From: a virus
Reading direction: 5' to 3' (one strand)
Length of the DNA: 64,000 nucleotides
IMG/VR virus record: IMGVR_UViG_3300021197_000864
Span: 1-64,000 of that record
In this document: positions 1 through 64,000 of the stretch, one piece after another
Layout of the letters: each line of letters begins with the position of its first letter
Numbering within the stretch: position 1 is the first letter of the stretch
The notes under the pieces: model-generated
The model's database searches: none
What the model was told of the DNA's origin: nothing
What the model saw: the letters and a program-made list of their open reading frames with translations, nothing else
Translations under genes and position numbers: made by a program

Positions 1-1088
1 AATTTTTTAGCAAATTTTGCAGGGTCTATTTTTGATTGTTTAAACAGTTTTTCTCTTTCACGTAATACTTCCCAATCTTTTTTATAAGACTCCTCATTCA
101 CATCTACTAAATTTTTAACATATTCTATGCCTTGGTTCTTTAATTCTCTTGGGTCTAAAGTTATATTCTTAAACAGTTTTGCACTATCTTCAAGTATTTT
201 TTTTGCTTGTTCCATGTTAATTTGAAATTTATCAGAAGCACTTTGATTTCCTTCACCTTTTATCCTATTTTTATCAGTTAGAGCAAATCCAGTTTCTTTA
301 TTTAGATGTGCTAATAGTTTATCTTGGTATTCTCCTTCACCCCCAACACCTGCTAATCTTCCGGCCACTAGTTCAGGATTATTTTTATTAAACGTAGCAG
401 TTAACTCTGCAATTTTATTATTTTGTTCACTTGCAAACTTGGATACTTCAGTAGATGAGGTAGCCATTTGCTTCAAGAATTTTTGATTTAACATAAAACC
501 CGTAACAACTGCCGCAGTTTGTAATGTAGTTGATTCTAATATGCTTTTACTCATTGGGTCTTCTACAATGGTTTTACCTGATACTTTACCTTTACCTAAT
601 ATCTTATCTAATAATCCTCTACTTTTACCAATTCTTTTCAATATCTGAGCAATTGCCTTTTCATCCCCAACCTCTAAAGAGATAGCAGAAAACACATCTG
701 ATTTTTCTTTTAATTTTTCAATTGACTCTTTATCCATGTTTACAGAGGCTTTTTTAAATTGGGCTTCTAATTTAAGAAGTTCTTTTCTTTCTTTGATTAT
801 CTTAGCCATTTCTTTCATTCTAAGATTGTCTTGTAATGCTGCTCTTTCTTGTATAGAAACTAATTGTATCATCGTTAGAACAGTTGCTTTTGCTTTATTC
901 AATACTTTCCAAGCACCTGTTCCTGATAAGAATCTACTAATAATCTCATAATTTTTACCACTAACTAAAGTGTTTACACCTTTTAATGATGATTTTAACA
1001 TCATAGCATCTTTACTAGATTGAACTAATAATTTATCCATTCCTTTCAAGGAATCTTCTAATTCATTAATTTCATCTGTCATACCCAT
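1..1088 (-). CDS. tail tape measure protein (N-terminal part; runs off window)
   Basis: Open minus frame from ATG at 1088 (MGMTDEINELEDSLKGMDK...), AGGTGA RBS; helical K/A/E-rich; follows tail tube and chaperone genes. Confidence 0.7.
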   Translation of the reverse strand, partial: MGMTDEINELEDSLKGMDKLLVQSSKDAMMLKSSLKGVNTLVSGKNYEIISRFLSGTGAWKVLNKAKATVLTMIQLVSIQERAALQDNLRMKEMAKIIKERKELLKLEAQFKKASVNMDKESIEKLKEKSDVFSAISLEVGDEKAIAQILKRIGKSRGLLDKILGKGKVSGKTIVEDPMSKSILESTTLQTAAVVTGFMLNQKFLKQMATSSTEVSKFASEQNNKIAELTATFNKNNPELVAGRLAGVGGEGEYQDKLLAHLNKETGFALTDKNRIKGEGNQSASDKFQINMEQAKKILEDSAKLFKNITLDPRELKNQGIEYVKNLVDVNEESYKKDWEVLREREKLFKQSKIDPAKFAKK

Positions 1089-1093
1089 AAAAA

Positions 1094-1300
1094 TCACCTT
1101 CCTTTCTTTGCTTTATTAAATTCTTCTGATTCTATTCTTTTAACTTCACCATGTATCTCTAACATCTGCGATACTAAAGTTGCGGGAGTATGATAAGCCT
1201 CTAAAGGACTAACACTAAAAGTTGTTGAATAAGTATATATCATTATTCGTGATGCAATATATGGTGGAACACTACCACCCTTTAATGCTTTACGAATCAA
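1094..1300 (-). CDS. tail assembly chaperone, -1 frameshift extension (gpT-like)
   Basis: In the -1 frame behind slippery G GGA AAC at the end of 1297..1662; precedes tape measure. Confidence 0.7.
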   Translation of the reverse strand: MIRKALKGGSVPPYIASRIMIYTYSTTFSVSPLEAYHTPATLVSQMLEIHGEVKRIESEEFNKAKKGR

Positions 1301-1662
1301 CTTTCGTTTCCCGTATCATCCCCCATCATATCTGTAAAGGGGTTAGGTAACACTTCTTTTAATTGTGTACCTACATACGGACTTAAACGCAATAATTCTA
1401 ATGCACTTAAACTAGGTTCAGTTTTCTCAACAAAATTTTCAACCATAAACCTATACATTTTATTTAAATCTAAACCAAATGAATTGGTTGATGAATCAAT
1501 ATCCATCACGGTTGATAAGGCTTGTTCCACCTGTAACCAAGTTGGTTCTTTAACCCAAACCATTAGGTATTCATCAGAATCGGGTTCTACCCTCAAATGA
1601 TGGCATTCAGTATTTACGGCTGCAAACAATTTACTCTTATCACTAATTACTTTCTTTTCCAT
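1297..1662 (-). CDS. tail assembly chaperone (gpG-like)
   Basis: 121 aa acidic protein between tail tube and tape measure, with slippery site at 3' end. Confidence 0.7.
   Translation of the reverse strand: MEKKVISDKSKLFAAVNTECHHLRVEPDSDEYLMVWVKEPTWLQVEQALSTVMDIDSSTNSFGLDLNKMYRFMVENFVEKTEPSLSALELLRLSPYVGTQLKEVLPNPFTDMMGDDTGNES
1306..1312 (-). other. programmed -1 ribosomal frameshift heptamer GGGAAAC
   Basis: X XXY YYZ in frame (acG GGA AAC); -1 frame reads GKRKLIRKALK into 1094..1300. Confidence 0.75.
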
Positions 1663-1804
1663 TTTTCCACCTTCAATAAACTAACAAACAAACAAACGAC
1701 TGTTAGTGGAATATAATATACTACTTTTTTCTATTTATGCCTCCATAATTAGAAAGGTGGTGAGGGTAGTAATTGCAGCCGCCCCCACCATGTAAATACC
1801 TCTA

Positions 1805-3244
1805 TCAATCATTGTTTATAATAACCCATTTACCTTTGTATTTGCAATCAGATAGACTTCTAGCAGATATAGTTGCTTCTACCTCTATTGGCCCTTTATC
1901 ACTAGGGAAAGGTACATTTACACTTTGAATGATATAATCATCTAATTCTATCTCTATGAAATCATCATCAGATTTTTCAAATCGCAATTTAATTTTACCT
2001 GTATCTGTATCATATTCTTCTTGCTCTCTCAATTCTTTCCATATTGCAGTATCAGTAATTAATAGTGTTAATGATAATTCATATGTCCTTTGAGCAGGTA
2101 TATGCGCATTCATTATTTGTCTATTAGTATTACCAATAAATCTTTGTTGAGTAAAGTTATTATTAATAGTTAATGAACCTGATTTAACCCTAGCATAAGT
2201 CTGACCGAATAATGTAATAGAACCATCAGAATACATATATGGTGTAGTTGTTGAAGTATCATAATTAAACAACCCTGTTGCCCCTTCTTCGGCTCTATGA
2301 GGAACATAATCAGTAGGGGCATCAAAAGCCCTTCGAGTTACTAATTCAAGAGAAGTTTTTAATTCTTGACTTTCTTCAAAATTTAATGTCATAGTATTAA
2401 CCTGACATCCTGTAAATATTCTTGAATACATAGATGCTCCACCATCATCTACAACAAGCCTATTGGTATTAGATGCTTTATTATAACTTACATCTAAAGC
2501 AAACGAAGGTAATTCTTGACCATTTAATTCTTTAAATGTATATTGTATTGTGCCAGTACCAATCTCTTTTAAAGGGTCTGTATCTAAAACAGGAGGAAAC
2601 TCATTTCCACCAATTACTCTTAAAAATTTAGTGCTATTGTTACCCGCAGTGACAGTTTTACTACTACTACCCATAGCAGTACTTGTTGCTGTATGTTCTA
2701 CCGCATCAATCTTACCTAAAGCATAGTAAAACCAAGAACCATTATTCAAAGAAATATCTAAAGAGCCACCACTAACTGTTTCTGCACCTTTGTATTGGTG
2801 TGCAAAGTTTCGTGAACCTGAAACTGCTAGATTAAGTTGTTTCATTTCAACTTCAACATTAGGAGGAGTAAACTCATTGACTAGACCTAACCAATTATCT
2901 GATAATAAAGCGTTTCTATTAGCACTTGCTCGAACAAACTGTGAAGTAGGTACAGGTGCGCCAAACTTTTGAATTGTTGCTCTTATAGAACCTGATGTTA
3001 AAGCAGTAGTTGCATCTATGGTTATTGTTGATTCAGAATTATCTACTATGGTGTGATATTCAGTAGTACTACCTTGGAATAATTTCACTTCACAACCTAT
3101 ATACAAATCAGGAACTAGTTTTATTGTAGTATCATTAAATGTAATTACTTTACCTGTAAATTGACAGGTAGTACCTAGTAAAATATTGCTTTCAGGTATC
3201 ATTGTTGCTTGTGTGCCACTACCGACATATACTTCATTACTCAT
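1805..3244 (-). CDS. major tail (tube) protein
   Basis: 479 aa beta/Thr/Ser-rich; FTGCQVNTMTLNF, GSLTINNN and GPIEVEATISA patterns typical of siphovirus tail tubes; synteny. Confidence 0.75.
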   Translation of the reverse strand: MSNEVYVGSGTQATMIPESNILLGTTCQFTGKVITFNDTTIKLVPDLYIGCEVKLFQGSTTEYHTIVDNSESTITIDATTALTSGSIRATIQKFGAPVPTSQFVRASANRNALLSDNWLGLVNEFTPPNVEVEMKQLNLAVSGSRNFAHQYKGAETVSGGSLDISLNNGSWFYYALGKIDAVEHTATSTAMGSSSKTVTAGNNSTKFLRVIGGNEFPPVLDTDPLKEIGTGTIQYTFKELNGQELPSFALDVSYNKASNTNRLVVDDGGASMYSRIFTGCQVNTMTLNFEESQELKTSLELVTRRAFDAPTDYVPHRAEEGATGLFNYDTSTTTPYMYSDGSITLFGQTYARVKSGSLTINNNFTQQRFIGNTNRQIMNAHIPAQRTYELSLTLLITDTAIWKELREQEEYDTDTGKIKLRFEKSDDDFIEIELDDYIIQSVNVPFPSDKGPIEVEATISARSLSDCKYKGKWVIINND

Positions 3245-3255
3245 TTTTTATCACC

Positions 3256-3771
3256 TTAGATGCTTCTAGCGAACCGCTTTAACTCAATGGAAAGTTTGTA
3301 TCCTAATAACCTTTTTCCTCTATCATTGGCTTCGCTTCTTCCTGTTAGTTTAATCAACTCTGCACTCTCTTCCGTAGAAGTCCCTGCATTTACCGTAGGA
3401 TTTAGACCATTACTTTCTATAATATATCTAGCAATTCTGTATAGTGCTTGTAGCCTATCTCTAGAAAATGTTAACTCGGCAAAATCCCTACGATGCAATA
3501 CTCTCAAATGTAAAGTAAAGGTATAAGTTTCATTTCTAACAGAATAATCTATGGTAGGATATTCAGTAGAATTACTATCTTCAAAAACAACTATTACTGA
3601 TTGAGAATCAACATCAACTCTTCTCCCTTCATTGGGAGCAATAGACCGAACATCAATAAATCTTGGAGTTGCAATATGTGATGAAGTTATATCTCCTCTA
3701 GATTGTAAAGTGCTTGCAGCAGATGACCAATTATCACTCAATAATTCAATGATAAATGTTACTTCATCCAT
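3256..3771 (-). CDS. putative tail terminator/completion protein
   Basis: 171 aa directly upstream of tail tube; alpha/beta pattern. Confidence 0.5.
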   Translation of the reverse strand: MDEVTFIIELLSDNWSSAASTLQSRGDITSSHIATPRFIDVRSIAPNEGRRVDVDSQSVIVVFEDSNSTEYPTIDYSVRNETYTFTLHLRVLHRRDFAELTFSRDRLQALYRIARYIIESNGLNPTVNAGTSTEESAELIKLTGRSEANDRGKRLLGYKLSIELKRFARSI

Positions 3772-3956
3772 GATGAAACCTCTTTAGTAATTTCTTTCTC
3801 TAACTCTTTTTGAAATATATCCATAGCATTTTTTAAAGTATCTTCTTCTGAAAAACTCATATCAAAACCCAAATCATCTTCTATCTCTTTTAACAAAAGA
3901 TTTCTCTGTTTTTGGATTTCCAAAATCTCATTAAATCTAGCCATCAATTTTTTCAT
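3759..3956 (-). CDS. hypothetical protein
   Basis: Tightly packed ORF in neck operon. Confidence 0.55.
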   Translation of the reverse strand: MKKLMARFNEILEIQKQRNLLLKEIEDDLGFDMSFSEEDTLKNAMDIFQKELEKEITKEVSSWMK

Positions 3957-3960
3957 AATA

Positions 3961-5031
3961 TCACAAACTATAAATTACTATTTTCTTGCCATTTAGAGTT
4001 TCCATTGCTTCTTTTACTAATATATCATGCTTAGTTTTTAAGTCAATATTAGAACCTGTTTCAGCAATTAATATTGAATTATCATCATGTCTTATTATTT
4101 CAGCAGCAACCAATTTAGTTGCGGCATCATGTATAACTCCGGGTACTCTTCTATCTCCACTAACATAAGTTATTTTACAAGAATGATTTTGAACATAAGG
4201 ATAATTTTTCAAAAAGAATATTTTACCCTCACTGTTAATAGTCCAATAATCACCTAATCGTCTTTGGTCTTGATTGTCTGTAAAGTTTGTTTTAGAACCT
4301 GCACTAACAGTTATAGTACAATCTGAACCATCATCCCCCGGTAAAAGGGAAGATATAATCACTTTACTGCTGTCTTCTGTATCAGTAGATGCATAAAAGA
4401 AATCAGATATGTTTCTAGTTAATCCACCACTAGTAGCAGTTTTAGATTTAGCCGCAGTCTCACCTGTAAATTGTGCAGTTTGTTGTGGAAATACTTCATT
4501 AATTGCATCTGCTACTTGACTAGCAGTAGTCTTTTTACCAAATGAACCAAAGAAATGAACACCTTCTGTTAATACAAATGAAAAATTACCTACTCCTAAT
4601 GTTAAATTATATCCTGAACCTGTTGCAGGTGGAGAATAAGAAGCAGTAGCAGAAGCCAAATCAACATAACTATTACCTTGCCAAACTTCTAATCTAACTA
4701 TTTTCATTATTTTAGGTCTTTCTAATTGTATAAAACCCACATAGTCTTTGTATGGTTGTACCGGATACTGAGCATGTCTAAAGAACTCAAAATTATGTAC
4801 TTCATCTCTGTATATTATTGGTCTAAAAGGATGACCTACTTTATCATCTATCTTATCTTCAACTCTTTTAATTATTTTACCTACTTCTGCTCTTGTAGGA
4901 GTCGTACTATCCGTAAACGCACTAATTTGTAATAAGTTAGAAATATCAGTATGTGTTGTATAATATCCAAAACCTATATTATAATTCACATCAATATTGG
5001 TGAAATCACTTGGTGATGATGCTTTACCCAT
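3961..5031 (-). CDS. putative head-tail adaptor with inserted beta domain
   Basis: N-terminal YTTxxDI...IxRVEDxID and C-terminal VPxxIxxAATKLVA helices resemble gp6/gp15-like adaptors; neck position. Confidence 0.55.
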   Translation of the reverse strand: MGKASSPSDFTNIDVNYNIGFGYYTTHTDISNLLQISAFTDSTTPTRAEVGKIIKRVEDKIDDKVGHPFRPIIYRDEVHNFEFFRHAQYPVQPYKDYVGFIQLERPKIMKIVRLEVWQGNSYVDLASATASYSPPATGSGYNLTLGVGNFSFVLTEGVHFFGSFGKKTTASQVADAINEVFPQQTAQFTGETAAKSKTATSGGLTRNISDFFYASTDTEDSSKVIISSLLPGDDGSDCTITVSAGSKTNFTDNQDQRRLGDYWTINSEGKIFFLKNYPYVQNHSCKITYVSGDRRVPGVIHDAATKLVAAEIIRHDDNSILIAETGSNIDLKTKHDILVKEAMETLNGKKIVIYSL

Positions 5032-5046
5032 TTAATTCACCCCAAA

Positions 5047-6777
5047 TCAAAACCTATCCACCATCCGTTCTAAACTTCTGTATGTCGCCTTTAGTCTATT
5101 AATTGTTCCTACATCTTTCAATTGGTATTCCCCCGTTGAACTATCTTTTTCTGATGATATTGTTTTTGACCCACCACGTTCTGTCATTCTTTTACCCCTA
5201 CGTTCAGGAGATAAAAATGTTTTATTAACATTAAAATTATACTCACTTAAATATTCTTTTGCTATTTCATCTATCTTTATTACAGGAAATACATTACTAG
5301 TCATTTTTAATCTACCTGCATCTGTAATTTCTTTTGTTCCAAGAGCATTTGAGCCATCTTCTTTTCTACCTGATACAATTCTTTTTTGTCTAGGTGTATT
5401 ATACCATGCTAAAAATTCTTGAGGTTCTTTATTTATAGCAGCATCAACAAAACTTGCCCCATATGTTTCTATAATATCTTCTAAAATATCTCTTTCAGAA
5501 CTTATATCAGTAACATCTTCATCTCCCTCATCGGACTCAATAATTAATCTATTTTGTTCATCAATTGATACAGAAGCATTTGCGTTATCTCTAATTGATT
5601 TTTCTGCTTCTAATACTTTTTTTCTATCTCTAGATGCCTCTACCAAATCTTTAGCAGTATCTTTCGCTTCACCACTACTATAATCACCAGTTATTGCTGC
5701 TATATCAGATTTATTTAATTTCATCTTTTTATATGTAATATCCAAACTACCTGTTTTTAATTTACCATTTTCAGGCTGAACAAAACTCATGATTGCATCT
5801 TTTATAGGATTAGTTACAGGTTTATTTAAATCTAAAGATATATCTTCCATAGTAAAAGATTCAAAATATGACTTTGCTTCTGCAAAATCTGTAAAACTTT
5901 TATCTTCTCCTAAACCGTAGAAAATATATTCATCATCACCATCTTCATTAACTTCTACACGCATTGCGTAAATAATACCTGATTTTCCTGTAACTTTTTT
6001 AGAATCCCGAATACCTCTTTCTTGTATATCTTTAGCATCAAATATAGTACCTACTTTTACCTTTACTGTTTTCTTAAATGATTTTCTTTTACCTGACTTT
6101 AAATTGCCTTTTCTATCCATTATCTTTGCATCTTTTAACATTTTTTCTATGTATTTTTCAGAATCAAATATAATACCGCTATTACCACTATTAACATAGT
6201 CACTTAGATTAGAACTCAACATAGGTTTTCCTGAAAGAAATGCATCTAATGTACTATTATCACTACCTTCTACTTCTAAAGTATAGTTGATAACTCTATC
6301 TACTTTGGCTTTATTCTCTAAATCTTTTACTTTAAATTTAATATCATCCATTCTTTTTTTAGTAATATCACTAAAAATAGTTGATTCATTTAAAAGATTT
6401 CTTTTCTTTAAATCATTAATCAAAGATATTAAATTTTGTTGTTGTATTACAGTTAGAAACCTATCCATATACATTCCATATGATTCATGAGAATAATATG
6501 GTCTATTTTCATTACTTAAATCAATTTCTGAACTATTAATATCTAAATTATCAAACTTTTTTTTATTTAATGTATCATAAACAAGGTCATCTAGATTATT
6601 CATTCTAGGATTATTAGGCTGTATTTCATGAAAAATATAAGTAACTAAATGCTCATATAATTTTACATTTTCCATAAGCCTAACATGACCATACGTTAAA
6701 TATGTAGGTTCTAATATAATGTCTGATTGAGTCGGGCTATTATCATCTTCAACAAATATTCGTTCTGCTTCTGCCAT
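5047..6777 (-). CDS. hypothetical protein (576 aa)
   Basis: Long ORF with GGTGA RBS; no recognisable motif. Confidence 0.75.
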   Translation of the reverse strand: MAEAERIFVEDDNSPTQSDIILEPTYLTYGHVRLMENVKLYEHLVTYIFHEIQPNNPRMNNLDDLVYDTLNKKKFDNLDINSSEIDLSNENRPYYSHESYGMYMDRFLTVIQQQNLISLINDLKKRNLLNESTIFSDITKKRMDDIKFKVKDLENKAKVDRVINYTLEVEGSDNSTLDAFLSGKPMLSSNLSDYVNSGNSGIIFDSEKYIEKMLKDAKIMDRKGNLKSGKRKSFKKTVKVKVGTIFDAKDIQERGIRDSKKVTGKSGIIYAMRVEVNEDGDDEYIFYGLGEDKSFTDFAEAKSYFESFTMEDISLDLNKPVTNPIKDAIMSFVQPENGKLKTGSLDITYKKMKLNKSDIAAITGDYSSGEAKDTAKDLVEASRDRKKVLEAEKSIRDNANASVSIDEQNRLIIESDEGDEDVTDISSERDILEDIIETYGASFVDAAINKEPQEFLAWYNTPRQKRIVSGRKEDGSNALGTKEITDAGRLKMTSNVFPVIKIDEIAKEYLSEYNFNVNKTFLSPERRGKRMTERGGSKTISSEKDSSTGEYQLKDVGTINRLKATYRSLERMVDRF

Positions 6778-6790
6778 TTACTCACCATAT

Positions 6791-7504
6791 TTACGCCAAC
6801 CATTTAGCCCAAGCAACTGCTTTACCAATTCCCTGTGCTATCCCCAATCCACTTTGAGGTGGTGTATATGTTGGTTGACCTGTTTGTGGGTCAATCCAAT
6901 ATGGATTATTAAACTGGTCATAACCTGATGGTGGTATAGGATAACCACTACCATTGTTCATAGCCATTTGTTGTTGCATTACTTGTTGATTCATTCCACC
7001 CATTGCAGGTGCGCCTTGTATATTTGCAGGATTCATACCTTGAGGATTACCCATTGCAGGATTCATACCTTGAGGACTACCTTGTGCCATTGAACCTGAA
7101 CTAGATGCAAATCCTTGAGACTCTAAATATTGTTCTTTTGCCATCTTTCTTTGCATAATAACTTCGGTATTAAGTGCAGCACCTAGAATATTCTGCAAAT
7201 CTAATGTAATATTTTCAGCAGTAATAGATTCATATTCTCTCAATGAATCAGGATGTACTTCTAAATCTCCACCTGCACCTTGAATAAATTTTAATTGTGG
7301 TAGCATTTGTCCTAATACTCTTTGTGTAACATCTTCTAACAATTTTTCAAATGCTGTTAAAAATGCTTCACCATGATAATAGAAGAACTCTTCTACATGA
7401 TTTTCTTGTAGTGTCAATAAATTATTCATTGACTTAAATTGCGTTTGTTGGTTTTGTGTTATCTGATTCGATAACGACCCATTACTTGTACCTAGCCACC
7501 CCAT
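6791..7504 (-). CDS. Q/M/G/N low-complexity protein with C-terminal amphipathic helix
   Basis: PQGMNPA repeats, YWIDPQTGQPTY motif, ends GIAQGIGKAVAWAKWLA. Confidence 0.75.
   Translation of the reverse strand: MGWLGTSNGSLSNQITQNQQTQFKSMNNLLTLQENHVEEFFYYHGEAFLTAFEKLLEDVTQRVLGQMLPQLKFIQGAGGDLEVHPDSLREYESITAENITLDLQNILGAALNTEVIMQRKMAKEQYLESQGFASSSGSMAQGSPQGMNPAMGNPQGMNPANIQGAPAMGGMNQQVMQQQMAMNNGSGYPIPPSGYDQFNNPYWIDPQTGQPTYTPPQSGLGIAQGIGKAVAWAKWLA
7024..7076. repeat. 23-bp direct repeat, period 30, encoding PQGMNPA
   Basis: ttgcaggattcataccttgagga at 7024 and 7054. Confidence 0.9.
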
Positions 7505-8169
7505 TCGTCTTCCTCCTTATTTTCTTGTATTTGTGTTCCTTCTATTAATAATTTTTTAACTCTTTCATTATGTGCATTATTTTCTACAATTAATCTAAAC
7601 AATTCTTCCTCTCTTGTTTCTGTATTCATTTGTGGGGGTTTTATAGTCCATCCTAATGCTGATAAGTTTTGTATGTCCTGTTGTTTCAAAGTAGTTAATG
7701 GCCCACTTGCAATTGGATTTAGTGATTTCATACTAGGTACATAAGCACTAAATGATAATCCATGTTCCTCCGCAAGCATCTGTTGTTCTAACATTTCATA
7801 TTGCCTATGCATATGAGAATGCTTATCACAATAAGTACCTCTCATTGGGTAGCCCTTCCTAACTTTATGTAAAGGTATCGGTGGTCTAGTTGCATCAGAA
7901 GCATTCCAACGCTTTTGTGTACCGCATACTACACACCTATCTTTTACATTAAATGCAAACTTATATGGGATTTTTAAAAATGTTTTTTTCTCAGGTTTGA
8001 GAATAGCAACAATTTCTTTTAATTGTTTTTTTGGCTTGTTACTTTTAAATTCATATTTCATTATAGAACCCGGTGCGCGAGCCATTTCTTTGGGAGGTAA
8101 AAATGGATTGGCTTCAACATATGCGTTAGTAGAACCAATTAAACTAGGAGGCTGATAATTCATACTCAT
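7492..8169 (-). CDS. zinc-finger protein, ArfGAP-like signature (tentative)
   Basis: CVVCG..RWNAS...GTYCDKHSHMHR versus ArfGAP CxxC..WAS...GxxxCxxCSxxHR. Confidence 0.5.
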   Translation of the reverse strand: MSMNYQPPSLIGSTNAYVEANPFLPPKEMARAPGSIMKYEFKSNKPKKQLKEIVAILKPEKKTFLKIPYKFAFNVKDRCVVCGTQKRWNASDATRPPIPLHKVRKGYPMRGTYCDKHSHMHRQYEMLEQQMLAEEHGLSFSAYVPSMKSLNPIASGPLTTLKQQDIQNLSALGWTIKPPQMNTETREEELFRLIVENNAHNERVKKLLIEGTQIQENKEEDEWGG

Positions 8170-8267
8170 TGTTCAATCCCATCCATTTCTTTACATTCAA
8201 TACAATTACAAAATTCACTCATAGAACAATTTAATGTTGTATAATATCTTTTTTCTTTTCTTTTCAT
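8166..8267 (-). CDS. 33-aa Cys-rich microprotein (not in ORF track)
   Basis: MKRKEKRYYTTLNCSMSEFCNCIECKEMDGIEQ; AGGTGA RBS; ATGA overlap with next gene. Confidence 0.6.
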   Translation of the reverse strand: MKRKEKRYYTTLNCSMSEFCNCIECKEMDGIEQ

Positions 8268-8275
8268 TTAATCAC

Positions 8276-8947
8276 CTAATAATCTTTAATCATTGTTAAT
8301 ACGCCACGATATACCATTTCTGAATCTGATTTTGCACTTACTATATATTTGAAGCATGGTATTCCTTTCTCATTTAATTTTGTCATTCCACTTTTAAAAG
8401 TCTCAAATATTGGATGGTCTTTAATTTCTCCTTCATGTGGGTATTTGTCTTTCCATAAATCATATTTGTTAGCCCATATACCTACTGCTATTGGATAATC
8501 ATGAGATTTTTTTCTACCCTTTTTATTTATAGCATCCCAATAAGGAGAACATATTGTATCAACTAAAAAAGTCCAACACAACTGCTGCTCAATATCATAA
8601 TGCTTATCCATATGTCTGTCATCAATCATGAATATGATATACTTAACCTTTCTAGTTTTCATATCCCCAATCCATTCAGACCAAAATACTGTTTCTCCTC
8701 CTACATCTGCTGTTTTAACTGTATGTGCATCCCCATCTAATTTAACATATTTCCTACTTGCCTTTTCACGACCAACAGTTCTTTTCTTAATTTCCGGTAC
8801 TTCACCTCTCGTTCTTAATTGATGATGTAATGTGGTTTTTCCTACCTTTGTTGCACCATAGATACCAAAAGGAATAGAATGCATTCTGTTCCACATCTTT
8901 GCTACGCCTTCTGCTACTAATATAACAAACCCCGCCATTACTGACAT
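8276..8947 (-). CDS. Ras-superfamily (Arf-like) small GTPase
   Basis: G1 GATKVGKT, G2 RTVG, G3 DVGGE, G4 NKYD, G5 SAK; N-terminal hydrophobic/amphipathic helix. Confidence 0.9.
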   Translation of the reverse strand: MSVMAGFVILVAEGVAKMWNRMHSIPFGIYGATKVGKTTLHHQLRTRGEVPEIKKRTVGREKASRKYVKLDGDAHTVKTADVGGETVFWSEWIGDMKTRKVKYIIFMIDDRHMDKHYDIEQQLCWTFLVDTICSPYWDAINKKGRKKSHDYPIAVGIWANKYDLWKDKYPHEGEIKDHPIFETFKSGMTKLNEKGIPCFKYIVSAKSDSEMVYRGVLTMIKDY

Positions 8948-8953
8948 AATTAA

Positions 8954-9187
8954 TCACCATAGATGATGCCACCAATTAACGATTGCAGTCCAAGTAGAAT
9001 TATAAAGATTAATTCCCCAAAAAGGCAAAGCATGCCCTACAAAAAAACTAGTAATACATGCGGCAGTTGACCAAAGAAAAAATCTAGTTCTTAAAAACCA
9101 TATATCAGCAGAATGCGCTCTTTGTAAATCATATGCTAATGTGGATTCATCGAATCCCATTAATAATTCAGAAACCATATACCTCAC
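8954..9187 (-). CDS. small membrane protein
   Basis: Hydrophobic segment FFLWSTAACITSFFVGHALPF; Trp-rich C-terminus. Confidence 0.7.
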   Translation of the reverse strand: MRYMVSELLMGFDESTLAYDLQRAHSADIWFLRTRFFLWSTAACITSFFVGHALPFWGINLYNSTWTAIVNWWHHLW

Positions 9188-9615
9188 TCATTCATAGTCA
9201 AGAATGTAGGGCTTATGGTATTATCAACAGGTTGCTGATATGTTTGACCAAATGCAGGTACGGGATTTTGTATGAAGTTATTTCCGTAAGTTTGGTCATA
9301 TTGACGCATTGTATCTCTAACTCTCTTTCGATTTTCTTCTTCTTTCTGTTTTCTAGACCAATATGCATCTATCTTTCTTTGCAATAAAATATCTTCTATT
9401 CTATCAAATAAAGTTAAATCGAATATTGCTTTCAGTATCATTATACCTCCTATGGTTAATATCCCAAACAATAGTGCATGGGTATAACCTGCATATGGAA
9501 ACATAAATCCATATTGGGTATAAAAATAAATATTAACGCCACTTACTGCGCCAACAAATAAAATCGTCATTACTAATCTTGTATCATCTTCTAAACTTGG
9601 CATTCTTTTTTCCAC
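9184..9615 (-). CDS. two-TM membrane protein with coiled-coil tail
   Basis: Two hydrophobic helices then charged helix and Q/P/N tail. Confidence 0.75.
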   Translation of the reverse strand: MEKRMPSLEDDTRLVMTILFVGAVSGVNIYFYTQYGFMFPYAGYTHALLFGILTIGGIMILKAIFDLTLFDRIEDILLQRKIDAYWSRKQKEEENRKRVRDTMRQYDQTYGNNFIQNPVPAFGQTYQQPVDNTISPTFLTMNE

Positions 9616-9621
9616 CTATAT

Positions 9622-9933
9622 CTATGCGAAATTAACTGTGCAATTACCTGCTCCTGCATCAAATTCAACATAGCATCCTTGTGCTAATATTGCCCCATGT
9701 AAATCTTGCTCTAATGCTTTAGCAGTACCACCTGCATGCATATGAAGTCGCAATACTTCTTTTTTACCTGAAAGAGTGCTATTTGCACTGTCCCAAATTT
9801 TAATTGTGAATAATGCATTACTAGTAGAGGTCATGTGAACACTGACTAATCTGCATCTATCACTCGATACTAATGTTGATGAGGACAATACCCCACTAGT
9901 GTTACTACCTGAACCACTCATGCTTATTCCCAA
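9622..9933 (-). CDS. small beta-rich putative virion protein
   Basis: Gly/Ser-rich beta pattern, downstream of capsid genes. Confidence 0.5.
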   Translation of the reverse strand: MGISMSGSGSNTSGVLSSSTLVSSDRCRLVSVHMTSTSNALFTIKIWDSANSTLSGKKEVLRLHMHAGGTAKALEQDLHGAILAQGCYVEFDAGAGNCTVNFA

Positions 9934-9969
9934 TCATTGAAACAAGGGGTTGCCTTATCAATCTTCGGT

Positions 9970-10401
9970 TCATTCTTCTAAATCAGAAACAACTTTTTCT
10001 TTTTTAGTTTTTAGTGAATCTTTTTTAGCAGCGTTAACTAAATCCTCAAATTTAGTAGGCGTTTCTGCCTTTGGTTTAGAAATAGTCTTTTTCTTTGGTT
10101 TTGTTTTCTTTTTAGTAGGAAATAAAGTTTCTGCTACTTCTTCTGATGAACCTTGTAGATTAAATTCTTTCTTAATTAATCTTAATTCATTAGCCCCAAA
10201 GTTAGAAATAGCCTCTCTATCTTCACCTGTCAATTCGACTACTAGCCCTGCATCTCCTAGCATACCTACTGCAATTCCAACAGGTACTACACAATTAACA
10301 TCATGGCTTATTTGGTAAACTGTACCGCCTCTTCTTAGTAGAAGTGGGCCATCATGTTTTACTCTTTTCAATTTTACATTACTCATTTTCTTTTCCTCCA
10401 T
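9970..10401 (-). CDS. hypothetical protein, Lys-rich C-terminus
   Basis: ORF in head operon. Confidence 0.65.
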   Translation of the reverse strand: MEEKKMSNVKLKRVKHDGPLLLRRGGTVYQISHDVNCVVPVGIAVGMLGDAGLVVELTGEDREAISNFGANELRLIKKEFNLQGSSEEVAETLFPTKKKTKPKKKTISKPKAETPTKFEDLVNAAKKDSLKTKKEKVVSDLEE

Positions 10402-10403
10402 TA

Positions 10404-10444
10404 TAGTAATCTCATTCCCCTCAGTAAAGAAGGGAATAAGACTA
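10404..10444 (-). terminator. hairpin after capsid/decoration genes
   Basis: tctcattcccct ... aagggaataaga imperfect inverted repeat in intergenic gap. Confidence 0.4.
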
Positions 10445-10473
10445 CGTTATTATAATGGTATATATTTTCTATT

Positions 10474-10827
10474 TTAAAGGTTGCCCCATGCTCTTACTCG
10501 AACTGAACCACCGTTAGCATCATTAGCCAAAGTAGCGTTAGTACCATCTAATGCTGTAAACATAAGAGCAAAAGATGTTCCACTCTCATACGCACCTGCG
10601 GCACTAATTTCTACTAATGGTAACACTGCATTAGCATTGTCTGAACCTGTAATAGTTACGCAATGAAGTGATGAAAGGCCAAGAGCCGAAGCAGGGATTA
10701 CTGACCCTGCTGCGACTATTGACGTTACATCTATCAAAGCATCTACAACATATTCATCACCAACAGCCTTTGGAAGTGTAACTCCCTTATGGTCTGCAAG
10801 CAAAGTAACTGTATATGCTAAAGCCAT
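10474..10827 (-). CDS. putative capsid decoration protein
   Basis: 117 aa Ala/Gly/Val beta-rich protein immediately after major capsid gene. Confidence 0.55.
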   Translation of the reverse strand: MALAYTVTLLADHKGVTLPKAVGDEYVVDALIDVTSIVAAGSVIPASALGLSSLHCVTITGSDNANAVLPLVEISAAGAYESGTSFALMFTALDGTNATLANDANGGSVRVRAWGNL

Positions 10828-10836
10828 TCAAATCAC

Positions 10837-12213
10837 CTAAGCACTCTTAATGTTAGTAATCTTACCTTGACCCTTGAAGAAAGAACAGCAAGTTTCACCC
10901 ATTGTTCTGTACATTCCTTGGTTTCCAAGTTTACCGACACCGAATGGGTTTCCGTTAGTAATTCCATCCTCAAAGTATTGAGTTGGTTTCATAACAGATA
11001 GCCACATATGGTCTGTATCTAGGAACAGCATATCACTCAGTTCATTTGTTGAGTTACTACCAGTTGAAGGCATATCCTTTGCAGGGATTAGAGGGATATC
11101 AAAGTATGTTGCTACTCTAAATCCAACTTCTTGACCCTTTGCACCTTTTACACCATTATGTGTAGGAACAATCTCTTTCCTATCCATAAATCTTTCTTGG
11201 CTTTGTAGTAAGTCAGCAATGTGCTGAATAGTATCGTATCCTGTTAGAATACATTTTGGGTTTCCACCATTTTGACGGATTCTTCTAATCATACTATTAA
11301 TCATAGTGAGAGTTAGAACTCTAGCATCACCTGCTGCATATCCATCTCCAAAGTCAACCTCTGCATCCAAGAAAGAAGCAACACCTGTTGCAGCGTTACT
11401 ACTAATAGTAACACTTCTTGTTGTACCAAACAGATTAACTACATCTGCAACAACTGCGGAGTTATCTCCATTGTTTGCACCAGTAGTCAATAAGTTAGCA
11501 TTATACATAGCAGCGATTTCACCCGCAGAAGAAACAATCTTCATCAAAGAAGTATAGTTTCTTTCAATGTTTGTTGCTGTACCATCATCATATGATTCGT
11601 ATGGCATAACTAGCATTTTGCTTTGTGTTTCTGCATGATGCTTACCCATATCTTCTCTAACGATTGCACGAATGTCTCCGACACCATCATCAATAGCAGC
11701 CAATTCCATACCAAGTTCTGAGAACTCAAACAAATGAGCAACAGTTTTTGGACTTACGAATAATTTAGCGTATTCAGGTGAAAGTGGTCTAAACCCATTT
11801 GCACCGTCTAATGTTGCATTTTCTTCTACTCCACCAATTTGGTCTACTCTAGGTGCAGATAAATCAGCAGTGTTTGCAGCAACAGCAGTTGTTCCTGTTC
11901 CAAATGCAGAACCACTACCACCAGTAGGTCGGCTCTTTAGAACTCTCCATCCTGATGATGTGTAAGGTCTTTTTGCTAGAATTGAAAGAGGGTTAACCTC
12001 TTGGTTTAGCATTGACCATACTTTTTGTCCGTAAAGAACATTGTATAAATCTCCCAATCCACTTGCTGCACTAAACGGGTTTGATGCAGCGTCATGGGGC
12101 GTTCCGAATCCACCGACAACACCTGAACTCTTTAATAGAGCATTTCCGGCAGGGCCAGTTAATCCATAGGTTGCGGCTTCTAAATCTTTAATTGTGTTTG
12201 TGTATCCACTCAT
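10837..12213 (-). CDS. major capsid protein (HK97 fold)
   Basis: 458 aa after prohead protease; E-loop/P-domain-like KxxAHxFEFSE, YFDIPLIP; highly biased codons. Confidence 0.85.
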   Translation of the reverse strand: MSGYTNTIKDLEAATYGLTGPAGNALLKSSGVVGGFGTPHDAASNPFSAASGLGDLYNVLYGQKVWSMLNQEVNPLSILAKRPYTSSGWRVLKSRPTGGSGSAFGTGTTAVAANTADLSAPRVDQIGGVEENATLDGANGFRPLSPEYAKLFVSPKTVAHLFEFSELGMELAAIDDGVGDIRAIVREDMGKHHAETQSKMLVMPYESYDDGTATNIERNYTSLMKIVSSAGEIAAMYNANLLTTGANNGDNSAVVADVVNLFGTTRSVTISSNAATGVASFLDAEVDFGDGYAAGDARVLTLTMINSMIRRIRQNGGNPKCILTGYDTIQHIADLLQSQERFMDRKEIVPTHNGVKGAKGQEVGFRVATYFDIPLIPAKDMPSTGSNSTNELSDMLFLDTDHMWLSVMKPTQYFEDGITNGNPFGVGKLGNQGMYRTMGETCCSFFKGQGKITNIKSA

Positions 12214-12225
12214 CTTTTCTCACTC

Positions 12226-13422
12226 CTAAAACTTCCTCGCTAGATTATGAATATCTCCCCAACTCATAGAAGATAACTCTTCTGATGTTGCAGGGAAACC
12301 TTCAGGTAATCCAAACGAAACTTCTTTTGCTTTTGCGATTTCAGTATCTTTAGCAGATAATGATTTGCGTAGTTCAGCAAACTCTTCTTTTAATGCTGCT
12401 ACTTCGGTACGAGCATCATATTCTGCTCTCTCATTAGCAGACTTTCTTACAGCCTGTTCTGAAACAAATCTTGTTTCAAATTGTTTTGATAAGTTTTCAT
12501 AAGCAATCTTTTCTAATTGCTCTGCTTTGAATTGTTCATAAGCCTTTTCAACATTTTCAGCAGATAAATCTAGTGATTTAAATTCTGATGCATCCCATTC
12601 TTTAGATACTTTTAGAGGTGCAGGAGTTGCAGTTGGGTTACCATTTACTACTACTTCTTCACCTGCTTCTATATGTACTAAGTCTTGGTCATCTAATGCT
12701 TTTGCTTCTTCACCATCATCAAGAGCCATTTCCATCTCATCTTTCCCGTCTTCAGTAGCCATGTACTCCATGTCTTCTTCCATTGGGGCTTCCATCGTTT
12801 CTTCTTCCTTATTGAGAGAATTAACTTGTTTCATCAAGTCATTCAACTCCTCAAGGGCTTTTTCTAACTTTTCAGTCATATTTTTTTCACCTTTTTCTTC
12901 CTTTAATATATCAAATTTGGCTTCAGGATTAATTCCTTTTTCGCAAATTGTGACTTCGTGTAATTCAAGACCATCTATTTCATTATATTCACCTAAATCA
13001 TTTGATTTACGGCTTCTTTTAGAAATAGCCTGACCTCCTATGCTAAAAGAACGCAATGTTCCTTTTCTAATATTTCTAGATATTTCTTTTGCTTTTTCAA
13101 TATCATCTCTTAATTTAATAACAACATAAAATCCAACGTCATCTACGTGAGTCTTATGCACTAAACCATTTTTATCTCTATAAGAATCAATTACTTCTCC
13201 TACTTGTACATTAGAATGGTTAGACATTACATTTCTAAATTTTTTATTAACCATGAAGCCATCAACAGCCTCTTCTAATGCCTTAATAGTAATCAAATCA
13301 TTTTGTTTATCTATCATTTCTATTGAAGCATAACCACCAATAATTAAATCATCTGACTTTAGAATACTAAAATCACGTGCATCTTGATTAACAAGACGCA
13401 TTGGGGCAGACAGCATTAGCAA
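12226..13422 (-). CDS. prohead protease with C-terminal scaffold
   Basis: IGGYASIEMIDKQND, HSNxQVG, SFSIGG, EVTICEKGINPEA (HK97-type protease) plus acidic coiled-coil tail. Confidence 0.9.
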   Translation of the reverse strand: MLMLSAPMRLVNQDARDFSILKSDDLIIGGYASIEMIDKQNDLITIKALEEAVDGFMVNKKFRNVMSNHSNVQVGEVIDSYRDKNGLVHKTHVDDVGFYVVIKLRDDIEKAKEISRNIRKGTLRSFSIGGQAISKRSRKSNDLGEYNEIDGLELHEVTICEKGINPEAKFDILKEEKGEKNMTEKLEKALEELNDLMKQVNSLNKEEETMEAPMEEDMEYMATEDGKDEMEMALDDGEEAKALDDQDLVHIEAGEEVVVNGNPTATPAPLKVSKEWDASEFKSLDLSAENVEKAYEQFKAEQLEKIAYENLSKQFETRFVSEQAVRKSANERAEYDARTEVAALKEEFAELRKSLSAKDTEIAKAKEVSFGLPEGFPATSEELSSMSWGDIHNLARKF

Positions 13423-13448
13423 TATGTTTTTTTCAACGACTATATTAA

Positions 13449-16001
13449 CTAAGCGGTTTCAGATTCAGGTAAGTCTAATTTTTTATACCTGTCAAGTGTA
13501 ATATCCCATACTCCTTCATCTTCTTTAGTATCTAACATAGTTTGCTTTTTACCAGTCCATGTAACCCAAGTATCTTTACCATCTAAAGGTACAACCCTAA
13601 CATGTAATCTAGTATCAAACTTATCACCTTCTAGTTTATACTCATGATAACCATCCTTTTGTACTCCTAGTATTAATTTACCACTATCAATTACTTTACC
13701 TTCTTTAATACCCGATAAACTTATTTTAGCAGGAAACTTACCAGACTTACCAAATAAGTTATAAACATCAGATGTTGTTTCTATATCAAATAACCAAGCC
13801 ATACTTTTTTCTGATGTTTCAATAATAAAATCTAAATTATTATCCTCTCTTCTTTGAATTACAAAGTTTGCTTCTTTAGGATTTTTTTTTGGTTGCTTTT
13901 CTATTGTATCATTATTAGCCACAAAATTATCTTCTGTTTTATTATACACAATATCTTCTTGTCTAATTAACCATTTCTTTAATCTTTTCAAATCTGAATT
14001 AAAAGCAGTGCTTTCAAACTTATCCATATGATGTTCTTTAACAAACTCTACTATTTGTTCAAAAGTAACTGGCTCATCCATTTCTAATAATTTATTCTTT
14101 ATTGATAACCTCAACTCAGAACGCATACTTTTTATGGCTGCTTTCAAATCTTCTTTCCAAACATCAATATCATACAACGCCTTTTTCTCCATCAAGGTGT
14201 CACCACTAAAACCCATAATAGTAAATCCATCTAAATCATTTTTCAATAATATTTCTGCTTCACCATGTATATCATCAGTAATATACATCTTTTTGACACC
14301 TTTCAATCTATACTTAAATGGTTTATCTAAATCTTCCCAAATAGATTTTTTAGTTTTATCAGATAATAATTCTAAAGTTGCTAATTTATCAGATTCAGTA
14401 ACTTCAGGTATTTCAATTACTTTAGCAGAATACAAACTAAATCCTTCTTTAGTTTTCTTTACTTCATCAACCTTTACCCTAACTATTTCACCAACCTCAA
14501 CAGATTCTTTTGTATTCAACGCTTTCCCAACAGGAATATATGCTTTCTCTTTTAATTCCGTAGTTTTGTATTTTCTTGATTGTTCTGCGGTTACAGGCCC
14601 AATACCAATAGTATAAGAATATAAATCACTCTTAGTCTTTTTAGAATCTAATACTACAACATCTAAATCAACAAACTTTTTCCACTTAACCCATTTAGGA
14701 TTTTTTCTACTACCTATCTGATAAGTAGATTCTATATCTTTAATCACTACACCTTCTGACGCAGGTAGTTGCATTATAGTTTCAGAATAAGTACCTACTT
14801 CTTTGATAGAATCTGCTATCCTAGTATCTTTTTTAGACGGGAATGCTAAATCTTCTGAGGAATGTTGTGAATATTGATACATTAAAATATTAATTCTTTC
14901 TCTCAATGGTTCATCCATTAAATCTCTTTCTTCATGTCTCATTATATCAAATACATGGAGTCTAAGTTTTAATCCATCTACGGGTTTCTTGAACATATAA
15001 TTAATTACTGATGCTCTATGTAAAGGTTCTTCACCTCTAAATAACATTAGTTCTCCGTCTAATATACAATCTCCAAATTGTTTTTTATTTAATTGTTCTA
15101 CCTGTTCAGGACATTTATCAGTAATATCTTTTTGATTATAAGAATATATTTTTATCTTACCATCTATCTTGTGCAACTGAACCCTCATCCCATCATATTT
15201 TTCTTGGACAACATATTCACCACTAAAACCTTTTAATTGTTCCATATCATTTAATTCAAATATTCTATACATAGGTTTATTTGGAATTATAAAATTAATA
15301 TCTGCTTTTTCTTCTTCTGATTTAGTATCATCAGATTTTTTTATATTAATATCAACTAACTTATTCCATTGTACATTAGTATATTCTTCTAAAAATACTT
15401 TCTTTAAAAGAGACAACATACTACTAAACTTAGTTTTAATTCTCTTAGTATCTTTATTTTCACCATAGTGTTCAGAAATATATAATGGAATATCTTTAGA
15501 TTCTAAATCTAATCCCATAGCACCCTGAGTAATTTCATCAGGAAGAAGACCATGTTTTTCCCACGCCTCAGAAGGCAATGGAACATTGTGCGCTCTTAAT
15601 GCATAATGTATAAATGCAGCATATACACTATCATTAGATAGTAATGTATCTACTACATTATCACCTAACTGTTCTGCAAACGGGTCGCTTATTTCTTTAG
15701 ATTCAAATCTCAATGATTTAACCGCATCATATAATTTTTTTGCTTGCGTAGAAGTTACATCTTCTACCCTTTCATCAAATAAAATATCTTCATCCAAATG
15801 TTTTTTTAATAATCCTGTAAAAGCATCTAAAGAATCAAATTGAGTCCGTATAGACTTTACAGTTTTTTTCCATTTTTTACTGTATTCTTTTGGGTCTTCT
15901 AATGCAGATAAATATGAAAATCTAGTTCGCTCAAAAAAATCTAATACGCGCTTTGTTAGCACATCTTTTTTCTTTTCAAATACTATACCTGAAATTGACA
16001 T
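13449..16001 (-). CDS. ATP-dependent DNA ligase-like protein in head module, with extra N- and C-terminal domains
   Basis: EKYDGMR, LDGEL, FDIM, EGVVIKD, WVKWKK, OB domain; C-terminus resembles a degenerate LigD phosphoesterase. Confidence 0.85.
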   Translation of the reverse strand: MSISGIVFEKKKDVLTKRVLDFFERTRFSYLSALEDPKEYSKKWKKTVKSIRTQFDSLDAFTGLLKKHLDEDILFDERVEDVTSTQAKKLYDAVKSLRFESKEISDPFAEQLGDNVVDTLLSNDSVYAAFIHYALRAHNVPLPSEAWEKHGLLPDEITQGAMGLDLESKDIPLYISEHYGENKDTKRIKTKFSSMLSLLKKVFLEEYTNVQWNKLVDINIKKSDDTKSEEEKADINFIIPNKPMYRIFELNDMEQLKGFSGEYVVQEKYDGMRVQLHKIDGKIKIYSYNQKDITDKCPEQVEQLNKKQFGDCILDGELMLFRGEEPLHRASVINYMFKKPVDGLKLRLHVFDIMRHEERDLMDEPLRERINILMYQYSQHSSEDLAFPSKKDTRIADSIKEVGTYSETIMQLPASEGVVIKDIESTYQIGSRKNPKWVKWKKFVDLDVVVLDSKKTKSDLYSYTIGIGPVTAEQSRKYKTTELKEKAYIPVGKALNTKESVEVGEIVRVKVDEVKKTKEGFSLYSAKVIEIPEVTESDKLATLELLSDKTKKSIWEDLDKPFKYRLKGVKKMYITDDIHGEAEILLKNDLDGFTIMGFSGDTLMEKKALYDIDVWKEDLKAAIKSMRSELRLSIKNKLLEMDEPVTFEQIVEFVKEHHMDKFESTAFNSDLKRLKKWLIRQEDIVYNKTEDNFVANNDTIEKQPKKNPKEANFVIQRREDNNLDFIIETSEKSMAWLFDIETTSDVYNLFGKSGKFPAKISLSGIKEGKVIDSGKLILGVQKDGYHEYKLEGDKFDTRLHVRVVPLDGKDTWVTWTGKKQTMLDTKEDEGVWDITLDRYKKLDLPESETA

Positions 16002-16010
16002 TTAACCACT

Positions 16011-16769
16011 CTATTCGTGTAGATTAAACCCATATTTTCTTTCCATTTGAGCGCGGCCACCATGTTCAGCATCCATATAAGTTGTGCCTTCTAAACCTAA
16101 TTTTTTGACTAGTGCTTTTAGTTCTGAATATTCTTTTTCGTATCTAGCAAAATCAGAGTCCTTTTTAGGGCTAGAATTAAATTTTTCAAATGCTTCTATA
16201 AACTGAGCATCCAAATCTTCTAGTTCTCCTTTTGCAATACTATCCATTTCTAAACTTCTAACTAAATCTAATCCTTTTGCTACTGTTAATAGTCTCTTTA
16301 GCATAATTGCTTTACCCAAAGAATCGTGTAAATCACCAATCTGTTGAGTCAATCTTTGTTCGTCTTCTAATAGTTTTTTCTGCCTTCTACCTTGTGTTGC
16401 ATCAAATCCCATAGAATTTTTATCTGAACCTGTAATTTCTAATTCTTCTAGTTCAGTATTAACATCATCTAAATCTTTCTGCAATTCTCTAATTCTCATT
16501 TGTTTTTCTCTATCTCTTTCATCAGATAAGAAATCTTTCATTACTGATTTACCAACGTAACCATATCCTTCTTCACCAGTAGGATTTGCTATTTTTTCTT
16601 CTTTAGGATTTTTAGGAGGGCTTTTCAACTTAACTTCTTCACCCATAACATCTTGGTCATTAGCAACAGTAGTTCCATCATTAAATTCAGCCAAAACTTC
16701 TTTTGCTTTCAATATTGCTAGTTCAATCATTTTTTCTTCTTTTGTTACTCTTTCCGGCATTTTTTTCAC
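16011..16769 (-). CDS. coiled-coil hypothetical (putative internal head/scaffold protein)
   Basis: Multiple h-x-K-[ASG] sites; head module. Confidence 0.6.
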   Translation of the reverse strand: MKKMPERVTKEEKMIELAILKAKEVLAEFNDGTTVANDQDVMGEEVKLKSPPKNPKEEKIANPTGEEGYGYVGKSVMKDFLSDERDREKQMRIRELQKDLDDVNTELEELEITGSDKNSMGFDATQGRRQKKLLEDEQRLTQQIGDLHDSLGKAIMLKRLLTVAKGLDLVRSLEMDSIAKGELEDLDAQFIEAFEKFNSSPKKDSDFARYEKEYSELKALVKKLGLEGTTYMDAEHGGRAQMERKYGFNLHE

Positions 16770-16993
16770 CCCTCAATTCTTTCCACAATTTTGTGAATAT
16801 CATCCCAATCCATTTTAGATATTACATCACTTGAAGGAGCAGCACCATTTACCATAGCAGGTTTAGGAGATGTAGAAACTACAAATCCTGATTTCATTAA
16901 TAAATTATCTTGTCTATATACTGTATCTTCTAGTGCTTTCACTTTATCAACTAACTCTTTCATTAGCATAAGCATTTCATTTTCTTCACTCAT
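16766..16993 (-). CDS. small protein whose tail resembles the protease scaffold tail
   Basis: ISKMDWDDIHKIV versus LSSMSWGDIHNLA at end of protease. Confidence 0.65.
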   Translation of the reverse strand: MSEENEMLMLMKELVDKVKALEDTVYRQDNLLMKSGFVVSTSPKPAMVNGAAPSSDVISKMDWDDIHKIVERIEG

Positions 16994-17311
16994 TTAACCC
17001 CTCCTCTTTAATTTACCATCTGAATCAAATTGAAAGGATACTACTTCTGTACCATCTTTTTCTGCAACATCAATATAAAACCCGTCTCCATCAAGGCTCA
17101 ACTCTATTTTAAGAAAACGGCCAAGACCTGCCATTACCTCTCCACTATCAATATCTCCTTGTAATTGTTTTAATTTTTCTTCGGTATAATCGCTTTCATC
17201 AAATACATTCCTATTTAGGAAGTTATCTACTTCCTTTTCTAAAATCCCTATAAATGTTCTTATATCTCTTGCTACCTTACGTTCTTTCTTCAATGTCGTT
17301 TCCCAACTCAT
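16994..17311 (-). CDS. hypothetical, W-x-x-h-h-K tagged
   Basis: MSWETTLKK. Confidence 0.7.
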   Translation of the reverse strand: MSWETTLKKERKVARDIRTFIGILEKEVDNFLNRNVFDESDYTEEKLKQLQGDIDSGEVMAGLGRFLKIELSLDGDGFYIDVAEKDGTEVVSFQFDSDGKLKRRG

Positions 17312-17640
17312 TTCAAATCACCTTTCTTACTTGGATATACCATACTTCGTAACTGATTATACAAAGTCTCGTAATCCTTCCTTAGTTCTGCTGCTGACGC
17401 TACAATACTTAAGTTCTTTTCATCAAACCCATTTAATTTTTTAGTTAGTTTCTTATCACTTTTAATTAATTCAACTTTCTTCATCTCATCTATAAGAGTA
17501 GATAGTTTAGTTAAATCTTGACCAAAATATTCAGAAGGTTGAGTAGATTGAAGTAATTTCTTCAATTTCTTTTTTTCTTTAGGTTCTAGTTTTTCCAATA
17601 AACCACTATCTGCTTTTTGAAGTGTATATTGCCAACTCAT
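17308..17640 (-). CDS. hypothetical, tagged
   Basis: MSWQYTLQKA. Confidence 0.7.
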   Translation of the reverse strand: MSWQYTLQKADSGLLEKLEPKEKKKLKKLLQSTQPSEYFGQDLTKLSTLIDEMKKVELIKSDKKLTKKLNGFDEKNLSIVASAAELRKDYETLYNQLRSMVYPSKKGDLK

Positions 17641-17646
17641 TCTAAA

Positions 17647-18000
17647 TCACCTTTTCATTCTACTATCTATATCATAGCCAAATACTTTAGATTCTCTACC
17701 ATCATAAAACTCTTGAAACTCTTTTAAGAGTCTTGCAAGTTTTCTAATTTTAGATAGTTCAAACTCATCTTTTTCTCTTAGACCATCATTAGCCACTAAT
17801 AACGTATCTTCAAACTCATCTAATCCAACATCTCTAATTATATCTGCCAAAGCATCTCCAATATCACTTTGATATGGCGCTACACCATCTTCGCTGTTAC
17901 TTTTGTTTCCTTCCCTTTTTACTTTAACTCTATTAAACTCTGCATCTTCATCTTCAGGATAAGGATAATACTTATATTTAATTATATTTTTCCAACTCAT
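17647..18000 (-). CDS. hypothetical, tagged
   Basis: MSWKNIIK. Confidence 0.7.
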   Translation of the reverse strand: MSWKNIIKYKYYPYPEDEDAEFNRVKVKREGNKSNSEDGVAPYQSDIGDALADIIRDVGLDEFEDTLLVANDGLREKDEFELSKIRKLARLLKEFQEFYDGRESKVFGYDIDSRMKR

Positions 18001-19355
18001 TCTAAATCACCCATGACTTCTCTTAATATAGCAAACTTTTCAGGCAAAGACTCAACTTCAACAGTATGTACATCATTTCGTAAGAACGACTTATCTAAAG
18101 AGATTTCCCTTAATTCTGCTAAATAATACATAAATGCATATAATTCAGTAGTTCTTTTTAATTCCATACGATAATCTTCATCTTTTATATCTGCTACACC
18201 TATACTAACATCTTTAGGTAAACCTTCTTCATCAAACATAGGGTCAGGTTCAGCCAAGTAATAGGATTCTTTAGCCTCTTCATCATCTAGTAAATCACCA
18301 AGTCTTATTTCTATTGCATCAGCATAATCAATAATCTTAGACTCTTTCATTTCAGTAAATATTTTTACCTGTGATTTAGTAGCATCAGGATTCATTGCTT
18401 GTTTAATATCTGTTGCTACCTTTCTATAATTTAAATCTATAAACCCTCTTAATCGTTTTGTATCTCCAACTTTTATTTGTTCTAATTTAAATCCTTTCTT
18501 AGTAAATATTTCTTTCAACAATTCTATTCCTGTTTTACCAGAATACTCATCATTTAATACTTCTAACAATCTAACAGGGTGTCTACCTTGTTCATATTTA
18601 TCTAGAAATTTAAATACATTTTTTTGAGAAAATAGTCTGGACTCACTTTGTAATGTATCCAATTCACCTCTATAATTTTCTATTCTAGAGTCTTTACCAT
18701 ATCTATTAAGTAAATTAGTTAATGTGGAGATAAAAGAATAATCACTAGAAGAACCTCTTTCTTTTCTAGATAGTTGGTCTTCTAACTTATCGAGCGTAGA
18801 TATAGCAGTTTCTAATTTACTGAATATATTTTCATCGACTACAAACGCATCATAGATAGCCTTTTCATCTGAACCTTCTTCTAAATTTTCTACAAAATTA
18901 TCCAATTGTTGTTGATTTTCTTCTGAACGCATATCATCAGACATACCCGCTAATAAAAACATAGCAGCATTATCTTGTTTAATTTTTAGAATTTGTTTAA
19001 ACACTTTACGATGTGCTGTAATGGCTACAAATATTTTACTCATATCTATCTTAGGTTCTCTTACAGGTTCTCCTGAATCTCTAAAATTTTGTGAACCTAA
19101 TCTATTATATCCACCTGAAGCAGTCATCAAGTCATCAGATAAAGATTCTCGAAGCCTATCTTTCCAATTACCATCAGTAACTCTAACTACATTTTCCAAA
19201 TTGTTAACGAAGTTATCAGGAACTTTACTAGACAATAAATCTTTTACTTTAGGAGAAAATGTTTTTTTAATTTGGTCTAATACAAAAGCAGTTTTAGCCG
19301 TAGGCTCTTTATGACCGCGAATATCTGCTTTCAATAGTATAGACACACTTACCAC
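17997..19355 (-). CDS. hypothetical protein (452 aa)
   Basis: Long ORF, N-terminal ILLKA. Confidence 0.7.
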   Translation of the reverse strand: MVSVSILLKADIRGHKEPTAKTAFVLDQIKKTFSPKVKDLLSSKVPDNFVNNLENVVRVTDGNWKDRLRESLSDDLMTASGGYNRLGSQNFRDSGEPVREPKIDMSKIFVAITAHRKVFKQILKIKQDNAAMFLLAGMSDDMRSEENQQQLDNFVENLEEGSDEKAIYDAFVVDENIFSKLETAISTLDKLEDQLSRKERGSSSDYSFISTLTNLLNRYGKDSRIENYRGELDTLQSESRLFSQKNVFKFLDKYEQGRHPVRLLEVLNDEYSGKTGIELLKEIFTKKGFKLEQIKVGDTKRLRGFIDLNYRKVATDIKQAMNPDATKSQVKIFTEMKESKIIDYADAIEIRLGDLLDDEEAKESYYLAEPDPMFDEEGLPKDVSIGVADIKDEDYRMELKRTTELYAFMYYLAELREISLDKSFLRNDVHTVEVESLPEKFAILREVMGDLE

Positions 19356-19561
19356 TTATTTTCTGTATTTCTTTTTCTCTTTGGCATTAAAATTACGTCA
19401 GGAATATCATTGCTGTCAGGAATTTTCTTTTCTACTGTTCTAGACAAATCAATACCTACTGCATCTAAATCTCTATTCACTTCTACCTTACGCGCATTAT
19501 ACACTTTTGCTCTTGCTTCTGCTAGTTCTCTTTCTAATTGTCTTACACTTTTTTCAGTCAT
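19349..19561 (-). CDS. hypothetical protein
   Basis: AGGTGA RBS. Confidence 0.65.
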   Translation of the reverse strand: MTEKSVRQLERELAEARAKVYNARKVEVNRDLDAVGIDLSRTVEKKIPDSNDIPDVILMPKRKRNTENKW

Positions 19562-19604
19562 TTAATCACCTTTTTTTAAATATGCTAGAATAACAACTCC
19601 GGCA

Positions 19605-21251
19605 CTAACCTACCCTTCTTTCAGTTCTTTTATCAACATTTTGATTTCCGGCTGCTTCAGGTAAACCACTAAATCTTTTATCAGGCCCACTATCCATACT
19701 AGGTTTATTTCTAGTTGTAGCAGGATTCTCTTGTTTTTTACCTTGATTCATCATCTCTTCTTGCATTTGTCCTAATTGACTTGCATCAATATCTGTACCT
19801 GCATACGGGTCTAATTCAACTTCCCCTTCTCCCTCTCCACCTTTATCTGCTTGTTCCGGTTTAGGTTCAGGTTTAGAATAGGAAAATCTACCTTCATCAT
19901 CCATGTCAATTTCAAACCCTAGATTCTTAATAGATGCAGCAATATTAACTTCAATCTCTCGCTTTCTTAATTTAGCAACTTCATCTTCTTCTTCTGATGG
20001 TGGAAGTTTTAGAACCCAATCGGTAATTCCAAACTCTTTTGTTACAAAAGGAAATACATAATTATTCCAAATTGTTTGAGCCATTTCTACTGCTCTATTA
20101 GTAACAAGTATTTGCATACCTTCATTATTTAATCCTCCACTAGAAGAATTATCAGCCATAAATATTTTACTTACTCCATAGAAACCTGATACCCTATCTC
20201 TCAAATCATCTTTGACTGAGACATAATCCATTTCTTTTAGACTATCCATAAACTTAATCCATTCAATAGAACCTTTACCACCTTCTGATTCAATACCCAT
20301 TACAGGTATAAAGTGTGGGTCTTGTTCCATCTTTTCTTTTACGCCTTTCCAAAAAGATTTCATAGATTCTATATTTCTAGTCTGTACTGCAAGTAATCCT
20401 CTAGGCATTCTTGCCTTAGTATATGATGAATTGATATAATTATCCATAGCAATAAGTGTTGTAACACTATTCCATAAAGTAATTAGTGGTGATAGACCAT
20501 ATAGCCTACTAGGTGTATATTTACTAAAATGTAAGACTTCACCTTCTAAGAAATATTGTTCTTCACCATTTACTCTATTAACATAATGTATAGGATATAA
20601 TTCAGATGTACCACAATGAGGACAAGACCCTACCGGAGTATCACTAATGAAATCTCTATGCCTTAAACAGGTAAATCCCTCATTGCCTCTTTCACCTAAC
20701 TCATCAGCATAAATATGCATACCAACTGGGTCGCCTCGATAGATTTCCTTTATACGGTGCATCATTACTTCTGAATCATTATCTAAGAAATATTCCTTAA
20801 CTAAGACTAAGTATGCATCATCCATTATGTTCAAATCATCTTCTAACTCCTTAAGTACATCAATAAACAATTGTTCTGATTTGTTGACATACCCCTCCAT
20901 AAATGATAATGCGTATTTTAGTTGGTCACGATTAGGTTTAGACAAGTTTGTAGAGCCACAATCTACACATTCGATTGTTGGGGTTTTATGTTCTTTACAG
21001 CAGTCATCACACTTAGCGACAAACTTTTCTTCCCAAACATACCCTCTTCTAAATATTTCATTTTTTAATTGAGTAACGCAAGTTCTAACTATTATAGATT
21101 GATTTGCTATATGATAGATAATAGGTGCAGTTAACATATAGGAATTATCTTTCTCCTGAATACCCGGATTAAACACCTTACGGTCAGCAGGTCTTGGGGT
21201 TGTTCTTCTGAATAGATTCGTTATGCTGAATCTTCTTTTTTCTTCTACCAT
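19605..21251 (-). CDS. portal protein with Zn-ribbon insertions
   Basis: YGLSPL, helical stem pattern, FYGVSKIFM; between terminase and head genes; CxxC pairs. Confidence 0.85.
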   Translation of the reverse strand: MVEEKRRFSITNLFRRTTPRPADRKVFNPGIQEKDNSYMLTAPIIYHIANQSIIVRTCVTQLKNEIFRRGYVWEEKFVAKCDDCCKEHKTPTIECVDCGSTNLSKPNRDQLKYALSFMEGYVNKSEQLFIDVLKELEDDLNIMDDAYLVLVKEYFLDNDSEVMMHRIKEIYRGDPVGMHIYADELGERGNEGFTCLRHRDFISDTPVGSCPHCGTSELYPIHYVNRVNGEEQYFLEGEVLHFSKYTPSRLYGLSPLITLWNSVTTLIAMDNYINSSYTKARMPRGLLAVQTRNIESMKSFWKGVKEKMEQDPHFIPVMGIESEGGKGSIEWIKFMDSLKEMDYVSVKDDLRDRVSGFYGVSKIFMADNSSSGGLNNEGMQILVTNRAVEMAQTIWNNYVFPFVTKEFGITDWVLKLPPSEEEDEVAKLRKREIEVNIAASIKNLGFEIDMDDEGRFSYSKPEPKPEQADKGGEGEGEVELDPYAGTDIDASQLGQMQEEMMNQGKKQENPATTRNKPSMDSGPDKRFSGLPEAAGNQNVDKRTERRVG

Positions 21252-21307
21252 ATCTTATCCCCCTAATTATTAATTATCCGATTTCCCAAACACATATTAA
21301 AGTTCCT

Positions 21308-22675
21308 TTATGTGCTATTTACTCCTATCAGATTTGAGGCATCATCTCTCTCTAACTTATCCATCCAACTCATTTTAGAATTTTCTTCTAGTTTACTTAT
21401 AGAATCCAAATCAATATCAAAAGCAGAAAAGTCAAAGTTTACATTATCCCTATGATTATGATATTTCATTAATTTAAATAATTCTCCCATCCTACCTTTA
21501 GCCCAAGGTTGTTTTTTAAATCCTTTTTTGATTCTAACCAACTCTAATAATATATCTGCATTCGGGCCTTTCATTCTAAAGTGTGGCCTACATTTAGTCA
21601 ATAAATCATGCACATCTTTTTGAGAATAGAAGTTTAATCTGTTTACAGGTCTAGTATCTTGTGGAGATTTTTGGTCTAAATGTAATCTACCCATACCTAA
21701 ACACTTGTGTAACTCTAACATGAAAGCCTTACCTCTATCTCCCGTAGCAACTAAACCAACTCTAGGATTGTTATTTCTATCCATAGTAATATATCCATCA
21801 GAATCTATGAATGCCGCAGTATAAGCCCAAACATTCTTTTTAATATCATCATTTATTTTATAATATGCTCCATCCACATTAGTAATATTTTGACTAATTG
21901 CTAATTTAGAAATAATTTGAGGAGAAGACATTTTCTTAAGATTATCAGGTAATGCTTCGTGTATTTCTCTAGAAGATATTCCCGGTGAATTACAAACAGA
22001 TTTCAAAATGTTTTCTTTAATCCTTTTCTTAATTCCTTTTGTAGAACTTTGAGATTTTATAATTCTCTTAAAATCTTTTTTTGCTGTTGTCATTTCTTTA
22101 CTAATAGAAATATATTGTTTATTTAAAGGCATATCTTTTATTTCTAATTTATTCTCCCAATACTTACAAAGAGAATCTATAACCTGTCTTTTGGTATCTA
22201 TATCTTGAATTTTGCTAAGTTTGATTATCTGTGATTCCGAACAAGTCATATCTTTAATTATAGATTTATATGGACTAGCCCAATAAATCTTATCAATACT
22301 CTTATCTAAATGGTCTGCGTAAGCATCTATTAAATTATCAATAGATTTACTCATATCCAACCTTTTTTCACCCTTAAGGGTTCTTCTGAACATTCTCATA
22401 TCTTTAACCAAATCAGGAATGTTCTTACTCTCTATTGTGTATTCCTTAAGTGATAAATCTAATATTCTATCTGCCTTTGTATAAGACATATTGAAATCTT
22501 CTGCAAATTCTTTTACTAAATCATTGTGGCTAGATAATGGCCTACCATCGAGCCATAACATCTTGGCCTCTAGTTCCATCTCCTGCTCTAGTTGACGTTG
22601 CTCAGCAGTAAGTTCTTCAACTTCCTTTACTTTGTCTGTTAATGCTTGTAGTTGTTCAGAATTAGGAGTCGCCAT
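21308..22675 (-). CDS. LAGLIDADG endonuclease domain with long N-terminal helical/wHTH region
   Basis: WAYTAAFIDSDGYI motif; upstream ILKSVCNSPGISSREIHEAL HTH-like segment. Confidence 0.8.
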   Translation of the reverse strand: MATPNSEQLQALTDKVKEVEELTAEQRQLEQEMELEAKMLWLDGRPLSSHNDLVKEFAEDFNMSYTKADRILDLSLKEYTIESKNIPDLVKDMRMFRRTLKGEKRLDMSKSIDNLIDAYADHLDKSIDKIYWASPYKSIIKDMTCSESQIIKLSKIQDIDTKRQVIDSLCKYWENKLEIKDMPLNKQYISISKEMTTAKKDFKRIIKSQSSTKGIKKRIKENILKSVCNSPGISSREIHEALPDNLKKMSSPQIISKLAISQNITNVDGAYYKINDDIKKNVWAYTAAFIDSDGYITMDRNNNPRVGLVATGDRGKAFMLELHKCLGMGRLHLDQKSPQDTRPVNRLNFYSQKDVHDLLTKCRPHFRMKGPNADILLELVRIKKGFKKQPWAKGRMGELFKLMKYHNHRDNVNFDFSAFDIDLDSISKLEENSKMSWMDKLERDDASNLIGVNST

Positions 22676-22690
22676 AATATTTACCTCTTT

Positions 22691-24127
22691 TTAAAAATTC
22701 AATCCCATCAATCCTGTGTTCATATTTATAGATGGCTTTTGTGGCGCATCAAACACTCCGAGGTCATCCAGTAGTATAAAGGAGTCAGTAGGAGACTGAG
22801 TAGCAGCATTAGCCAATGCTAATCCCATAACTAAGTCATCATGCGCCCCTACACCCTCAAATCTGCCGGATTCTGTTATAGAAAACATAGATAATTCTTC
22901 AATTAATGCAGTAGTCATACTCCTACTGTTATTATCACCATAAGGAAAGTTAATTTTACCATTTTCTATGTTCATTTGTAGATTTAATATGATTTCTTGC
23001 TTCTTTTTTCTTGTTGTGTTGAAGTCTTTGATGTTCATATCAGTCAAACTGCGTAATTCTTGTGTAAATGCCTTAGCAAATGTATTTGTTTCATATAATA
23101 TCTGCTCAGGCTCAAAAACTTGGCCTATTATTCTTATTTTTTCAATATTTTCTCTAAATTCAACATTTTTTGCTCTATCAACATGAACAATTGTTTTATT
23201 TTTCTCTTCATCTACTTCTAAAACAACAATTACATTATAATCACCATCAGTAGAGATAGCAGGGTCAACTCCAACGTAATATTTGTATCCTTTATCTTTA
23301 CGATGGCCTAATTTTAACACATATTCTTTATTTTTACATTTATTTACATAATCAGGGTCAAAAAGTGCAGTTCCGGTTGAAACTGGTATGCATAAATACT
23401 CTCTAGTAAACTTCAATGACCCTATTTCCGATTTTCTTTGCATTAATGCATCATAGTCCCATCTTTCAGGCCAAAGAGGTTTATTCATTGAATTTAAGCA
23501 TGGATATTTTCTAACAGTATAAGCATCATTCTCTTCTAACTGTGAAAATATATCAGTATATGTAAAAGGAGTACCAATCATTCTCAAACTTGCAGTATGG
23601 TGTAATGTCGGTATCATATCTCCAAAGAACCAATCTGTAACTCTTTGAATACCTGATAAACTAAACTCTTTCAAAGGGTCATCAATAATTATTTCTTGAG
23701 GGTGAAGTCCTCTAATTTGAGAACCAACAGAACGCTCTAAAATTGCATTACCATTAGTCAGTTGAATATTCCCAATAGCCCAACCTCTAGAAGGTCTGAA
23801 TTTTTTTAATTGTGGAAGATTAAAATATTTATCAATTTCACGCATATGTACTAAAGTCTGTTTTTGGTTAGAAGATATGTATAGCATTTGAAAAGGTGGT
23901 TCTTGAAACACAAGATTCCATACTACCCAACTATGCATAAAGACGGATTTCCCATGGTCACGACTACAAACAATAACAGTTCTATCTGTACTCTGCATTA
24001 ACTCTAACCATTCTTGCATATATTCAGGATACATCATTCCTAATACATTCTTAAAAAAATACGGAAAAGAAGTCTTGGATAATTCCATATCCATAGAAGT
24101 CATAAAATCCGTACTACCTAGTTCCAT
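22691..24127 (-). CDS. terL: terminase large subunit
   Basis: Walker A SRDHGKS, IRGLHPQEIIIDD, nuclease VGVDPA and HDDLVM; start moved to ATG 24127 behind GGTGA. Confidence 0.93.
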   Translation of the reverse strand: MELGSTDFMTSMDMELSKTSFPYFFKNVLGMMYPEYMQEWLELMQSTDRTVIVCSRDHGKSVFMHSWVVWNLVFQEPPFQMLYISSNQKQTLVHMREIDKYFNLPQLKKFRPSRGWAIGNIQLTNGNAILERSVGSQIRGLHPQEIIIDDPLKEFSLSGIQRVTDWFFGDMIPTLHHTASLRMIGTPFTYTDIFSQLEENDAYTVRKYPCLNSMNKPLWPERWDYDALMQRKSEIGSLKFTREYLCIPVSTGTALFDPDYVNKCKNKEYVLKLGHRKDKGYKYYVGVDPAISTDGDYNVIVVLEVDEEKNKTIVHVDRAKNVEFRENIEKIRIIGQVFEPEQILYETNTFAKAFTQELRSLTDMNIKDFNTTRKKKQEIILNLQMNIENGKINFPYGDNNSRSMTTALIEELSMFSITESGRFEGVGAHDDLVMGLALANAATQSPTDSFILLDDLGVFDAPQKPSINMNTGLMGLNF

Positions 24128-24131
24128 TATA

Positions 24132-24395
24132 TCACCAATCTCTACAAGCCATACATCTAGCGGAGTAATCACTTCTTTTACACGTAGAACATTTATGTCT
24201 TGCCCTAAACGATTTTCTTCTTTTACCATCTCTTTTACCTGAAACAGTTACTCCTCTTTGACCCCAATGTACTCTTTTATATCCACCCTTACCGTTAGGA
24301 ACACACTTCATCCATTTCTTACCCTTACGAGTAGATGATGTTTTTTTTGTAGCCCTAGTACATTGCCCTTCTTTAACTACGTCAAACCAACTCAT
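24132..24395 (-). CDS. small basic Cys/His protein, tagged
   Basis: MSWFDVVK; RRKSFRARHKC...ARCMAC. Confidence 0.7.
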   Translation of the reverse strand: MSWFDVVKEGQCTRATKKTSSTRKGKKWMKCVPNGKGGYKRVHWGQRGVTVSGKRDGKRRKSFRARHKCSTCKRSDYSARCMACRDW

Positions 24396-24829
24396 GCTGT
24401 ACCCTTCCTTCTTTTATATGTTTTACATGCTGCACATGTTGGCCTACATCTTCTTTTAGTACCTTTAGATGCATCCTTTCTACCACAAGGTTTTGGCCCA
24501 CCTTTTTGACCACAACTAGAACAATCTATCCAACCTCTCTGAGTTTTACCACCTTTTTCTTTTCCACCTCTTCTAGAAAACCAACCGTGTAATCCTTCAT
24601 CTTTTTCTCTTTTGAAATTATCTCCACCTTTCTTTACAGAATTACCCCAGTTCTTTGCCCCAACTTTTCTACACTGAACTAAAGCACCACTGGCATAAGC
24701 AGAAGGCCATTTCTTGTAACGCCTTCTAACTTTATAATAACAAGCATCTTGTTTTTTACCCGACCTTTGAGTTTTACGTCTGCGGGGTTTTTTCTTTTTA
24801 GCCTTTAAAACTTCAAACCATACATCCAT
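24392..24829 (-). CDS. small very basic Cys-containing protein, tagged
   Basis: WFEVLK; DACYYKV...WPSAYASGALVQCRK. Confidence 0.7.
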   Translation of the reverse strand: MDVWFEVLKAKKKKPRRRKTQRSGKKQDACYYKVRRRYKKWPSAYASGALVQCRKVGAKNWGNSVKKGGDNFKREKDEGLHGWFSRRGGKEKGGKTQRGWIDCSSCGQKGGPKPCGRKDASKGTKRRCRPTCAACKTYKRRKGTA

Positions 24830-25389
24830 TATATTACCTCAGTTTTTATTGCAGCCCACCAACTAGAACTATGAACATAATATTTTTCTAATGTGCCTAT
24901 ATTACCATTTGCTGCACCAATAGAAATCTCATTAATTAATTCATCAGGTAATTCTGATTCATCCAATTGCCTAAATCCTTCCGATAGATAATGTTTCATA
25001 GCAACTTTACTTGAAAAATTTACTATAAGTTTTCTATTACCTTTTACTCTAATCATTTCACGAAATAATAATTTCATTAATCCTTTACCTCTAGAAGTAT
25101 CTCTAACATGTATTCCTGAACCTAATAAAAACTCTTTATATGGAGCATAACCAATCACACCTACTGGCTTATCTGTATCTTTTTCATATGCAATATGATG
25201 TACTGAGGGTTGTGTTGCAAACTTACCATCTTTAGGAGTATTTCTAAACCTATTAGCGCGAGATTTAAATCCAGTATAGCCATCTTTTGTAAAAATTTGG
25301 ATTGCTTCATCTTCTGACATTGTTTTAAAATAAATATCATCAGCAGCATAATTAGTGGAAGGTAATTCGGGATACTTTTCTTCTTCCAT
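24829..25389 (-). CDS. GNAT-family acetyltransferase
   Basis: IHVRDTSRGKGLMKLL (motif A), AMKHYLSEGF; C-terminal WWAAIK. Confidence 0.75.
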   Translation of the reverse strand: MEEEKYPELPSTNYAADDIYFKTMSEDEAIQIFTKDGYTGFKSRANRFRNTPKDGKFATQPSVHHIAYEKDTDKPVGVIGYAPYKEFLLGSGIHVRDTSRGKGLMKLLFREMIRVKGNRKLIVNFSSKVAMKHYLSEGFRQLDESELPDELINEISIGAANGNIGTLEKYYVHSSSWWAAIKTEVI

Positions 25390-25393
25390 TTAA

Positions 25394-28162
25394 TCACCTA
25401 AAGTTACCTTTCAAATAATATACTGCCTCTTCAGATATACCATGCTTCTTAGCAATACTCGACATTGAATCTAATTCAGTAACAATGGATTCTATATCAT
25501 TAGCAGTCAATTCTATCTTGTGCATATCATGTACATTATTGATGGCACTATTAACATGGTAAAAATTATCTAGTTTAGATATACCATAATACACTGGCTT
25601 ATTCAACATTTTTCTAATAGAGTCATGTGATTCTAATAAATTAACTTCAATATTACTTTTGATAAGTAATCCCTTGGTTGTTAAATTATCATAACTTTGT
25701 AAAAATGAAGCCACTAAGTTTCTACTTGCAGATGTACCTTCTTTAGTTTTACCATATCCTGACGAAGCCAATCCTGAATCTTTTGCTCTAGGATTCAACA
25801 AAGCATCTCCTTGATAATCACCTCTTCTTTTTCTAATATGTTTAACTAATACTGCCAAAGGATATAATTTATCGTTGTTATATTCTTTTGCTAATTCCTC
25901 AACAGGTGTACCATTAAACTCTACATCTATATTCAAATTATTTTTTTCCTTTATTTCTTGAAGTGCTGCACCAAACTCAATATCTATGTCTTTGGTATGT
26001 TGTGTTTCAAAAATTAAATCTAATTGTTTAGCGGCAAGTTCCATTTTAGATTTTATTCCTGATAATCTTGAGCCGGGTGCAACATTCCCAATCTCTTCTA
26101 ATAATTCAGTTAATCTTGTCAATGCCTTAACTGATAATGTTGCAGTACCCATTTCAGCATAACGCGCTAATAATGTTGTGAATGCAGTAGGTTCTTTTCC
26201 TTCCTGAGACATGAAAAAGTCCATCACCTTATTAGTTACATATTCAGGTTCATCATCGAAAGGCATATTTTCACTAAGTAATGGTCTAATTACATAATCT
26301 ATTAATCCATCAACATAGTCATCATACTCATTTTCAATTTCAGTCAAAACTTCCTTTAACTTAGTCCCTTTCCTTCCAGTAAATAAAGAAGAATATGTTT
26401 GTTCTTTTGCTCTTGATTTATCATCTTTACCAGTTCTACCTGCACTTGTTCTTGCGCCAGTAGGCATAGCAGCCTTTTCTGATGCAGTTCCCAAGTTTAG
26501 AATATCATACATTATATCAAAATGTTCTAATAATTTTTTATTTAGACCTTCTTTATTTTCTAGATTAAACTCATCAACTAATTTGTTTGTTAATGGGAGA
26601 TAATAGAAGTCCTTTACTTTATCTTCCGTAGCAAACTCTTCTAAATCATCTATGTAATTTTCCAATTTATTAAAATCAGAATCATTTAACTCTACATCTA
26701 TTTTAGTAGCATACTTTTTTGCCCTACGCTTCAATGATTGAATATCTTTCTTGAACGCAGCGACTCTTCCAAAAGCACCTTGTTCCCAAACATATTGAAA
26801 TAGTGGGTCAACTTCCTTTAGAGTTTTGAAAGATTCTATATCTTGGAATAATGCGGTTTCAGTTTTATTACCAAACGCTTCTCTAGTTGCTAAATCTGTT
26901 TGAGTTTTTGTAGATTGTTCTGCAAACTCAGGTTCTATCCTAACATCCATTGAATCATAATCACTCGCAGCAGAAGTAGCAGTATCTAATTCAATACTTT
27001 GAAACGCCTCTTGGTCTTTCAAATATCCTTCTAAAAAATCTCCTAATAATAATATTGCCTGAATACTTCTATCATCCTTTTCAATACGCTGCTTAGGTAC
27101 TTTAACAATATAATTATCTTCATTAGTTAAACGATTATCTTTGAGTTGTGCGATTCGTTGAAGAATGCTAGGCATATTCTCCTCAGACACTCTTTCACTA
27201 GAAAGATATTTTTCATATGCTTCTATAAACTCATCTTGAGAAGAAATATATTTTTCAAAATCAGAATGTTTCTTTTCCCAATAATCATATATCTTATCTC
27301 TTCTATCTAATGACTTTAAAGATAGAGAACCAACTAATAAATCAACACTTACTTTCTTAATATCCTCTTGCCCTGACACATTAATAGATTTCAATTTCCT
27401 AAGAATTGTTGATAGTCGTGTTTTCAAATGTGAATAATTATTAGTTAAATCTTCTAGTTGTGAAATATGAGCGTTTAACTTTACAGGGTCACTCAAATAA
27501 TTGTCCCTTCCTTCATCAGATAAAGATATTTTATTAATTGGAGTTTTAATTCCTTTGATTGCAGTTTTAACTGTAACACTTTTACCATCAAAGAGTAGGT
27601 TTCTTAAAATAGGTCTTAGAGTGTCTTTAATGATTGTATCTGTCGAGGCAATATCTCCGAAGGCAGCCTTGAATCCTTCTGATGAGGTTCTAGCATAATC
27701 ATAGAATAAATCCAACACTTTTCTTTTGGTTGATTCAGGAAATTTTGCAAACCCTTTGTATTTACTTATCTCATCTCTTACTGCATTTTTATACGATGTT
27801 GGTGAAAACTCTCCTGTTTCTTTATCTGCTGTACTTCCAAAAAATTTAGGATTAATTTTAATATCATACCCTCTAGTTATTTTACCTGCCATACCCATTT
27901 CAGGATTATCTTGTTTTTCTGCTAATAGAATGGCGAAGGCTAGGTTTTTAGCAGATGTAGTTTCTCTTACATGTTTTATAAAATCTCTTCTTATAGATTT
28001 AATATCAACATCTTCTTGTTCAGAACCACCTGTAACATAAGGCATTAATATTGAATTTAATGCAATAGTTCTACCTTTCAAAATTACTTCCATAACTTCA
28101 TCAAAGAAATCTAAATCTTCTAACCAAGTATCAAACTGCTCACTCATCCGATTCCACCTCAC
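25394..28162 (-). CDS. large hypothetical protein (922 aa), possible internal virion protein
   Basis: Long helical ORF; C-terminal HTH-like IAKKHGISEEAVY. Confidence 0.75.
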   Translation of the reverse strand: MRWNRMSEQFDTWLEDLDFFDEVMEVILKGRTIALNSILMPYVTGGSEQEDVDIKSIRRDFIKHVRETTSAKNLAFAILLAEKQDNPEMGMAGKITRGYDIKINPKFFGSTADKETGEFSPTSYKNAVRDEISKYKGFAKFPESTKRKVLDLFYDYARTSSEGFKAAFGDIASTDTIIKDTLRPILRNLLFDGKSVTVKTAIKGIKTPINKISLSDEGRDNYLSDPVKLNAHISQLEDLTNNYSHLKTRLSTILRKLKSINVSGQEDIKKVSVDLLVGSLSLKSLDRRDKIYDYWEKKHSDFEKYISSQDEFIEAYEKYLSSERVSEENMPSILQRIAQLKDNRLTNEDNYIVKVPKQRIEKDDRSIQAILLLGDFLEGYLKDQEAFQSIELDTATSAASDYDSMDVRIEPEFAEQSTKTQTDLATREAFGNKTETALFQDIESFKTLKEVDPLFQYVWEQGAFGRVAAFKKDIQSLKRRAKKYATKIDVELNDSDFNKLENYIDDLEEFATEDKVKDFYYLPLTNKLVDEFNLENKEGLNKKLLEHFDIMYDILNLGTASEKAAMPTGARTSAGRTGKDDKSRAKEQTYSSLFTGRKGTKLKEVLTEIENEYDDYVDGLIDYVIRPLLSENMPFDDEPEYVTNKVMDFFMSQEGKEPTAFTTLLARYAEMGTATLSVKALTRLTELLEEIGNVAPGSRLSGIKSKMELAAKQLDLIFETQHTKDIDIEFGAALQEIKEKNNLNIDVEFNGTPVEELAKEYNNDKLYPLAVLVKHIRKRRGDYQGDALLNPRAKDSGLASSGYGKTKEGTSASRNLVASFLQSYDNLTTKGLLIKSNIEVNLLESHDSIRKMLNKPVYYGISKLDNFYHVNSAINNVHDMHKIELTANDIESIVTELDSMSSIAKKHGISEEAVYYLKGNFR

Positions 28163-29804
28163 TACTTTCTACTTTCTTAGTTGCTATTTTTAAATTTTCT
28201 AAGATTTTTATGGGTTCAGTAACACCTTGAACATTTACTCTATAATTATCTTCTACGACTTTTTTCATAGAATCATAAATTATTTCTCGCAGCCCTTGAC
28301 GTATCTTACTATACCCACCGTTATTAATTAGTTCTTTTAACATTAACTCATAATATTCATTTCTTTGTTCATTATATTCTTCTAAAGAATCATATCGTGT
28401 TACATCCCTTTTGAATTTAGTAAAATATGTCTTAAAGTCTTTTACCATAGGAGTGCCAGTGCTTTGATTTATACTATCTAACATAGGGATTAAATCTTTA
28501 AACAGCCTAAATCGTGTATTAAAATTTGTATATTTTAGTCTATTTATGTTCATGAATGTTTCTTTTAAATCAACATCTTCTTCTGTAAATAAATCAGATA
28601 AATGCATTAAATCATTTACAGATGATAGCACATAAACACCGCCTCTTAATTCCATAGCAGAAAAAGCCTTTTCTCTTTCATCATAAGCAGTTAACCAATC
28701 TTCAAAATCTTGAGCATCTTCAAATCCATATTCATCATATGTTTCGTTATCTTCTTCACTTGATAAATCGAGATAATCTTGAGCAGGTATTTTATTCAAA
28801 GTTACACTTGCAGATAACCTCCTTACATACTCTTCAAATTGTTTCCTCAAATCTACATCTTTAGCAATAGATTCTAGGAACTTATTATCTTGATATACCT
28901 TTTTATTTTTAATATTCTCTTTAGTGGTACTTATTATGTTACTCATTATTTTTCTTAATCCTTCAGGAGCGTCACTACCTCTCAACCCTTTCAAAGCCTG
29001 TTTAGTAGCAATTGATAGTTTGGTTTTGGGTTTTTGAAAATCTCTAGATTCTAGATTACCGGAAGAATCAATAGGTAAGTTTTTAGTTTCTATAATGTAA
29101 ATTAGAGTAGGTAATAATTCATTATAATCATTTCCAAATAGTTCTTTGATTTTCCCTACGGAAATACTATCTTCAGTACCACCAAGAATTTGCATTTTAT
29201 TTCTTTTTGGTATATTACTACTAGTAACAACTTTTCTCAAATATGCAATCATTTTTTGAGAATTAGGTCTAGCACTTATTGTATATGTATCGGGTGCAGG
29301 TTTATCAATTTTGTAAGTATTTTTCAGCATTTCATATGCTTGAGTTTGTTTTGCTTCGTCAAAATTTTTGATTGCATCAAACAATTTTGTTTTATTATCT
29401 CTTACATTCTTTACCCTATTTCTTCTTGTCTCAGGTGCTTCAGGAGAGTTAGACCAATTTGGTAAAGATTGTATATCTCCCGACTTAAACTTCTCTAATA
29501 TATCATCGAATAGACTTCCCTTCTTACCACCTTTTGCACCACCAATTTGCTCATTTGATTTAATACCTTTAATTGCTTCTAGTATTTTCTTAGCCCTATC
29601 ATCTACTCCATCAATTTCTCTAATCTCAGAAAATGATTCAGGATTATCTAAAAAATATTGTATTGCATTTATTCTACCTGTAACATTTGCCCCAACAGTC
29701 TCCGAAATGAATTTATCCATTTGTTTATCAGTATAGAGATTGACTAAAATTCTCATATAATCATTAGCAGTCTGTCTCGGAAGTGCTTTTACTAAATTAG
29801 TCAT
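28140..29804 (-). CDS. hypothetical protein (554 aa)
   Basis: Long ORF, begins MTNLVKA. Confidence 0.75.
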   Translation of the reverse strand: MTNLVKALPRQTANDYMRILVNLYTDKQMDKFISETVGANVTGRINAIQYFLDNPESFSEIREIDGVDDRAKKILEAIKGIKSNEQIGGAKGGKKGSLFDDILEKFKSGDIQSLPNWSNSPEAPETRRNRVKNVRDNKTKLFDAIKNFDEAKQTQAYEMLKNTYKIDKPAPDTYTISARPNSQKMIAYLRKVVTSSNIPKRNKMQILGGTEDSISVGKIKELFGNDYNELLPTLIYIIETKNLPIDSSGNLESRDFQKPKTKLSIATKQALKGLRGSDAPEGLRKIMSNIISTTKENIKNKKVYQDNKFLESIAKDVDLRKQFEEYVRRLSASVTLNKIPAQDYLDLSSEEDNETYDEYGFEDAQDFEDWLTAYDEREKAFSAMELRGGVYVLSSVNDLMHLSDLFTEEDVDLKETFMNINRLKYTNFNTRFRLFKDLIPMLDSINQSTGTPMVKDFKTYFTKFKRDVTRYDSLEEYNEQRNEYYELMLKELINNGGYSKIRQGLREIIYDSMKKVVEDNYRVNVQGVTEPIKILENLKIATKKVESSEVESDE

Positions 29805-30466
29805 TGTAACTTCTCCTCCATCTTATTTCTAACATCTAACCAAACATCAGGATGATTTTGTGCTAATACTTCTTGCACTATTTGCATTTGTGCAACTATA
29901 ATTGTATCTTGCCTCTTATGTACAAGTTTACCTTTGAACTCCATAACATACTTTAGACTCTCTCTAATCTCTCTAGCAAGTTTAGTTAAACTATCAATAG
30001 ATTTTGGGTCTGTACTGCCTTCATCAAATAATGATTCTATCATAGTATCTAATCTACCAATGTTTCTTTCTAATGTTTCTATCTCATCTATTTCCTTCAC
30101 AGCAATTATATTTGCTGCGGATTGTTGAACTAAGGGCTGCAAATGATTTTTTACATGACGCACTATTTGTTCTTCTGAGCATCCTACAATTTCTGCGGCC
30201 TTAAGTGGAGTCATATTACCTGCATGTAATTGTTCTTCTAATTCTTTTCTAATAGGACTAACACATAAACCACACTTAGGATTAGATGAGTTAACGTATT
30301 CCCCCATATGATTTCTTTGGTGTCTAGAAGTTGTACCACTAGGCCAATCATATTCTCTATCTATAATGTCTGTACTAATATGTAATTCTTCGACTCTATG
30401 TTCAATTTCGTACCTGTCCTCATGATTACATAAGACACAACGCTTTCTAGTTACCAAATGAAACAC
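29801..30466 (-). CDS. putative terminase small subunit (tandem CxxC..H..H/HTH repeats plus coiled coil)
   Basis: CVLC...HQRNH and CGLC...HVKNH repeats, then oligomerisation-like helices. Confidence 0.5.
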   Translation of the reverse strand: MFHLVTRKRCVLCNHEDRYEIEHRVEELHISTDIIDREYDWPSGTTSRHQRNHMGEYVNSSNPKCGLCVSPIRKELEEQLHAGNMTPLKAAEIVGCSEEQIVRHVKNHLQPLVQQSAANIIAVKEIDEIETLERNIGRLDTMIESLFDEGSTDPKSIDSLTKLAREIRESLKYVMEFKGKLVHKRQDTIIVAQMQIVQEVLAQNHPDVWLDVRNKMEEKLQ

Positions 30467-30727
30467 CTATCTATTTTCTTTTGCTTTTTTGTTTCTAGCC
30501 ATTATTTCTGCTAATAAATCCGCTTCGTTTTTCTTTGTTCTTTCTGCCGCCTCTTCATCTTGGGGTAGTTTGGAAGGAGTAGTAGAAACTCTATCCATAG
30601 GTTTTTTGTTTTCTTTTTTCATTTCCCTTAATGTTTTGAAGTCATCTCCATCAATATCTCCATCCTTATCGGCATCTAGTTCCTTTTGTTTTCCTTTTAA
30701 TTTTAGTATCTCTTGCCACTTAGTCAT
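30467..30727 (-). CDS. tagged protein with EF-hand-like loop
   Basis: MTKWQEILK; LDADKDGDIDGDDF; start re-called at ATG 30727. Confidence 0.7.
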   Translation of the reverse strand: MTKWQEILKLKGKQKELDADKDGDIDGDDFKTLREMKKENKKPMDRVSTTPSKLPQDEEAAERTKKNEADLLAEIMARNKKAKENR

Positions 30728-30896
30728 AGTTAAACCTCTCATTCAAATATTCTTTTCTTGTGGAACACCCACAATCTACACCTGTTTTTTCTGAAACATA
30801 ATCAACGGCTTTTTTGATTCCTGTTTTTGTTGTGATTCTTTCAACGGTATCACCTAACCCTCTATCTTGTCTTTTAAGATATCTTTTCCAACTCAT
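30720..30896 (-). CDS. 58-aa tagged protein (not in ORF track)
   Basis: MSWKRYLKRQDRGLGDTVERITTKTGIKKAVDYVSEKTGVDCGCSTRKEYLNERFNYD. Confidence 0.7.
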   Translation of the reverse strand: MSWKRYLKRQDRGLGDTVERITTKTGIKKAVDYVSEKTGVDCGCSTRKEYLNERFNYD

Positions 30897-30906
30897 TTCT
30901 CATCCC

Positions 30907-31443
30907 TCATATTCTATCTAACATCGTATCAAATTCTTTTACATCTTCAAACTCAAAATCTTCCATCATAAATAAATCATCTAAATAAGTTCTAAAATCT
31001 ATTAGCCGTTTAGCAATATCATTCAAAACTCTTCTCATTGCATCATGGTCTTCTTGATTCTTTTCAGTTCTAGGAGTTTTTTTAAATTGTTCTTGAATAA
31101 CCCTAATAGTATCAGCCACATTTTTCATATGTCCTTTTAATTCCTGCATTGCTTCTGTTGATAATTTTGCCTTTATCACGGTAGTTTCTTTACTTAGATG
31201 TTTTAATGCTTCTTGGCTCAACTCATAAAAATGATACAATTTTTTACTTTCACCCTCAACATGTTCTTTACCACTCATTAAAGTTCCATCAGGATGTTTA
31301 TGTGTTTCACCAATATACTGTTCTCCATCTTCAAAGAAATGTCTTTCGCCCTTTCCCTTTTTTACTTCGACTACCATACCATAGGTTTTGCATGGGTCTT
31401 CTCCACAACCACAATTTTTCTTAAGTACATTTTCCCAAGTCAT
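30907..31443 (-). CDS. tagged protein with CGCGEDPC and HKHPDGTLMSG motifs
   Basis: Start re-called at MTWENVLKK. Confidence 0.7.
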   Translation of the reverse strand: MTWENVLKKNCGCGEDPCKTYGMVVEVKKGKGERHFFEDGEQYIGETHKHPDGTLMSGKEHVEGESKKLYHFYELSQEALKHLSKETTVIKAKLSTEAMQELKGHMKNVADTIRVIQEQFKKTPRTEKNQEDHDAMRRVLNDIAKRLIDFRTYLDDLFMMEDFEFEDVKEFDTMLDRI

Positions 31444-32531
31444 ACTACCACCTTCATTATAGTTCTCCAATCTTTAACTTCTCTATCATCACTTGTTAAT
31501 TTTTCATCTTCTTTGGGTTCTTCTTTAACAGGGGGTTTCCAACCTGCAAGTTTAGCCATATGATTAACCTGCCTTCTAGAAATATAAATATAAAAATCTT
31601 CAACAAACCCCGGAGTACCTTTAGCATTCAACAGTGTTTTGACTTTCTCACTTTCAGTATTATTTGCTACATTGATAGGAGTACCCATTAATCTTGTTCT
31701 AGCCCTAGTAGTAGCAAAGTTTCCTGCCTTTGTGGTGAACTCATCATCTCTAACCATAACTTTCATCATTTGTCTAATTTCTGAAATACCCTCATATGCA
31801 AACTTTGCCGCACCTGCCTGTTCTATTTTTACAGGAGCATCTTCTTCAATATGATGTACTACATCTATTATTGCTTTAGCACCTGCTGTAACAACAGCAA
31901 CTAACCCCGGTTTATTAAATGGTGAAAGACTTCCATCACCATAAATTGCTTGCCACATTGGTGGTGTAGCCTCACCCTTACTTGTATCCCACCAAGAATC
32001 ATCTGCTGCTCTAACACTTTCAACTTTGTTTTTATAGTCAGTTCTATATTCAATATAATCATCAGTTCTATAATGACCATATATTGTTTTCTTTACTGGT
32101 TTTTTAGTTCTAGGTCTAATACCTACAATACCCTCGAATGCAATATTTCTAGGATTCAAATCACTATCCGTTGCCCCATGTTCGTTTAACTTACCTATTA
32201 TCGCTTTAAACTCTTTAGATTCCTGTGGACTGAAAGTAGGTTGTTTCGCCATCCTTTCTAAAAGTTCTATCTCTTTAGCCAAACCCGGTGTTTCTTTTGG
32301 ACCTGAATTACCCATTATTCTACCATCAATACCATGTCGCATTAGAATATCATAAAGAGTTCCCTTGAATCTAGTTACACCCATACTTGCTGCTGAAACT
32401 CCTTTAGCGGCAGTTTTCCAATCATTAAATAATTTAGAAAACTCTTCACCTGAATACTCTACGCGAGATTTACCAGTACCCATTGAAATAACAGGTTCAA
32501 CTTTCTTTAGTGGTTTTTTTCTTTTTGCCAC
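31440..32531 (-). CDS. hypothetical protein with C-terminal tag
   Basis: Ends DWRTIMKVVV. Confidence 0.7.
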   Translation of the reverse strand: MAKRKKPLKKVEPVISMGTGKSRVEYSGEEFSKLFNDWKTAAKGVSAASMGVTRFKGTLYDILMRHGIDGRIMGNSGPKETPGLAKEIELLERMAKQPTFSPQESKEFKAIIGKLNEHGATDSDLNPRNIAFEGIVGIRPRTKKPVKKTIYGHYRTDDYIEYRTDYKNKVESVRAADDSWWDTSKGEATPPMWQAIYGDGSLSPFNKPGLVAVVTAGAKAIIDVVHHIEEDAPVKIEQAGAAKFAYEGISEIRQMMKVMVRDDEFTTKAGNFATTRARTRLMGTPINVANNTESEKVKTLLNAKGTPGFVEDFYIYISRRQVNHMAKLAGWKPPVKEEPKEDEKLTSDDREVKDWRTIMKVVV

Positions 32532-32646
32532 GCTTTACCCTCCTATTAACAGTTTTATTATTAAAAAGAGGACTTGTAGCGGCAGAAGTAGTAGAAACTG
32601 TGCCTGTCATTTTTAATTGTTCAAACCAATCTGATAACTTTTCCAA
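32497..32646 (-). CDS. 49-aa tagged basic peptide (not in ORF track)
   Basis: TTG start behind GAGGTGG; MEKLSDWFEQLKMTGTVSTT...RGKKKKTTKES. Confidence 0.55.
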   Translation of the reverse strand: MEKLSDWFEQLKMTGTVSTTSAATSPLFNNKTVNRRVKRGKKKKTTKES

Positions 32647-32647
32647 A

Positions 32648-32785
32648 TTACCACCTCAATATACTTACTAGCCACCTCAAAAGATTTTTACGAGCCTTTG
32701 GTGGATTTAACTCAATTACTTCCTCTTCTTCAAATAAAGAGTTCATAAGATTGTCATGGTTGTGACATTCTAACATCGAATCCAA
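32648..32785 (-). CDS. 45-aa micro-ORF
   Basis: TTG start behind GGGAG; fills gap exactly. Confidence 0.45.
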   Translation of the reverse strand: MDSMLECHNHDNLMNSLFEEEEVIELNPPKARKNLLRWLVSILRW

Positions 32786-32786
32786 T

Positions 32787-33473
32787 TTACTCCCTCTTAA
32801 TGGTATCTTTCCAATCTAATGATTTGTATTCTCTCATTTTATCCTGCCAAGTTTCTACATCTTCTATAACAAACTCATCTGATACATCTTTTGGAGGGTC
32901 AGGGTCAACAGCAGTTAAATCCTCTAATCCACCCATATCTTTTATTTGTTCAACAATTAACATATCGTATGCTCTAATGAAGGTATGTCCTACATAATTC
33001 TTAAACTCAGATGATTCTGATATTTGTTTTAAAGCATGGTTAATAAGCCGTTTTAACTCAAGTTGCTCAGTATTAGATAATTCCCCTTCCTTAACTTTTT
33101 GTAATATTTTTTCTTTTATCTTACCATCCATTTCTGCTGCTGCTGCATCAAATAGACCTATTTCTTCTAATTGTTTTATTGTTTCTGCACCTAAATCCTT
33201 AGTTGATGTATCTAAAGACATAGGTTCTTCATTTTCATCTAATTCTTCCATCTGCTCTTTAGCAGCCTGTAAAGAAAGGGTTAATGGTTCTCCTAGTATT
33301 GGTACAACGAATGAAACTAAAGTTTCTTCTGTTAGTCCACCAACAGTAAACTTATTGAAATCTTCTAATGCTAAACCCGATAAATCCAAAGCAGTTTCTT
33401 CTACAAATCCACCTAATCTATTGAATATAGGTAAGAAACCAGTAGAAGATAATACAGTACGATAATCAACCAT
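32787..33473 (-). CDS. acidic hypothetical protein with C-terminal tag
   Basis: Likely start MVDYR at 33473; ends LDWKDTIKRE. Confidence 0.7.
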   Translation of the reverse strand: MVDYRTVLSSTGFLPIFNRLGGFVEETALDLSGLALEDFNKFTVGGLTEETLVSFVVPILGEPLTLSLQAAKEQMEELDENEEPMSLDTSTKDLGAETIKQLEEIGLFDAAAAEMDGKIKEKILQKVKEGELSNTEQLELKRLINHALKQISESSEFKNYVGHTFIRAYDMLIVEQIKDMGGLEDLTAVDPDPPKDVSDEFVIEDVETWQDKMREYKSLDWKDTIKRE

Positions 33474-33533
33474 TAGACCACAACCCGCTATCACTAGCAA
33501 GCAGTCAACATTGGCTAAAGGATATAATGCTGC

Positions 33534-33680
33534 CTATTCTTCTTCCAAAATATGATACATTCCTAACCATTCTAAGAAAGCAACTTTCATGGGTTTTTCT
33601 GTATTCCAATTCTTTTTACCATCTATGTAATAGGGGTTTGAAAAACCTAATAATTGTGCTTCCCAATAATCCCAATCCAT
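33534..33680 (-). CDS. 48-aa micro-ORF
   Basis: MDWDYWEAQLLGFSNPYYIDG...; abuts upstream stop. Confidence 0.5.
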   Translation of the reverse strand: MDWDYWEAQLLGFSNPYYIDGKKNWNTEKPMKVAFLEWLGMYHILEEE

Positions 33681-33681
33681 A

Positions 33682-34440
33682 CTAATTCCATTTAAATTCT
33701 ATATCCTTATAATGTTTTTTAATTTGTTTTAGAGCATCATCAATTCTATATTCCTCTATTGGCACACTCCCCCACTCAATTACACCTAATGTTATGCTAT
33801 TACTCATATGAAACTCATAGGGGTATTTATCTGAATGTATGTGAAGACCTTTTCTTTTACTTACACCATCTCTTAAACTTAAATTTACCAAATTTTCACC
33901 ATAATATTCTCTAGGGTCATAATATATTTCCCAATCACCAACCTTATATGTTTCTTTGATAAAACTACCACCATTGACGACAGTAGGTACTTGAGCAATT
34001 AAATCTAAAGCACGACAATAAACTTCTTCAGGAATTTGTTCTGCTTGTTTATTCATTGTGTATCTTGTTTCCTCTACTGTTATTGTTATTCTACTTTTTT
34101 TCTTAACATCTTTAATTTGTGCATTTGTACCAGTATTAGGATATATATAAAATTGAGATACAAAATGGTCAGGGCCACGTTTTTCAACATAACCTGTGGG
34201 AGATGGTTCTCTAGTAACGCGATAATATTCAATTCCTCCATCTTTCCCTTCATTACTAACTTTATCGAATATACTATTATCATCATACAGTGGGGTATTT
34301 TGTATTTTATTTTGTAGTGCGAACATTCTATCTTTACAGTCATCTTTATCTTCATCAGGTTTGTTTACATCAAAAGGTTTCACTTTGAACTTAGGTAAGT
34401 TAACTGTTCTCATCTCATTTTTAAGAATATCAAACCACAT
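33682..34440 (-). CDS. paralogue family member 3
   Basis: WFDILKNEMRxxNLPKFKVKPF...CKDR, IPEEVYC. Confidence 0.8.
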   Translation of the reverse strand: MWFDILKNEMRTVNLPKFKVKPFDVNKPDEDKDDCKDRMFALQNKIQNTPLYDDNSIFDKVSNEGKDGGIEYYRVTREPSPTGYVEKRGPDHFVSQFYIYPNTGTNAQIKDVKKKSRITITVEETRYTMNKQAEQIPEEVYCRALDLIAQVPTVVNGGSFIKETYKVGDWEIYYDPREYYGENLVNLSLRDGVSKRKGLHIHSDKYPYEFHMSNSITLGVIEWGSVPIEEYRIDDALKQIKKHYKDIEFKWN

Positions 34441-34444
34441 ATAA

Positions 34445-35197
34445 TCACCATTCTATTTTTATATCTTCAAAATGTCTTTCTATTTTAATCAATGCCGCAG
34501 AAATACCGTTAAACCATTTCGGTAGCATCTTTACCCTCTCCACATAGTCCCCAAAATTTGTCGTACGCACTCTTACCGTGTTCCAAAGTGTAATATAATT
34601 TACTCCACCCTTTTTTATAGTAATCACTCTACGTTTAATCAAACGTATCCCTAGCGATTCTTCCATCACACGGTCAATATTTTTATATTTTATTTTCCAA
34701 TCACCTACACTCTCTTCGACATATGTTCCATACCTTTGTGGAGAACCCTGACTAATCATATCTAACGCCTTACAATAAACTTCTTCGGGTATTTCGTTAA
34801 CATCTTGTTCTTTATCTTGGTCGTTATCTTCTATTATACGTACCTCAACAAATGTATCAGGGTCGGCAAACCCATCACTTAGTGTAGGATATAAATTTAA
34901 TGTTGCATAAAAAAGGTCGTCATCATCTGTTATGGAGTCACCCATTCTAAATACAAAACCACCTTGTTCTGCCATTTTTTCAATATCATCAAATAAACTT
35001 TGTATGCTACCTTTTGGATTATTGTGAATAAGTTTTGTTTGTTCTGATTTTTTCCATACTTCATTTAAGAATCTATCTTTACAATCATTATCTTCTTCAT
35101 CAGGTTTATTTAAATTAAAAGGTTTAACTTTAAACTTGGGTAAATTAATACTCCGCATTTCATTTTTAAGAATATTAAACCAAGTCATATAGGCCAC
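34445..35197 (-). CDS. paralogue family member 2
   Basis: Same conserved blocks. Confidence 0.8.
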   Translation of the reverse strand: MAYMTWFNILKNEMRSINLPKFKVKPFNLNKPDEEDNDCKDRFLNEVWKKSEQTKLIHNNPKGSIQSLFDDIEKMAEQGGFVFRMGDSITDDDDLFYATLNLYPTLSDGFADPDTFVEVRIIEDNDQDKEQDVNEIPEEVYCKALDMISQGSPQRYGTYVEESVGDWKIKYKNIDRVMEESLGIRLIKRRVITIKKGGVNYITLWNTVRVRTTNFGDYVERVKMLPKWFNGISAALIKIERHFEDIKIEW

Positions 35198-35841
35198 CTC
35201 ATTTCATCTGCTAACTTGCTAAGTTCCTCATCAATAAACTCTGATTGTTTACCATCCACATGAAATAAAGTTTGAACATTACTACCTTCATTTAGTTTAT
35301 AATCAGACCATTCAGACCAAAATAACTGTAAACCTACCCACAAAACAATGATACCGATATCGTTCCTAATTTCAATGTCTTGTTGAATACCCGAGGTATT
35401 TCTTAGTTTAACTGCCATTATTCGATAGCCCGTTCCACCAACATTGTCCTCATCTTTGTATTTAAAATTAGCACCACTTAACATATCCAACAGTCTACAA
35501 AATACTTCTTCAGGTATGCTATTGAAGTCACCTTCTTTAGATATAGATGCTTCTCTCTTAACTACATTAACAGAAGCGTGAAGTTTTGCATTTAATTTTT
35601 TACCACCATAAGTAATTTCATTTCCATAATATGTGGTTTCTTTTTTAACCTTGACAAACTCTTGGCCTATTTCATTAGGGAATTGAAAATTCTCAGTAAA
35701 ATTAGCAATTTCCATAATTTTATCTTTACATCTAGTATCTTCTTCGTTCGGCTTTGGAGTATTGAACGGTTTAACTTTGAACTTAGGTAAATTAACCAAT
35801 TTGTTCTGTTTTATAACATTCCACCAATTACTCACGGCCAA
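35185..35841 (-). CDS. paralogue family member 1
   Basis: WWNVIKQ...NLPKFKVKPF...CKDK, IPEEVFC. Confidence 0.8.
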   Translation of the reverse strand: MAVSNWWNVIKQNKLVNLPKFKVKPFNTPKPNEEDTRCKDKIMEIANFTENFQFPNEIGQEFVKVKKETTYYGNEITYGGKKLNAKLHASVNVVKREASISKEGDFNSIPEEVFCRLLDMLSGANFKYKDEDNVGGTGYRIMAVKLRNTSGIQQDIEIRNDIGIIVLWVGLQLFWSEWSDYKLNEGSNVQTLFHVDGKQSEFIDEELSKLADEMRWPI

Positions 35842-36059
35842 ATCTCCCTACAAAATCAATTACCCAAATCGCCCAGTTAGGCAATATGTGAATGAAGGCG
35901 GCAGGTATCATACTTTAGCCTCTTCTATCCGGTTTAAAATGTTAACCCCGTAATTTGTCGAAAAATGGGCGGTCATTTTTTTACCACTTGCGATTTTTTT
36001 TATTTTTAAAACAATGCATTCCCGATATAAGATTGTACAGTTAGCACATTTTATAGTTC

Positions 36060-36108
36060 CTACAAATACCACAATTAGAATTTTGTTGCTACAAATACCA
36101 CAATTAGA
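36060..36108. repeat. 20-bp direct repeat x2
   Basis: ctacaaataccacaattaga at 36060 and 36089. Confidence 0.9.
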
Positions 36109-36291
36109 TTATGTCTGTATCTTTATGCAAGAGCGTTTTTTTATTCTATTATATTTATATTCCCTTCTATTTAATTAAATATAGTGCCTTTTGTACTAAA
36201 TAAGATAAAATTAATCACAGTAAAAAAATCTTTTTGATTGTTTTATAAAAAAAAATTTGAACCCTGCTACGCACCCATACCCCAATTACTA

Positions 36292-36330
36292 CCCATATGG
36301 TACGGTATAAAAAACGTACAACCATATGGT
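36292..36330. promoter_or_regulatory. two CCATATGG palindromes (copy with CTTTG flank at 36321)
   Basis: cccatatggt 36292-36301; accatatggt 36321-36330. Confidence 0.7.
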
Positions 36331-36371
36331 ATGCGCTTTGCCGCAGACCTCATAAAAATAAAGAAAAATCG

Positions 36372-36790
36372 GGTTAAGAGGTTAAACACACTTAATGAGA
36401 AGATAGTTTACCTACTGCCATGGTCTAGAGGTTTCTATCTTAACTAGTAAATGTTTTTGTTTAACATTAACCGTCTTTTCTTGGGCTGGTACTTGTACCG
36501 TTTTTAACTTACAGACCTTTGAATTTATAATAAGGCGGAACTGCTTTCATATCCTATTGTCCCTAAAGCACTCATGCATTAGTGGTTTACCTTTCGGTTA
36601 GGAACTCATAAACGTGGTTCAGTTTTAAGGAGTATCACCTCTTTGATACTCACACCTTATTCTTAATCTCTCTACTCTACCTAACTTCAGTGGCTTGAAC
36701 AGGGTTGCGTACCTATTAACAAACATTAGGCTTGAATCCACAAACAATCTAATCTAACCGTAAGCCGATTAAATCCCTCATGTATAATCA
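36372..36790. ncRNA. candidate structured RNA/UTR
   Basis: No credible ORF; stems 36372-36388/36458-36472 and gagtatca/tgatactc 36630-36651. Confidence 0.3.
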
Positions 36791-36804
36791 AGAGAACTCG
36801 AATC

Positions 36805-36996
36805 TTATATTCCACCTGCTGACTGATTACGATAAATTGTAATAGCCTTTCTAAACTTAGCAGGTTTAAAATTCTTATTTGTTTTTGTTAGTTTTTCAAT
36901 TATGATATCTACCTTATCAGGTGGTACATCTATTTCAACAATCATACATACTAACCATTCAAAATGTTTCTTTGTGAATAATGAATACATACTCAT
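36805..36996 (-). CDS. hypothetical protein
   Basis: TNKNFKPAKFRKA, GAGG RBS, coupled stop/start. Confidence 0.65.
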   Translation of the reverse strand: MSMYSLFTKKHFEWLVCMIVEIDVPPDKVDIIIEKLTKTNKNFKPAKFRKAITIYRNQSAGGI

Positions 36997-37139
36997 TGTA
37001 TTCGCCTCTCACCTAAATAGAAAGCCCCTCTATTTGGTACTACCAAATAGATTACTTGCCATATTTTTCCACCAATAACAACATAACCCAATGAGTTGTA
37101 TTCATATCTATTCCTACTCATAAAACTATAATCTCTCAT
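36993..37139 (-). CDS. hypothetical microprotein
   Basis: Start re-called at ATG 37139 behind GGAGG. Confidence 0.5.
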   Translation of the reverse strand: MRDYSFMSRNRYEYNSLGYVVIGGKIWQVIYLVVPNRGAFYLGERRIQ

Positions 37140-37140
37140 T

Positions 37141-37311
37141 TTAGTATTCCTCCGTATAAAAATCAAACCACATACCACGCTTACTCAAATCTGAACAAGT
37201 TGAACCACTTGTTTCAGGGTCTTGACAATGTGATTGTGCTTCTTCAAGAGTTAGTCCTGTTTTAATTGTTTTATTATTTCCTTCAAAGTAACTCCTTACT
37301 ACTTTATACAT
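37141..37311 (-). CDS. 56-aa protein (not in ORF track)
   Basis: MYKVVRSYF...GLTLEEAQSHCQDPETSGSTC...WFDFYTEEY. Confidence 0.65.
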   Translation of the reverse strand: MYKVVRSYFEGNNKTIKTGLTLEEAQSHCQDPETSGSTCSDLSKRGMWFDFYTEEY

Positions 37312-37478
37312 TATATCACATCCAAAGGTAGATTAACACCACAATTCTCATTTATACATATATACCAAACTGTTGACATTGGTTTTCTAGTGAACATATT
37401 AATATCACTTCTTTTGTATGTGCAATCATTTTCAATTGCTGAACCACATTCACCACATTTCATACTATATTCTAACAT
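37311..37478 (-). CDS. 55-aa Zn-ribbon microprotein
   Basis: CGECG...CINENCG; TAATG coupling. Confidence 0.6.
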   Translation of the reverse strand: MLEYSMKCGECGSAIENDCTYKRSDINMFTRKPMSTVWYICINENCGVNLPLDVI

Positions 37479-37480
37479 AC

Positions 37481-37552
37481 TTATTCCTCCTCATCATAAG
37501 GTTCATCTAAATATTCATGGTCATATGAAGTCATACTATCAGGATAAGGCAT
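37481..37552 (-). CDS. 23-aa acidic peptide
   Basis: MPYPDSMTSYDHEYLDEPYDEEE; GGTGAGG RBS, TAATG coupling. Confidence 0.45.
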   Translation of the reverse strand: MPYPDSMTSYDHEYLDEPYDEEE

Positions 37553-37653
37553 TATTCCTCACCCCTTTGTAATGATAGTGTAACTTCTTCGCCACATTTA
37601 CGACAATATAATTTATTTGCTGATATTATTTTACCACATATACATTCATTCAT
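37552..37653 (-). CDS. 33-aa Zn-finger micropeptide
   Basis: MNECICGKIISANKLYCRKCGEE; ATGA overlap. Confidence 0.5.
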   Translation of the reverse strand: MNECICGKIISANKLYCRKCGEEVTLSLQRGEE

Positions 37654-38426
37654 TCTTCATCACCATGTTTTAATCTTGCTTCTCTAGTTAATGCTACAAT
37701 ATCAGGACTACATTCTGTCTTTGATTCTGTAACATGCTCAAAATAACATTCTAGTTCAGGTTCTTGTGAAAAGTTAATTTCTTCATCTGCAACATCTCTA
37801 AAACATTGTTGGAAAGCACTTTCAAATATATGTTGAATTAAACCAACATCAGAAATAATATTATCAACCATTCTTTCTTTAATAGTAGCGGCTTTCTTTA
37901 CTCTTGCAGATTCCCAACTAATATTAAATGTTAATATTAGACCATCACTTGAATTTGTAAGTTTAGAAACTAAAACAACTTTTTCATCATCAGGAATAGA
38001 ATATTGAAGAAAATGTCCTTTAATATAATTATGATTAGAATTACCTACAAACTTAGATAATTCCTCAGTAGCCATATTTGTAAAATTAATTTGATTACCT
38101 TTTGGTTCATGCCAAAGTGTATTGATAACCTCTTCAGTAGTAGTATTTAACTCAACATTTTCCCATCCATTATCTTTCATATTTTCAACTATACCAGCAG
38201 ATATATATTGATATGGTGAAGTAAACATTATTCTACCATCAACTACACATTCAGATACAACAGTTGATTTTATTTTATCATATTTACCAACGGGAGATGT
38301 TTCATACATATTAGATACATTAATACCCCAATCATCTAATGCGTGTAATAACTCATAATAATGATAATCTTTCAGTTTCGTGTTTGCATATTTCATGTTC
38401 ATTGTTCTTTTGTATGTTATACTCAT
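37650..38426 (-). CDS. hypothetical protein
   Basis: 258 aa ORF. Confidence 0.75.
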   Translation of the reverse strand: MSITYKRTMNMKYANTKLKDYHYYELLHALDDWGINVSNMYETSPVGKYDKIKSTVVSECVVDGRIMFTSPYQYISAGIVENMKDNGWENVELNTTTEEVINTLWHEPKGNQINFTNMATEELSKFVGNSNHNYIKGHFLQYSIPDDEKVVLVSKLTNSSDGLILTFNISWESARVKKAATIKERMVDNIISDVGLIQHIFESAFQQCFRDVADEEINFSQEPELECYFEHVTESKTECSPDIVALTREARLKHGDEE

Positions 38427-38621
38427 TTATTTCAACTCCATTGTTTGAAAGGCTTTCAACCCTGCTGATAATTCAGAAAAACATTCTGCGAAATCATCAC
38501 CTTGTACAGTCAATTCCTTAATGACTAGTATTTGGGCTGAACCTGATTTCATATGTCCTACTGATAACTTATATCTGTAAGGTTTTGTTTCTTGTATTGT
38601 ATTATTAGTTGTTTGCGTCAT
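38427..38621 (-). CDS. hypothetical protein
   Basis: First gene behind palindrome/TATA promoter. Confidence 0.65.
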   Translation of the reverse strand: MTQTTNNTIQETKPYRYKLSVGHMKSGSAQILVIKELTVQGDDFAECFSELSAGLKAFQTMELK

Positions 38622-38645
38622 AATTTATCACTTTATACATCAGTC

Positions 38646-38692
38646 ATAGGGTATTTAACTGGTAGCAGTCAAAGCACTACCATATGGTTGTA
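38646..38692 (-). promoter_or_regulatory. palindrome-CTTTG-TATA promoter
   Basis: Minus strand: TACAACCATATGGT agtg CTTTG n11 TTAAATACCCTAT. Confidence 0.7.
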
Positions 38693-38776
38693 ATATTTGC
38701 TTTGCGGTATTATAACCTTAAAAAGGGCATTTCTGCCCAATTAAGGTGTTAAGTAGGGTTGAAACTACCTAACTAT

Positions 38777-39298
38777 TTATTCTTCCTCCTGAGAAGAAGC
38801 ATTTACCAAAACAACGGGTGATTCCCCGTTCCAAAGGTAAGGCGCGTTATCTGTATTTTTGGTAAAATCTGAATATGCTTTATTCATCATTTGTCTACGG
38901 CTTGCGGTATTTGCATCAGCAAACTCAGTTGCATCAGTATAATTTCCGCCACCGGATTTACCGTGTCTCATTTCTAGTGTGCGTATTGATTCGTTTTCAT
39001 TGAAAAGTACAACCATTGCAGCATGATAAGCGGATAAAACCGCATCTCTTGCAATAAGTACAGCATCAGGCATAGTTGAACCTCTACCTGACCTAAATGG
39101 CTTGTCTGCGATATCTGCGAAACATGTTCTGATAGCCCCATAGAGAGCATCTCTAGACTCAGGTTTCTTATCAGCAGCAGCGATTAATTGCGGTACTGCA
39201 ATTAACTCGATATTCTGTTGCCAATCAGGATGGCTTTCAAACCATGCCTCAATTAGTGTTTTCTTACTTTCCCATTGTTCATTTGTCATATCTGTCAT
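38777..39298 (-). CDS. early protein, paralogue A
   Basis: QLIAAADKKPE, PFRSGRG, HGKS, WNG, SSQEEE; start likely 39298. Confidence 0.8.
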   Translation of the reverse strand: MTDMTNEQWESKKTLIEAWFESHPDWQQNIELIAVPQLIAAADKKPESRDALYGAIRTCFADIADKPFRSGRGSTMPDAVLIARDAVLSAYHAAMVVLFNENESIRTLEMRHGKSGGGNYTDATEFADANTASRRQMMNKAYSDFTKNTDNAPYLWNGESPVVLVNASSQEEE

Positions 39299-39367
39299 AA
39301 TAATTCCTCTTTTTATCTCCTTAGTTAAGTATCTATTCAACCCCACTTAACATAATATACAGTGGAT

Positions 39368-39492
39368 ATAGGGTACTTAAGGGTGTTCTCAAAGTACCAC
39401 ACCATATGGTTGTAATACATAATATTTCATTATACATTTAAATAAATACTACCATATGGTTCTACTTTGATAGAACCCTTTAATAAGCCCTA
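39368..39492. promoter_or_regulatory. divergent double promoter with two ACCATATGGT palindromes
   Basis: Palindromes 39401-39410 and 39451-39460, each followed outward by CTTTG and TTAAGTACCCTA / TTAATAAGCCCTA. Confidence 0.75.
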
Positions 39493-39550
39493 CATCGGCT
39501 ATTATTATGCTCACAAAGGCAATCAGTTAATGATAATAAAGGTGTTAAAA

Positions 39551-40024
39551 ATGGAAACATGGGAAGATACAAAAAAGAAAGTAGAAACAATGATAGCGGC
39601 AGATGATAGAGGTTCACTCGATGAAGGTCTAAAAGTTGTAGCCGTACAATTAATTGCAACAGGAGATAGTAAACCTGAGATGCAAGAACAAATGACTAAG
39701 ACTCTAAAAGAGGCTCTTAGAGGATGTCATGGATATCCTTGGAGAAGAGGTGGTGGAGGTATTCTTTCTGCTGCTGCTCTAAGTACAGTGGATGCAATAG
39801 TAGCAGATGTTGAAACAGCATTTGCAAATGCATTCGATTCTTGTATCGGTGTTCAAGCATTACTATTGCCTCACGGTAAGAGTAAGAATACTCATTTTGA
39901 AAATGGTGCAGATTATGCAAGCACACTCACAAAGACAATTCGTAAAAATGCAACTACGCTTTACAAAGCAGGTTGGGATGGTTCTCTAGATGGTCTAGGG
40001 ATTTCTTCACAGGAGGAAGAATAA
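39551..40024 (+). CDS. early protein, paralogue B
   Basis: QLIATGDSKPE, PWRRGGG, HGKS, WDG, SSQEEE; start likely ATG 39551. Confidence 0.8.
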   Translation: METWEDTKKKVETMIAADDRGSLDEGLKVVAVQLIATGDSKPEMQEQMTKTLKEALRGCHGYPWRRGGGGILSAAALSTVDAIVADVETAFANAFDSCIGVQALLLPHGKSKNTHFENGADYASTLTKTIRKNATTLYKAGWDGSLDGLGISSQEEE

Positions 40025-40053
40025 AACGGATTGACTCTTTGTGAGTACTAATT

Positions 40054-40098
40054 GGGGGAATAGGGCTTTAATGCCTTATTCCTCCTTTTTTTATTTTA
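40054..40098 (+). terminator. hairpin plus T-tract
   Basis: gggggaatagggc-tttaat-gccttattcctcc followed by tttttttatttt. Confidence 0.7.
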
Positions 40099-40112
40099 AG
40101 GTCTTAAACTGA

Positions 40113-40138
40113 CAAAGCGTTTAATACCATATGGTTGT
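40113..40138. promoter_or_regulatory. CAAAG...ACCATATGGTTGT element
   Basis: Palindrome 40126-40135. Confidence 0.7.
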
Positions 40139-40455
40139 GTATTGTTTTAAAATAGAGGCTGCCGAAACCCTTGACGGCATCCTTTATATACCCTCCTAGC
40201 CGACTTGATTTGTAGGAACTGACCAAACATCATTCGTGTACAAGAATAACCTAATTAATACTTAAAGCAGTATTATTCAAAGGATAAATATTTTACCACC
40301 AATATGACATCAGTTATTATTACTAATGATTAAAGAATCATTATTAATACAATATGTATTATTTGATAAAAATATCAGTATCTAGTATCCTATATAATAT
40401 AAGATAACTAAATAATATCTTACTCATTTTGATTAACATTCTTCCTTTTCACTTA

Positions 40456-40706
40456 AGTGGAAACGAGAGGTAGAACAAAATGAATAAGATATACAATATA
40501 TGTATATCATTATAATATACATTATCATTTACTACATTTACATACATACATACATACTTTTTTTCTCTCTCTCTTTATTTATTTCTCTCTCTATGAAAAA
40601 CAGTGGAAACGAGAGAAACGAATAAAGTAGAGCAAAGTGGTAAACATATACTAACATATGTATATCATTGTGTCATTTCCAACAAGTGTAAACGAGTGGA
40701 AACAAG
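40456..40706. repeat. AGTGGAAACGAG repeats in AT-rich tract (candidate origin)
   Basis: Copies at 40456, 40602, 40685, 40695; duplicated ATATGTATATCATT; (TACA)n and (CT)n runs. Confidence 0.6.
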
Positions 40707-40726
40707 AATAGCATTAAAAAAATAAC

Positions 40727-41155
40727 GTGATTAACATGGATAAAGAAATTAAAAGAACAAATGAAGAAGATAACAAAGAAAGGAAGATAACAATGTTTAG
40801 TGGAAAGAGTGATGTCAAATATACACCTCCACAAACAATGCAACAACCTTACACAAGAAAACCTCTTGAAGGTGTAGCACTATTAATACATGAGAAGTGT
40901 AATGATATCAAAGGAATGCTTATTGAAAAGAATGAGCAGTATGGAGATTCAGCATTGAATCCAATTAGAATATTTTCAACATCTAATACAGATGAACAAC
41001 TGCGAGTTAGGATAGATGATAAGTTAAGTCGTTTATCTCGCGGTAATGATTCATTAGAATCAGATGATGATATAATTAATGACCTAATAGGTTACTTAGT
41101 TTTATTATCAATACATAAAGACACTCACCCCATAAGTGGAGAAGTTGTGGAATAG
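40727..41155 (+). CDS. DUF1599/Nmad1-like all-alpha NTP pyrophosphohydrolase-fold protein
   Basis: KNEQYGDS...RIDDKLSRL...DLIGY. Confidence 0.7.
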   Translation: MINMDKEIKRTNEEDNKERKITMFSGKSDVKYTPPQTMQQPYTRKPLEGVALLIHEKCNDIKGMLIEKNEQYGDSALNPIRIFSTSNTDEQLRVRIDDKLSRLSRGNDSLESDDDIINDLIGYLVLLSIHKDTHPISGEVVE

Positions 41156-41183
41156 TCTTAGCGGGCTATCCTACAATACTTTA

Positions 41184-42131
41184 GGGTGTTACAAAAAGGG
41201 TTTAATCCAAATTAAAAAAGTAAAAAGATATAGTGGATGAGTGCTGTCAAGCATAAAAGTCGCTTGATGCTAATTCTAGATTAGCAAAGTAATTCAATAT
41301 AGAGTAGTAGGTTATCACAAGTATTATGCTTGTAATAGTCGGTCAGGTTTGTGTGAAAGCACTTGCTTTACTTGAAAGTTGTCATATTACCAAAACTTGT
41401 AAAACTAATATGTCTGTAATCTCAAACAGATAATCAGTAAGAATTGTTTCCGCTAGAGACAATGGTCTGCTGATGACTTACCCACGTGGTGACGGCATAG
41501 AACGGTTACTTTCCCTTTAACACTCAATAGTCAATGAAGACTTTAAAATAAAAATACTCTAGATTCGGTTTAGGGTAGAGGTTTATGCAGTAATTAGTTC
41601 AAAACATTGGTCGAGTCCATGTGTTTTTTATTGTAGTGACATGCTATTTGCATCTTGTGAACTCCCTCTACCCTCCGAATACTAATTACACTCAAACAAT
41701 TCTTGTCTTACTACCTTCGGGACTAGAACACAAGAATCATTATGAGTAGAGTTTACTGAAATAAAAAAGACAAATCGAGGTGGATTAGATTTCCACCCAA
41801 AGCAGTGATTAAATGACCTGCCCAATCTTGAAGTTTTGTTGATGCATTAATTTTCGAGTATCAGTAATGTGGTTTTCACCCATGTCTTTCTCTACTATTC
41901 ACACTCACGACTACTTATGTAGTTCACAATTAAGGTTTTATCTTAATAATAAAATCTTCTAGTTTCTCTTGCTTAGGGGTATATCATTCTTTTATGTGGT
42001 GTTTTGGAATGATAAGTGCGTCATGCGACCTCAGTTTATTAGAACTAGAAGATTTTCCCTTAGTTGAGAGTCGGGTTTGTCAGTTAATACATCGCGGGTA
42101 ACTGAGCAAGAGCCAAAAGATGTTCCCGACT
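41184..42131 (+). ncRNA. candidate large structured non-coding RNA(s)
   Basis: ~950 nt with no ORF >=60 aa and many long stems, cUUCGg loop, G-U pairs favouring + strand. Confidence 0.6.
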
Positions 42132-42145
42132 AATCACATTCCAAT

Positions 42146-42403
42146 ATGGAGATAATTAAAATGAAGATAGACTTAAGCGAAACAAAACCTGTATATGAAT
42201 TACACATTTGGTATGAATTAACACAATCACCATTAGGTGAGTTTGATGACTTTGAAAAGTTTGATGATAAAGACAAGGCGTTAGAAGCATATCACAAATT
42301 AGATTGTGCTTACAAGGTACTCATAGAGTATGCAGGTGATGATGGTGATGTGTTGTTGGAATACAGCCACTACACTGATGATGGTAGGGGTGATGACAAA
42401 TGA
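42146..42403 (+). CDS. acidic hypothetical protein
   Basis: ORF with coupled stop/start. Confidence 0.65.
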   Translation: MEIIKMKIDLSETKPVYELHIWYELTQSPLGEFDDFEKFDDKDKALEAYHKLDCAYKVLIEYAGDDGDVLLEYSHYTDDGRGDDK

Positions 42404-42948
42404 ATATATTTATACTAAGTAACACACCAAAAGAATGCGCTAAACAGATGTTAGATAAGCACGTAGTTAAAATGCCAACAGAAAGTATGCAGATGATTTC
42501 AACGATTTTACATCATCATGGTATAGATTCACCTTACAAACCTGTAATGTTAAATCACCCTTGTACTATTTGGGCTAGAAAAAGTAGACAAAACTTTAGT
42601 TTTCTTTGGGAACATTGCTTTGAATTGTGCAAAGAATATACAAAGCGTTATGGAAAAGTACACAAAGTCGAAGAAACTTTACAAGAGTATGCAAGTAAAA
42701 TTGCAGAAATGTACATTTTGTTACCTGATACTGGACTAACACCGTTTGCTCAAGCAATGCCTGACAAATACAAAAATGAAGATGCAGTGAAAGCATATCG
42801 TGAATACTATCTAAACGAGAAATATACTTTCGCTACATGGAAAACACAAGAGCCTGATTGGTGGCCTGATAACCATTACAACAATATGATAGACTTAAGA
42901 AAGAAACAGTTTCAAGATAAAATGAGGAGAAATAAATATGCCATATAA
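42400..42948 (+). CDS. pyrimidine-dimer DNA glycosylase (T4 endonuclease V-like)
   Basis: MNIF...DKHVVKM..E..Q, NHPCTIWAR, FAQAMPD, AYREYY. Confidence 0.8.
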   Translation: MNIFILSNTPKECAKQMLDKHVVKMPTESMQMISTILHHHGIDSPYKPVMLNHPCTIWARKSRQNFSFLWEHCFELCKEYTKRYGKVHKVEETLQEYASKIAEMYILLPDTGLTPFAQAMPDKYKNEDAVKAYREYYLNEKYTFATWKTQEPDWWPDNHYNNMIDLRKKQFQDKMRRNKYAI

Positions 42949-43471
42949 TAATTGCCAAAAAATAATGGAAGACGGACACAGATGTAATAAACAGTTTAGA
43001 GTACCTTCACATAAATGGAAGATGAAATTCTGTCCTGAGTGTGAAACTAATCCTAAACATAAAGGGAATAGGATGAATGCCTTAGCAAACGAATTACAGA
43101 TTAAAGATTATCTTAGAGCATTAATGAAAGAATATCCTAGTGTTAAAGATATAGTGCCTAGTCAAACTCAAATAGATGAAATACGCAAAGTGTTGAAGAG
43201 TTTTAGTGATGAATTAGATAGAATGAGACTCACAAAAGGAGAAATTGATAGAGGACTTAGGGCTAATAAAACACATCTATCTAAAAAAATAAATGAATAT
43301 AGTAATATAATCAATGAAGAATTGAATGTTGCTCGAAGTGAATTAAAGGAATTAACTAAACCTGAATCGGAAAAGTTACAGAGACAAATGCTCACACTAA
43401 GTAATAGACTTACTAAGTTAGAGAAAAGGCTAAAAGTAATAGAAGATGATTGGAGTGATGTTGATTGTTGA
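42938..43471 (+). CDS. Zn-finger plus coiled-coil protein
   Basis: C...C...CPEC then heptads. Confidence 0.7.
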   Translation: MPYNNCQKIMEDGHRCNKQFRVPSHKWKMKFCPECETNPKHKGNRMNALANELQIKDYLRALMKEYPSVKDIVPSQTQIDEIRKVLKSFSDELDRMRLTKGEIDRGLRANKTHLSKKINEYSNIINEELNVARSELKELTKPESEKLQRQMLTLSNRLTKLEKRLKVIEDDWSDVDC

Positions 43472-43585
43472 AGTGTAGTGAATGTCATGACACTGGGATG
43501 GTAGTTAAACAAGACGCAACAGGTGAAATGGATGTTGAAATGTGTATTTGTAAATCACATGCGTATAAGGATTGGTTGATTAAAT

Positions 43586-43819
43586 ATGGACTTAAATGAT
43601 ATTAAGAATTTTGAAATGATGAAGCATCATTTTAATCAGATGATAGAGTTCTATGAGAAGATGCCACCATTGGTAAGTAATATCCATAGAACGATAATTG
43701 AAGATTCATTGACTTCAATAGCAGCCGTTATGGAAGGAGTAACAGCACAGTTATTAGAAATAATTGATGATGATTCAGTAATAGTAGATGTGAAGAATAT
43801 GATGGAGGATGAATTATAA
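43586..43819 (+). CDS. hypothetical protein
   Basis: Co-oriented ORF. Confidence 0.6.
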   Translation: MDLNDIKNFEMMKHHFNQMIEFYEKMPPLVSNIHRTIIEDSLTSIAAVMEGVTAQLLEIIDDDSVIVDVKNMMEDEL

Positions 43820-44135
43820 TGGAGTTCTTTTTAATCATGTTAGTAATATTTATTAGTTTACGTTTATTGGGGTTTAAGATATGACTATTAGAGTTAGAAG
43901 ATGTAAGATTTGTGGTAAAAACCACCGCATCAAAGACCAATATGCTAGTAGGATTTGTGAAGAATGCTACCAAAAAAAAGAAGGAGAAGAATGAATATGA
44001 AATTATTATGTAAAGGGTGTCTATATGTTATGGAACACCACAAAAGTAAAATTAGCAACAGGTGGCTTTGTACTAGATGTAGCAAGCCGTTTATACCTGA
44101 AGGATATACATCTATAAAAATAGGAGAAAAGTAAA

Positions 44136-44327
44136 ATGAAAACAACAATGAAAACAACAACAGGTGAAACGACAATAGATTGGTCAGAAGTTTGTGCAGT
44201 AACAGTCTGCCGAGTTTGGTCAACTGAATTTGAGATGATGCTAGAAGAATATCATGTGCATCTTAAATCAGGCACGATTTTTGTAACACAAGATGCAAAG
44301 ATTAAATCCGTAGGGTGGTGGGCTTAG
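44136..44327 (+). CDS. hypothetical protein
   Basis: GGAG RBS. Confidence 0.6.
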   Translation: MKTTMKTTTGETTIDWSEVCAVTVCRVWSTEFEMMLEEYHVHLKSGTIFVTQDAKIKSVGWWA

Positions 44328-44582
44328 ATGAATACATTTCAAATGGAAATAGAAACTAAATTAATTAATGATATTGATTTACCACCATTGATTGTCAAGA
44401 TGGATGAAAATGATTATCCTAAGATATTAATTAATACAGCACACAAGACTTGGTTGATGTTATATCGTAAAGAAATAGCAGGATGTGCAGAACATTTATT
44501 TAAACAATTAGATAGAGTTCTTACAGCGCACCTACAAGAAATGCGCTCATTTGAGAAAATGGAAGATGAGCAAAATGACTGA
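44328..44582 (+). CDS. hypothetical protein
   Basis: Abutting ORF. Confidence 0.6.
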   Translation: MNTFQMEIETKLINDIDLPPLIVKMDENDYPKILINTAHKTWLMLYRKEIAGCAEHLFKQLDRVLTAHLQEMRSFEKMEDEQND

Positions 44583-45147
44583 TGATAGTTTTCTTCTAGA
44601 GTTAAAAGAAGGGGCGACTGAAAAAGGTAAACTGAATATTAGATTATTGATGAACACTTACTATCTATCAATCAGAGCAGGATTAAGTGATGCTTTGTGT
44701 TTGACTTGTCATGACCCTATTGATATAAATCAAATTTTAGGTAGTGGTCAAAAGTATAATTTGTTTTGTTCACTTACGTGTAGAAAAGAAATGTATGATA
44801 GTCGAAAACCACAGTTCCCTCCGACAACAAAACATTGTGAAAATTGTGGAGTTCCTTTTACGGTGCATAGTGCAAAAATGCTAGGGGTAAGAAAATATTG
44901 TAGAGAACAATGTCAAGTTGAATCAAAGAACAAAAGAAAATTAATTAAGAGAATAGATGACATACAGAATTTCAATGCTCTTAAAAATAGATTAGAAAGA
45001 AACATAGCATCATTCAAAAAAGGTAAAGGTGTTGAATGTTTGGAGTGTGGGAAATTGTTTATTGGTAAGTCAAGTAAGAAGTTTTGTTCAGACCAACCTT
45101 GTGGTCAAACATATAGAAGAAGACAAAAGAAAAACGGAATGAGATAA
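44551..45147 (+). CDS. protein with three CxxC...[FY]CxxxC zinc fingers
   Basis: CLTC..FCSLTC; CENC..YCREQC; CLEC..FCSDQPC. Confidence 0.7.
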   Translation: MRKWKMSKMTDDSFLLELKEGATEKGKLNIRLLMNTYYLSIRAGLSDALCLTCHDPIDINQILGSGQKYNLFCSLTCRKEMYDSRKPQFPPTTKHCENCGVPFTVHSAKMLGVRKYCREQCQVESKNKRKLIKRIDDIQNFNALKNRLERNIASFKKGKGVECLECGKLFIGKSSKKFCSDQPCGQTYRRRQKKNGMR

Positions 45148-45148
45148 A

Positions 45149-46324
45149 ATGATAGAAGAAGAATACAAATATAAAAGAGAATTAGGTGAAGGAAAGTGGG
45201 ACAAGATTCTGAAAAGAAAGATGGTAGAACTATCCGTTGCTGATAATTATGATGAAGCAAAGCATGAATGGATAGCAACAGGTGAATGTTGGTGGAGTGG
45301 ATTAAGTGAGATGCCTGAATGGGTTACAACTCACCCACGCAAATGTTTATGTTCACACAATATTGTATATCATTTTGAGATATTAAATACTGAAAATGGT
45401 ATACGAGAGTGTGTAGGTTCAGACCATATTAATTCATACTTAATCTTGAGAGCAATTGCAGAAGATACTGGATTAGATATTGACTCAATATCAGAAGATA
45501 TGATTGAGAAATGGATTAATGTTAGAGTCGAATCTATGAAGAAAACTGCGTGGTGGCATACTAATGGTGATACATTTACAACAATGTTTGACCATGTTAA
45601 AGATTTAGATATGAGAGTGAATGTTCGTAAAGTAGGTAAATACTATAATCATGAATATAAACAGTATTTTGATAATACTAAGATTCGTAAATCTAGTAAG
45701 GGTACTTATGGCGCACCAACATATAAGATGGCTAGTATCGTTTGGAGATGGAATAGTCCTGAAAATCCAAAGAGACAGATTTTAACAAGAGGTTATCCAA
45801 CTGAGAAGTTGATGAATGATTTAACATTGTTTTATGCTATGTTTGAAATGCATCAGACATTAACAGAGAATGAGGATAAGAAACTTGCTGAAAGACTTCT
45901 TGAGGTTCAAAAAGAGAAGGATGACTTAATATCAAGAAGACAAAGATATATGGAAATAGAGAGAAATAAAATGATTGCTTCTAATATTGAAGAGAATCAA
46001 AATGATTCAGAATTTGAGGACAAATGTAACTATTATGGTATCAGAATGTTTTCAGAATTAGATGGTATTAATGATTGGGAACGTAAGTTCTTAAGTAGTA
46101 TTAAGGATTGGATTATGTCGGGCAAAGAACCTACTGAGGCACAACGCCAATCACTAGTAAAAATTCTAAACAGAGACAATGGAGATGTTCAAATGGCAAC
46201 AGAAAAACAATGTAGTTATTTGAGGAACTTAGGCTATGAAGGAGACTTTGCAAGCCTAAGTAAACACGATGCATCAGCAGCCATTTCAACTCTGTTAGAA
46301 GAAAGGAGGAAAGGATATGAGTAA
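45149..46324 (+). CDS. hypothetical protein with CxC..H Zn site
   Basis: CLCSHNI...VGSDH; C-terminal ATEKQxxYL. Confidence 0.75.
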   Translation: MIEEEYKYKRELGEGKWDKILKRKMVELSVADNYDEAKHEWIATGECWWSGLSEMPEWVTTHPRKCLCSHNIVYHFEILNTENGIRECVGSDHINSYLILRAIAEDTGLDIDSISEDMIEKWINVRVESMKKTAWWHTNGDTFTTMFDHVKDLDMRVNVRKVGKYYNHEYKQYFDNTKIRKSSKGTYGAPTYKMASIVWRWNSPENPKRQILTRGYPTEKLMNDLTLFYAMFEMHQTLTENEDKKLAERLLEVQKEKDDLISRRQRYMEIERNKMIASNIEENQNDSEFEDKCNYYGIRMFSELDGINDWERKFLSSIKDWIMSGKEPTEAQRQSLVKILNRDNGDVQMATEKQCSYLRNLGYEGDFASLSKHDASAAISTLLEERRKGYE

Positions 46325-46383
46325 GATAGGAGCATTGGCGAGATTTGCAGTAGGCGTAGTAGTGGTATCAACATTATGGCCTA

Positions 46384-46617
46384 TTGGATTATTCGGAGAT
46401 GAGTAAAATGAGTAAAAAGAAAAGTGTAAAAACAGAAGAAGCAGAACCAGTGAACGCAGAACCAACTGTTGAGGATTATATTGCCGAGATAAATAAGGCA
46501 CAAAATATAATCAATCAACTAGTTGCAGATTTGAACAACCATAAGGCATTATGTGTTCAATATGAAAATACAATAAACGCTTTAACAGGCCGTTTATTAG
46601 AGGGAAGGTCGCAATAA
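46384..46617 (+). CDS. coiled-coil protein
   Basis: Heptad pattern. Confidence 0.6.
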   Translation: MDYSEMSKMSKKKSVKTEEAEPVNAEPTVEDYIAEINKAQNIINQLVADLNNHKALCVQYENTINALTGRLLEGRSQ

Positions 46618-46664
46618 TTATAGACCTATAAAAATGTAGAGAAAAATACAAGGAAAGTGAAAAT

Positions 46665-46874
46665 ATGAAATTAACAATAGCAAATGAAACCGGACATACG
46701 GTAATGGAAAATATGACAGTAGATGATATGCTTGACCAAATACAAGACCATCCAACACATTGGATATATCTTGATGGGATTCAAGTACCTAAAGAAACAA
46801 TTACAGCAACAGACTGGGACTCAGTAGCAGATGTACTGCTAATGCCCGGTATGCAGGGTGGAGGCAACCAATAA
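46665..46874 (+). CDS. ubiquitin-like (SAMP/ThiS/MoaD beta-grasp) protein with C-terminal extension
   Basis: 69 aa; TVDDML, IYLDG, DVLLMPGMQGG followed by GNQ. Confidence 0.7.
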   Translation: MKLTIANETGHTVMENMTVDDMLDQIQDHPTHWIYLDGIQVPKETITATDWDSVADVLLMPGMQGGGNQ

Positions 46875-46906
46875 ATACCATTTAGGTATTTATGTCTCTA
46901 CAATTG

Positions 46907-46950
46907 AGGTGGCAGCATTCCCTCACAATTTGCTGCCCCTCATACCTTTT
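46907..46950 (+). terminator. hairpin after Ubl gene
   Basis: gaggtggcagca...tttgctgcccctc followed by T-run. Confidence 0.5.
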
Positions 46951-46965
46951 TAGGAGAGGAATCCT

Positions 46966-47346
46966 ATGTTATGCGATTATGCGAATATATTACCGACTGG
47001 AATATTACCAGTCTTTTTGAAATCACAAGGTTGGCTTTACCGTGATAGTAAAAAATATGAAGATTATACTTTAATGAAGCCCGACTTTTACCCTGTTGGA
47101 TATGTTCTAGCAGTGAGTATGAAAGCAGTTATTATTTGTGATGGGGAAACCTTGATTGAATATAACAATAAACAATATAAAGATGTAGATGATTTAATTT
47201 CAGAATATGGAATTGATGTAATTTCTACCTTCCCATCTTGGAACTTTTTGGTCGAGAGAGAATGGGTCGTAAAGAAGAATGGTGAATATGTTCATTCATT
47301 CTCTTCATTTGACCAAATAGTAGAAAGAAAAAAATTAAGGTGTTAA
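46966..47346 (+). CDS. hypothetical protein
   Basis: GGAGAGG RBS. Confidence 0.65.
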   Translation: MLCDYANILPTGILPVFLKSQGWLYRDSKKYEDYTLMKPDFYPVGYVLAVSMKAVIICDGETLIEYNNKQYKDVDDLISEYGIDVISTFPSWNFLVEREWVVKKNGEYVHSFSSFDQIVERKKLRC

Positions 47347-49232
47347 AGATGAAAGAAATGGAACTACAAAATAAAGTGCTATCAGAGTTTAATGTATTTA
47401 CGAAGTATGCTAAATATAGAGCAGATGATAATAGAAGAGAAACGTGGGATGAGATTTGTGAAAGAAACAAACAAATGCATCTTAAAAAATATATTAATAG
47501 AGGTAATCCTCAATTGATTGAAGAGATAGAAAATGTATATGAGAACTTTGTTAAACCTAGAAAGGTAGTTCCATCAATGAGGTCTTTTCAATTTGCAGGT
47601 AAACCCGTAGAACTATCACCTAATAGATTATACAATTGTGCATATATGCCAATAGATTCTTTAGAGTGTTTTTCTGAGTCTATGTTTTTGTTATTAGGTG
47701 GAACAGGTGTAGGGTATTCCGTACAACGTCATCATGTAGAACAACTACCAACTATCAGAAAACCCAATCCTGATAAGTTTAGAAGAATATTAATTAATGA
47801 TTCTATTGAAGGTTGGGCTGATGCAATTAAAGTTCTTTTTGAATCATACTTTGGTATGAGAACATCTTCTCCTAATTTTGATTATGATGATATTAGACCT
47901 AAAGGTGCGCCACTAAAAACTAGTGGTGGAAAAGCACCCGGTCCAGCACCACTAAAAATAGCATTAGTTAAAATTGAAACAATGTTATTACAAAAAGAAG
48001 AAGGTACACAACTAACTCCTTTAGAGTGCCATGATATATTATGTCATATTGCTCATGCAGTTTTATCGGGTGGTATTAGACGAGCAGCATTAATATCTTT
48101 ATTTAGTGCTGATGATAATGAAATGATTAATTGTAAAGCAGGTAAGTGGTATGAACAGAATCCACAAAGAGGTAGAGCAAATAACTCAGCATTCTTACTT
48201 AGACATAGAATAGAAAAAGGATTCTTTGAAGATTTATGGGAAAGAATTAGATTATCTAACTCAGGAGAACCGGGAATATATTTCTCCCATGATAAAGATT
48301 GGGGAACAAATCCTTGCTGCGAGATTGCTTTACGCCCATATCAGTTCTGTAACTTGTCAGAGTGTAATGTTTCTGATGTTTTATCTCAAGAAGATTTAGA
48401 AGAGAGAGTAAAAGCAGCCGCTTTCTTAGGAACTTTACAAGCAGGTTATACAGATTTCCACTATTTACGGGAAGTTTGGCAGAAAACTACTGAAAAAGAT
48501 GCACTTTTAGGTGTGTCTATGACGGGAATAGGTAGTAATAAAGTAACTTTATTAGATATTGAACAAGCAGCAATCGTTGCAAAGAATGAAAATGAAAGAG
48601 TTGCTGAATTACTTGGGATAAATAAAGCAGCAAGAGTTACTTGTGTTAAACCATCAGGAACGGCTAGTTGTGTATTAGGTACTTCATCAGGTATTCATCC
48701 TTGGTATGCTCCATTCTATAATAGAAGAGTTAGAGTAAACAAAGTAGAACCTGTATATCAATATCTATTAGATAGAGTACCTGATTTAATAGAAGATGAT
48801 TACTTTAGTGCTACTGAAGCAGTATTCTCTATACCACAAAAAGCACCTAAAGGTGATGTAATAACTAGACATGAGTCTGCAATTAATATGTTAGAACGTG
48901 TAAAGCGTTTTTCTGTTGGTTGGGTTCAACGTGGTCATAGGGATGGATTGAATACTCATAATGTATCTGCAACTGTTCAAATTCGTGAAGATGAATGGGA
49001 AGATGTAGGTGCATGGATGTGGTTAAATAGACATTATTACAATGGTCTAGCAGTTTTACCATATGATAATGGTTCTTATAAACAAGCACCATTTGAAGAA
49101 ATAACAGAAGAAGAATATAATAGTATGAGGTCTAAACTATATGATTTAGACTTTACACAAGTAATAGAATTAGATGACAATACCGATTTACAAGGAGAAA
49201 TTGCTTGTGCAGGTGGAGTTTGTGAAATATGA
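47340..49232 (+). CDS. nrdJ: class II (B12-dependent) ribonucleotide reductase
   Basis: YNC, GGTGVG, GGIRRAA, TNPCCEI, CNL, VKPSGTAS, C-terminal CAGGVCEI; no beta subunit. Confidence 0.92.
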   Translation: MLKMKEMELQNKVLSEFNVFTKYAKYRADDNRRETWDEICERNKQMHLKKYINRGNPQLIEEIENVYENFVKPRKVVPSMRSFQFAGKPVELSPNRLYNCAYMPIDSLECFSESMFLLLGGTGVGYSVQRHHVEQLPTIRKPNPDKFRRILINDSIEGWADAIKVLFESYFGMRTSSPNFDYDDIRPKGAPLKTSGGKAPGPAPLKIALVKIETMLLQKEEGTQLTPLECHDILCHIAHAVLSGGIRRAALISLFSADDNEMINCKAGKWYEQNPQRGRANNSAFLLRHRIEKGFFEDLWERIRLSNSGEPGIYFSHDKDWGTNPCCEIALRPYQFCNLSECNVSDVLSQEDLEERVKAAAFLGTLQAGYTDFHYLREVWQKTTEKDALLGVSMTGIGSNKVTLLDIEQAAIVAKNENERVAELLGINKAARVTCVKPSGTASCVLGTSSGIHPWYAPFYNRRVRVNKVEPVYQYLLDRVPDLIEDDYFSATEAVFSIPQKAPKGDVITRHESAINMLERVKRFSVGWVQRGHRDGLNTHNVSATVQIREDEWEDVGAWMWLNRHYYNGLAVLPYDNGSYKQAPFEEITEEEYNSMRSKLYDLDFTQVIELDDNTDLQGEIACAGGVCEI

Positions 49233-49516
49233 GATATAGGTCAAAACTGAATAGAGAAGAGTTTCTAGAAATAGAACAAGAAATATATGATATGTTTTCT
49301 AATGATACAGTTAAAAACAATGTGCATAAGAGATTCAATCAGTTGAGGGATGGTAATATGACTCCCCTAACATTTATGCATAACTTATTGCGTACAATGA
49401 ATACTATCAACAATATAACGAGGAGTGAAGCCCTCACAAAAATAGTGGAAACACACGAATATAAAAAATATAAAGAGAGGAATATAAATGAAGATAATTT
49501 ACGAGAACATACCTAA
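49229..49516 (+). CDS. hypothetical protein
   Basis: ATGA overlap. Confidence 0.6.
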   Translation: MRYRSKLNREEFLEIEQEIYDMFSNDTVKNNVHKRFNQLRDGNMTPLTFMHNLLRTMNTINNITRSEALTKIVETHEYKKYKERNINEDNLREHT

Positions 49517-49745
49517 GAGCAAAATAATAAAAGCATATAGAAATAAACTGAAAGAATCAGGACTTTATACCAAACGGTATAATACTTCTGATTGTGTACC
49601 TGCTTTGGTACGGCCTAATGTTATGGGTTCTACAATGAGTTGGGTTGACTTTCGTAGATTACCTAGAGAAATGGTTGCAATGCATTGTTTTATGCAAGGT
49701 CTAACTATTGATGGGGTTCAAACTATTATGGAGGAAGAAGAGTGA
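49488..49745 (+). CDS. hypothetical protein
   Basis: GAGG RBS. Confidence 0.6.
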   Translation: MKIIYENIPKSKIIKAYRNKLKESGLYTKRYNTSDCVPALVRPNVMGSTMSWVDFRRLPREMVAMHCFMQGLTIDGVQTIMEEEE

Positions 49746-50962
49746 AAGTTAAGTTACATGTTCCGAGAGCAGATGATAGTCAGATATTTGATACAACAAG
49801 TTTTCTATATCGCACTACTGATTTGAAACGTAATTATCGTAGTAAACTAAATAGATTTGGTGAATATAAAGTAGTAAGTACTCTTGACTTAGATAAAAAA
49901 AATAGTTTAGACCCTATTTATGCAGGAATTAGTAAAGCATTAAATAAATTTCTATTTATGTCAACCAATGATAATGTTACAACTATTATTACCTTTAAGT
50001 ATAGGGATGGGGACTCAACTATTGTTTTTCAAAAGAATAAACCTCACTTTTTCTTAAATGGTGAGAAAGATAGTAAAGGTATTATTATAGATAATTTAAG
50101 TAAGATTTTTTATCGTTCTTGTTTTGAGAAGAGTAGTACTAAGATGGATAGATATATTCGTAGGTTGTTATTATTTCCACCGAATGTAATGTATTCAGTA
50201 GAAAATAGAACACCTTATTCATTTTATAGTAATGATGGGTCAATGGTGAAACAGAATGTTAGGATTAAAACAAAGATAATTTCTGATAAAGAATGTGCAT
50301 TAGAAATTTCTGATGGTGTTTGGGCTAGTATTACAATAAAAGATTTAAATTCATTTATTAATTACCATAGGCATGGTCATAAACGCTCTGAAAAATGGGG
50401 AGTTTCACCGGAAAACCTATGGAAAAAATTGTTAAATTATGAGCCTAGTAAGTCTCAAGTAAAATTGATGTATGCTTTTCTAGAGCAAAATAGAACTCAA
50501 TCATTAGTTGAAAAGAGAGCCGAAGAACTATTAGCAGAATTAGAAACTAAGTTTCCTAGTAAAATTAAAGTCTTTAAGTTGGGTAAACGTAAGCAAACTA
50601 TTATGCTAGTTAGAGGTCAGAGATGTGATTGGGTATTAAAAGAAAACCCTTCTTCTTCTGATACTCAAAAAGTTAATACTCATAGATTTGTAGAAAATAA
50701 TGATGGTGAAGCAAGTTCCAAAGGGGCTTTAATACATCCTCATAATTCTACGGTACTAGGTACTTTATCAGCAGTATGTATAGATAATATTCATAAAAAT
50801 TCTAGTCTAGGCGACCAATTTGCTGCAAGAGCAATGTTTCTTATGAATGATGTTATGTCAAGTTCACAAATCAATACAATGAGACTACCCGAAAAGGAAC
50901 ATAGGATACCTAATGTATATTGGGATAACTTAGATGAAATTGTTGCGAGGGGAAAACTGTGA
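49742..50962 (+). CDS. hypothetical protein; C-terminal domain tentatively E2/UBC-like
   Basis: HPH...VCID followed by helix ending LMND. Confidence 0.6.
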   Translation: MKVKLHVPRADDSQIFDTTSFLYRTTDLKRNYRSKLNRFGEYKVVSTLDLDKKNSLDPIYAGISKALNKFLFMSTNDNVTTIITFKYRDGDSTIVFQKNKPHFFLNGEKDSKGIIIDNLSKIFYRSCFEKSSTKMDRYIRRLLLFPPNVMYSVENRTPYSFYSNDGSMVKQNVRIKTKIISDKECALEISDGVWASITIKDLNSFINYHRHGHKRSEKWGVSPENLWKKLLNYEPSKSQVKLMYAFLEQNRTQSLVEKRAEELLAELETKFPSKIKVFKLGKRKQTIMLVRGQRCDWVLKENPSSSDTQKVNTHRFVENNDGEASSKGALIHPHNSTVLGTLSAVCIDNIHKNSSLGDQFAARAMFLMNDVMSSSQINTMRLPEKEHRIPNVYWDNLDEIVARGKL

Positions 50963-51861
50963 AATGTATAGAATGTGAATCAGAAAGAAATATGTTTGAT
51001 GAAAGATTGGGTGAGCAAGTTTGTTTAGATTGTGGACTTGTCTTGGTGAAAAATATATTTGAAGATACTATCAAAAATATAGATTATAATATATCAAATG
51101 TAGATTACAAAGGCGCACCTAACAAGTCTTGGGATTTAGGTTCAACTATTCATAAAGGAGATGTGAATAAGTTTGGTGTTATGGGTAGGAAATTATTCTT
51201 TACTCAAAGACATAACAACCCATTGAATGAATCTTATTTGAGGATGTTAAAATTATCTAATATGAATCTATCATATTATAATGTAGCACCTGTACTAAAG
51301 AGTAGAGTAAGTAAATATTATAATTTGTTAAATAAAAAACAGGCATTAAGAGCAGTGCCTATTGATAATAGAGCAGCAAGTTTAACTTATTATATATTAA
51401 AAGAAGCAGGTATTGCAGTAACAGTACAGAAGCATTCTAATGTAACTAAGATATCTAGAGGTGAAATATCAAAATATGCTAGAGTGATAGCAACTCATTT
51501 AGGTAAGCCTTGGGTCTTTTCTCAAATGAACATTGAAGGTTTGATTCAAGAAGTTGGGTCAAAATTATATTTACCTAACCCTCAATATATTGGGGATGTA
51601 AGTAAATTATCAGAACACGTTTATCAAAAACTAGATGCTCACGGTGTGCAATTTACAATAGCAACTTTGTCTGCATGTTTTTATCTAGTGTCAGTATTTA
51701 GACGGGAAAATTATACACAACAAGAGGTTGCTAAATTAGTCGGTACTACCGAAGTATCACTAAGAAAGAACATGAAAAAGATTTTACAATTATATAATGT
51801 AGATAAAAATAAATTAAATTATATGGTATTAAATGATTTTATTAATGGAATTAGAAAGTGA
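50959..51861 (+). CDS. tfb: transcription initiation factor IIB (TFB) homolog
   Basis: N-terminal Zn ribbon CIEC...GEQVCLDCGLV; two cyclin repeats; HTH TQQEVAKLVGTTEVSLRK. Confidence 0.88.
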   Translation: MKCIECESERNMFDERLGEQVCLDCGLVLVKNIFEDTIKNIDYNISNVDYKGAPNKSWDLGSTIHKGDVNKFGVMGRKLFFTQRHNNPLNESYLRMLKLSNMNLSYYNVAPVLKSRVSKYYNLLNKKQALRAVPIDNRAASLTYYILKEAGIAVTVQKHSNVTKISRGEISKYARVIATHLGKPWVFSQMNIEGLIQEVGSKLYLPNPQYIGDVSKLSEHVYQKLDAHGVQFTIATLSACFYLVSVFRRENYTQQEVAKLVGTTEVSLRKNMKKILQLYNVDKNKLNYMVLNDFINGIRK

Positions 51862-52102
51862 TTTTATGATTAAAGACAGTGAGTTCTGGAAAAAATGGAG
51901 AAACTCTCATAATTATGATATTGGTTATAAGGGATATACTGTGTTAAAAGGTAGGTATGTTAAAGTAACGGTAGTTGATATTGAATATTATGAGTCATCT
52001 CCTAAAAAAATATGGAGATATGTAGTAGCAACAAATTGGGGTCATAAATTAAAGAGAGTTTCACTCTTTACAAAAAAGGAAAAAATAGAATGGAGTAGTT
52101 AA
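51833..52102 (+). CDS. hypothetical protein
   Basis: Co-oriented ORF. Confidence 0.55.
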   Translation: MILLMELESDFMIKDSEFWKKWRNSHNYDIGYKGYTVLKGRYVKVTVVDIEYYESSPKKIWRYVVATNWGHKLKRVSLFTKKEKIEWSS

Positions 52103-52103
52103 A

Positions 52104-52679
52104 ATGAAAAGAAAGATAATGATAATAGGTGCAGGTGGTATAGGTAGTATGTTAATACATAATTTAGAAAGATTAGGTATTTATGACATAACTGTTTTTG
52201 ATGATGATAAGGTAGAGAAAAAGAATTTAACTTATCAACATTATAATGAAAGCCACTTAGGAGAAAATAAAGCAGAAGCAATTAGTAGTCAGTTTAATGG
52301 TATTAAAGCCGAACCGTATTTAGTTTTAGTACCAAAACAGTTGAAAGGTTATGACCTAGTTATTTGTTGTGCAGATAATTTAGATGTAAGACGCTTGCTT
52401 TATAGGCAAGGTACAGGTGATGATGCTAACGTGAAGTGGTTAGATTTACGCGCACAAGGCAGAAATGCTACGCTAATATCATATATGCTTAATCCTAATT
52501 TAGTGGATACTGTATTAACAGGGGAAGAAGGTTCTTTTTCCTGTCAAGCACAATCTTGGGATGGCTCTGCTAAAGGTGTTAATATGATGAATAATGTAAT
52601 CGCTTCTATTGCTGCTCAATGGATTCAGAAATGGTTCAATAAGCAGGAAGTAACTGCAAGTATGGTGTTTAATATATGA
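52104..52679 (+). CDS. ThiF/MoeB/E1-like activating enzyme
   Basis: IIGAGGIGS, DDDKVEKKNLTYQ, KAEA, DLVICCADN..R. Confidence 0.9.
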   Translation: MKRKIMIIGAGGIGSMLIHNLERLGIYDITVFDDDKVEKKNLTYQHYNESHLGENKAEAISSQFNGIKAEPYLVLVPKQLKGYDLVICCADNLDVRRLLYRQGTGDDANVKWLDLRAQGRNATLISYMLNPNLVDTVLTGEEGSFSCQAQSWDGSAKGVNMMNNVIASIAAQWIQKWFNKQEVTASMVFNI

Positions 52680-52918
52680 CCGATAAAGTTGATGACGATT
52701 TAGAATTATCAGATGAGGAGATAGGTGAAATAATAAGTATTATTTCTAAGGATGGGATTTATCTTAGGTCTGAAATAGTTAGAGTTTGTTGTCATGTTTG
52801 TGGTGAAGAGTTTATAGGAACAAAAAGACACGCAGGAGGCTTTCTAAGTGGGCATCAAGTATATCATGAGTCTATTATTAAAGAGAGTATTAGAGCATCC
52901 CAACAAGGAGGGGTCTGA
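52676..52918 (+). CDS. C2H2-like zinc-finger protein
   Basis: CHVCGEEF...HQVYH. Confidence 0.65.
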   Translation: MTDKVDDDLELSDEEIGEIISIISKDGIYLRSEIVRVCCHVCGEEFIGTKRHAGGFLSGHQVYHESIIKESIRASQQGGV

Positions 52919-53216
52919 TATGGGATTAGAGGATTGGAAGCCCTCTAGCGATAGTAAAGCATCAGAAATTGATGTAGTTAATGTTGTGTCAAATTGGACT
53001 AATGAATATCCAACAGAGTTTGGCATGACTAGTTTCCTAAGAGACAAGATATTTGCTGTATCTAATACAGGTAAGAGTGTGTTAGTGCATATGATGAATG
53101 GTCAAACATTTACAATAACTATTAAAAATAGCCCTATTCCTTTTTTTAAGGATGATAGGCTTACTAATGAAATTGTAATCAAAGAATTAAAAGGTGAGAA
53201 AAATGAAAAAAAATAA
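52848..53216 (+). CDS. hypothetical protein (start probably 52920)
   Basis: GGAGGGG RBS before MGLEDW. Confidence 0.6.
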   Translation: MGIKYIMSLLLKRVLEHPNKEGSDMGLEDWKPSSDSKASEIDVVNVVSNWTNEYPTEFGMTSFLRDKIFAVSNTGKSVLVHMMNGQTFTITIKNSPIPFFKDDRLTNEIVIKELKGEKNEKK

Positions 53217-53574
53217 AGTTAAGAAAGGAAAATGGGATGAGCATGAAGTAAAGTTACTTTGTGTTTGTTTGGATGAAGGTTTGGATGTTGAAGAAACAGT
53301 ATTACGATTTGATGGTACTAGGACTTCTGCACAAATTAAAAGTAAGATTTCATCCAAAGCAATAAGAGAGCGTCATGTTGATTTAGATATAGAAGAGATG
53401 CATGAGGACTTGGTTAAAGAAGAAGAAATGGAAGAACATCTAGAAAAGGTAAAAGATGTTCTCGATGAGAAAATAGCAGAAGTTAAGAAAACTAACAATA
53501 AAATGGTGTTTAGATTAGTTCTAATTACAGCAGTAATTGTTGGAGTATTAATACAAACAGGGGTAATAGAATGA
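53194..53574 (+). CDS. Myb/SANT-like domain protein with C-terminal TM anchor
   Basis: KGKWDEHEVKLL...RTSAQIKSK; LVLITAVIVGVLI tail. Confidence 0.6.
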   Translation: MRKMKKNKVKKGKWDEHEVKLLCVCLDEGLDVEETVLRFDGTRTSAQIKSKISSKAIRERHVDLDIEEMHEDLVKEEEMEEHLEKVKDVLDEKIAEVKKTNNKMVFRLVLITAVIVGVLIQTGVIE

Positions 53575-54146
53575 AGATAAAGAATAGTGAAGAAGAATAT
53601 GATAAGAATGATAGATTTAGTGACGACACTAAATTATATGTAGATATAATGGAAAAGGTTGTTAAAGATAACGAATGGAAAAAACCTATTAGAGAATTAT
53701 GGGAAGTATGTTCTGATAGTATGGAATGGGTGTATCCTGATTTTGGTACAGAAGCATTCCTGAGTCAAATATACAAACAATCTATTGAGCATTTTGATAT
53801 TCCTAGAGAAGTTCAAGTGTTAGTAGATGCTAATAATAATCTATTCATGAGTGTTGGGACACCGGGTTTTGTATCTTTTGCAAATCAAGATGATGAGTTA
53901 TATGGTAGTGAAGAACCAATGAAATTACCTATTAAATGTTGGATTCACACTCATCCTAATATGTCAGCGTATTTCAGTGGAACTGATTGGGCAACTATTG
54001 ATACTTGGAAAGGTAATTTAGATAGTGCAATTGTTTTAGGTCAAGGTGAAATGTGGGCTTATGATTGTAAAACTGAAATAGGTAAGCACGTATCATTTAT
54101 TAAGACCAATAGTGGTAGGTATTCTGTAACGGAAGGTGAGGAGTGA
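53571..54146 (+). CDS. JAB/MPN+ (JAMM) metalloprotease
   Basis: Upstream Glu (REVQ) and WIHTHPNMSAYFSGTD = HxH-x7-S-x2-D. Confidence 0.9.
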   Translation: MKIKNSEEEYDKNDRFSDDTKLYVDIMEKVVKDNEWKKPIRELWEVCSDSMEWVYPDFGTEAFLSQIYKQSIEHFDIPREVQVLVDANNNLFMSVGTPGFVSFANQDDELYGSEEPMKLPIKCWIHTHPNMSAYFSGTDWATIDTWKGNLDSAIVLGQGEMWAYDCKTEIGKHVSFIKTNSGRYSVTEGEE

Positions 54147-54631
54147 TGGATATTCTTAATTCAAGACAAACTACATTAAGAGAATTTGGATTAGTATTTC
54201 TAATGACATTTATGTTAGCAGGGTGTACTATACCATCCCCTGAAGAAGTATTTGCAGAGGAAGAAGAATGTGTAAAGGGGTGGTCTATGATGAATGGTTC
54301 ATTCACATATTTAATCAATGATTTGAATAACTCAACACAAGAAACAGTGGTGTTAGATTTTAACACAACTCACGGTCTAATTGAATTAGATTATTTCTAT
54401 TACAACTTGACTCATCTGAGTTTTGATATCATAAATAATACTGTAATATTTAATAATTTTACTTTTAATGCAGAAGGCTATGTACAACAAGGGACTCATT
54501 TATGGTCTAATGGTTATGCACCTCAATTTGGTAATGCTACCTTAGTATTCCCTGTATTTCCTTTTGACGTAACAGTTGAATATGAAGTTAAATATAGAGT
54601 ATGGAATGGTAGAGAATGCAGCCAACAGTAA
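54143..54631 (+). CDS. putative lipoprotein
   Basis: Hydrophobic signal with lipobox LAGC; many NxT/S sequons. Confidence 0.7.
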   Translation: MMDILNSRQTTLREFGLVFLMTFMLAGCTIPSPEEVFAEEEECVKGWSMMNGSFTYLINDLNNSTQETVVLDFNTTHGLIELDYFYYNLTHLSFDIINNTVIFNNFTFNAEGYVQQGTHLWSNGYAPQFGNATLVFPVFPFDVTVEYEVKYRVWNGRECSQQ

Positions 54632-55017
54632 CCGTAACTTTCCCTGCCCCATTACCCGCAGAAGTTCCTTGTCCTATTTGTGAAGGGAATAAATGTAAGG
54701 TTTGTGAGTGGAGTGGTAAATTACATATTACTGTTGATGCAAAAATACCTATACAAAGAGCGCACATCGTAAAGTTTGTAGCAGAAAATATGAGTAGTAT
54801 GTCAACTCTATTAAACAAACAATATGGTTTAAGTCCTGAAATAGAAACAGAAGAGATGATTCAATATCAGGGCGGTGTGTATGAAGTTGTCAGGATTAGT
54901 AGTCTTGGTGGTGCAATGTGGATGGTGCATAGAGTGGATAAACTAGAATCCCCTAGATATTTTAAAACCTATAAAGAATTAAAGACATTTAAGGGAGGAT
55001 TAGCATATGAAGAATGA
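54616..55017 (+). CDS. Zn-binding hypothetical protein
   Basis: CPICEGNKCKVC. Confidence 0.65.
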   Translation: MQPTVTVTFPAPLPAEVPCPICEGNKCKVCEWSGKLHITVDAKIPIQRAHIVKFVAENMSSMSTLLNKQYGLSPEIETEEMIQYQGGVYEVVRISSLGGAMWMVHRVDKLESPRYFKTYKELKTFKGGLAYEE

Positions 55018-55249
55018 AAGAATCGTAGTAAGAATACCTAGAAATGCTACGTCAGAATTACTTGTGGTAACAGGTAATTATTGGAATATTGATGTATTGG
55101 ATATTCGATGGTATGATAATGGTAAACCTACCAAAAAAGGTGTTAGAATGAATATAGACGAAGCCGAGTCTCTAAATAAGGCATTAAGGAGAGCATTAAA
55201 TGATAATATCAATAAGAAAACTAAAGAAAGAATTGAAGAAGAGACTTAG
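55007..55249 (+). CDS. PC4/p15-like ssDNA-binding protein
   Basis: LDIRWY...PTKKGVRM. Confidence 0.8.
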   Translation: MKNERIVVRIPRNATSELLVVTGNYWNIDVLDIRWYDNGKPTKKGVRMNIDEAESLNKALRRALNDNINKKTKERIEEET

Positions 55250-55433
55250 AACAGGAACATACATCAGTGCAGATATCTATCCTATTATGGATAAGTATAT
55301 GAGATTTAGTTTAAATGAACTAAATTTAGAAATTGCTAACATATATACTGAAAGTGGCGATAGAAAAATTACTACTATTCATGTAGAAAAGGCAATGTTG
55401 AATTTGCTTTTATCTAAAACAGAGGAGGAATAA
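55200..55433 (+). CDS. histone-fold protein
   Basis: alpha1-ISAD-long alpha2-GDRKITTIHV-alpha3 layout like archaeal histones. Confidence 0.6.
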   Translation: MIISIRKLKKELKKRLRTGTYISADIYPIMDKYMRFSLNELNLEIANIYTESGDRKITTIHVEKAMLNLLLSKTEEE

Positions 55434-55536
55434 TTATGGATAAAGAAAGAAGAGAGAATATGAAAATACTCATGGAACTTATGAATAGAAATAAGAAACA
55501 TGATGTAGAAAGATTAGCAAGAATGGAGGAAGAATA

Positions 55537-57186
55537 ATGTACACTATTCAAACAGGTAGTTTGAGTAACTTTGCTAATGTTTGTGAGATACTTGAGTTCC
55601 AAACACCTAATGAAAAAGCAAAAACTATCTCTGATAATCTAAGTGCATTTAAGTCTAAACCATTGGTGATGCAAGTGTTTTCATTATCGTATCCTACCAA
55701 CAACATTGGTAATATTAAAGCAGTATCTTGGATTGCTTCTGCATTAGGTTTGTTCGATGATGAAGTTAAATCTGCTGCTAAAATGTGGGGAGATTTAGGA
55801 GAAGGTCTATATCAAATGTATGAAGGTGAGAATAATCATTCTGATATTACATTTGGAGAGTTTTATTCTTTATTACTTTTAGATTGTTCTTCTATTAGTA
55901 ATTCTTCATATGAAACATTTGCTTCTGCACTTAGACAAATGTCTGCTTTAGAATTAAAATGGTTTGTAAGGTATTGGTTAAGAAAACCTAGAAATGGTGT
56001 GAACAATAAGATACCTTTGAAAGCATTGGCTTTACATTATAGAAGTAATGATACTACTATATACAAATATGCTCAATATAATTCAGCAAGTGAAATTTGT
56101 TCTAGCCTAGAGTTAGGTCAAACTCCTGAGTGTAGATTATCTCACGGGCAATTCGTACAACCTATGTTAGCGAAGGCACGTAAAGGTAAAGAAAGACCTG
56201 ATAATTATTATGTAGATGCTAAGTATGATGGAAATAGATATCAGATACATAAGAGTCAAGATTTATCTGTAATAATCTTTAATCGCAAAGGTAAAATTGT
56301 AACCGAACAATTTCCTGATGTTGAAGACCAAATGTTAGAACTAGAAGTGGATGATTTCATAATTGACACCGAAATATATCCAATCAATATAGATGGTACA
56401 CCTGCACCTCACAAGAAGATGGGTAAGAGAGTTCATAAATTAGATAAAGAAGAAGCAGTAAGAGAATGCCCTGTTAAAATGGTAGCGTTTGATATACTAT
56501 ATTGGAAAAATGTAAGTTTCTTGGATTTAAATTTTAAAGATAGATTAGAAAGATTGTCGTGGTTATTACCAAAGGATTTGATAGCGAAAGGTTTTGATAA
56601 TCAAACAATAGAGGGTGCATATAATACTGCAATTAGTTTAGGTTTTGAAGGTATAATGATAAAGGATTTGGATATGGTATATCAAGCAGGTAAAAGAAGT
56701 AATGCTTGGTTAAAATATAAACCTGCTAGAATAAGTTTAGATGTTGTAATAACAAGTGCGACCTATGGTACAGGAGATAGGTCAGATGTATTTGGTTCAT
56801 TTGGTATATCTTTAAGGAATATTGCTTATCATAAAGCCCCAAGAAAAAATATGCCTGAAAGCATACCTCATGGTGGTGATAAAATATTGGTAAATATGAC
56901 AGGAATGAAAGGTAAAGAATATGTTTCTATTGGTTCTGTTGGTACAGGACTTTCTAGATTGGATTTGTTAAACTTAACAACAGACTTGAAGAAGAATGTA
57001 TCTTCATATGAAAAAGGAGTATTTACTTTCTTACCGAGAATAGTACTAGAAGTAACGGCTGATTTGGTAACACAAGATGCTGATGGTAATTATGGTCTTA
57101 GATTTCCTAGAGTAGTTAGGATAAGGGATGATAAGTTTGCTAAAGATATAGATACACTTCAAAATGCACAGAGGATGATACTTTGA
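55537..57186 (+). CDS. lig: ATP-dependent DNA ligase (replicative)
   Basis: PMLA, KYDGNR, IDTE, FDIL, EGIMIK, WLKYK, GTG, LRFPR. Confidence 0.92.
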   Translation: MYTIQTGSLSNFANVCEILEFQTPNEKAKTISDNLSAFKSKPLVMQVFSLSYPTNNIGNIKAVSWIASALGLFDDEVKSAAKMWGDLGEGLYQMYEGENNHSDITFGEFYSLLLLDCSSISNSSYETFASALRQMSALELKWFVRYWLRKPRNGVNNKIPLKALALHYRSNDTTIYKYAQYNSASEICSSLELGQTPECRLSHGQFVQPMLAKARKGKERPDNYYVDAKYDGNRYQIHKSQDLSVIIFNRKGKIVTEQFPDVEDQMLELEVDDFIIDTEIYPINIDGTPAPHKKMGKRVHKLDKEEAVRECPVKMVAFDILYWKNVSFLDLNFKDRLERLSWLLPKDLIAKGFDNQTIEGAYNTAISLGFEGIMIKDLDMVYQAGKRSNAWLKYKPARISLDVVITSATYGTGDRSDVFGSFGISLRNIAYHKAPRKNMPESIPHGGDKILVNMTGMKGKEYVSIGSVGTGLSRLDLLNLTTDLKKNVSSYEKGVFTFLPRIVLEVTADLVTQDADGNYGLRFPRVVRIRDDKFAKDIDTLQNAQRMIL

Positions 57187-57671
57187 TTGGTGTAGATATG
57201 ATGACTATAATTGACGACTACCCATATAGATGTATTAGGGTTTATCAAAATATAGCAGTATTACAGCCAGTTGGTAATCCAAAGAGAACTATTGAAGTTG
57301 ATATTGATACTTGTCCGTATATAGATTCTGAATCAAAGAAACTAATTACACCCAATAAGGAATTAGTAATTAAAGCAAAGGTTAAGAAACAAAAAAGACA
57401 TAAAGCGAAGACTATTGATATAATGAAAATTATAAAAGATGAAGTTGATATGTCAATATCTAGGGATTTAGTTTATTTTGTACGTGACCATATTGAAACC
57501 CTTATTGCTAACTTAGCACTTGAGGCTCAAAACAATGTAATTAGAAACGGTGATAAGCGACTAGCACCTAGACATTGGTACTGGTTGGAAGTCCCAATAC
57601 ACGGCACACAACATATTGTGCGAGAACAAGATGAAATTGCATCGGAAATAAAAGAGAATTATTGGGAGTGA
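57183..57671 (+). CDS. protein with C-terminal histone fold
   Basis: IMKIIKDEVDMSISRD...LALEAQNNVIRNGDKRL. Confidence 0.6.
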   Translation: MIGVDMMTIIDDYPYRCIRVYQNIAVLQPVGNPKRTIEVDIDTCPYIDSESKKLITPNKELVIKAKVKKQKRHKAKTIDIMKIIKDEVDMSISRDLVYFVRDHIETLIANLALEAQNNVIRNGDKRLAPRHWYWLEVPIHGTQHIVREQDEIASEIKENYWE

Positions 57672-57675
57672 TATT

Positions 57676-58074
57676 ATGTTTAACCGAAGCCAACTTGAAG
57701 GCATATTATTATCACATCCTAAATGTGAAATTAATGTGTCTAGAGATAAAGAAACACACATTGGGTATAGAGTTAGGCTAAAGGTTAGTTTTAGGGGTAA
57801 GAGTGAGTTCCTATTGGGTATTCAGCGCACTCTTTTGCAGCATGAGATAGTTGCTAAGTATAAAGAAGAAGAACACAAGACAAGACCTAGACCAATATTG
57901 ACTATAACAGGTAAAAAAAATCTATGGAACTTATGTAATATTGTTCCCGACAATTTACCTACTGCTAAAGGAGAATGGGAAACTTTCAAACAGGCAGTAA
58001 TAATAGTTGATTCAAATCGACAACACACTGAAAAAGGTCTAGATGAAATCTTAGCATTAAAAGGGGTAATATGA
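57676..58074 (+). CDS. degenerate LAGLIDADG-fold protein
   Basis: LEGILLSHP in place of LAGxxDxDG; GYRVRL, HTEKGLDEILALK as in single-motif LHEs. Confidence 0.55.
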   Translation: MFNRSQLEGILLSHPKCEINVSRDKETHIGYRVRLKVSFRGKSEFLLGIQRTLLQHEIVAKYKEEEHKTRPRPILTITGKKNLWNLCNIVPDNLPTAKGEWETFKQAVIIVDSNRQHTEKGLDEILALKGVI

Positions 58075-58418
58075 TGAGATGCCACCGTTGTAATGTTTTT
58101 GAAGTTGAAGAAAATCAGTTATGTAGCACTTGTAAAATTGCTGTAAACTTTTTGAATGAACCTAAAGAACGTGCAACGGATGAGCAAATACTAGAATCTT
58201 CTATGTTAATGAAAATGAAAGAAGGTTGTAGAGAGTGTGGTAGCAATGACTTTGGTTATAATGCCGGAGTATTAGAAGAAGGTAAACTAAAGTGGTTTAT
58301 TATTCAAGTTAAGTGTCATAGTTGTGGTGCAGACTATGATGAAGCATTAGATGTGAGGATTAAAAATGAGTTTAATAAAAATGAAAAACAAGCAAAGGCC
58401 AATAATAATAGTAGGTAA
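58071..58418 (+). CDS. double Zn-ribbon protein
   Basis: Four CxxC pairs. Confidence 0.7.
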   Translation: MMRCHRCNVFEVEENQLCSTCKIAVNFLNEPKERATDEQILESSMLMKMKEGCRECGSNDFGYNAGVLEEGKLKWFIIQVKCHSCGADYDEALDVRIKNEFNKNEKQAKANNNSR

Positions 58419-59226
58419 ATCAAATAGGAATTGTATAGATAAGGCGTTAGAACTTTTATCTAGTTCTGATAATCCTATTATACGATATGCAGATGAATAT
58501 GATATAGAAGATAATTATTCTCTTCCTAGAAATAGGGGTCTAATTATTAGAGAAGTTAACATTAAACCTAAGACGGATTTGATAATCAAATCTATCCTAG
58601 AGTATAGAGGAACTGTTATATTAACATCATCTAATCAAAAAGATGTTCCCAAATCCATACTTAAGTTAGTGAAGTTGACTAGGGCTACATCTGATTCAGA
58701 AGATATATTGAACATAAAGAAAATATCACCTAGAAGTAATCCACCAAAAGAATATGATTTAGATATTTTTAAGATTATGATGGACTATTTGAAGAATCCT
58801 GATAGAGAAGATGTATTAGAGATTCTTAAAATAAACAAACCATCTGATACTCAACTATTAAGTTGGTTAGCACAAAATGTACATCCTAACAAATTAATGT
58901 ATATTGATTCAGAAGTAAAAAGGAAATGGTCATCAGATTATTTCTATGAGTTATTGGCATATTCACATGAAGGAAAAACTCATGGTAAATTGGTTATGCC
59001 TAAGAGAAGACCGCAAAGTGAAATGCGGGATATATGTAGAAGATTAAAATTAAAGAGAGAGCAACAGCATCTACTAAAACATTTATTAGAAGATGATGAA
59101 TTTAGAAAATATGCTAAGTCTAGATTAGATAATAGACAATGCAGACTCCTAAAATTAGGAGAAAAAAAGAAAATAAAAACAAAGCAACCAACGGTTGTTA
59201 CAACAACATTGGATAAGTGGTTATAA
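58366..59226 (+). CDS. degenerate clamp-loader (RFC large-like) subunit
   Basis: RPIIIVGK remnant P-loop, VILTSS, WLAQN; precedes RFC small; C-terminal TTLDKWL PIP-box-like. Confidence 0.55.
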   Translation: MSLIKMKNKQRPIIIVGKSNRNCIDKALELLSSSDNPIIRYADEYDIEDNYSLPRNRGLIIREVNIKPKTDLIIKSILEYRGTVILTSSNQKDVPKSILKLVKLTRATSDSEDILNIKKISPRSNPPKEYDLDIFKIMMDYLKNPDREDVLEILKINKPSDTQLLSWLAQNVHPNKLMYIDSEVKRKWSSDYFYELLAYSHEGKTHGKLVMPKRRPQSEMRDICRRLKLKREQQHLLKHLLEDDEFRKYAKSRLDNRQCRLLKLGEKKKIKTKQPTVVTTTLDKWL

Positions 59227-59474
59227 TGGCAAGAAACAATAAAAATTATTACAGGTATAAAGCGTTACACGAAATTGGAAACGACAGAGCAGAAGAAGAA
59301 ATGAATATTCAGGAGATAATGACATTCATTAATAACTATAAAAATAGTAAAGGTCGTTTACATCGGCATGTTAATTCTATGACTAATGTTATAGTAAATC
59401 TGATGTATCAAATGCCTGAATATGAAATAGTAAAAAATGGGGTATGGGTATATACTCCTATCGGAGATGAATAA
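59217..59474 (+). CDS. hypothetical protein (possible wHTH)
   Basis: Co-oriented ORF. Confidence 0.6.
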   Translation: MVIMARNNKNYYRYKALHEIGNDRAEEEMNIQEIMTFINNYKNSKGRLHRHVNSMTNVIVNLMYQMPEYEIVKNGVWVYTPIGDE

Positions 59475-59475
59475 A

Positions 59476-60387
59476 ATGTTATGGACTGAAAAATATAGAC
59501 CTCAACACTTAGATGAAATAGTGGGTCATTATAATTTAATAATGGATGCAGAAGAATGGCTACAAAATAAAGAGATGCCTAATCTTCTTTTATACGGTGT
59601 AGCGGGTACAGGTAAAACTGCATTCGCAGGAGCATTGGCTAATGATATATTAGGTGAGTTCAAAGATTCTAATTTCTATGAAATTAACGCCTCAGATGAT
59701 AGGAAACTTGAAACAGTTAGGACTAAGATTAAGGAAATAGCATCTACATCTAAAATAGGTGATGTACCATTCAAAATAGTTTTACTCGATGAGATGGATG
59801 GTATGACTAAAGATGCTCAAAATGCACTAAAAAGGATTATGGAAAGATATTCAGAAAATTGTAGGTTTATAATAACCTGTAATGAAAGAAATCGTATCAT
59901 ATATCCTTTACAATCTAGATGTGCTAATTATCTATTTATTAGATTGAGTGATGAGAATATGTCATTCATATTAAACAGAATATTAACACTAGAAAAAATA
60001 ACAAGTGTTGATAAAGAAGAACTCGATTCTTTTATATTGGGGCTGCATGGTGATATTCGTAGAGGAATTACCGAATTACAAGCATCAATTTCTAGTAAGA
60101 GTCCTCTATCAAAATTAAATCAAGAAAGCCTTGAGCCGTATGTTATTATAATTAATATGTTAAATGAAAATAAATATGAACAAGCATTAGACGAGGTACA
60201 TAAAATGATTTACAATTCTATTGACATGGCATCGTTGTGTGTTAATTTACATGATGCTGTTGTAGCAAAAGAAATGCAACACAAAAAGAAATTCCAATAT
60301 CTGCGAGTAATCGGGGAGGCTGAATGGCGTAGTAAAACCATGACTCCAAAATTATTAGCGAGTTGGATGATAGCACAAATGATATGA
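59476..60387 (+). CDS. rfcS: replication factor C small subunit
   Basis: WTEKYRP, GVAGTGKT, EINASD, LDEMD, LQSRC, GDIR. Confidence 0.93.
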   Translation: MLWTEKYRPQHLDEIVGHYNLIMDAEEWLQNKEMPNLLLYGVAGTGKTAFAGALANDILGEFKDSNFYEINASDDRKLETVRTKIKEIASTSKIGDVPFKIVLLDEMDGMTKDAQNALKRIMERYSENCRFIITCNERNRIIYPLQSRCANYLFIRLSDENMSFILNRILTLEKITSVDKEELDSFILGLHGDIRRGITELQASISSKSPLSKLNQESLEPYVIIINMLNENKYEQALDEVHKMIYNSIDMASLCVNLHDAVVAKEMQHKKKFQYLRVIGEAEWRSKTMTPKLLASWMIAQMI

Positions 60388-60409
60388 AAAAAAAAGAAAA
60401 AAAGAAAAG

Positions 60410-61681
60410 GTGAAAAAAATGGAAAATAATGAAAATATTGAGAAATTAATGAAAGAAGTGGAATTGGGAGCAGGTCGAGTAGATTTAAGTCTAGAAGATG
60501 CTGTTCTAAAGATAGATGAAATCTGTCAACAAAATGGTTTAGATAAAAACGAAGAACCATTAGTTGTGATGAATCTATGGAGACAGTACGTTGCAAGTGT
60601 AATGATGTCAAGAAAGAAAGATTCTGCCGATAATAACGAAAGCCCGACCAATGCGCCTAGCAACGGTTGGTTAAAACAAGCATTTGGTATGTTTGTATCT
60701 TTAGATGAATCTAGAGATATGATGGAATGGAGTAGGAATAATGTATTCAATGAATATAATATGGATAAAGAAACTACCCTTGAATCAGGTAAAGTAGCAG
60801 TAGTAAATCAATTTGAAGATGATACTTATCAGGTGATTAGATATCATGAAGGTGAAAGACAAGAAAGATTCATTCAGACATTACCTGCGGGAGCAATGCC
60901 GTTAGATGATGAAAAATGGTGGATAGTACCTTTAGATGCAGTTGCTAAATACAGAGAAGACCCTAACCCTAATTATGGTAAACCATTACCTAAAGAAGAG
61001 TTTAGAAGAAGTGGTGTATTTGTAGGTGAAGTTGATGGTAAGTTTGGTAAGTATTACTTTAATTATAAAGGTGAATCTTCTAAGGCTTTTGAACCAAAGA
61101 CCTTTGATTGGGTATCATTTAACTGTATCATAAACAGTTTTGATGAAACTAAGATTCATGGTATAACTACAAGAACTCTTGCTTCATTAGTTGTTAATGA
61201 TGAATTACCTGATGATGCTGAAAGTAAGAGAGATATGAGTCAAACATCTAAACCTGATTTGATGATGGAATATGCTAGAGAGCATTATGTACCATTAAAT
61301 GATTTGGATAGAGCGCATAGTATGAATCTATCTAAAACATACTTAGAAAGGTTTGTTGTTACTGATGGTAATGTAGCAAGTATGATTCTTACACCTACTG
61401 CTAATGGCAATAGAATAGTATCTATATCAGATTTGAATGCTGATTTTGAGTATGATGGAGATGGTTATGTAGGTACAACTTGTTGGATACCTAGTAGCAT
61501 TGATATTGATTTTGGTGTAGGTTCTGATGTTATTGTAGTAGGTAGAACTTCACAACGTACAAATGATGATGGTTCTTTAGATGGAACTACACTAAATGTT
61601 AGTGGGTTGTTTGTAACTTCAAAGCGAGGTAAAGTTGTAGAAGTAGAGATTCCTGTTGAAGATGATACAGATTGGTTCTGA
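60410..61681 (+). CDS. putative RPA-like OB-fold ssDNA-binding protein
   Basis: C-terminal OB pattern (VIVVGRT...LNVSG), acidic aromatic tail EDDTDWF; replication cluster. Confidence 0.6.
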   Translation: MKKMENNENIEKLMKEVELGAGRVDLSLEDAVLKIDEICQQNGLDKNEEPLVVMNLWRQYVASVMMSRKKDSADNNESPTNAPSNGWLKQAFGMFVSLDESRDMMEWSRNNVFNEYNMDKETTLESGKVAVVNQFEDDTYQVIRYHEGERQERFIQTLPAGAMPLDDEKWWIVPLDAVAKYREDPNPNYGKPLPKEEFRRSGVFVGEVDGKFGKYYFNYKGESSKAFEPKTFDWVSFNCIINSFDETKIHGITTRTLASLVVNDELPDDAESKRDMSQTSKPDLMMEYAREHYVPLNDLDRAHSMNLSKTYLERFVVTDGNVASMILTPTANGNRIVSISDLNADFEYDGDGYVGTTCWIPSSIDIDFGVGSDVIVVGRTSQRTNDDGSLDGTTLNVSGLFVTSKRGKVVEVEIPVEDDTDWF

Positions 61682-61690
61682 GGATATAAT

Positions 61691-61960
61691 ATGTATCAGA
61701 TATCAGGGCAGATAATACATAGTCATAGTTTTGCTGTTCCATTAGAAACAGTAGAATTTTTGACAGTTAGGTTAAATGAAGAAACTGGTGAATACTGGTT
61801 AAAAATGCATTTGCCTTCTAGTAAAGAAATAAGAATAAAAGTAAGTGAGGCAGAAGTCAATTCCATATTAGGAGAATGGGCTATGTCTAAGGGTAACGAT
61901 GTTTATCCTGAATTTAATGGTGATAAAAATGAGTTGGAATACAGAAAAGGTAGAAGATAA
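61691..61960 (+). CDS. hypothetical protein
   Basis: GAGG RBS. Confidence 0.65.
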   Translation: MYQISGQIIHSHSFAVPLETVEFLTVRLNEETGEYWLKMHLPSSKEIRIKVSEAEVNSILGEWAMSKGNDVYPEFNGDKNELEYRKGRR

Positions 61961-62798
61961 TAGTGACACTTTTGCAGAAGCAAAGGCGAGGATTAAGGCA
62001 CAGATTAAGGCACGAAATGAAAGGGAGAAATCCTTTTTATTGTGTTCTATTACTGGTGAGCCAAAGGTAGGTAAAACAGGAACAGCAATGGATTGTAGAA
62101 CCACCAAAGAAATTGAAGAAGGATACAAAGTATTTATTCTAGATTTTGATGATGGAGCAGAACCTACTTGGGATTCAGGATGGGATAGAGATGAAAATAT
62201 AGTAATCTTTAACCCTATTGAAATGAAAGGTGATGGAACAGTTGATTGGAATGAGACATTTCAGAATGCACATTCTTTCATAACATATGTTAAGGAAGAA
62301 ATTGCAGAAGGAATACTTGTTAAATCAATAATCTTTGATGGTGTGGATAAAGCATTTGAAGGGTCAGGTGATGTATTAAGGCAACATTTGGTAAGGTCTT
62401 CAAAGAGAGATGGATTGATTATACATGATACTGATTCTGTAACAGTTAAACCTCTAGATTGGAAGATTAGAAATAGAGTTTATAATCGTCTTTTAGATGC
62501 GTTTATTGCTATTAATACAGATAGGTTTTTGATAACACATATGAAACCTATCTATGGTAACATAGTTAATCCAGTACCTATTGGTGTTGTACCTGATTGG
62601 CATAAATCTACACCTGCTAGATTTACTCAAATGATACACATTAATAAAATTAAGAGTGGAGCAACAACTAATTATATTGCTGAATTACAAGCAAGTAAAA
62701 CAAATCCCTCAATAGTAGGAAAGGAATGGACTGTATTTGTTACCAATGGTGAAAATGCATGGACAGGTATTCCTGAACTACGTGAGGGGAAATTATGA
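61929..62798 (+). CDS. RecA-superfamily/AAA_24 (Sak4-like) ATPase
   Basis: GEPKVGKT, ILDFDDG, IIFDG, LITH. Confidence 0.7.
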   Translation: MSWNTEKVEDNSDTFAEAKARIKAQIKARNEREKSFLLCSITGEPKVGKTGTAMDCRTTKEIEEGYKVFILDFDDGAEPTWDSGWDRDENIVIFNPIEMKGDGTVDWNETFQNAHSFITYVKEEIAEGILVKSIIFDGVDKAFEGSGDVLRQHLVRSSKRDGLIIHDTDSVTVKPLDWKIRNRVYNRLLDAFIAINTDRFLITHMKPIYGNIVNPVPIGVVPDWHKSTPARFTQMIHINKIKSGATTNYIAELQASKTNPSIVGKEWTVFVTNGENAWTGIPELREGKL

Positions 62799-63583
62799 GA
62801 TTTGTAATAGATAATAAAAAGTTTATTGATGCATTAAGTGCAGTAGCATTGAGAGGTAAATATCCTAGTGGCGGTGCAACTAAGATTAAATCATTGTCAG
62901 ATTATGCGTACATAGTTGCTGATATGAACGATGGGCTACCGTCATCAATTACTTTGTATAATGCAAATGACTCTACTGCTTGTTCTATTAAAGTACAAGA
63001 TAACGAAAACTTGAACATGGTTCACATTGGGGGTGAATCTGTTCTTGATATTTCTAAGTTGAAGAAGTATCTTAAACCTATGAAAGGATTAGTTACTGTA
63101 AATATTGGTGAAACTATCACGTTGGATACTACAACTAAACATGCTACAATACCAACAGTAATTAACCATCCATCATTCTCTATGATTCAATTGGTTAGAA
63201 ATATTGATTTAGATGGTAAAGATGTAAATAACTTACCTACATTTGGTAAGGCTAATGTTCAGTTTGAGGCAGCAGTTATGTTAACTTCTGATTCATTGAA
63301 AGATGCTTGTACCACTTGTGATGTTGCTAACACATCTAGATACATATTAGAATCTACTTCTAATGATTTCAGAATAAGTATTCCTGAAGTTAATACAGAA
63401 ACGATTGTAGTATATCCTGAAACATTAACCGTTGAAGGTGAAGAAGCAATAGTAGAATTGACAGGTGAGTTTGCTCATTTTTTAGATGGGATAACTACCA
63501 TCTATCTTAAAGATGACTTTCCTGTTTTGATTACATCCCCTAATAGGGTATTAATTAAAGCACCAAGATTTAATCCGAGGTAA
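62795..63583 (+). CDS. PCNA-like sliding clamp
   Basis: 262 aa two-lobe beta/alpha pattern ending IKAPR; between RFC and PolB. Confidence 0.6.
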   Translation: MRFVIDNKKFIDALSAVALRGKYPSGGATKIKSLSDYAYIVADMNDGLPSSITLYNANDSTACSIKVQDNENLNMVHIGGESVLDISKLKKYLKPMKGLVTVNIGETITLDTTTKHATIPTVINHPSFSMIQLVRNIDLDGKDVNNLPTFGKANVQFEAAVMLTSDSLKDACTTCDVANTSRYILESTSNDFRISIPEVNTETIVVYPETLTVEGEEAIVELTGEFAHFLDGITTIYLKDDFPVLITSPNRVLIKAPRFNPR

Positions 63584-63588
63584 TATAT

Positions 63589-64000
63589 ATGATAATTAGT
63601 GAAACAACAGAAGGAATATACACAGCATGGAGGGATGATACGGGTAAAAGAGAATCCTGTATCACCCCCCACATGGTTTTTAGACCATATTTCTATATTT
63701 TAGCAAGTGATTCTAAACCTGAGAATATTATTAGTAGAGATAAATGGGGCAATAGTAGAGTATTAACTGTATCTTATGAAGAAAATAGAGCATATAAAAG
63801 TCTACAAAACCTACCTTTAACTAGAGTTTACTGTAAAAACCCTCAAGAGATGAGGAAGGTAAAGGATGAGTTTGCTACTACTTTTGAAGCAGACGTAAGA
63901 TATACACATAGATATGCTGTTGATGTATTTTACAAGACTAATAGTGAAACGATACGTTTCTTTGGTGAAAAAGGATTTCCTGAATATGATTTAAGAAAGT
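63589..64000 (+). CDS. polB: family B DNA polymerase (N-terminal part)
   Basis: FRPYFY and FEADVRYTHRY N-terminal motifs; runs off window. Confidence 0.8.
   Translation, partial: MIISETTEGIYTAWRDDTGKRESCITPHMVFRPYFYILASDSKPENIISRDKWGNSRVLTVSYEENRAYKSLQNLPLTRVYCKNPQEMRKVKDEFATTFEADVRYTHRYAVDVFYKTNSETIRFFGEKGFPEYDLRK

Follow-up and report, generated by a model that had tools for sequence, protein, structure and literature searches.

A five-gene core cassette with an Arf/Sar/SRbeta-type small GTPase in at least four magrovirus lineages

Introduction

The Arf family of small GTPases, represented by Arf6, Arf1, Arl2, Arl13B, Sar1 and the Asgard protein GerdArfR1 (PDB 8OUN), carries a hydrophobic or amphipathic N-terminal helix immediately ahead of strand beta1, followed by GKTT, a DxGG motif with a Trp eleven residues past the Asp, and NKxD. 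SRbeta, the beta subunit of the SRP receptor, is a small GTPase held at the membrane by an N-terminal hydrophobic helix. To our knowledge, the only viruses in which small Ras-superfamily GTPases have so far been recognised are giant viruses of eukaryotes; these proteins, such as the mimivirus Rab (5XC5), derive from Rab, Ran or Ras genes recently captured from eukaryotes. The holin-antiholin cassettes of phages combine a 2-TM protein with a charged tail and a second small TM protein; they are placed within the structural gene array, in phage P2 between the head and the tail genes, and are expressed late. We know of no phage lysis cassette with a GTPase. In the Euryarchaeota, the vesiculation operon ArvA-ArvB-ArvC (OapABC) acts in membrane deformation; by description, its small GTPase has an N-terminal hydrophobic helix, Arf as the nearest Pfam family and an MMR_HSR1 annotation, and is followed by a small Zn-binding protein (PMC10927574).

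The locus described here lies in the first 64,000 nt (the window) of IMG/VR record IMGVR_UViG_3300021197_000864, a complete 96-kb (95.6-kb) tailed virus of the magrovirus type. Magroviruses are abundant in the ocean and linked to Marine Group II archaea. In the surface ocean they rank among the most numerous viruses (PMC5434244), and the egress of archaeal tailed viruses is regarded in reviews as uncharacterised (PMC10791045).

Locus layout

The region 6791-9615 contains six tightly packed ORFs, all on the minus strand (Table 1), as listed in the preliminary description of this DNA. Successive ORFs overlap by 4 nt or 13 nt or are separated by gaps of 6-8 nt. The flanks are equally tight, with distances of 6 nt on the upstream side, to a 103-aa ORF, and 13 nt on the downstream side, to a 576-aa ORF; the six genes therefore represent a segment of one long late gene array and not a separately bounded operon; of the operon originally proposed, the tight packing stands and a boundary of its own does not. 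The location between the head and neck genes has to be narrowed in a similar way. The major capsid protein (MCP) and the prohead protease lie on one side and the tail tube protein on the other, and since other lineages place the genes elsewhere, “between head and tail genes” is true for lineage A only.

Table 1. Coordinates of the cassette genes and of flanking structural genes in the window.
Feature	Position	Strand	Basis or remark
2-TM protein, 143 aa	9184-9615	-	ORF and hydropathy
1-TM protein, 77 aa	8954-9187	-	ORF and hydropathy; 4-nt overlap with upstream gene
Arf/Sar/SRbeta-like small GTPase, 223 aa	8276-8947	-	motifs, profiles, fold model
Four-Cys micro-protein, 33 aa	8166-8267	-	conserved motif; accessory, lineage-restricted
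Cys/His protein, 225 aa	7492-8169	-	probable zinc site; profile comparison across lineages
Q/M/G-rich protein, 237 aa	6791-7504	-	composition and profile comparison
MCP	10837-12213		upstream of the cassette, together with prohead protease
Tail tube protein	1805-3244		downstream of the cassette

Conservation of the cassette across magrovirus lineages

About 570 cassette loci were recovered in IMG/VR. The five genes for the 2-TM protein, the 1-TM protein, the GTPase, the Cys/His protein and the Q/M/G-rich protein occur in the same fixed order in four lineages, referred to here as A to D, whose GTPases share only 27-35% identity. Co-conservation in related viruses had been named beforehand as a test on which the proposal could fail, and the genes were found to be completely co-conserved in lineage A and almost completely in lineage B. 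On contigs that reach far enough, the four partner genes of lineage A accompany the GTPase in 80/80, 79/79, 69/69 and 67/67 cases, the first two counts being those of the 77-aa and the 143-aa protein, while the counts for lineage B are 78/78, 76/76, 80/80 and, for the Q/M/G gene, 79/80. Within the cassette, start and stop codons overlap or nearly abut.

The profiles of lineages A and B match for both the Cys/His protein (hhalign 93.8%, E 1.7e-7) and the Q/M/G-rich protein (92.7%, E 4.4e-7), and the Q/M/G counterparts in lineages C and D consist of 37-44% Q+M+G+N. For the two TM proteins, profile comparison across lineages gave no significant similarity; their counterparts are recognised by position. 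Those of the 2-TM protein in B, C and D also share its topology and comprise 145-272 aa with TM segments and a Q/M-rich tail, and those of the 77-aa protein comprise 72-95 aa.

The surroundings of the cassette differ. In lineage A it is located between the MCP, together with connector-size genes, and the tail genes; in lineage B it comes after a 3034-aa protein, at a distance of 21-23 kb upstream of the MCP; in lineage C it follows a chaperonin and in lineage D a methyltransferase-domain protein. It is always found on the strand of the late and structural genes. These differing genome positions indicate a self-contained module. The five genes travel as one block among magrovirus lineages, and the cassette is core to at least four of them.

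The position in lineage A, and the viral chaperonin beside the cassette in lineage C, could also be explained if the GTPase were a morphogenesis helper that served head completion or head-tail joining as a chaperone or checkpoint of assembly and had membrane features only incidentally. We consider this very improbable, as the position varies between lineages, the two membrane proteins are obligatory partners, and all lineages keep the hydrophobic helix at the N-terminus and the basic loop described below.

The GTPase

The central protein is a complete, divergent small GTPase of the Arf/Sar/SRbeta type. It belongs to the Ras superfamily, with G1 to G5 arranged in order on a Rossmann-like G domain. 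All motifs given in the preliminary description are present (G1 GATKVGKTT, G2 T57, G3 DVGGE, G4 NKYD and G5 SAK), and GxxxxGKT, T57, DxxG, NKxD and SAK are conserved throughout the viral family. GKTT, as well as DxGG with the Trp eleven residues past the Asp, is invariant or nearly so; in the 223-aa protein this invariant residue is W92, counted from D81 of G3. The AF2 model has a pLDDT of 87, a model from a shallow alignment (pLDDT 57.6) having been set aside. Structure comparison of the model places its fold nearest to Arf6, SRbeta and Sar1, and Foldseek against the PDB returned at least 500 matches at E<=1e-3, all of which, among the matches listed, are small GTPases.

Profile searches agree with the fold. 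The top PDB match of the GTPase profile is GerdArfR1 (8OUN; E 1.3e-10), with an alignment that begins inside the N-terminal helix region at profile position 14, and Ras and Rab proteins follow by a small margin at about 1e-8; phmmer with the single sequence against the PDB found nothing. In Pfam, the best match of the 223-aa protein is SRPRB with 21.3 bits, under the 25-bit cut-off, followed by Ras with 14.3 bits, and Arf (PF00025) does not match it at E<=0.01. At the same threshold, however, Arf matches 9 of 43 family members, with a best E of 4.2e-9, the lowest of any Pfam family.

The Arf family thus provides the best solved sequence relative and the best fold matches, and it shares with the viral GTPase the helix before beta1, GKTT, DxGG with the distant Trp, and NKxD. 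In contrast to Arf proteins, to which it is only 13-22% identical, the viral GTPase has E, D or H in place of the catalytic Gln in many members, a longer switch-I, inserts on both sides of G4 (polybasic on the N-terminal side, a conserved W/HPIF on the C-terminal side) and a Ras/Rab-like G5 (SAK), and its gene is carried by a prokaryotic virus. SRbeta is similar in its Pfam score and its membrane-holding helix, but no SRalpha/SRX-like partner is recognisable in the viral case, and we take the Trp after G3 to be an Arf/Sar-like and not an SRbeta-like feature.

The hydrophobic N-terminal helix, compared earlier with that of Arf and Sar1, is confirmed by hydropathy (residues 1-19, KD 1.53) and by the AF2 model (helix 2-22). 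With <H> of 0.35-0.51 and muH of 0.28-0.40, it is a borderline case and could be classed either as an in-plane helix or as a TM anchor. G6, F7 and E13 are invariant within the close lineage, lineages B-D have comparable helices, and the most distant relatives possess longer hydrophobic N-termini. The polybasic loop ahead of G4 comprises residues 141-148, and a Lys/Arg-rich loop is found here in all four lineages. Fused forms of 491-2000 aa were searched for and none was found, which is weak evidence.

The G3 residue after DxxG is E, Q, D or H depending on the lineage. DxxGE-type G3 motifs are also known from conflict-system GTPases, and a TRAFAC GTPase of such a system had been mentioned as another possible origin; the virus would have captured it from a defence or conflict system and would use it for anti-defence or competition between viruses. 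We attach next to no weight to this origin, which is unsupported by PADLOC (at E 0.1, 0 of 8 cassette proteins match, including the GTPases of B-D). Moreover, the G3 residue is not constant, and the family belongs to the core genes of four virus lineages but is missing from cellular genomes bar one probably mis-binned contig.

The neighbouring proteins

By hydropathy, the 143-aa protein has two clear TM segments, at 13-33 and 42-71, and the 77-aa protein has one moderately hydrophobic segment (about 36-54, KD 1.47), in line with their first assignment as membrane proteins. The C-terminal tail of the 143-aa protein is charged (Lys/Arg/Glu-rich) and then Q/N/P-rich. Holins are recognised by their small size, one or more TM segments and a hydrophilic, charged C-terminus, and the 143-aa protein has this holin-like architecture, probably in an N-in/C-in topology. 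The likeness is one of architecture alone: no family match and no detectable relation to any holin was obtained. In the 77-aa protein, which has no family match either, the N-terminal ~35 aa are conserved and the C-terminus is Trp-rich. Family searches recognised no endolysin or other hydrolase in or beside the cassette and no S-layer-degrading protein adjoining it.

The 33-aa peptide, listed from the start as a Cys peptide, is a real ORF whose motif N-C-S-M-x3-C-x-C-x-E-C is kept in relatives down to 75% GTPase identity. About one in three lineage-A loci has an ORF of 20-33 aa with this motif; the peptide is missing where the gap between the GTPase and Zn-protein genes is 9-16 nt, as in most close relatives, and is absent from lineages B-D. 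Judged by this pattern, it is a genuine but dispensable micro-gene.

In the 225-aa Cys/His protein, the four lineages share C79, G83, G106 and C114 without exception and H117 almost without exception, which makes a zinc site probable. Its 623 homologues are without exception unannotated metagenomic proteins, searches against Pfam, NCBIfam, PDB profiles and the Atlas gave nothing usable, and 0 of 25 members match Pfam at E 0.01. An ArfGAP finger with its arginine was considered for this protein and rejected, because the conservation fails across lineages. The spacing is C-x2-C-x31-C-x2-H as opposed to the C-x2-C-x16-C-x2-C of ArfGAP, whose catalytic Arg comes four residues past the finger, the second Cys moves between lineages, and the seemingly in-register R122 is R or K in lineage A only and H, L, F or similar in B-D; there is also no match to the ArfGap or OapC profile, nor to Pfam or PDB. 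A complex prediction of the Cys/His protein with GTPase residues 22-223, GTP and Mg scored 0.00, which speaks neither for nor against binding.

The 237-aa protein starts with MGW/MGL-x-G. It is conserved in a domain of ~100 aa (~29-127) and at its C-terminus, and it also contains a low-complexity region of Q/M/G/N/P. Its composition had been described correctly, whereas the amphipathic helix assigned to its end is only modest (muH 0.28). Neither the PDB nor PHROGs yielded a match. Among Atlas clusters with a Pfam family, the ejection proteins P22 gp7 (0.83) and T7 gp14 (0.82) are weak leads, below the level that shuffled proteins also reach. They would suit a role in entry and speak against release: the TM and Q/M/G-rich proteins would be packaged in the virion and form a DNA conduit in the membrane of the new host, with the GTPase acting after ejection. 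The place of the lineage-A cassette inside the virion gene block is consistent with this, as is the N-terminal M-G-W-L/F, which faintly resembles a terminal W-x-x-h-h-K tag of many late proteins of the same genome. Nevertheless, a function in entry is distinctly unlikely, since 0 of 19 Q/M/G members match an ejection family in PHROG or Pfam, the cassette lies away from the head and tail genes in lineages B, C and D, and we know of no NTPase among phage ejection proteins.

Proposed function

We propose that the cassette provides the virus with a GTP switch of its own that acts late and on membranes, with release as the leading guess, and assign this reading a probability of roughly 40%. With GTP bound, the GTPase would be carried by its helix and basic loop to the cytoplasmic membrane of the host, where it would meet the cytoplasmic parts of both membrane proteins, and the Cys/His and Q/M/G-rich proteins would serve as regulator and/or effector. 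Because the residue after DxxG varies, hydrolysis would probably be slow or supplied by a partner, which would suit a timer. The output would be a late change in the host membrane, most likely the release of progeny, because the 2-TM protein is holin-like in architecture and no archaeal tailed virus has a known egress system. The arrangement resembles phage lysis cassettes in the pair of membrane proteins, in the place within the structural gene array and in the late expression suggested by strand and neighbours. It differs from them in that there is no sequence relation and no endolysin, and the GTPase, Zn and low-complexity proteins have no counterpart.

Several observations count against release: the TM proteins have no sequence link to any holin or, between lineages, to each other, a lytic or S-layer-degrading neighbour is not recognisable, and late timing is deduced from strand and neighbouring genes alone.

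The comparison with ArvABC leads to another reading, in which the virus would take over the host membrane or cell without lysis, by forming vesicles or a platform for assembly or replication, by blocking superinfection, or by interfering with ArvA-type vesiculation or division. ArvA together with ArvB and the Zn-ribbon protein ArvC, the nearest archaeal functional analogue, drives vesicle formation (PMC10927574); the gene logic of a GTPase followed by a Zn protein and the profile behaviour of the GTPase are alike, and the Arf/Sar fold goes with membrane deformation and not with perforation. We regard such a takeover as rather unlikely, however. The cassette is never among early genes, tailed virions need no membrane, and OapB/ArvB (PF09846) is unmatched in the whole 95.6-kb genome, although the Haloferax and Methanosarcina controls match. 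The Zn protein also differs from ArvC: none of the 25 members matches the ArvC-type Zn-ribbon (DUF2072), the Cys/His site being of another kind, and the viral cassette further includes two membrane proteins and the Q/M/G-rich protein. In addition, no cellular GTPase among 1.84 billion representatives reached E 1e-3 with the GTPase profile, so that the gene is not a recent host copy.

Returning to the late GTP switch, the cassette is a concrete, clonable candidate for the missing exit step of archaeal tailed viruses, because it is virus-specific and joins membrane proteins to a GTP switch of the Arf type. A far-reaching and doubtful extension would be a novel membrane machine, in which the switch would act with two membrane receptors, with the Zn protein as regulator and with the low-complexity protein as effector to bring about opening or budding of the archaeal envelope; this would be the first egress system of an archaeal tailed virus and a deep virus-borne Arf branch outside eukaryotes and Asgard archaea. 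In a bolder variant, the cassette would target late proteins with the terminal W-x-x-h-h-K tag to the membrane.

Distribution and expression

In the searches, the GTPase family is virus-only. Among 185,579 cellular genomes, a single match was obtained, 75% identical and located on a contig of a ‘Maricaulis’ MAG, which is probably a mis-binned virus contig. A tblastn search of the GenBank phage collection gave no match, and a published description of the family or the cassette was not found. In BFVD, the only structural matches among viruses are giant-virus GTPases; unlike these eukaryotic captures, the magrovirus family is a deep virus-only lineage with partner genes of its own. The presence of such an Arf/Sar-like lineage among euryarchaeal viruses bears on the origin of membrane-trafficking GTPases. 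As for expression, DNA carry-over is possible and makes the metatranscriptome evidence weak; in libraries from several studies, contigs with pieces of all five genes occur, with parts of the cassette uncovered.

Genomic setting of the cassette

The source record of the window comprises 95,571 bp and is rated complete by CheckV, the window being its first 64 kb. The window encodes TFIIB, an RFC-like clamp loader, two ATP-dependent DNA ligases and ribonucleotide reductase, together with a late array on the minus strand that contains the large terminase, portal, prohead protease, HK97-type major capsid protein (MCP) and tail tube protein. Such a gene set is that of the magroviruses, which are tailed viruses attributed to Marine Group II archaea (PMC5434244).

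The six minus-strand ORFs of the preliminary description were recovered at exactly the same coordinates. Neighbouring ORFs share 4 or 13 nt or leave gaps of 6-8 nt, and since equally tight packing runs on into the flanking genes, there is no separate operon boundary here. Hydropathy analysis bears out the 143-aa protein as a 2-TM protein with two clear segments, to which a charged tail is added, and gives the 77-aa protein a single, moderately hydrophobic segment. The GTPase likewise has the proposed N-terminal hydrophobic helix (KD 1.53 across residues 1-19) and all five G motifs, which are conserved.

Coordinates of the cassette and of other features discussed in the text
Feature	Sequence	Position	Strand
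Cassette, six ORFs	window	6791-9615	minus
33-aa Cys micro-ORF	window	8166-8267	minus
Tail tube protein	window	1805-3244	minus
Hypervariable 576-aa gene	window	5047-6777	
HK97-type MCP	window	10837-12213	minus
850-aa ligase-domain protein	window	13449-16001	
Canonical ligase	window	55537-57186	
CxxC protein	window	29801-30466	
Late proteins with W-x-x-[ILV]-[ILVM]-K tag	window	16994-35841, 45149-46324	
3034-aa protein	L111 (lineage B)	5-9109	
Tagged cassette neighbours	L111 (lineage B)	15378-18418	
80-88-aa TM gene	L111 (lineage B)	12372-12638	
80-88-aa TM gene	L174	8340-8585	
220-235-aa CxxC protein	L111 (lineage B)	12962-13648	
220-235-aa CxxC protein	L173	8884-9591	

Conservation of the cassette in four viral lineages

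The close lineage of the window (lineage A) is represented by 80 IMG/VR loci with GTPases 74-99% identical. The cassette genes had been expected to be co-conserved, and they indeed keep the same order throughout these loci and again in the distant lineages B, C and D. The order in lineage A is MCP, three small genes, 2-TM protein, 1-TM protein, GTPase, Cys/His protein, Q/M/G-rich protein, a variable large gene and the tail genes; where the contig extends far enough, the partners co-occur in 80/80, 79/79, 69/69 and 67/67 loci. Lineage B comprises 127 loci on contigs of up to 118 kb, with a GTPase about 30% identical to that of the window, and beyond the GTPase no protein, MCP included, was found by tblastn with the window's genes. 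The gene order is nevertheless unchanged: a 2-TM protein whose tail is Q/M-rich and a 1-TM protein of about 80 aa come before the GTPase, and a 300-340-aa protein sharing the RGTYC-x2-H core and a Q/M/G-rich protein come after it (co-occurrence 78/78, 76/76, 80/80 and 79/80). By profile-profile comparison, the GTPases (99.9%), Cys/His proteins (93.8%, E 1.7e-7) and Q/M/G proteins (92.7%, E 4.4e-7) of A and B are homologous; for the short TM proteins, homology was not confirmed.

The five-gene order is identical in lineages C and D. In lineage B the cassette comes after a 3034-aa protein, 21-23 kb upstream of the MCP; in C it stands behind a group-II chaperonin, and in D behind a protein bearing a D12 methyltransferase domain. 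Because its genome position differs in this way, it can be regarded as a self-contained module. The placement between head and tail genes is therefore true of the window but not essential. In every lineage the cassette and the structural genes share a strand. A role as a morphogenesis helper is improbable.

The GTPase family and its relatives

At least 359 close homologues of the GTPase are present in marine metagenomes, on contigs of up to 104 kb, a few of them labelled "GTPase SAR1 family protein" by JGI. Searching 1.84 billion representative proteins with a profile yielded only 77 matches, all of which are family members, fragments or relatives 20-33% identical with the same architecture, and no cellular Ras, Arf or Era protein at E 1e-3. 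There was no match in 50,697 GenBank phage records, and a single one among 185,579 species genomes, on a 29-kb contig of an alphaproteobacterial MAG. This contig (NZMJ01000101.1, "Maricaulis sp.", 28.9 kb, GTPase 75% identical; our L167) is most likely of magrovirus origin and was placed in the bacterial bin by mistake.

As a single sequence, the window GTPase gave only sub-threshold Pfam scores (SRPRB at 21.3 bits, then Roc, MMR_HSR1 and Ras); over 43 members, the lowest E-value of any family was that of Arf (4.2e-9). The top PDB-sequence match of the family profile is the Asgard Arf-like GerdArfR1 (8OUN, E 1.3e-10), with an alignment that begins inside the N-terminal helix region (profile position 14), followed by Ras and Rab at about 1e-8. 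The AlphaFold2 model (pLDDT 87, 43-sequence alignment) retrieved generic small GTPases with Foldseek and, from a viral structure library, exclusively giant-virus GTPases.

G1 of the family reads GKTT, the switch-I region is long, a [KR]-rich loop precedes G4 in every lineage and a conserved W...HPIF insert follows it. Eleven residues past the G3 Asp stands an invariant Trp, which also occurs in Arf, Sar and G-alpha. DxxG is followed by E or Q in lineage A, by Q, E or D in lineage B, by H in lineage C (Sar1 likewise has H) and by D or Q in lineage D; the family as such thus has no fixed catalytic Gln.

The Cys/His and Q/M/G-rich proteins

All 623 homologues of the Cys/His protein are unannotated. 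Over the four lineages C79, G83, G106 and C114 are invariant and H117 nearly so, while the second Cys moves between lineages and, in B-D, the site is interrupted by 35 inserted residues. The local C-x2-H-x4-R likeness to the ArfGAP finger in this genome is real. An ArfGAP-like finger with an in-register Arg was nevertheless rejected, as only lineage A has the Arg, x31 stands in place of the x16 spacing, and not one member gave a Pfam match, to ArfGap or otherwise.

In the Q/M/G protein, a conserved domain of about 100 aa is accompanied by low-complexity regions placed differently by lineage. Leads for this protein are limited to phage ejection proteins, which came up as weak language-model neighbours. 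That the cassette encodes entry proteins appears unlikely.

Possible function

The cassette is a virus-only, strongly conserved five-gene module round an Arf/Sar-like GTPase, with two membrane proteins and putative membrane-binding features. It would act at the host membrane late in infection, and we tentatively put the probability that its output is release at about 0.4. Another form of membrane or host takeover is possible, if rather doubtful. A defence-related cassette is very improbable, and PADLOC matched none of its proteins.

A review of egress describes the factors by which tailed viruses leave archaea as "completely uncharacterized" and brings up the host GTPase OapA/ArvA only speculatively, for enveloped viruses (PMC10791045). 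No GTPase is mentioned in the main texts of three magrovirus papers or in that of the archaeal Caudoviricetes survey. ArvA, the GTPase of a euryarchaeal vesiculation operon, has an N-terminal helix, Arf as nearest Pfam family and a Zn-ribbon gene downstream (PMC10927574). Likened by its published description only, the ArvA system is the closest functional analogue of the viral cassette. This genome lacks the ArvA partner OapB. Parts of each of the five core genes are covered by RNA-library contigs from four metatranscriptome studies, contigs in which DNA carry-over is possible and by which the genes cannot be ranked.

Accessory genes and minor observations

The 33-aa Cys peptide, earlier listed as a sixth gene, proved to be a real gene and not noise, since its motif N-C-S-M-x3-C-x-C-x-E-C is kept among lineage-A loci. 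Motif-bearing ORFs of 20-33 aa occupy the GTPase-Zn gap in about one third of these loci, down to 75% GTPase identity; most of the others have a gap of just 9-16 nt, and some hold unrelated micro-ORFs. The micro-gene is thus an accessory part of the cassette. In L019, L034 and L045, for example, a 56-79-nt gap without the Cys micro-ORF contains other 20-24-aa ORFs (e.g. ...NSSIG..W...); this gap looks like a micro-gene hot spot.

The 576-aa gene just after the cassette is hypervariable, its product being 21-33% identical or undetectable in lineage-A loci whose flanking genes are 60-80% identical, as might be expected of a host-interaction or surface protein. Lineage B (79/80 loci) and at least one lineage-D locus have instead an additional gene behind the Q/M/G gene, encoding 80-88 aa with predicted TM segments, which has no obvious counterpart behind the window cassette. 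Further on in B and D, with one or two small ORFs in between, comes a 220-235-aa protein with a CxxC start and a weak HTH signal, which may mark the start of the late or packaging module; in the window a similar protein is encoded upstream of the terminase region, a long way from the cassette.

Within the head block, with the portal region on one side and the prohead protease on the other, an 850-aa protein carries an ATP-dependent DNA ligase domain, separate from the canonical ligase. Many otherwise unrelated late proteins bear a terminal W-x-x-[ILV]-[ILVM]-K tag, at the start or at the end (e.g. MSWKNIIK, MWFDILK, ...WWAAIK, ...WRTIMK), to which the N-terminus of the Q/M/G protein (MGW-L/F) bears no more than a faint resemblance. 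In lineage B the same tag is found on cassette neighbours and on both ends of the CxxC-knuckle-rich 3034-aa protein directly upstream of the cassette.

Follow-up and report, generated by a model that had tools for sequence, protein, structure and literature searches.

Almost a kilobase of viral DNA without a gene of appreciable length raises the question of whether it encodes something other than protein and, if so, what. The stretch in question occupies positions 41156-42145 of the window, by which we mean the whole 64,000-nt piece of DNA analysed, and contains only ORFs of 31-47 aa between a 142-aa gene and the next gene. A sequence-only reading had described it as ORF-free and extensively base-paired, and as a candidate large ncRNA or RNA array of an archaeal virus that had not been described before. 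Both halves of that description apply. The stretch is very probably a real structured-RNA array: five paralogous modules, A-E, on the + strand, one large (~400 nt) and four small. Going beyond the first reading, the modules are related to one another, the compact ones are pseudoknotted, the large RNA starts at ~41122 and relatives of the virus interleave tRNA genes with the units. Our overall reading, to which we give a probability of roughly 60%, is that the modules are co-transcribed members of an undescribed family that work through their RNA fold, and neither encode protein nor serve as signals in the DNA; function in this reading is inferred.

The virus and its gene-free locus

The viral record is a complete genome of 95.6 kb with 32% G+C. 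Its portal protein matches solely archaeal tailed viruses, including the haloviruses HCTV-5 and HVTV-1 (28-29% identity, E 6e-52) and viruses of Methanomassiliicoccales, as would be expected of the archaeal virus first proposed, and its relatives derive from marine metagenomes. We infer an archaeal host, for example of Marine Group II/Poseidoniales. A paper on the magroviruses mentions virus tRNAs and no RNA of the present kind (PMC5434244), and our searches of full-text literature found no description of this RNA or of a comparable archaeal-virus RNA. The stretch has no blastn match among 50,697 records of cultured phages.

Upstream, the 142-aa gene (40727-41155) belongs to PHROG 1485, of unknown function. 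Downstream is an 85-aa ORF listed from 42146, whose true start is likely the ATG at 42161, after the Shine-Dalgarno (SD) sequence GGAG at 42148. Comparison with relatives identifies this ORF as an insertion peculiar to the present genome; a pyrimidine-dimer-glycosylase-like gene lies 3′ of it. A coding reading of the stretch itself was rejected: none of its short ORFs is intact in the related contig L006, which is 74% identical over the whole stretch, and stops or frameshifts interrupt all of them. A repeat search and Tandem Repeats Finder detected no tandem or direct repeats and no iterons in the stretch. In the absence of near-identical short direct repeats, neither a type III toxin-antitoxin RNA nor a CRISPR array is met. 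The stretch lies ~2 kb from the point of gene divergence and the turn of the cumulative GC skew. No tRNA gene was found by ARAGORN or Rfam RF00005 in the 64-kb window or in the whole 95.6-kb genome.

Folding and known RNA families

The 990 nt of the + strand fold to -255.2 kcal/mol (z -3.5), a value reached by none of 20 shuffles; the - strand reaches -228 kcal/mol (z -2.5). The G-U pairs also favour the + strand, as had been suggested: they make up ~16 of 100 predicted pairs of module A in most alignment rows, and 41 compact units contain 19 G-U pairs against 11 A-C pairs. All six stems drawn in the sequence-only reading are present, and each corresponds to a helix that is conserved or covarying in related viral contigs; they are identified below with the modules to which they belong.

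Rfam 15 has no family at gathering threshold in the 64 kb and none at E up to 10 on inputs of 1.5 kb and 0.38 kb, and scans of the relatives found no family match for their units. Matches at chance level only were seen (RT-14, snoRNAs, RsaA). The covariance models of GOLLD, ROOL, OLE and raiA match neither the window nor the relatives, nor do the Rfam models of known self-cleaving ribozymes (hammerhead, twister, twister-sister, pistol, hatchet and HDV-like). The RNase P models have no match at E up to 10 in window positions 41170-41550 or in contig L057 at 4300-4640. The window contains no tRNA or tmRNA cloverleaf, in keeping with the earlier remark that the region does not look like a tRNA, and the same tools do detect tRNAs beside the units of three relatives (L018, L033 and L035). 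The first reading had proposed an Rfam scan and a covariation analysis of homologues, and had named as grounds for abandoning it either a lack of both transcription and covariation or folding no better than shuffles. The scan returned no family, covariation was found, folding exceeds that of the shuffles and contigs from RNA libraries cover part of the stretch; the reading therefore stands.

A clasp shared by five modules

All five modules share a frame, the clasp, which consists of a helix P1 ending in G, a UUU, an A-rich strand (RAAUAAAAA) and a helix P3. The 3′ strand of P3 runs without a break into that of P1, which allows the two helices to stack. This constant clasp encloses a variable "cargo" that ranges from ~35 nt in module E to ~300 nt in module A.

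The compact units follow the order P1, invariant UUU, variable segment, A-rich RAAUAAAAA and 5′ strand of P3, and then variable hairpins, the 3′ strand of P2, a hairpin and the 3′ strands of P3 and P1. The last hairpin often has the loop UGUGGYG, and a tail, AUUACAYUC, is often present. P1 may be GAGYAGAG/CUCURCU, ACUGGG/CCCAGU or GCGG/CCGC. P2 is formed by the UUU plus the variable segment, which pair with a segment inside P3; since P2 crosses P3, the compact fold is a pseudoknot.

These helices are supported by covariation. In 16 compact units, counted without fitting to a model, 89.7% of the cells are paired, against 42-52% when the partners are slid. In 41 units the corresponding values are 91.6% and 38-55%, 16 of the 19 pairs have changed on both sides and none of 500 shuffles reaches the observed score; this larger alignment was fitted to model R1, which favours structure. 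Complementary P2 segments occur in most of the 41 units. Taken alone, a shuffle test of P2 sequence by sequence in these units does not reach significance (mean best helix 6.85 nt vs 5.97 nt), and support for P2 comes instead from its covariation in the 16 units, where each of the five scored pairs has changed in both partners and pairing stands at 92%.

R1 and R2 are covariance models of the compact units, and module C was the starting point of the motif search; the motif recurs in many related contigs. When R2 was applied to 20 kb on both strands with filters off, its best three matches were modules C, B and E, each of them inside the stretch and on the + strand, and R1 gave the same ranking. 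Modules A and D have no full-length match to either model, only partial ones (E 3.6-8.8). Their membership is less well supported, and rests on common motifs, the order of elements and weak nhmmer matches (E 0.004 to 0.2). The 5′ signature G-UUU-N-AWUAAAA has 12 matches in the window, three of which are modules A, C and D; its chance expectation is ~0.05 per kb per strand.

The compact modules

Module C (41744-41907 including its tail) is the canonical compact unit, recognised by both models (R1, 86.5 bits, E 2.4e-18; R2, 68.4 bits, E 1.7e-12). As for every feature described here, its elements lie on the + strand. P1 pairs GAGUAGAG (41744-41751) with CUCUACU (41890-41896), and is followed by the UUU (41752-41754). 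The crossing helix P2 is formed by UUACUGA (41753-41759) and UCAGUAA (41861-41867), the A-rich strand lies at 41759-41769, P3 pairs AAAGAC (41766-41771) with GUCUUU (41884-41889) and the tail is AUUCACACUCA (41897-41907). Its folding z-score is only -0.9, calculated for 41750-41897, which excludes most of P1, and by a nested fold that cannot show a pseudoknot.

Module B (41563-41696 including its tail) is the second-best match of both models (R1, E 0.019; R2, E 9e-4; scans of 7.5 kb and 20 kb, filters off) and is also supported by its fold (MFE z -4.6). The stem at 41563-41581/41665-41680 noticed in the first reading is its P1, with the core GGGUAGAGG/CCUCUACCC. The UUU follows at 41582-41584, P2 pairs AUGCA (41585-41589) with UGCAU (41649-41653) and the tail AAUUACACUCAA ends at 41696. 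Among relatives the stem is kept and the interior varies. Between B and C stands a separate hairpin with a UUCG loop (41699-41737), identified from the sequence and likewise among the six stems. Its homologue in contig L002 is located inside the variable loop of module C, and a change from G-C to U-A keeps the stem.

Module D (41928-42065) is compact and divergent, and is assigned by architecture: its R2 match is only partial (41928-41954, E 3.6), and its membership is therefore mainly architectural. P1 pairs AAUUAAGG (41928-41935) with CCUUAGUU (42058-42065), a UUUU occupies 41936-41939 and the A-rich strand 41943-41954; the 5′ signature matches at 41935. The 14-bp stem that had been noted at 41951-41964/42043-42056 is its P3. 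On the + strand the minimum-energy fold (-37.5 kcal/mol, z -3.55) contains exactly these P1 and P3 helices; the - strand has a similar z-score (-3.53) but only -26.7 kcal/mol. In L006, P1 of module D is perfectly paired and P3, of entirely different sequence, retains its pairing.

Module E (42068-42142 including its tail) is the minimal unit and the third-best match of the models (R1, E 0.16; R2, E 0.053; fold z -1.8). Its P1, AGUCGGG (42069-42075) with CCCGACU (42125-42131), is the terminal domain of the first reading; it is followed by the UUU (42076-42078) and by a P2-like helix between GUCAGUU (42079-42085) and AACUGA (42100-42105). The tail AAUCACAUUCC (42132-42142) precedes the SD sequence at 42148 and the ATG at 42161. 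Module E is kept in the distant contigs L025, L026 and L028, directly 5′ of the next gene.

The large RNA

The "large ncRNA" of the first reading corresponds to module A, whose relatives form a covariation-supported family of 340-420 nt, of which nhmmer finds members in over 20 related contigs, viral and metagenomic. Past the stop codon of the 142-aa gene these relatives have ACACUC, then a CUUAGCGG-loop hairpin and then the 340-420-nt clasp RNA. The full order is ACACUC, CUUAGCGG hairpin, P1/UUU/A-rich strand/P3, a long-range helix of the UAGGG/CCCUA type, a GCAYAGNA loop and the 3′ strands of P3 and P1. The succession of ACACUC, CUUAGCGG-loop hairpin and P1 was seen in 11 of the relatives' large RNAs, whose stems covary, and P3 covaries as well (AACGAG/CUCGUU, GAAGG/CCUUC and AAGGAU/AUCCUU). 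RNAalifold predicts 47 pairs in the 11 RNAs, 25 of which have changed on both sides, and 94.2% are paired, against 43-50% with partners slid. These 11 sequences are a homogeneous set; MAFFT misaligned the 5′ halves of sets of mixed subgroups.

In the window the large RNA begins at ~41122, some 60 nt before the stem at 41184 that had been noted first. Its 5′ domain (41122-41183) includes the start motif ACACUC (41122-41127), which still lies within the 142-aa gene, close to its 3′ end; further on comes the loop motif UCUUAGCGGGC at 41156-41166, within which CUUAGCGGG at 41157 is the hairpin-loop element of the large-RNA order. A TATA-like TTTTATTAT at 41100-41108 might, by inference from its sequence, serve as promoter.

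The core of module A (41184-41525) was defined by RNAalifold and by motif order. An outer helix (41184-41191/41518-41525) and P1 (41196-41200/41513-41517) together make up the long-range stem at 41184-41200/41513-41525 of the first reading, which RNAalifold also predicts as the closing helix. The 5′ signature matches at 41200, the UUU lies at 41201-41203 and the A-rich strand at 41209-41220. The candidate P3 pairs AAGUAA (41218-41223) with UUACUU (41507-41512). Further inside are a long-range helix between GUGGAUGAGU (41233-41242) and ACUUACCCAC (41479-41488), with a compensatory change in L006, the hairpin at 41268-41286 that had also been noted, and a conserved GGCAUAGAAC (41496-41505). The element order of the large RNAs is thus met, from ACACUC at 41122 and CUUAGCGGG at 41157 through P1 and GUGGAUGAGU/ACUUACCCAC to GGCAUAGAAC at 41496. 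For module A of five close relatives RNAalifold predicts 100 pairs, seven of which show compensatory changes. P3 of the window's module remains unsettled, because a competing local hairpin, GGUGACG/CGGUUACU, shows a compensatory change as well. Support at the sequence level is weak: a profile built from the large RNAs of relatives matches the window at 41485-41527 (nhmmer, E 0.004), and the 5′ part is matched at E 0.1-0.2 in L006 and L027. We regard module A as a divergent subgroup member of the large-RNA family, on this weak sequence support.

The large RNAs of relatives carry a hairpin GCUNN[palindromic tetramer + UAUAAAA...]NNAGC, followed by AGG. Every true large RNA with the hairpin, whether from viral or metagenome contigs, has GCGC, CCGG or UCGA as its tetramer, and these occur on at least three different stems. 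That all three variants are palindromes is what a symmetric loop-loop contact between two copies would produce, and we infer from these sequences that the large RNA of relatives probably self-pairs through this loop. Only three tetramer variants exist, which limits the argument. A pattern search did not find the hairpin in the window or its close relatives, and for module A self-pairing is therefore an inference transferred from other members. Two further loops of module A contain palindromes (CUAG at 41276 and CACGUG at 41485), without variation among relatives.

Modularity and spread among relatives

Even near-identical genomes differ by gains, losses and exchanges of modules. Among genomes 90-97% identical, module C is absent from L003, L004 and L027, where its deletion joins the similar tails of B and C, and module B is replaced in L002; the distant contig L026, in which a neighbouring protein is 57% identical, contains a copy of module C that is 90% identical. 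Arrays of two to five units were found in L018, L033, L035 and L036, and up to five or six units occur in tandem. Six genomes were scanned whole, and each has the motif at one locus only; in the relatives nearly all motif matches are on the gene strand. A MITE or transposon was rejected in view of the single locus, the single orientation and the internal covariation.

Scanning for the exact compact 5′ motif added seven viral contigs, and for the exact large-RNA hairpin, 15; as far as such patterns can tell, the family is small in IMG/VR. A metagenome scan gave 51 contigs, three of which look like chance matches. In cellular genomes the 5′ motif pattern has at least 120 matches in unrelated taxa, and R1, run on 80 of these loci, finds only weak matches (E at least 0.007), an outcome that carries no information on hosts.

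Expression

Fourteen marine runs on record as RNA contain part of the stretch. Contigs at least 99% identical were found in RNA libraries of four studies and cover module A only (41191-41431, 41193-41507, 41124-41497 and 41284-41515). One of them, X3, starts at 41124, and two start at 41191 and 41193, at the foot of P1 of module A. Modules B-E have no contig cover in the four RNA runs compared, although contigs cannot show absence. Such contigs give neither strand nor mapped ends, and DNA carry-over cannot be excluded. Two of the four libraries hold only ~10 million letters. That libraries so small yield contigs of module A suggests an abundant RNA; this is a hint, as contigs are no proof of transcription.

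Functional interpretation and alternatives

How might such an array work? We infer that it would be transcribed with the flanking early genes, possibly from ~41124, and that the modules may be cut out or survive as stable RNAs, like the neighbouring tRNAs in relatives. The clasp would tie both ends of an RNA into a compact knot, which would define and protect them, and the large member would be the main functional RNA. The role that appears most likely is that of a stable structural RNA which associates with itself or binds protein, like ROOL and GOLLD; this assignment is tentative, comes from comparison and has not been tested for function. A role tied to viral tRNAs cannot be general, since the present virus has no tRNA gene. 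A more specific version, possible but doubtful, is a modular system in which the clasp locks the ends of a cargo, the ~400-nt member assembles through its palindromic kissing loop into an RNA-only dimer or particle, as the archaeal-virus counterpart of ROOL and GOLLD, and the tRNAs and small paralogues are freed from the early transcript that also contains it. A bolder variant, in which the clasp is a new catalytic core, self-cleaving or RNase P-like, is not excluded.

The modules could instead act in cis, as 5′-UTR regulators of the downstream early genes (riboswitch, translational operator, antiterminator or stabiliser of the mRNA 5′ end). The position of the units invites this explanation: the last one always abuts the ribosome-binding site, ending 4-25 nt 5′ of the SD sequence of a + strand gene, single units lie directly upstream of genes in L052, L058, L061, L064 and L008, and units and genes are co-oriented. 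A leader, however, would not be expected in tandem, followed in some cases by tRNA genes and not by ORFs, nor at only one locus per genome in front of genes that differ between relatives (pyrimidine-dimer-glycosylase-like, 142-aa and Zn-ribbon genes, among others). Neither a terminator nor a helix sequestering the SD is seen after P1, and the RNA-library contigs cover module A rather than a leader with its gene. We consider the cis-acting explanation unlikely; a riboswitch in particular was not met, on account of the tandem units, the single locus, the varied downstream genes and tRNAs and the missing terminator or SD-sequestering helix.

The units might also be processing marks that free tRNAs and mRNAs from a common transcript, whether as self-cleaving ribozymes of a new type or as tRNA-like substrates cut by RNase P or tRNase Z. 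Genes for tRNA-Lys(UUU) and tRNA-Leu(UAA) lie 5-10 nt from units on the same strand in L033, L035 and L018, and arrays in the tRNA-bearing relatives begin 14 nt past the stop codon upstream, too close for promoters of their own. By inference, the stack of P1 on P3, with its unbroken 3′ strand, is reminiscent of an acceptor/T-arm minihelix, and a likeness to the RNase P core, taken up below, is a lead only. Some nucleotides, G-UUU and the A run, are invariant across the family, and the two RNA contigs beginning at 41191 and 41193 would suit a cut at the foot of P1. Contig ends are not RNA ends, however, and short inputs scanned at E up to 10 matched none of the Rfam models for ribozymes or RNase P. 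P1 and P3 together vary from ~10 to 22 bp, against a fixed 12 bp in tRNA, and the present virus has no tRNA gene to release. Cleavage thus remains inferred, and a processing role decidedly improbable.

A signal at the level of DNA, for example a replication origin, a set of promoters or a hot spot of recombination, with inverted repeats that are bound by proteins or adopt cruciform or single-stranded structures, would agree with the nearby gene divergence and GC-skew turn, with the A/T-rich boxes and inverted repeats and with the unit borders acting as recombination points, as in the deletion that runs from the tail of B to that of C. The sequences of P2, P3 and the hairpins differ completely from unit to unit and yet pairing is kept, which is not the behaviour of a protein-binding site. 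Together with the preference of G-U pairs and fold energy for one strand, the lack of iterons and tandem repeats, the orientation fixed relative to genes and tRNAs and the RNA-library contigs over part of the stretch, this makes a DNA element very unlikely. Spacer or decayed genes, decayed tRNA genes included, that fold by chance in an AT-rich genome could account for a - strand that also folds better than shuffles and for unit content that differs even between genomes 90-97% identical, but they deserve hardly any credence, being contradicted by the compensatory changes that preserve the motif in contigs with no more than 45-60% identity between their neighbouring proteins.

With the array of folded RNAs as the preferred reading, the locus would provide a new family of 340-420-nt RNAs in an abundant group of ocean viruses, together with small paralogues that are natural minimised versions and isolate its core. 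The pseudoknotted end-clasp and palindromic kissing loop are a structural prediction that can be tested, and the clasp could supply a compact natural scaffold for stabilising RNA.

Comparison with known systems

The strand order P1, P2, A-rich strand, P3, P2 3′, P3 3′, P1 3′ is what we take to be that of the P1-P2-P4 core of RNase P RNA, with the 3′ strand of P4 leading directly into P1, and the GCAYAGNA loop of the large RNA presumably stands where RNase P has ACAGAA. Membership of that family was nevertheless rejected: the Rfam models of RNase P do not match, inspection by eye does not find the sequences of the conserved regions CR-I and CR-V, and the units measure 65-170 nt, so that the resemblance is topological only. 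ToxI-like arrays also consist of tandem pseudoknot-forming RNA units in a phage-related context, but their units, 34-45 nt long, are nearly identical repeats and a toxin gene follows them, whereas the units here are 65-400 nt long with unrelated interiors, no sequence repeats and no toxin-like neighbour.

The species 1 and 2 of bacteriophage T4 (RNA C and D), whose function is unknown, are small stable RNAs embedded in a tRNA gene cluster, co-transcribed with tRNAs in the viral early region and released by processing. The present genome differs in having no tRNA gene, and its units share a pseudoknotted fold unlike tRNA. To our knowledge, few large RNAs of unknown function have the support of covariation, and those described so far (GOLLD, ROOL, OLE and raiA) are bacterial.

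ROOL and GOLLD, large "ornate" RNAs encoded by phages and prophages, self-assemble through RNA-RNA contacts into RNA-only nanocages (bioRxiv 10.1101/2024.12.08.627333). The present RNAs match them in neither sequence nor structure and come from archaeal-type marine viruses, not from bacteria; they are accompanied by small tandem paralogues that share only the clasp, and their multimerisation is inferred and not shown. Like them, however, ROOL and GOLLD are virus-encoded, structured RNAs of several hundred nucleotides with pseudoknots, often located near or among tRNA genes and of unknown function. The counterparts here are the large RNA of 340-420 nt, the tRNA genes interleaved with the units in relatives and the palindromic loop that suggests self-pairing, and they could open the question of giant phage RNAs and tRNA islands from a second, independent lineage.

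RNA elements accompanying the clasp units

Several of the related viral contigs have another conserved RNA motif, roughly 90 nt long and reading AUCAGACGGGAGAAUACGG ... CCGUUCCAUUGC ... CCGUAUGCAUAAUUGGUGUUUCUGAU, between their clasp units, the RNA modules in which a P1 stem ending in G is followed by UUU, an A-rich strand and P3. It occurs at about 5446-5548 in L002, about 5510-5600 in L006, 1549-1645 in L018 and 3971-4055 in L052, and shows compensatory changes (ACGGGA / UCCCGU vs ACGGAA / UUCCGU). The L018 copy has no Rfam match, and the motif is absent from the window.

A UUCG hairpin is free-standing at 41699-41737 of the window; in L002 (about 5650-5690) it is located within the variable loop of module C, the third of the five paralogous modules of the array. 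The L002 copy differs by a double change which preserves the stem. Judged from these sequences, the hairpin looks like a movable stem-loop cassette.

Two more stretches of the window, 35841-37650 and 40024-40727, are without an ORF of at least 70 aa. The covariance models built from compact clasp units identified no convincing clasp unit in either, the top match (35949-36017, - strand, E 0.4) having a poorly paired P1.

Genes downstream of the arrays

The first gene 3′ of the RNA units often encodes a small Cys-rich (Zn-ribbon-like) protein, as in L008, L010, L012, L018, L033 and L035, with N-termini such as MKMTRRCEY..DGHKCN and MKCKECNN. These proteins are possible RNA- or DNA-binding partners. 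In the window, an 85-aa ORF (42146-42403) is inserted between the array and a glycosylase-like gene. Its true start is probably the ATG at 42161, downstream of a GGAG at 42148. The ORF is missing from all close relatives compared, where module E, the last of the array, is directly 5′ of the glycosylase-like gene.

Repeats of the divergent early region

The palindrome ACCATATGGT is present in five copies in the divergent early region of the window (36317-36331, 38678-38692, 39400-39413, 39450-39463 and 40125-40138), all intergenic, and is probably an operator for some early regulator. A 23-nt inverted repeat (arms 38776-38798 and 40003-40025, 96% complementary) was also observed, flanking both divergent early genes (189 aa on the - strand and 185 aa on the + strand).

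A known RNA motif in a relative

L055, a relative of the archaeal-type virus of the window, carries a manA RNA (RF01745; 1126-1331, - strand, 83 bits), a motif previously known in cyanophages and marine metagenomes (PMC2864571).
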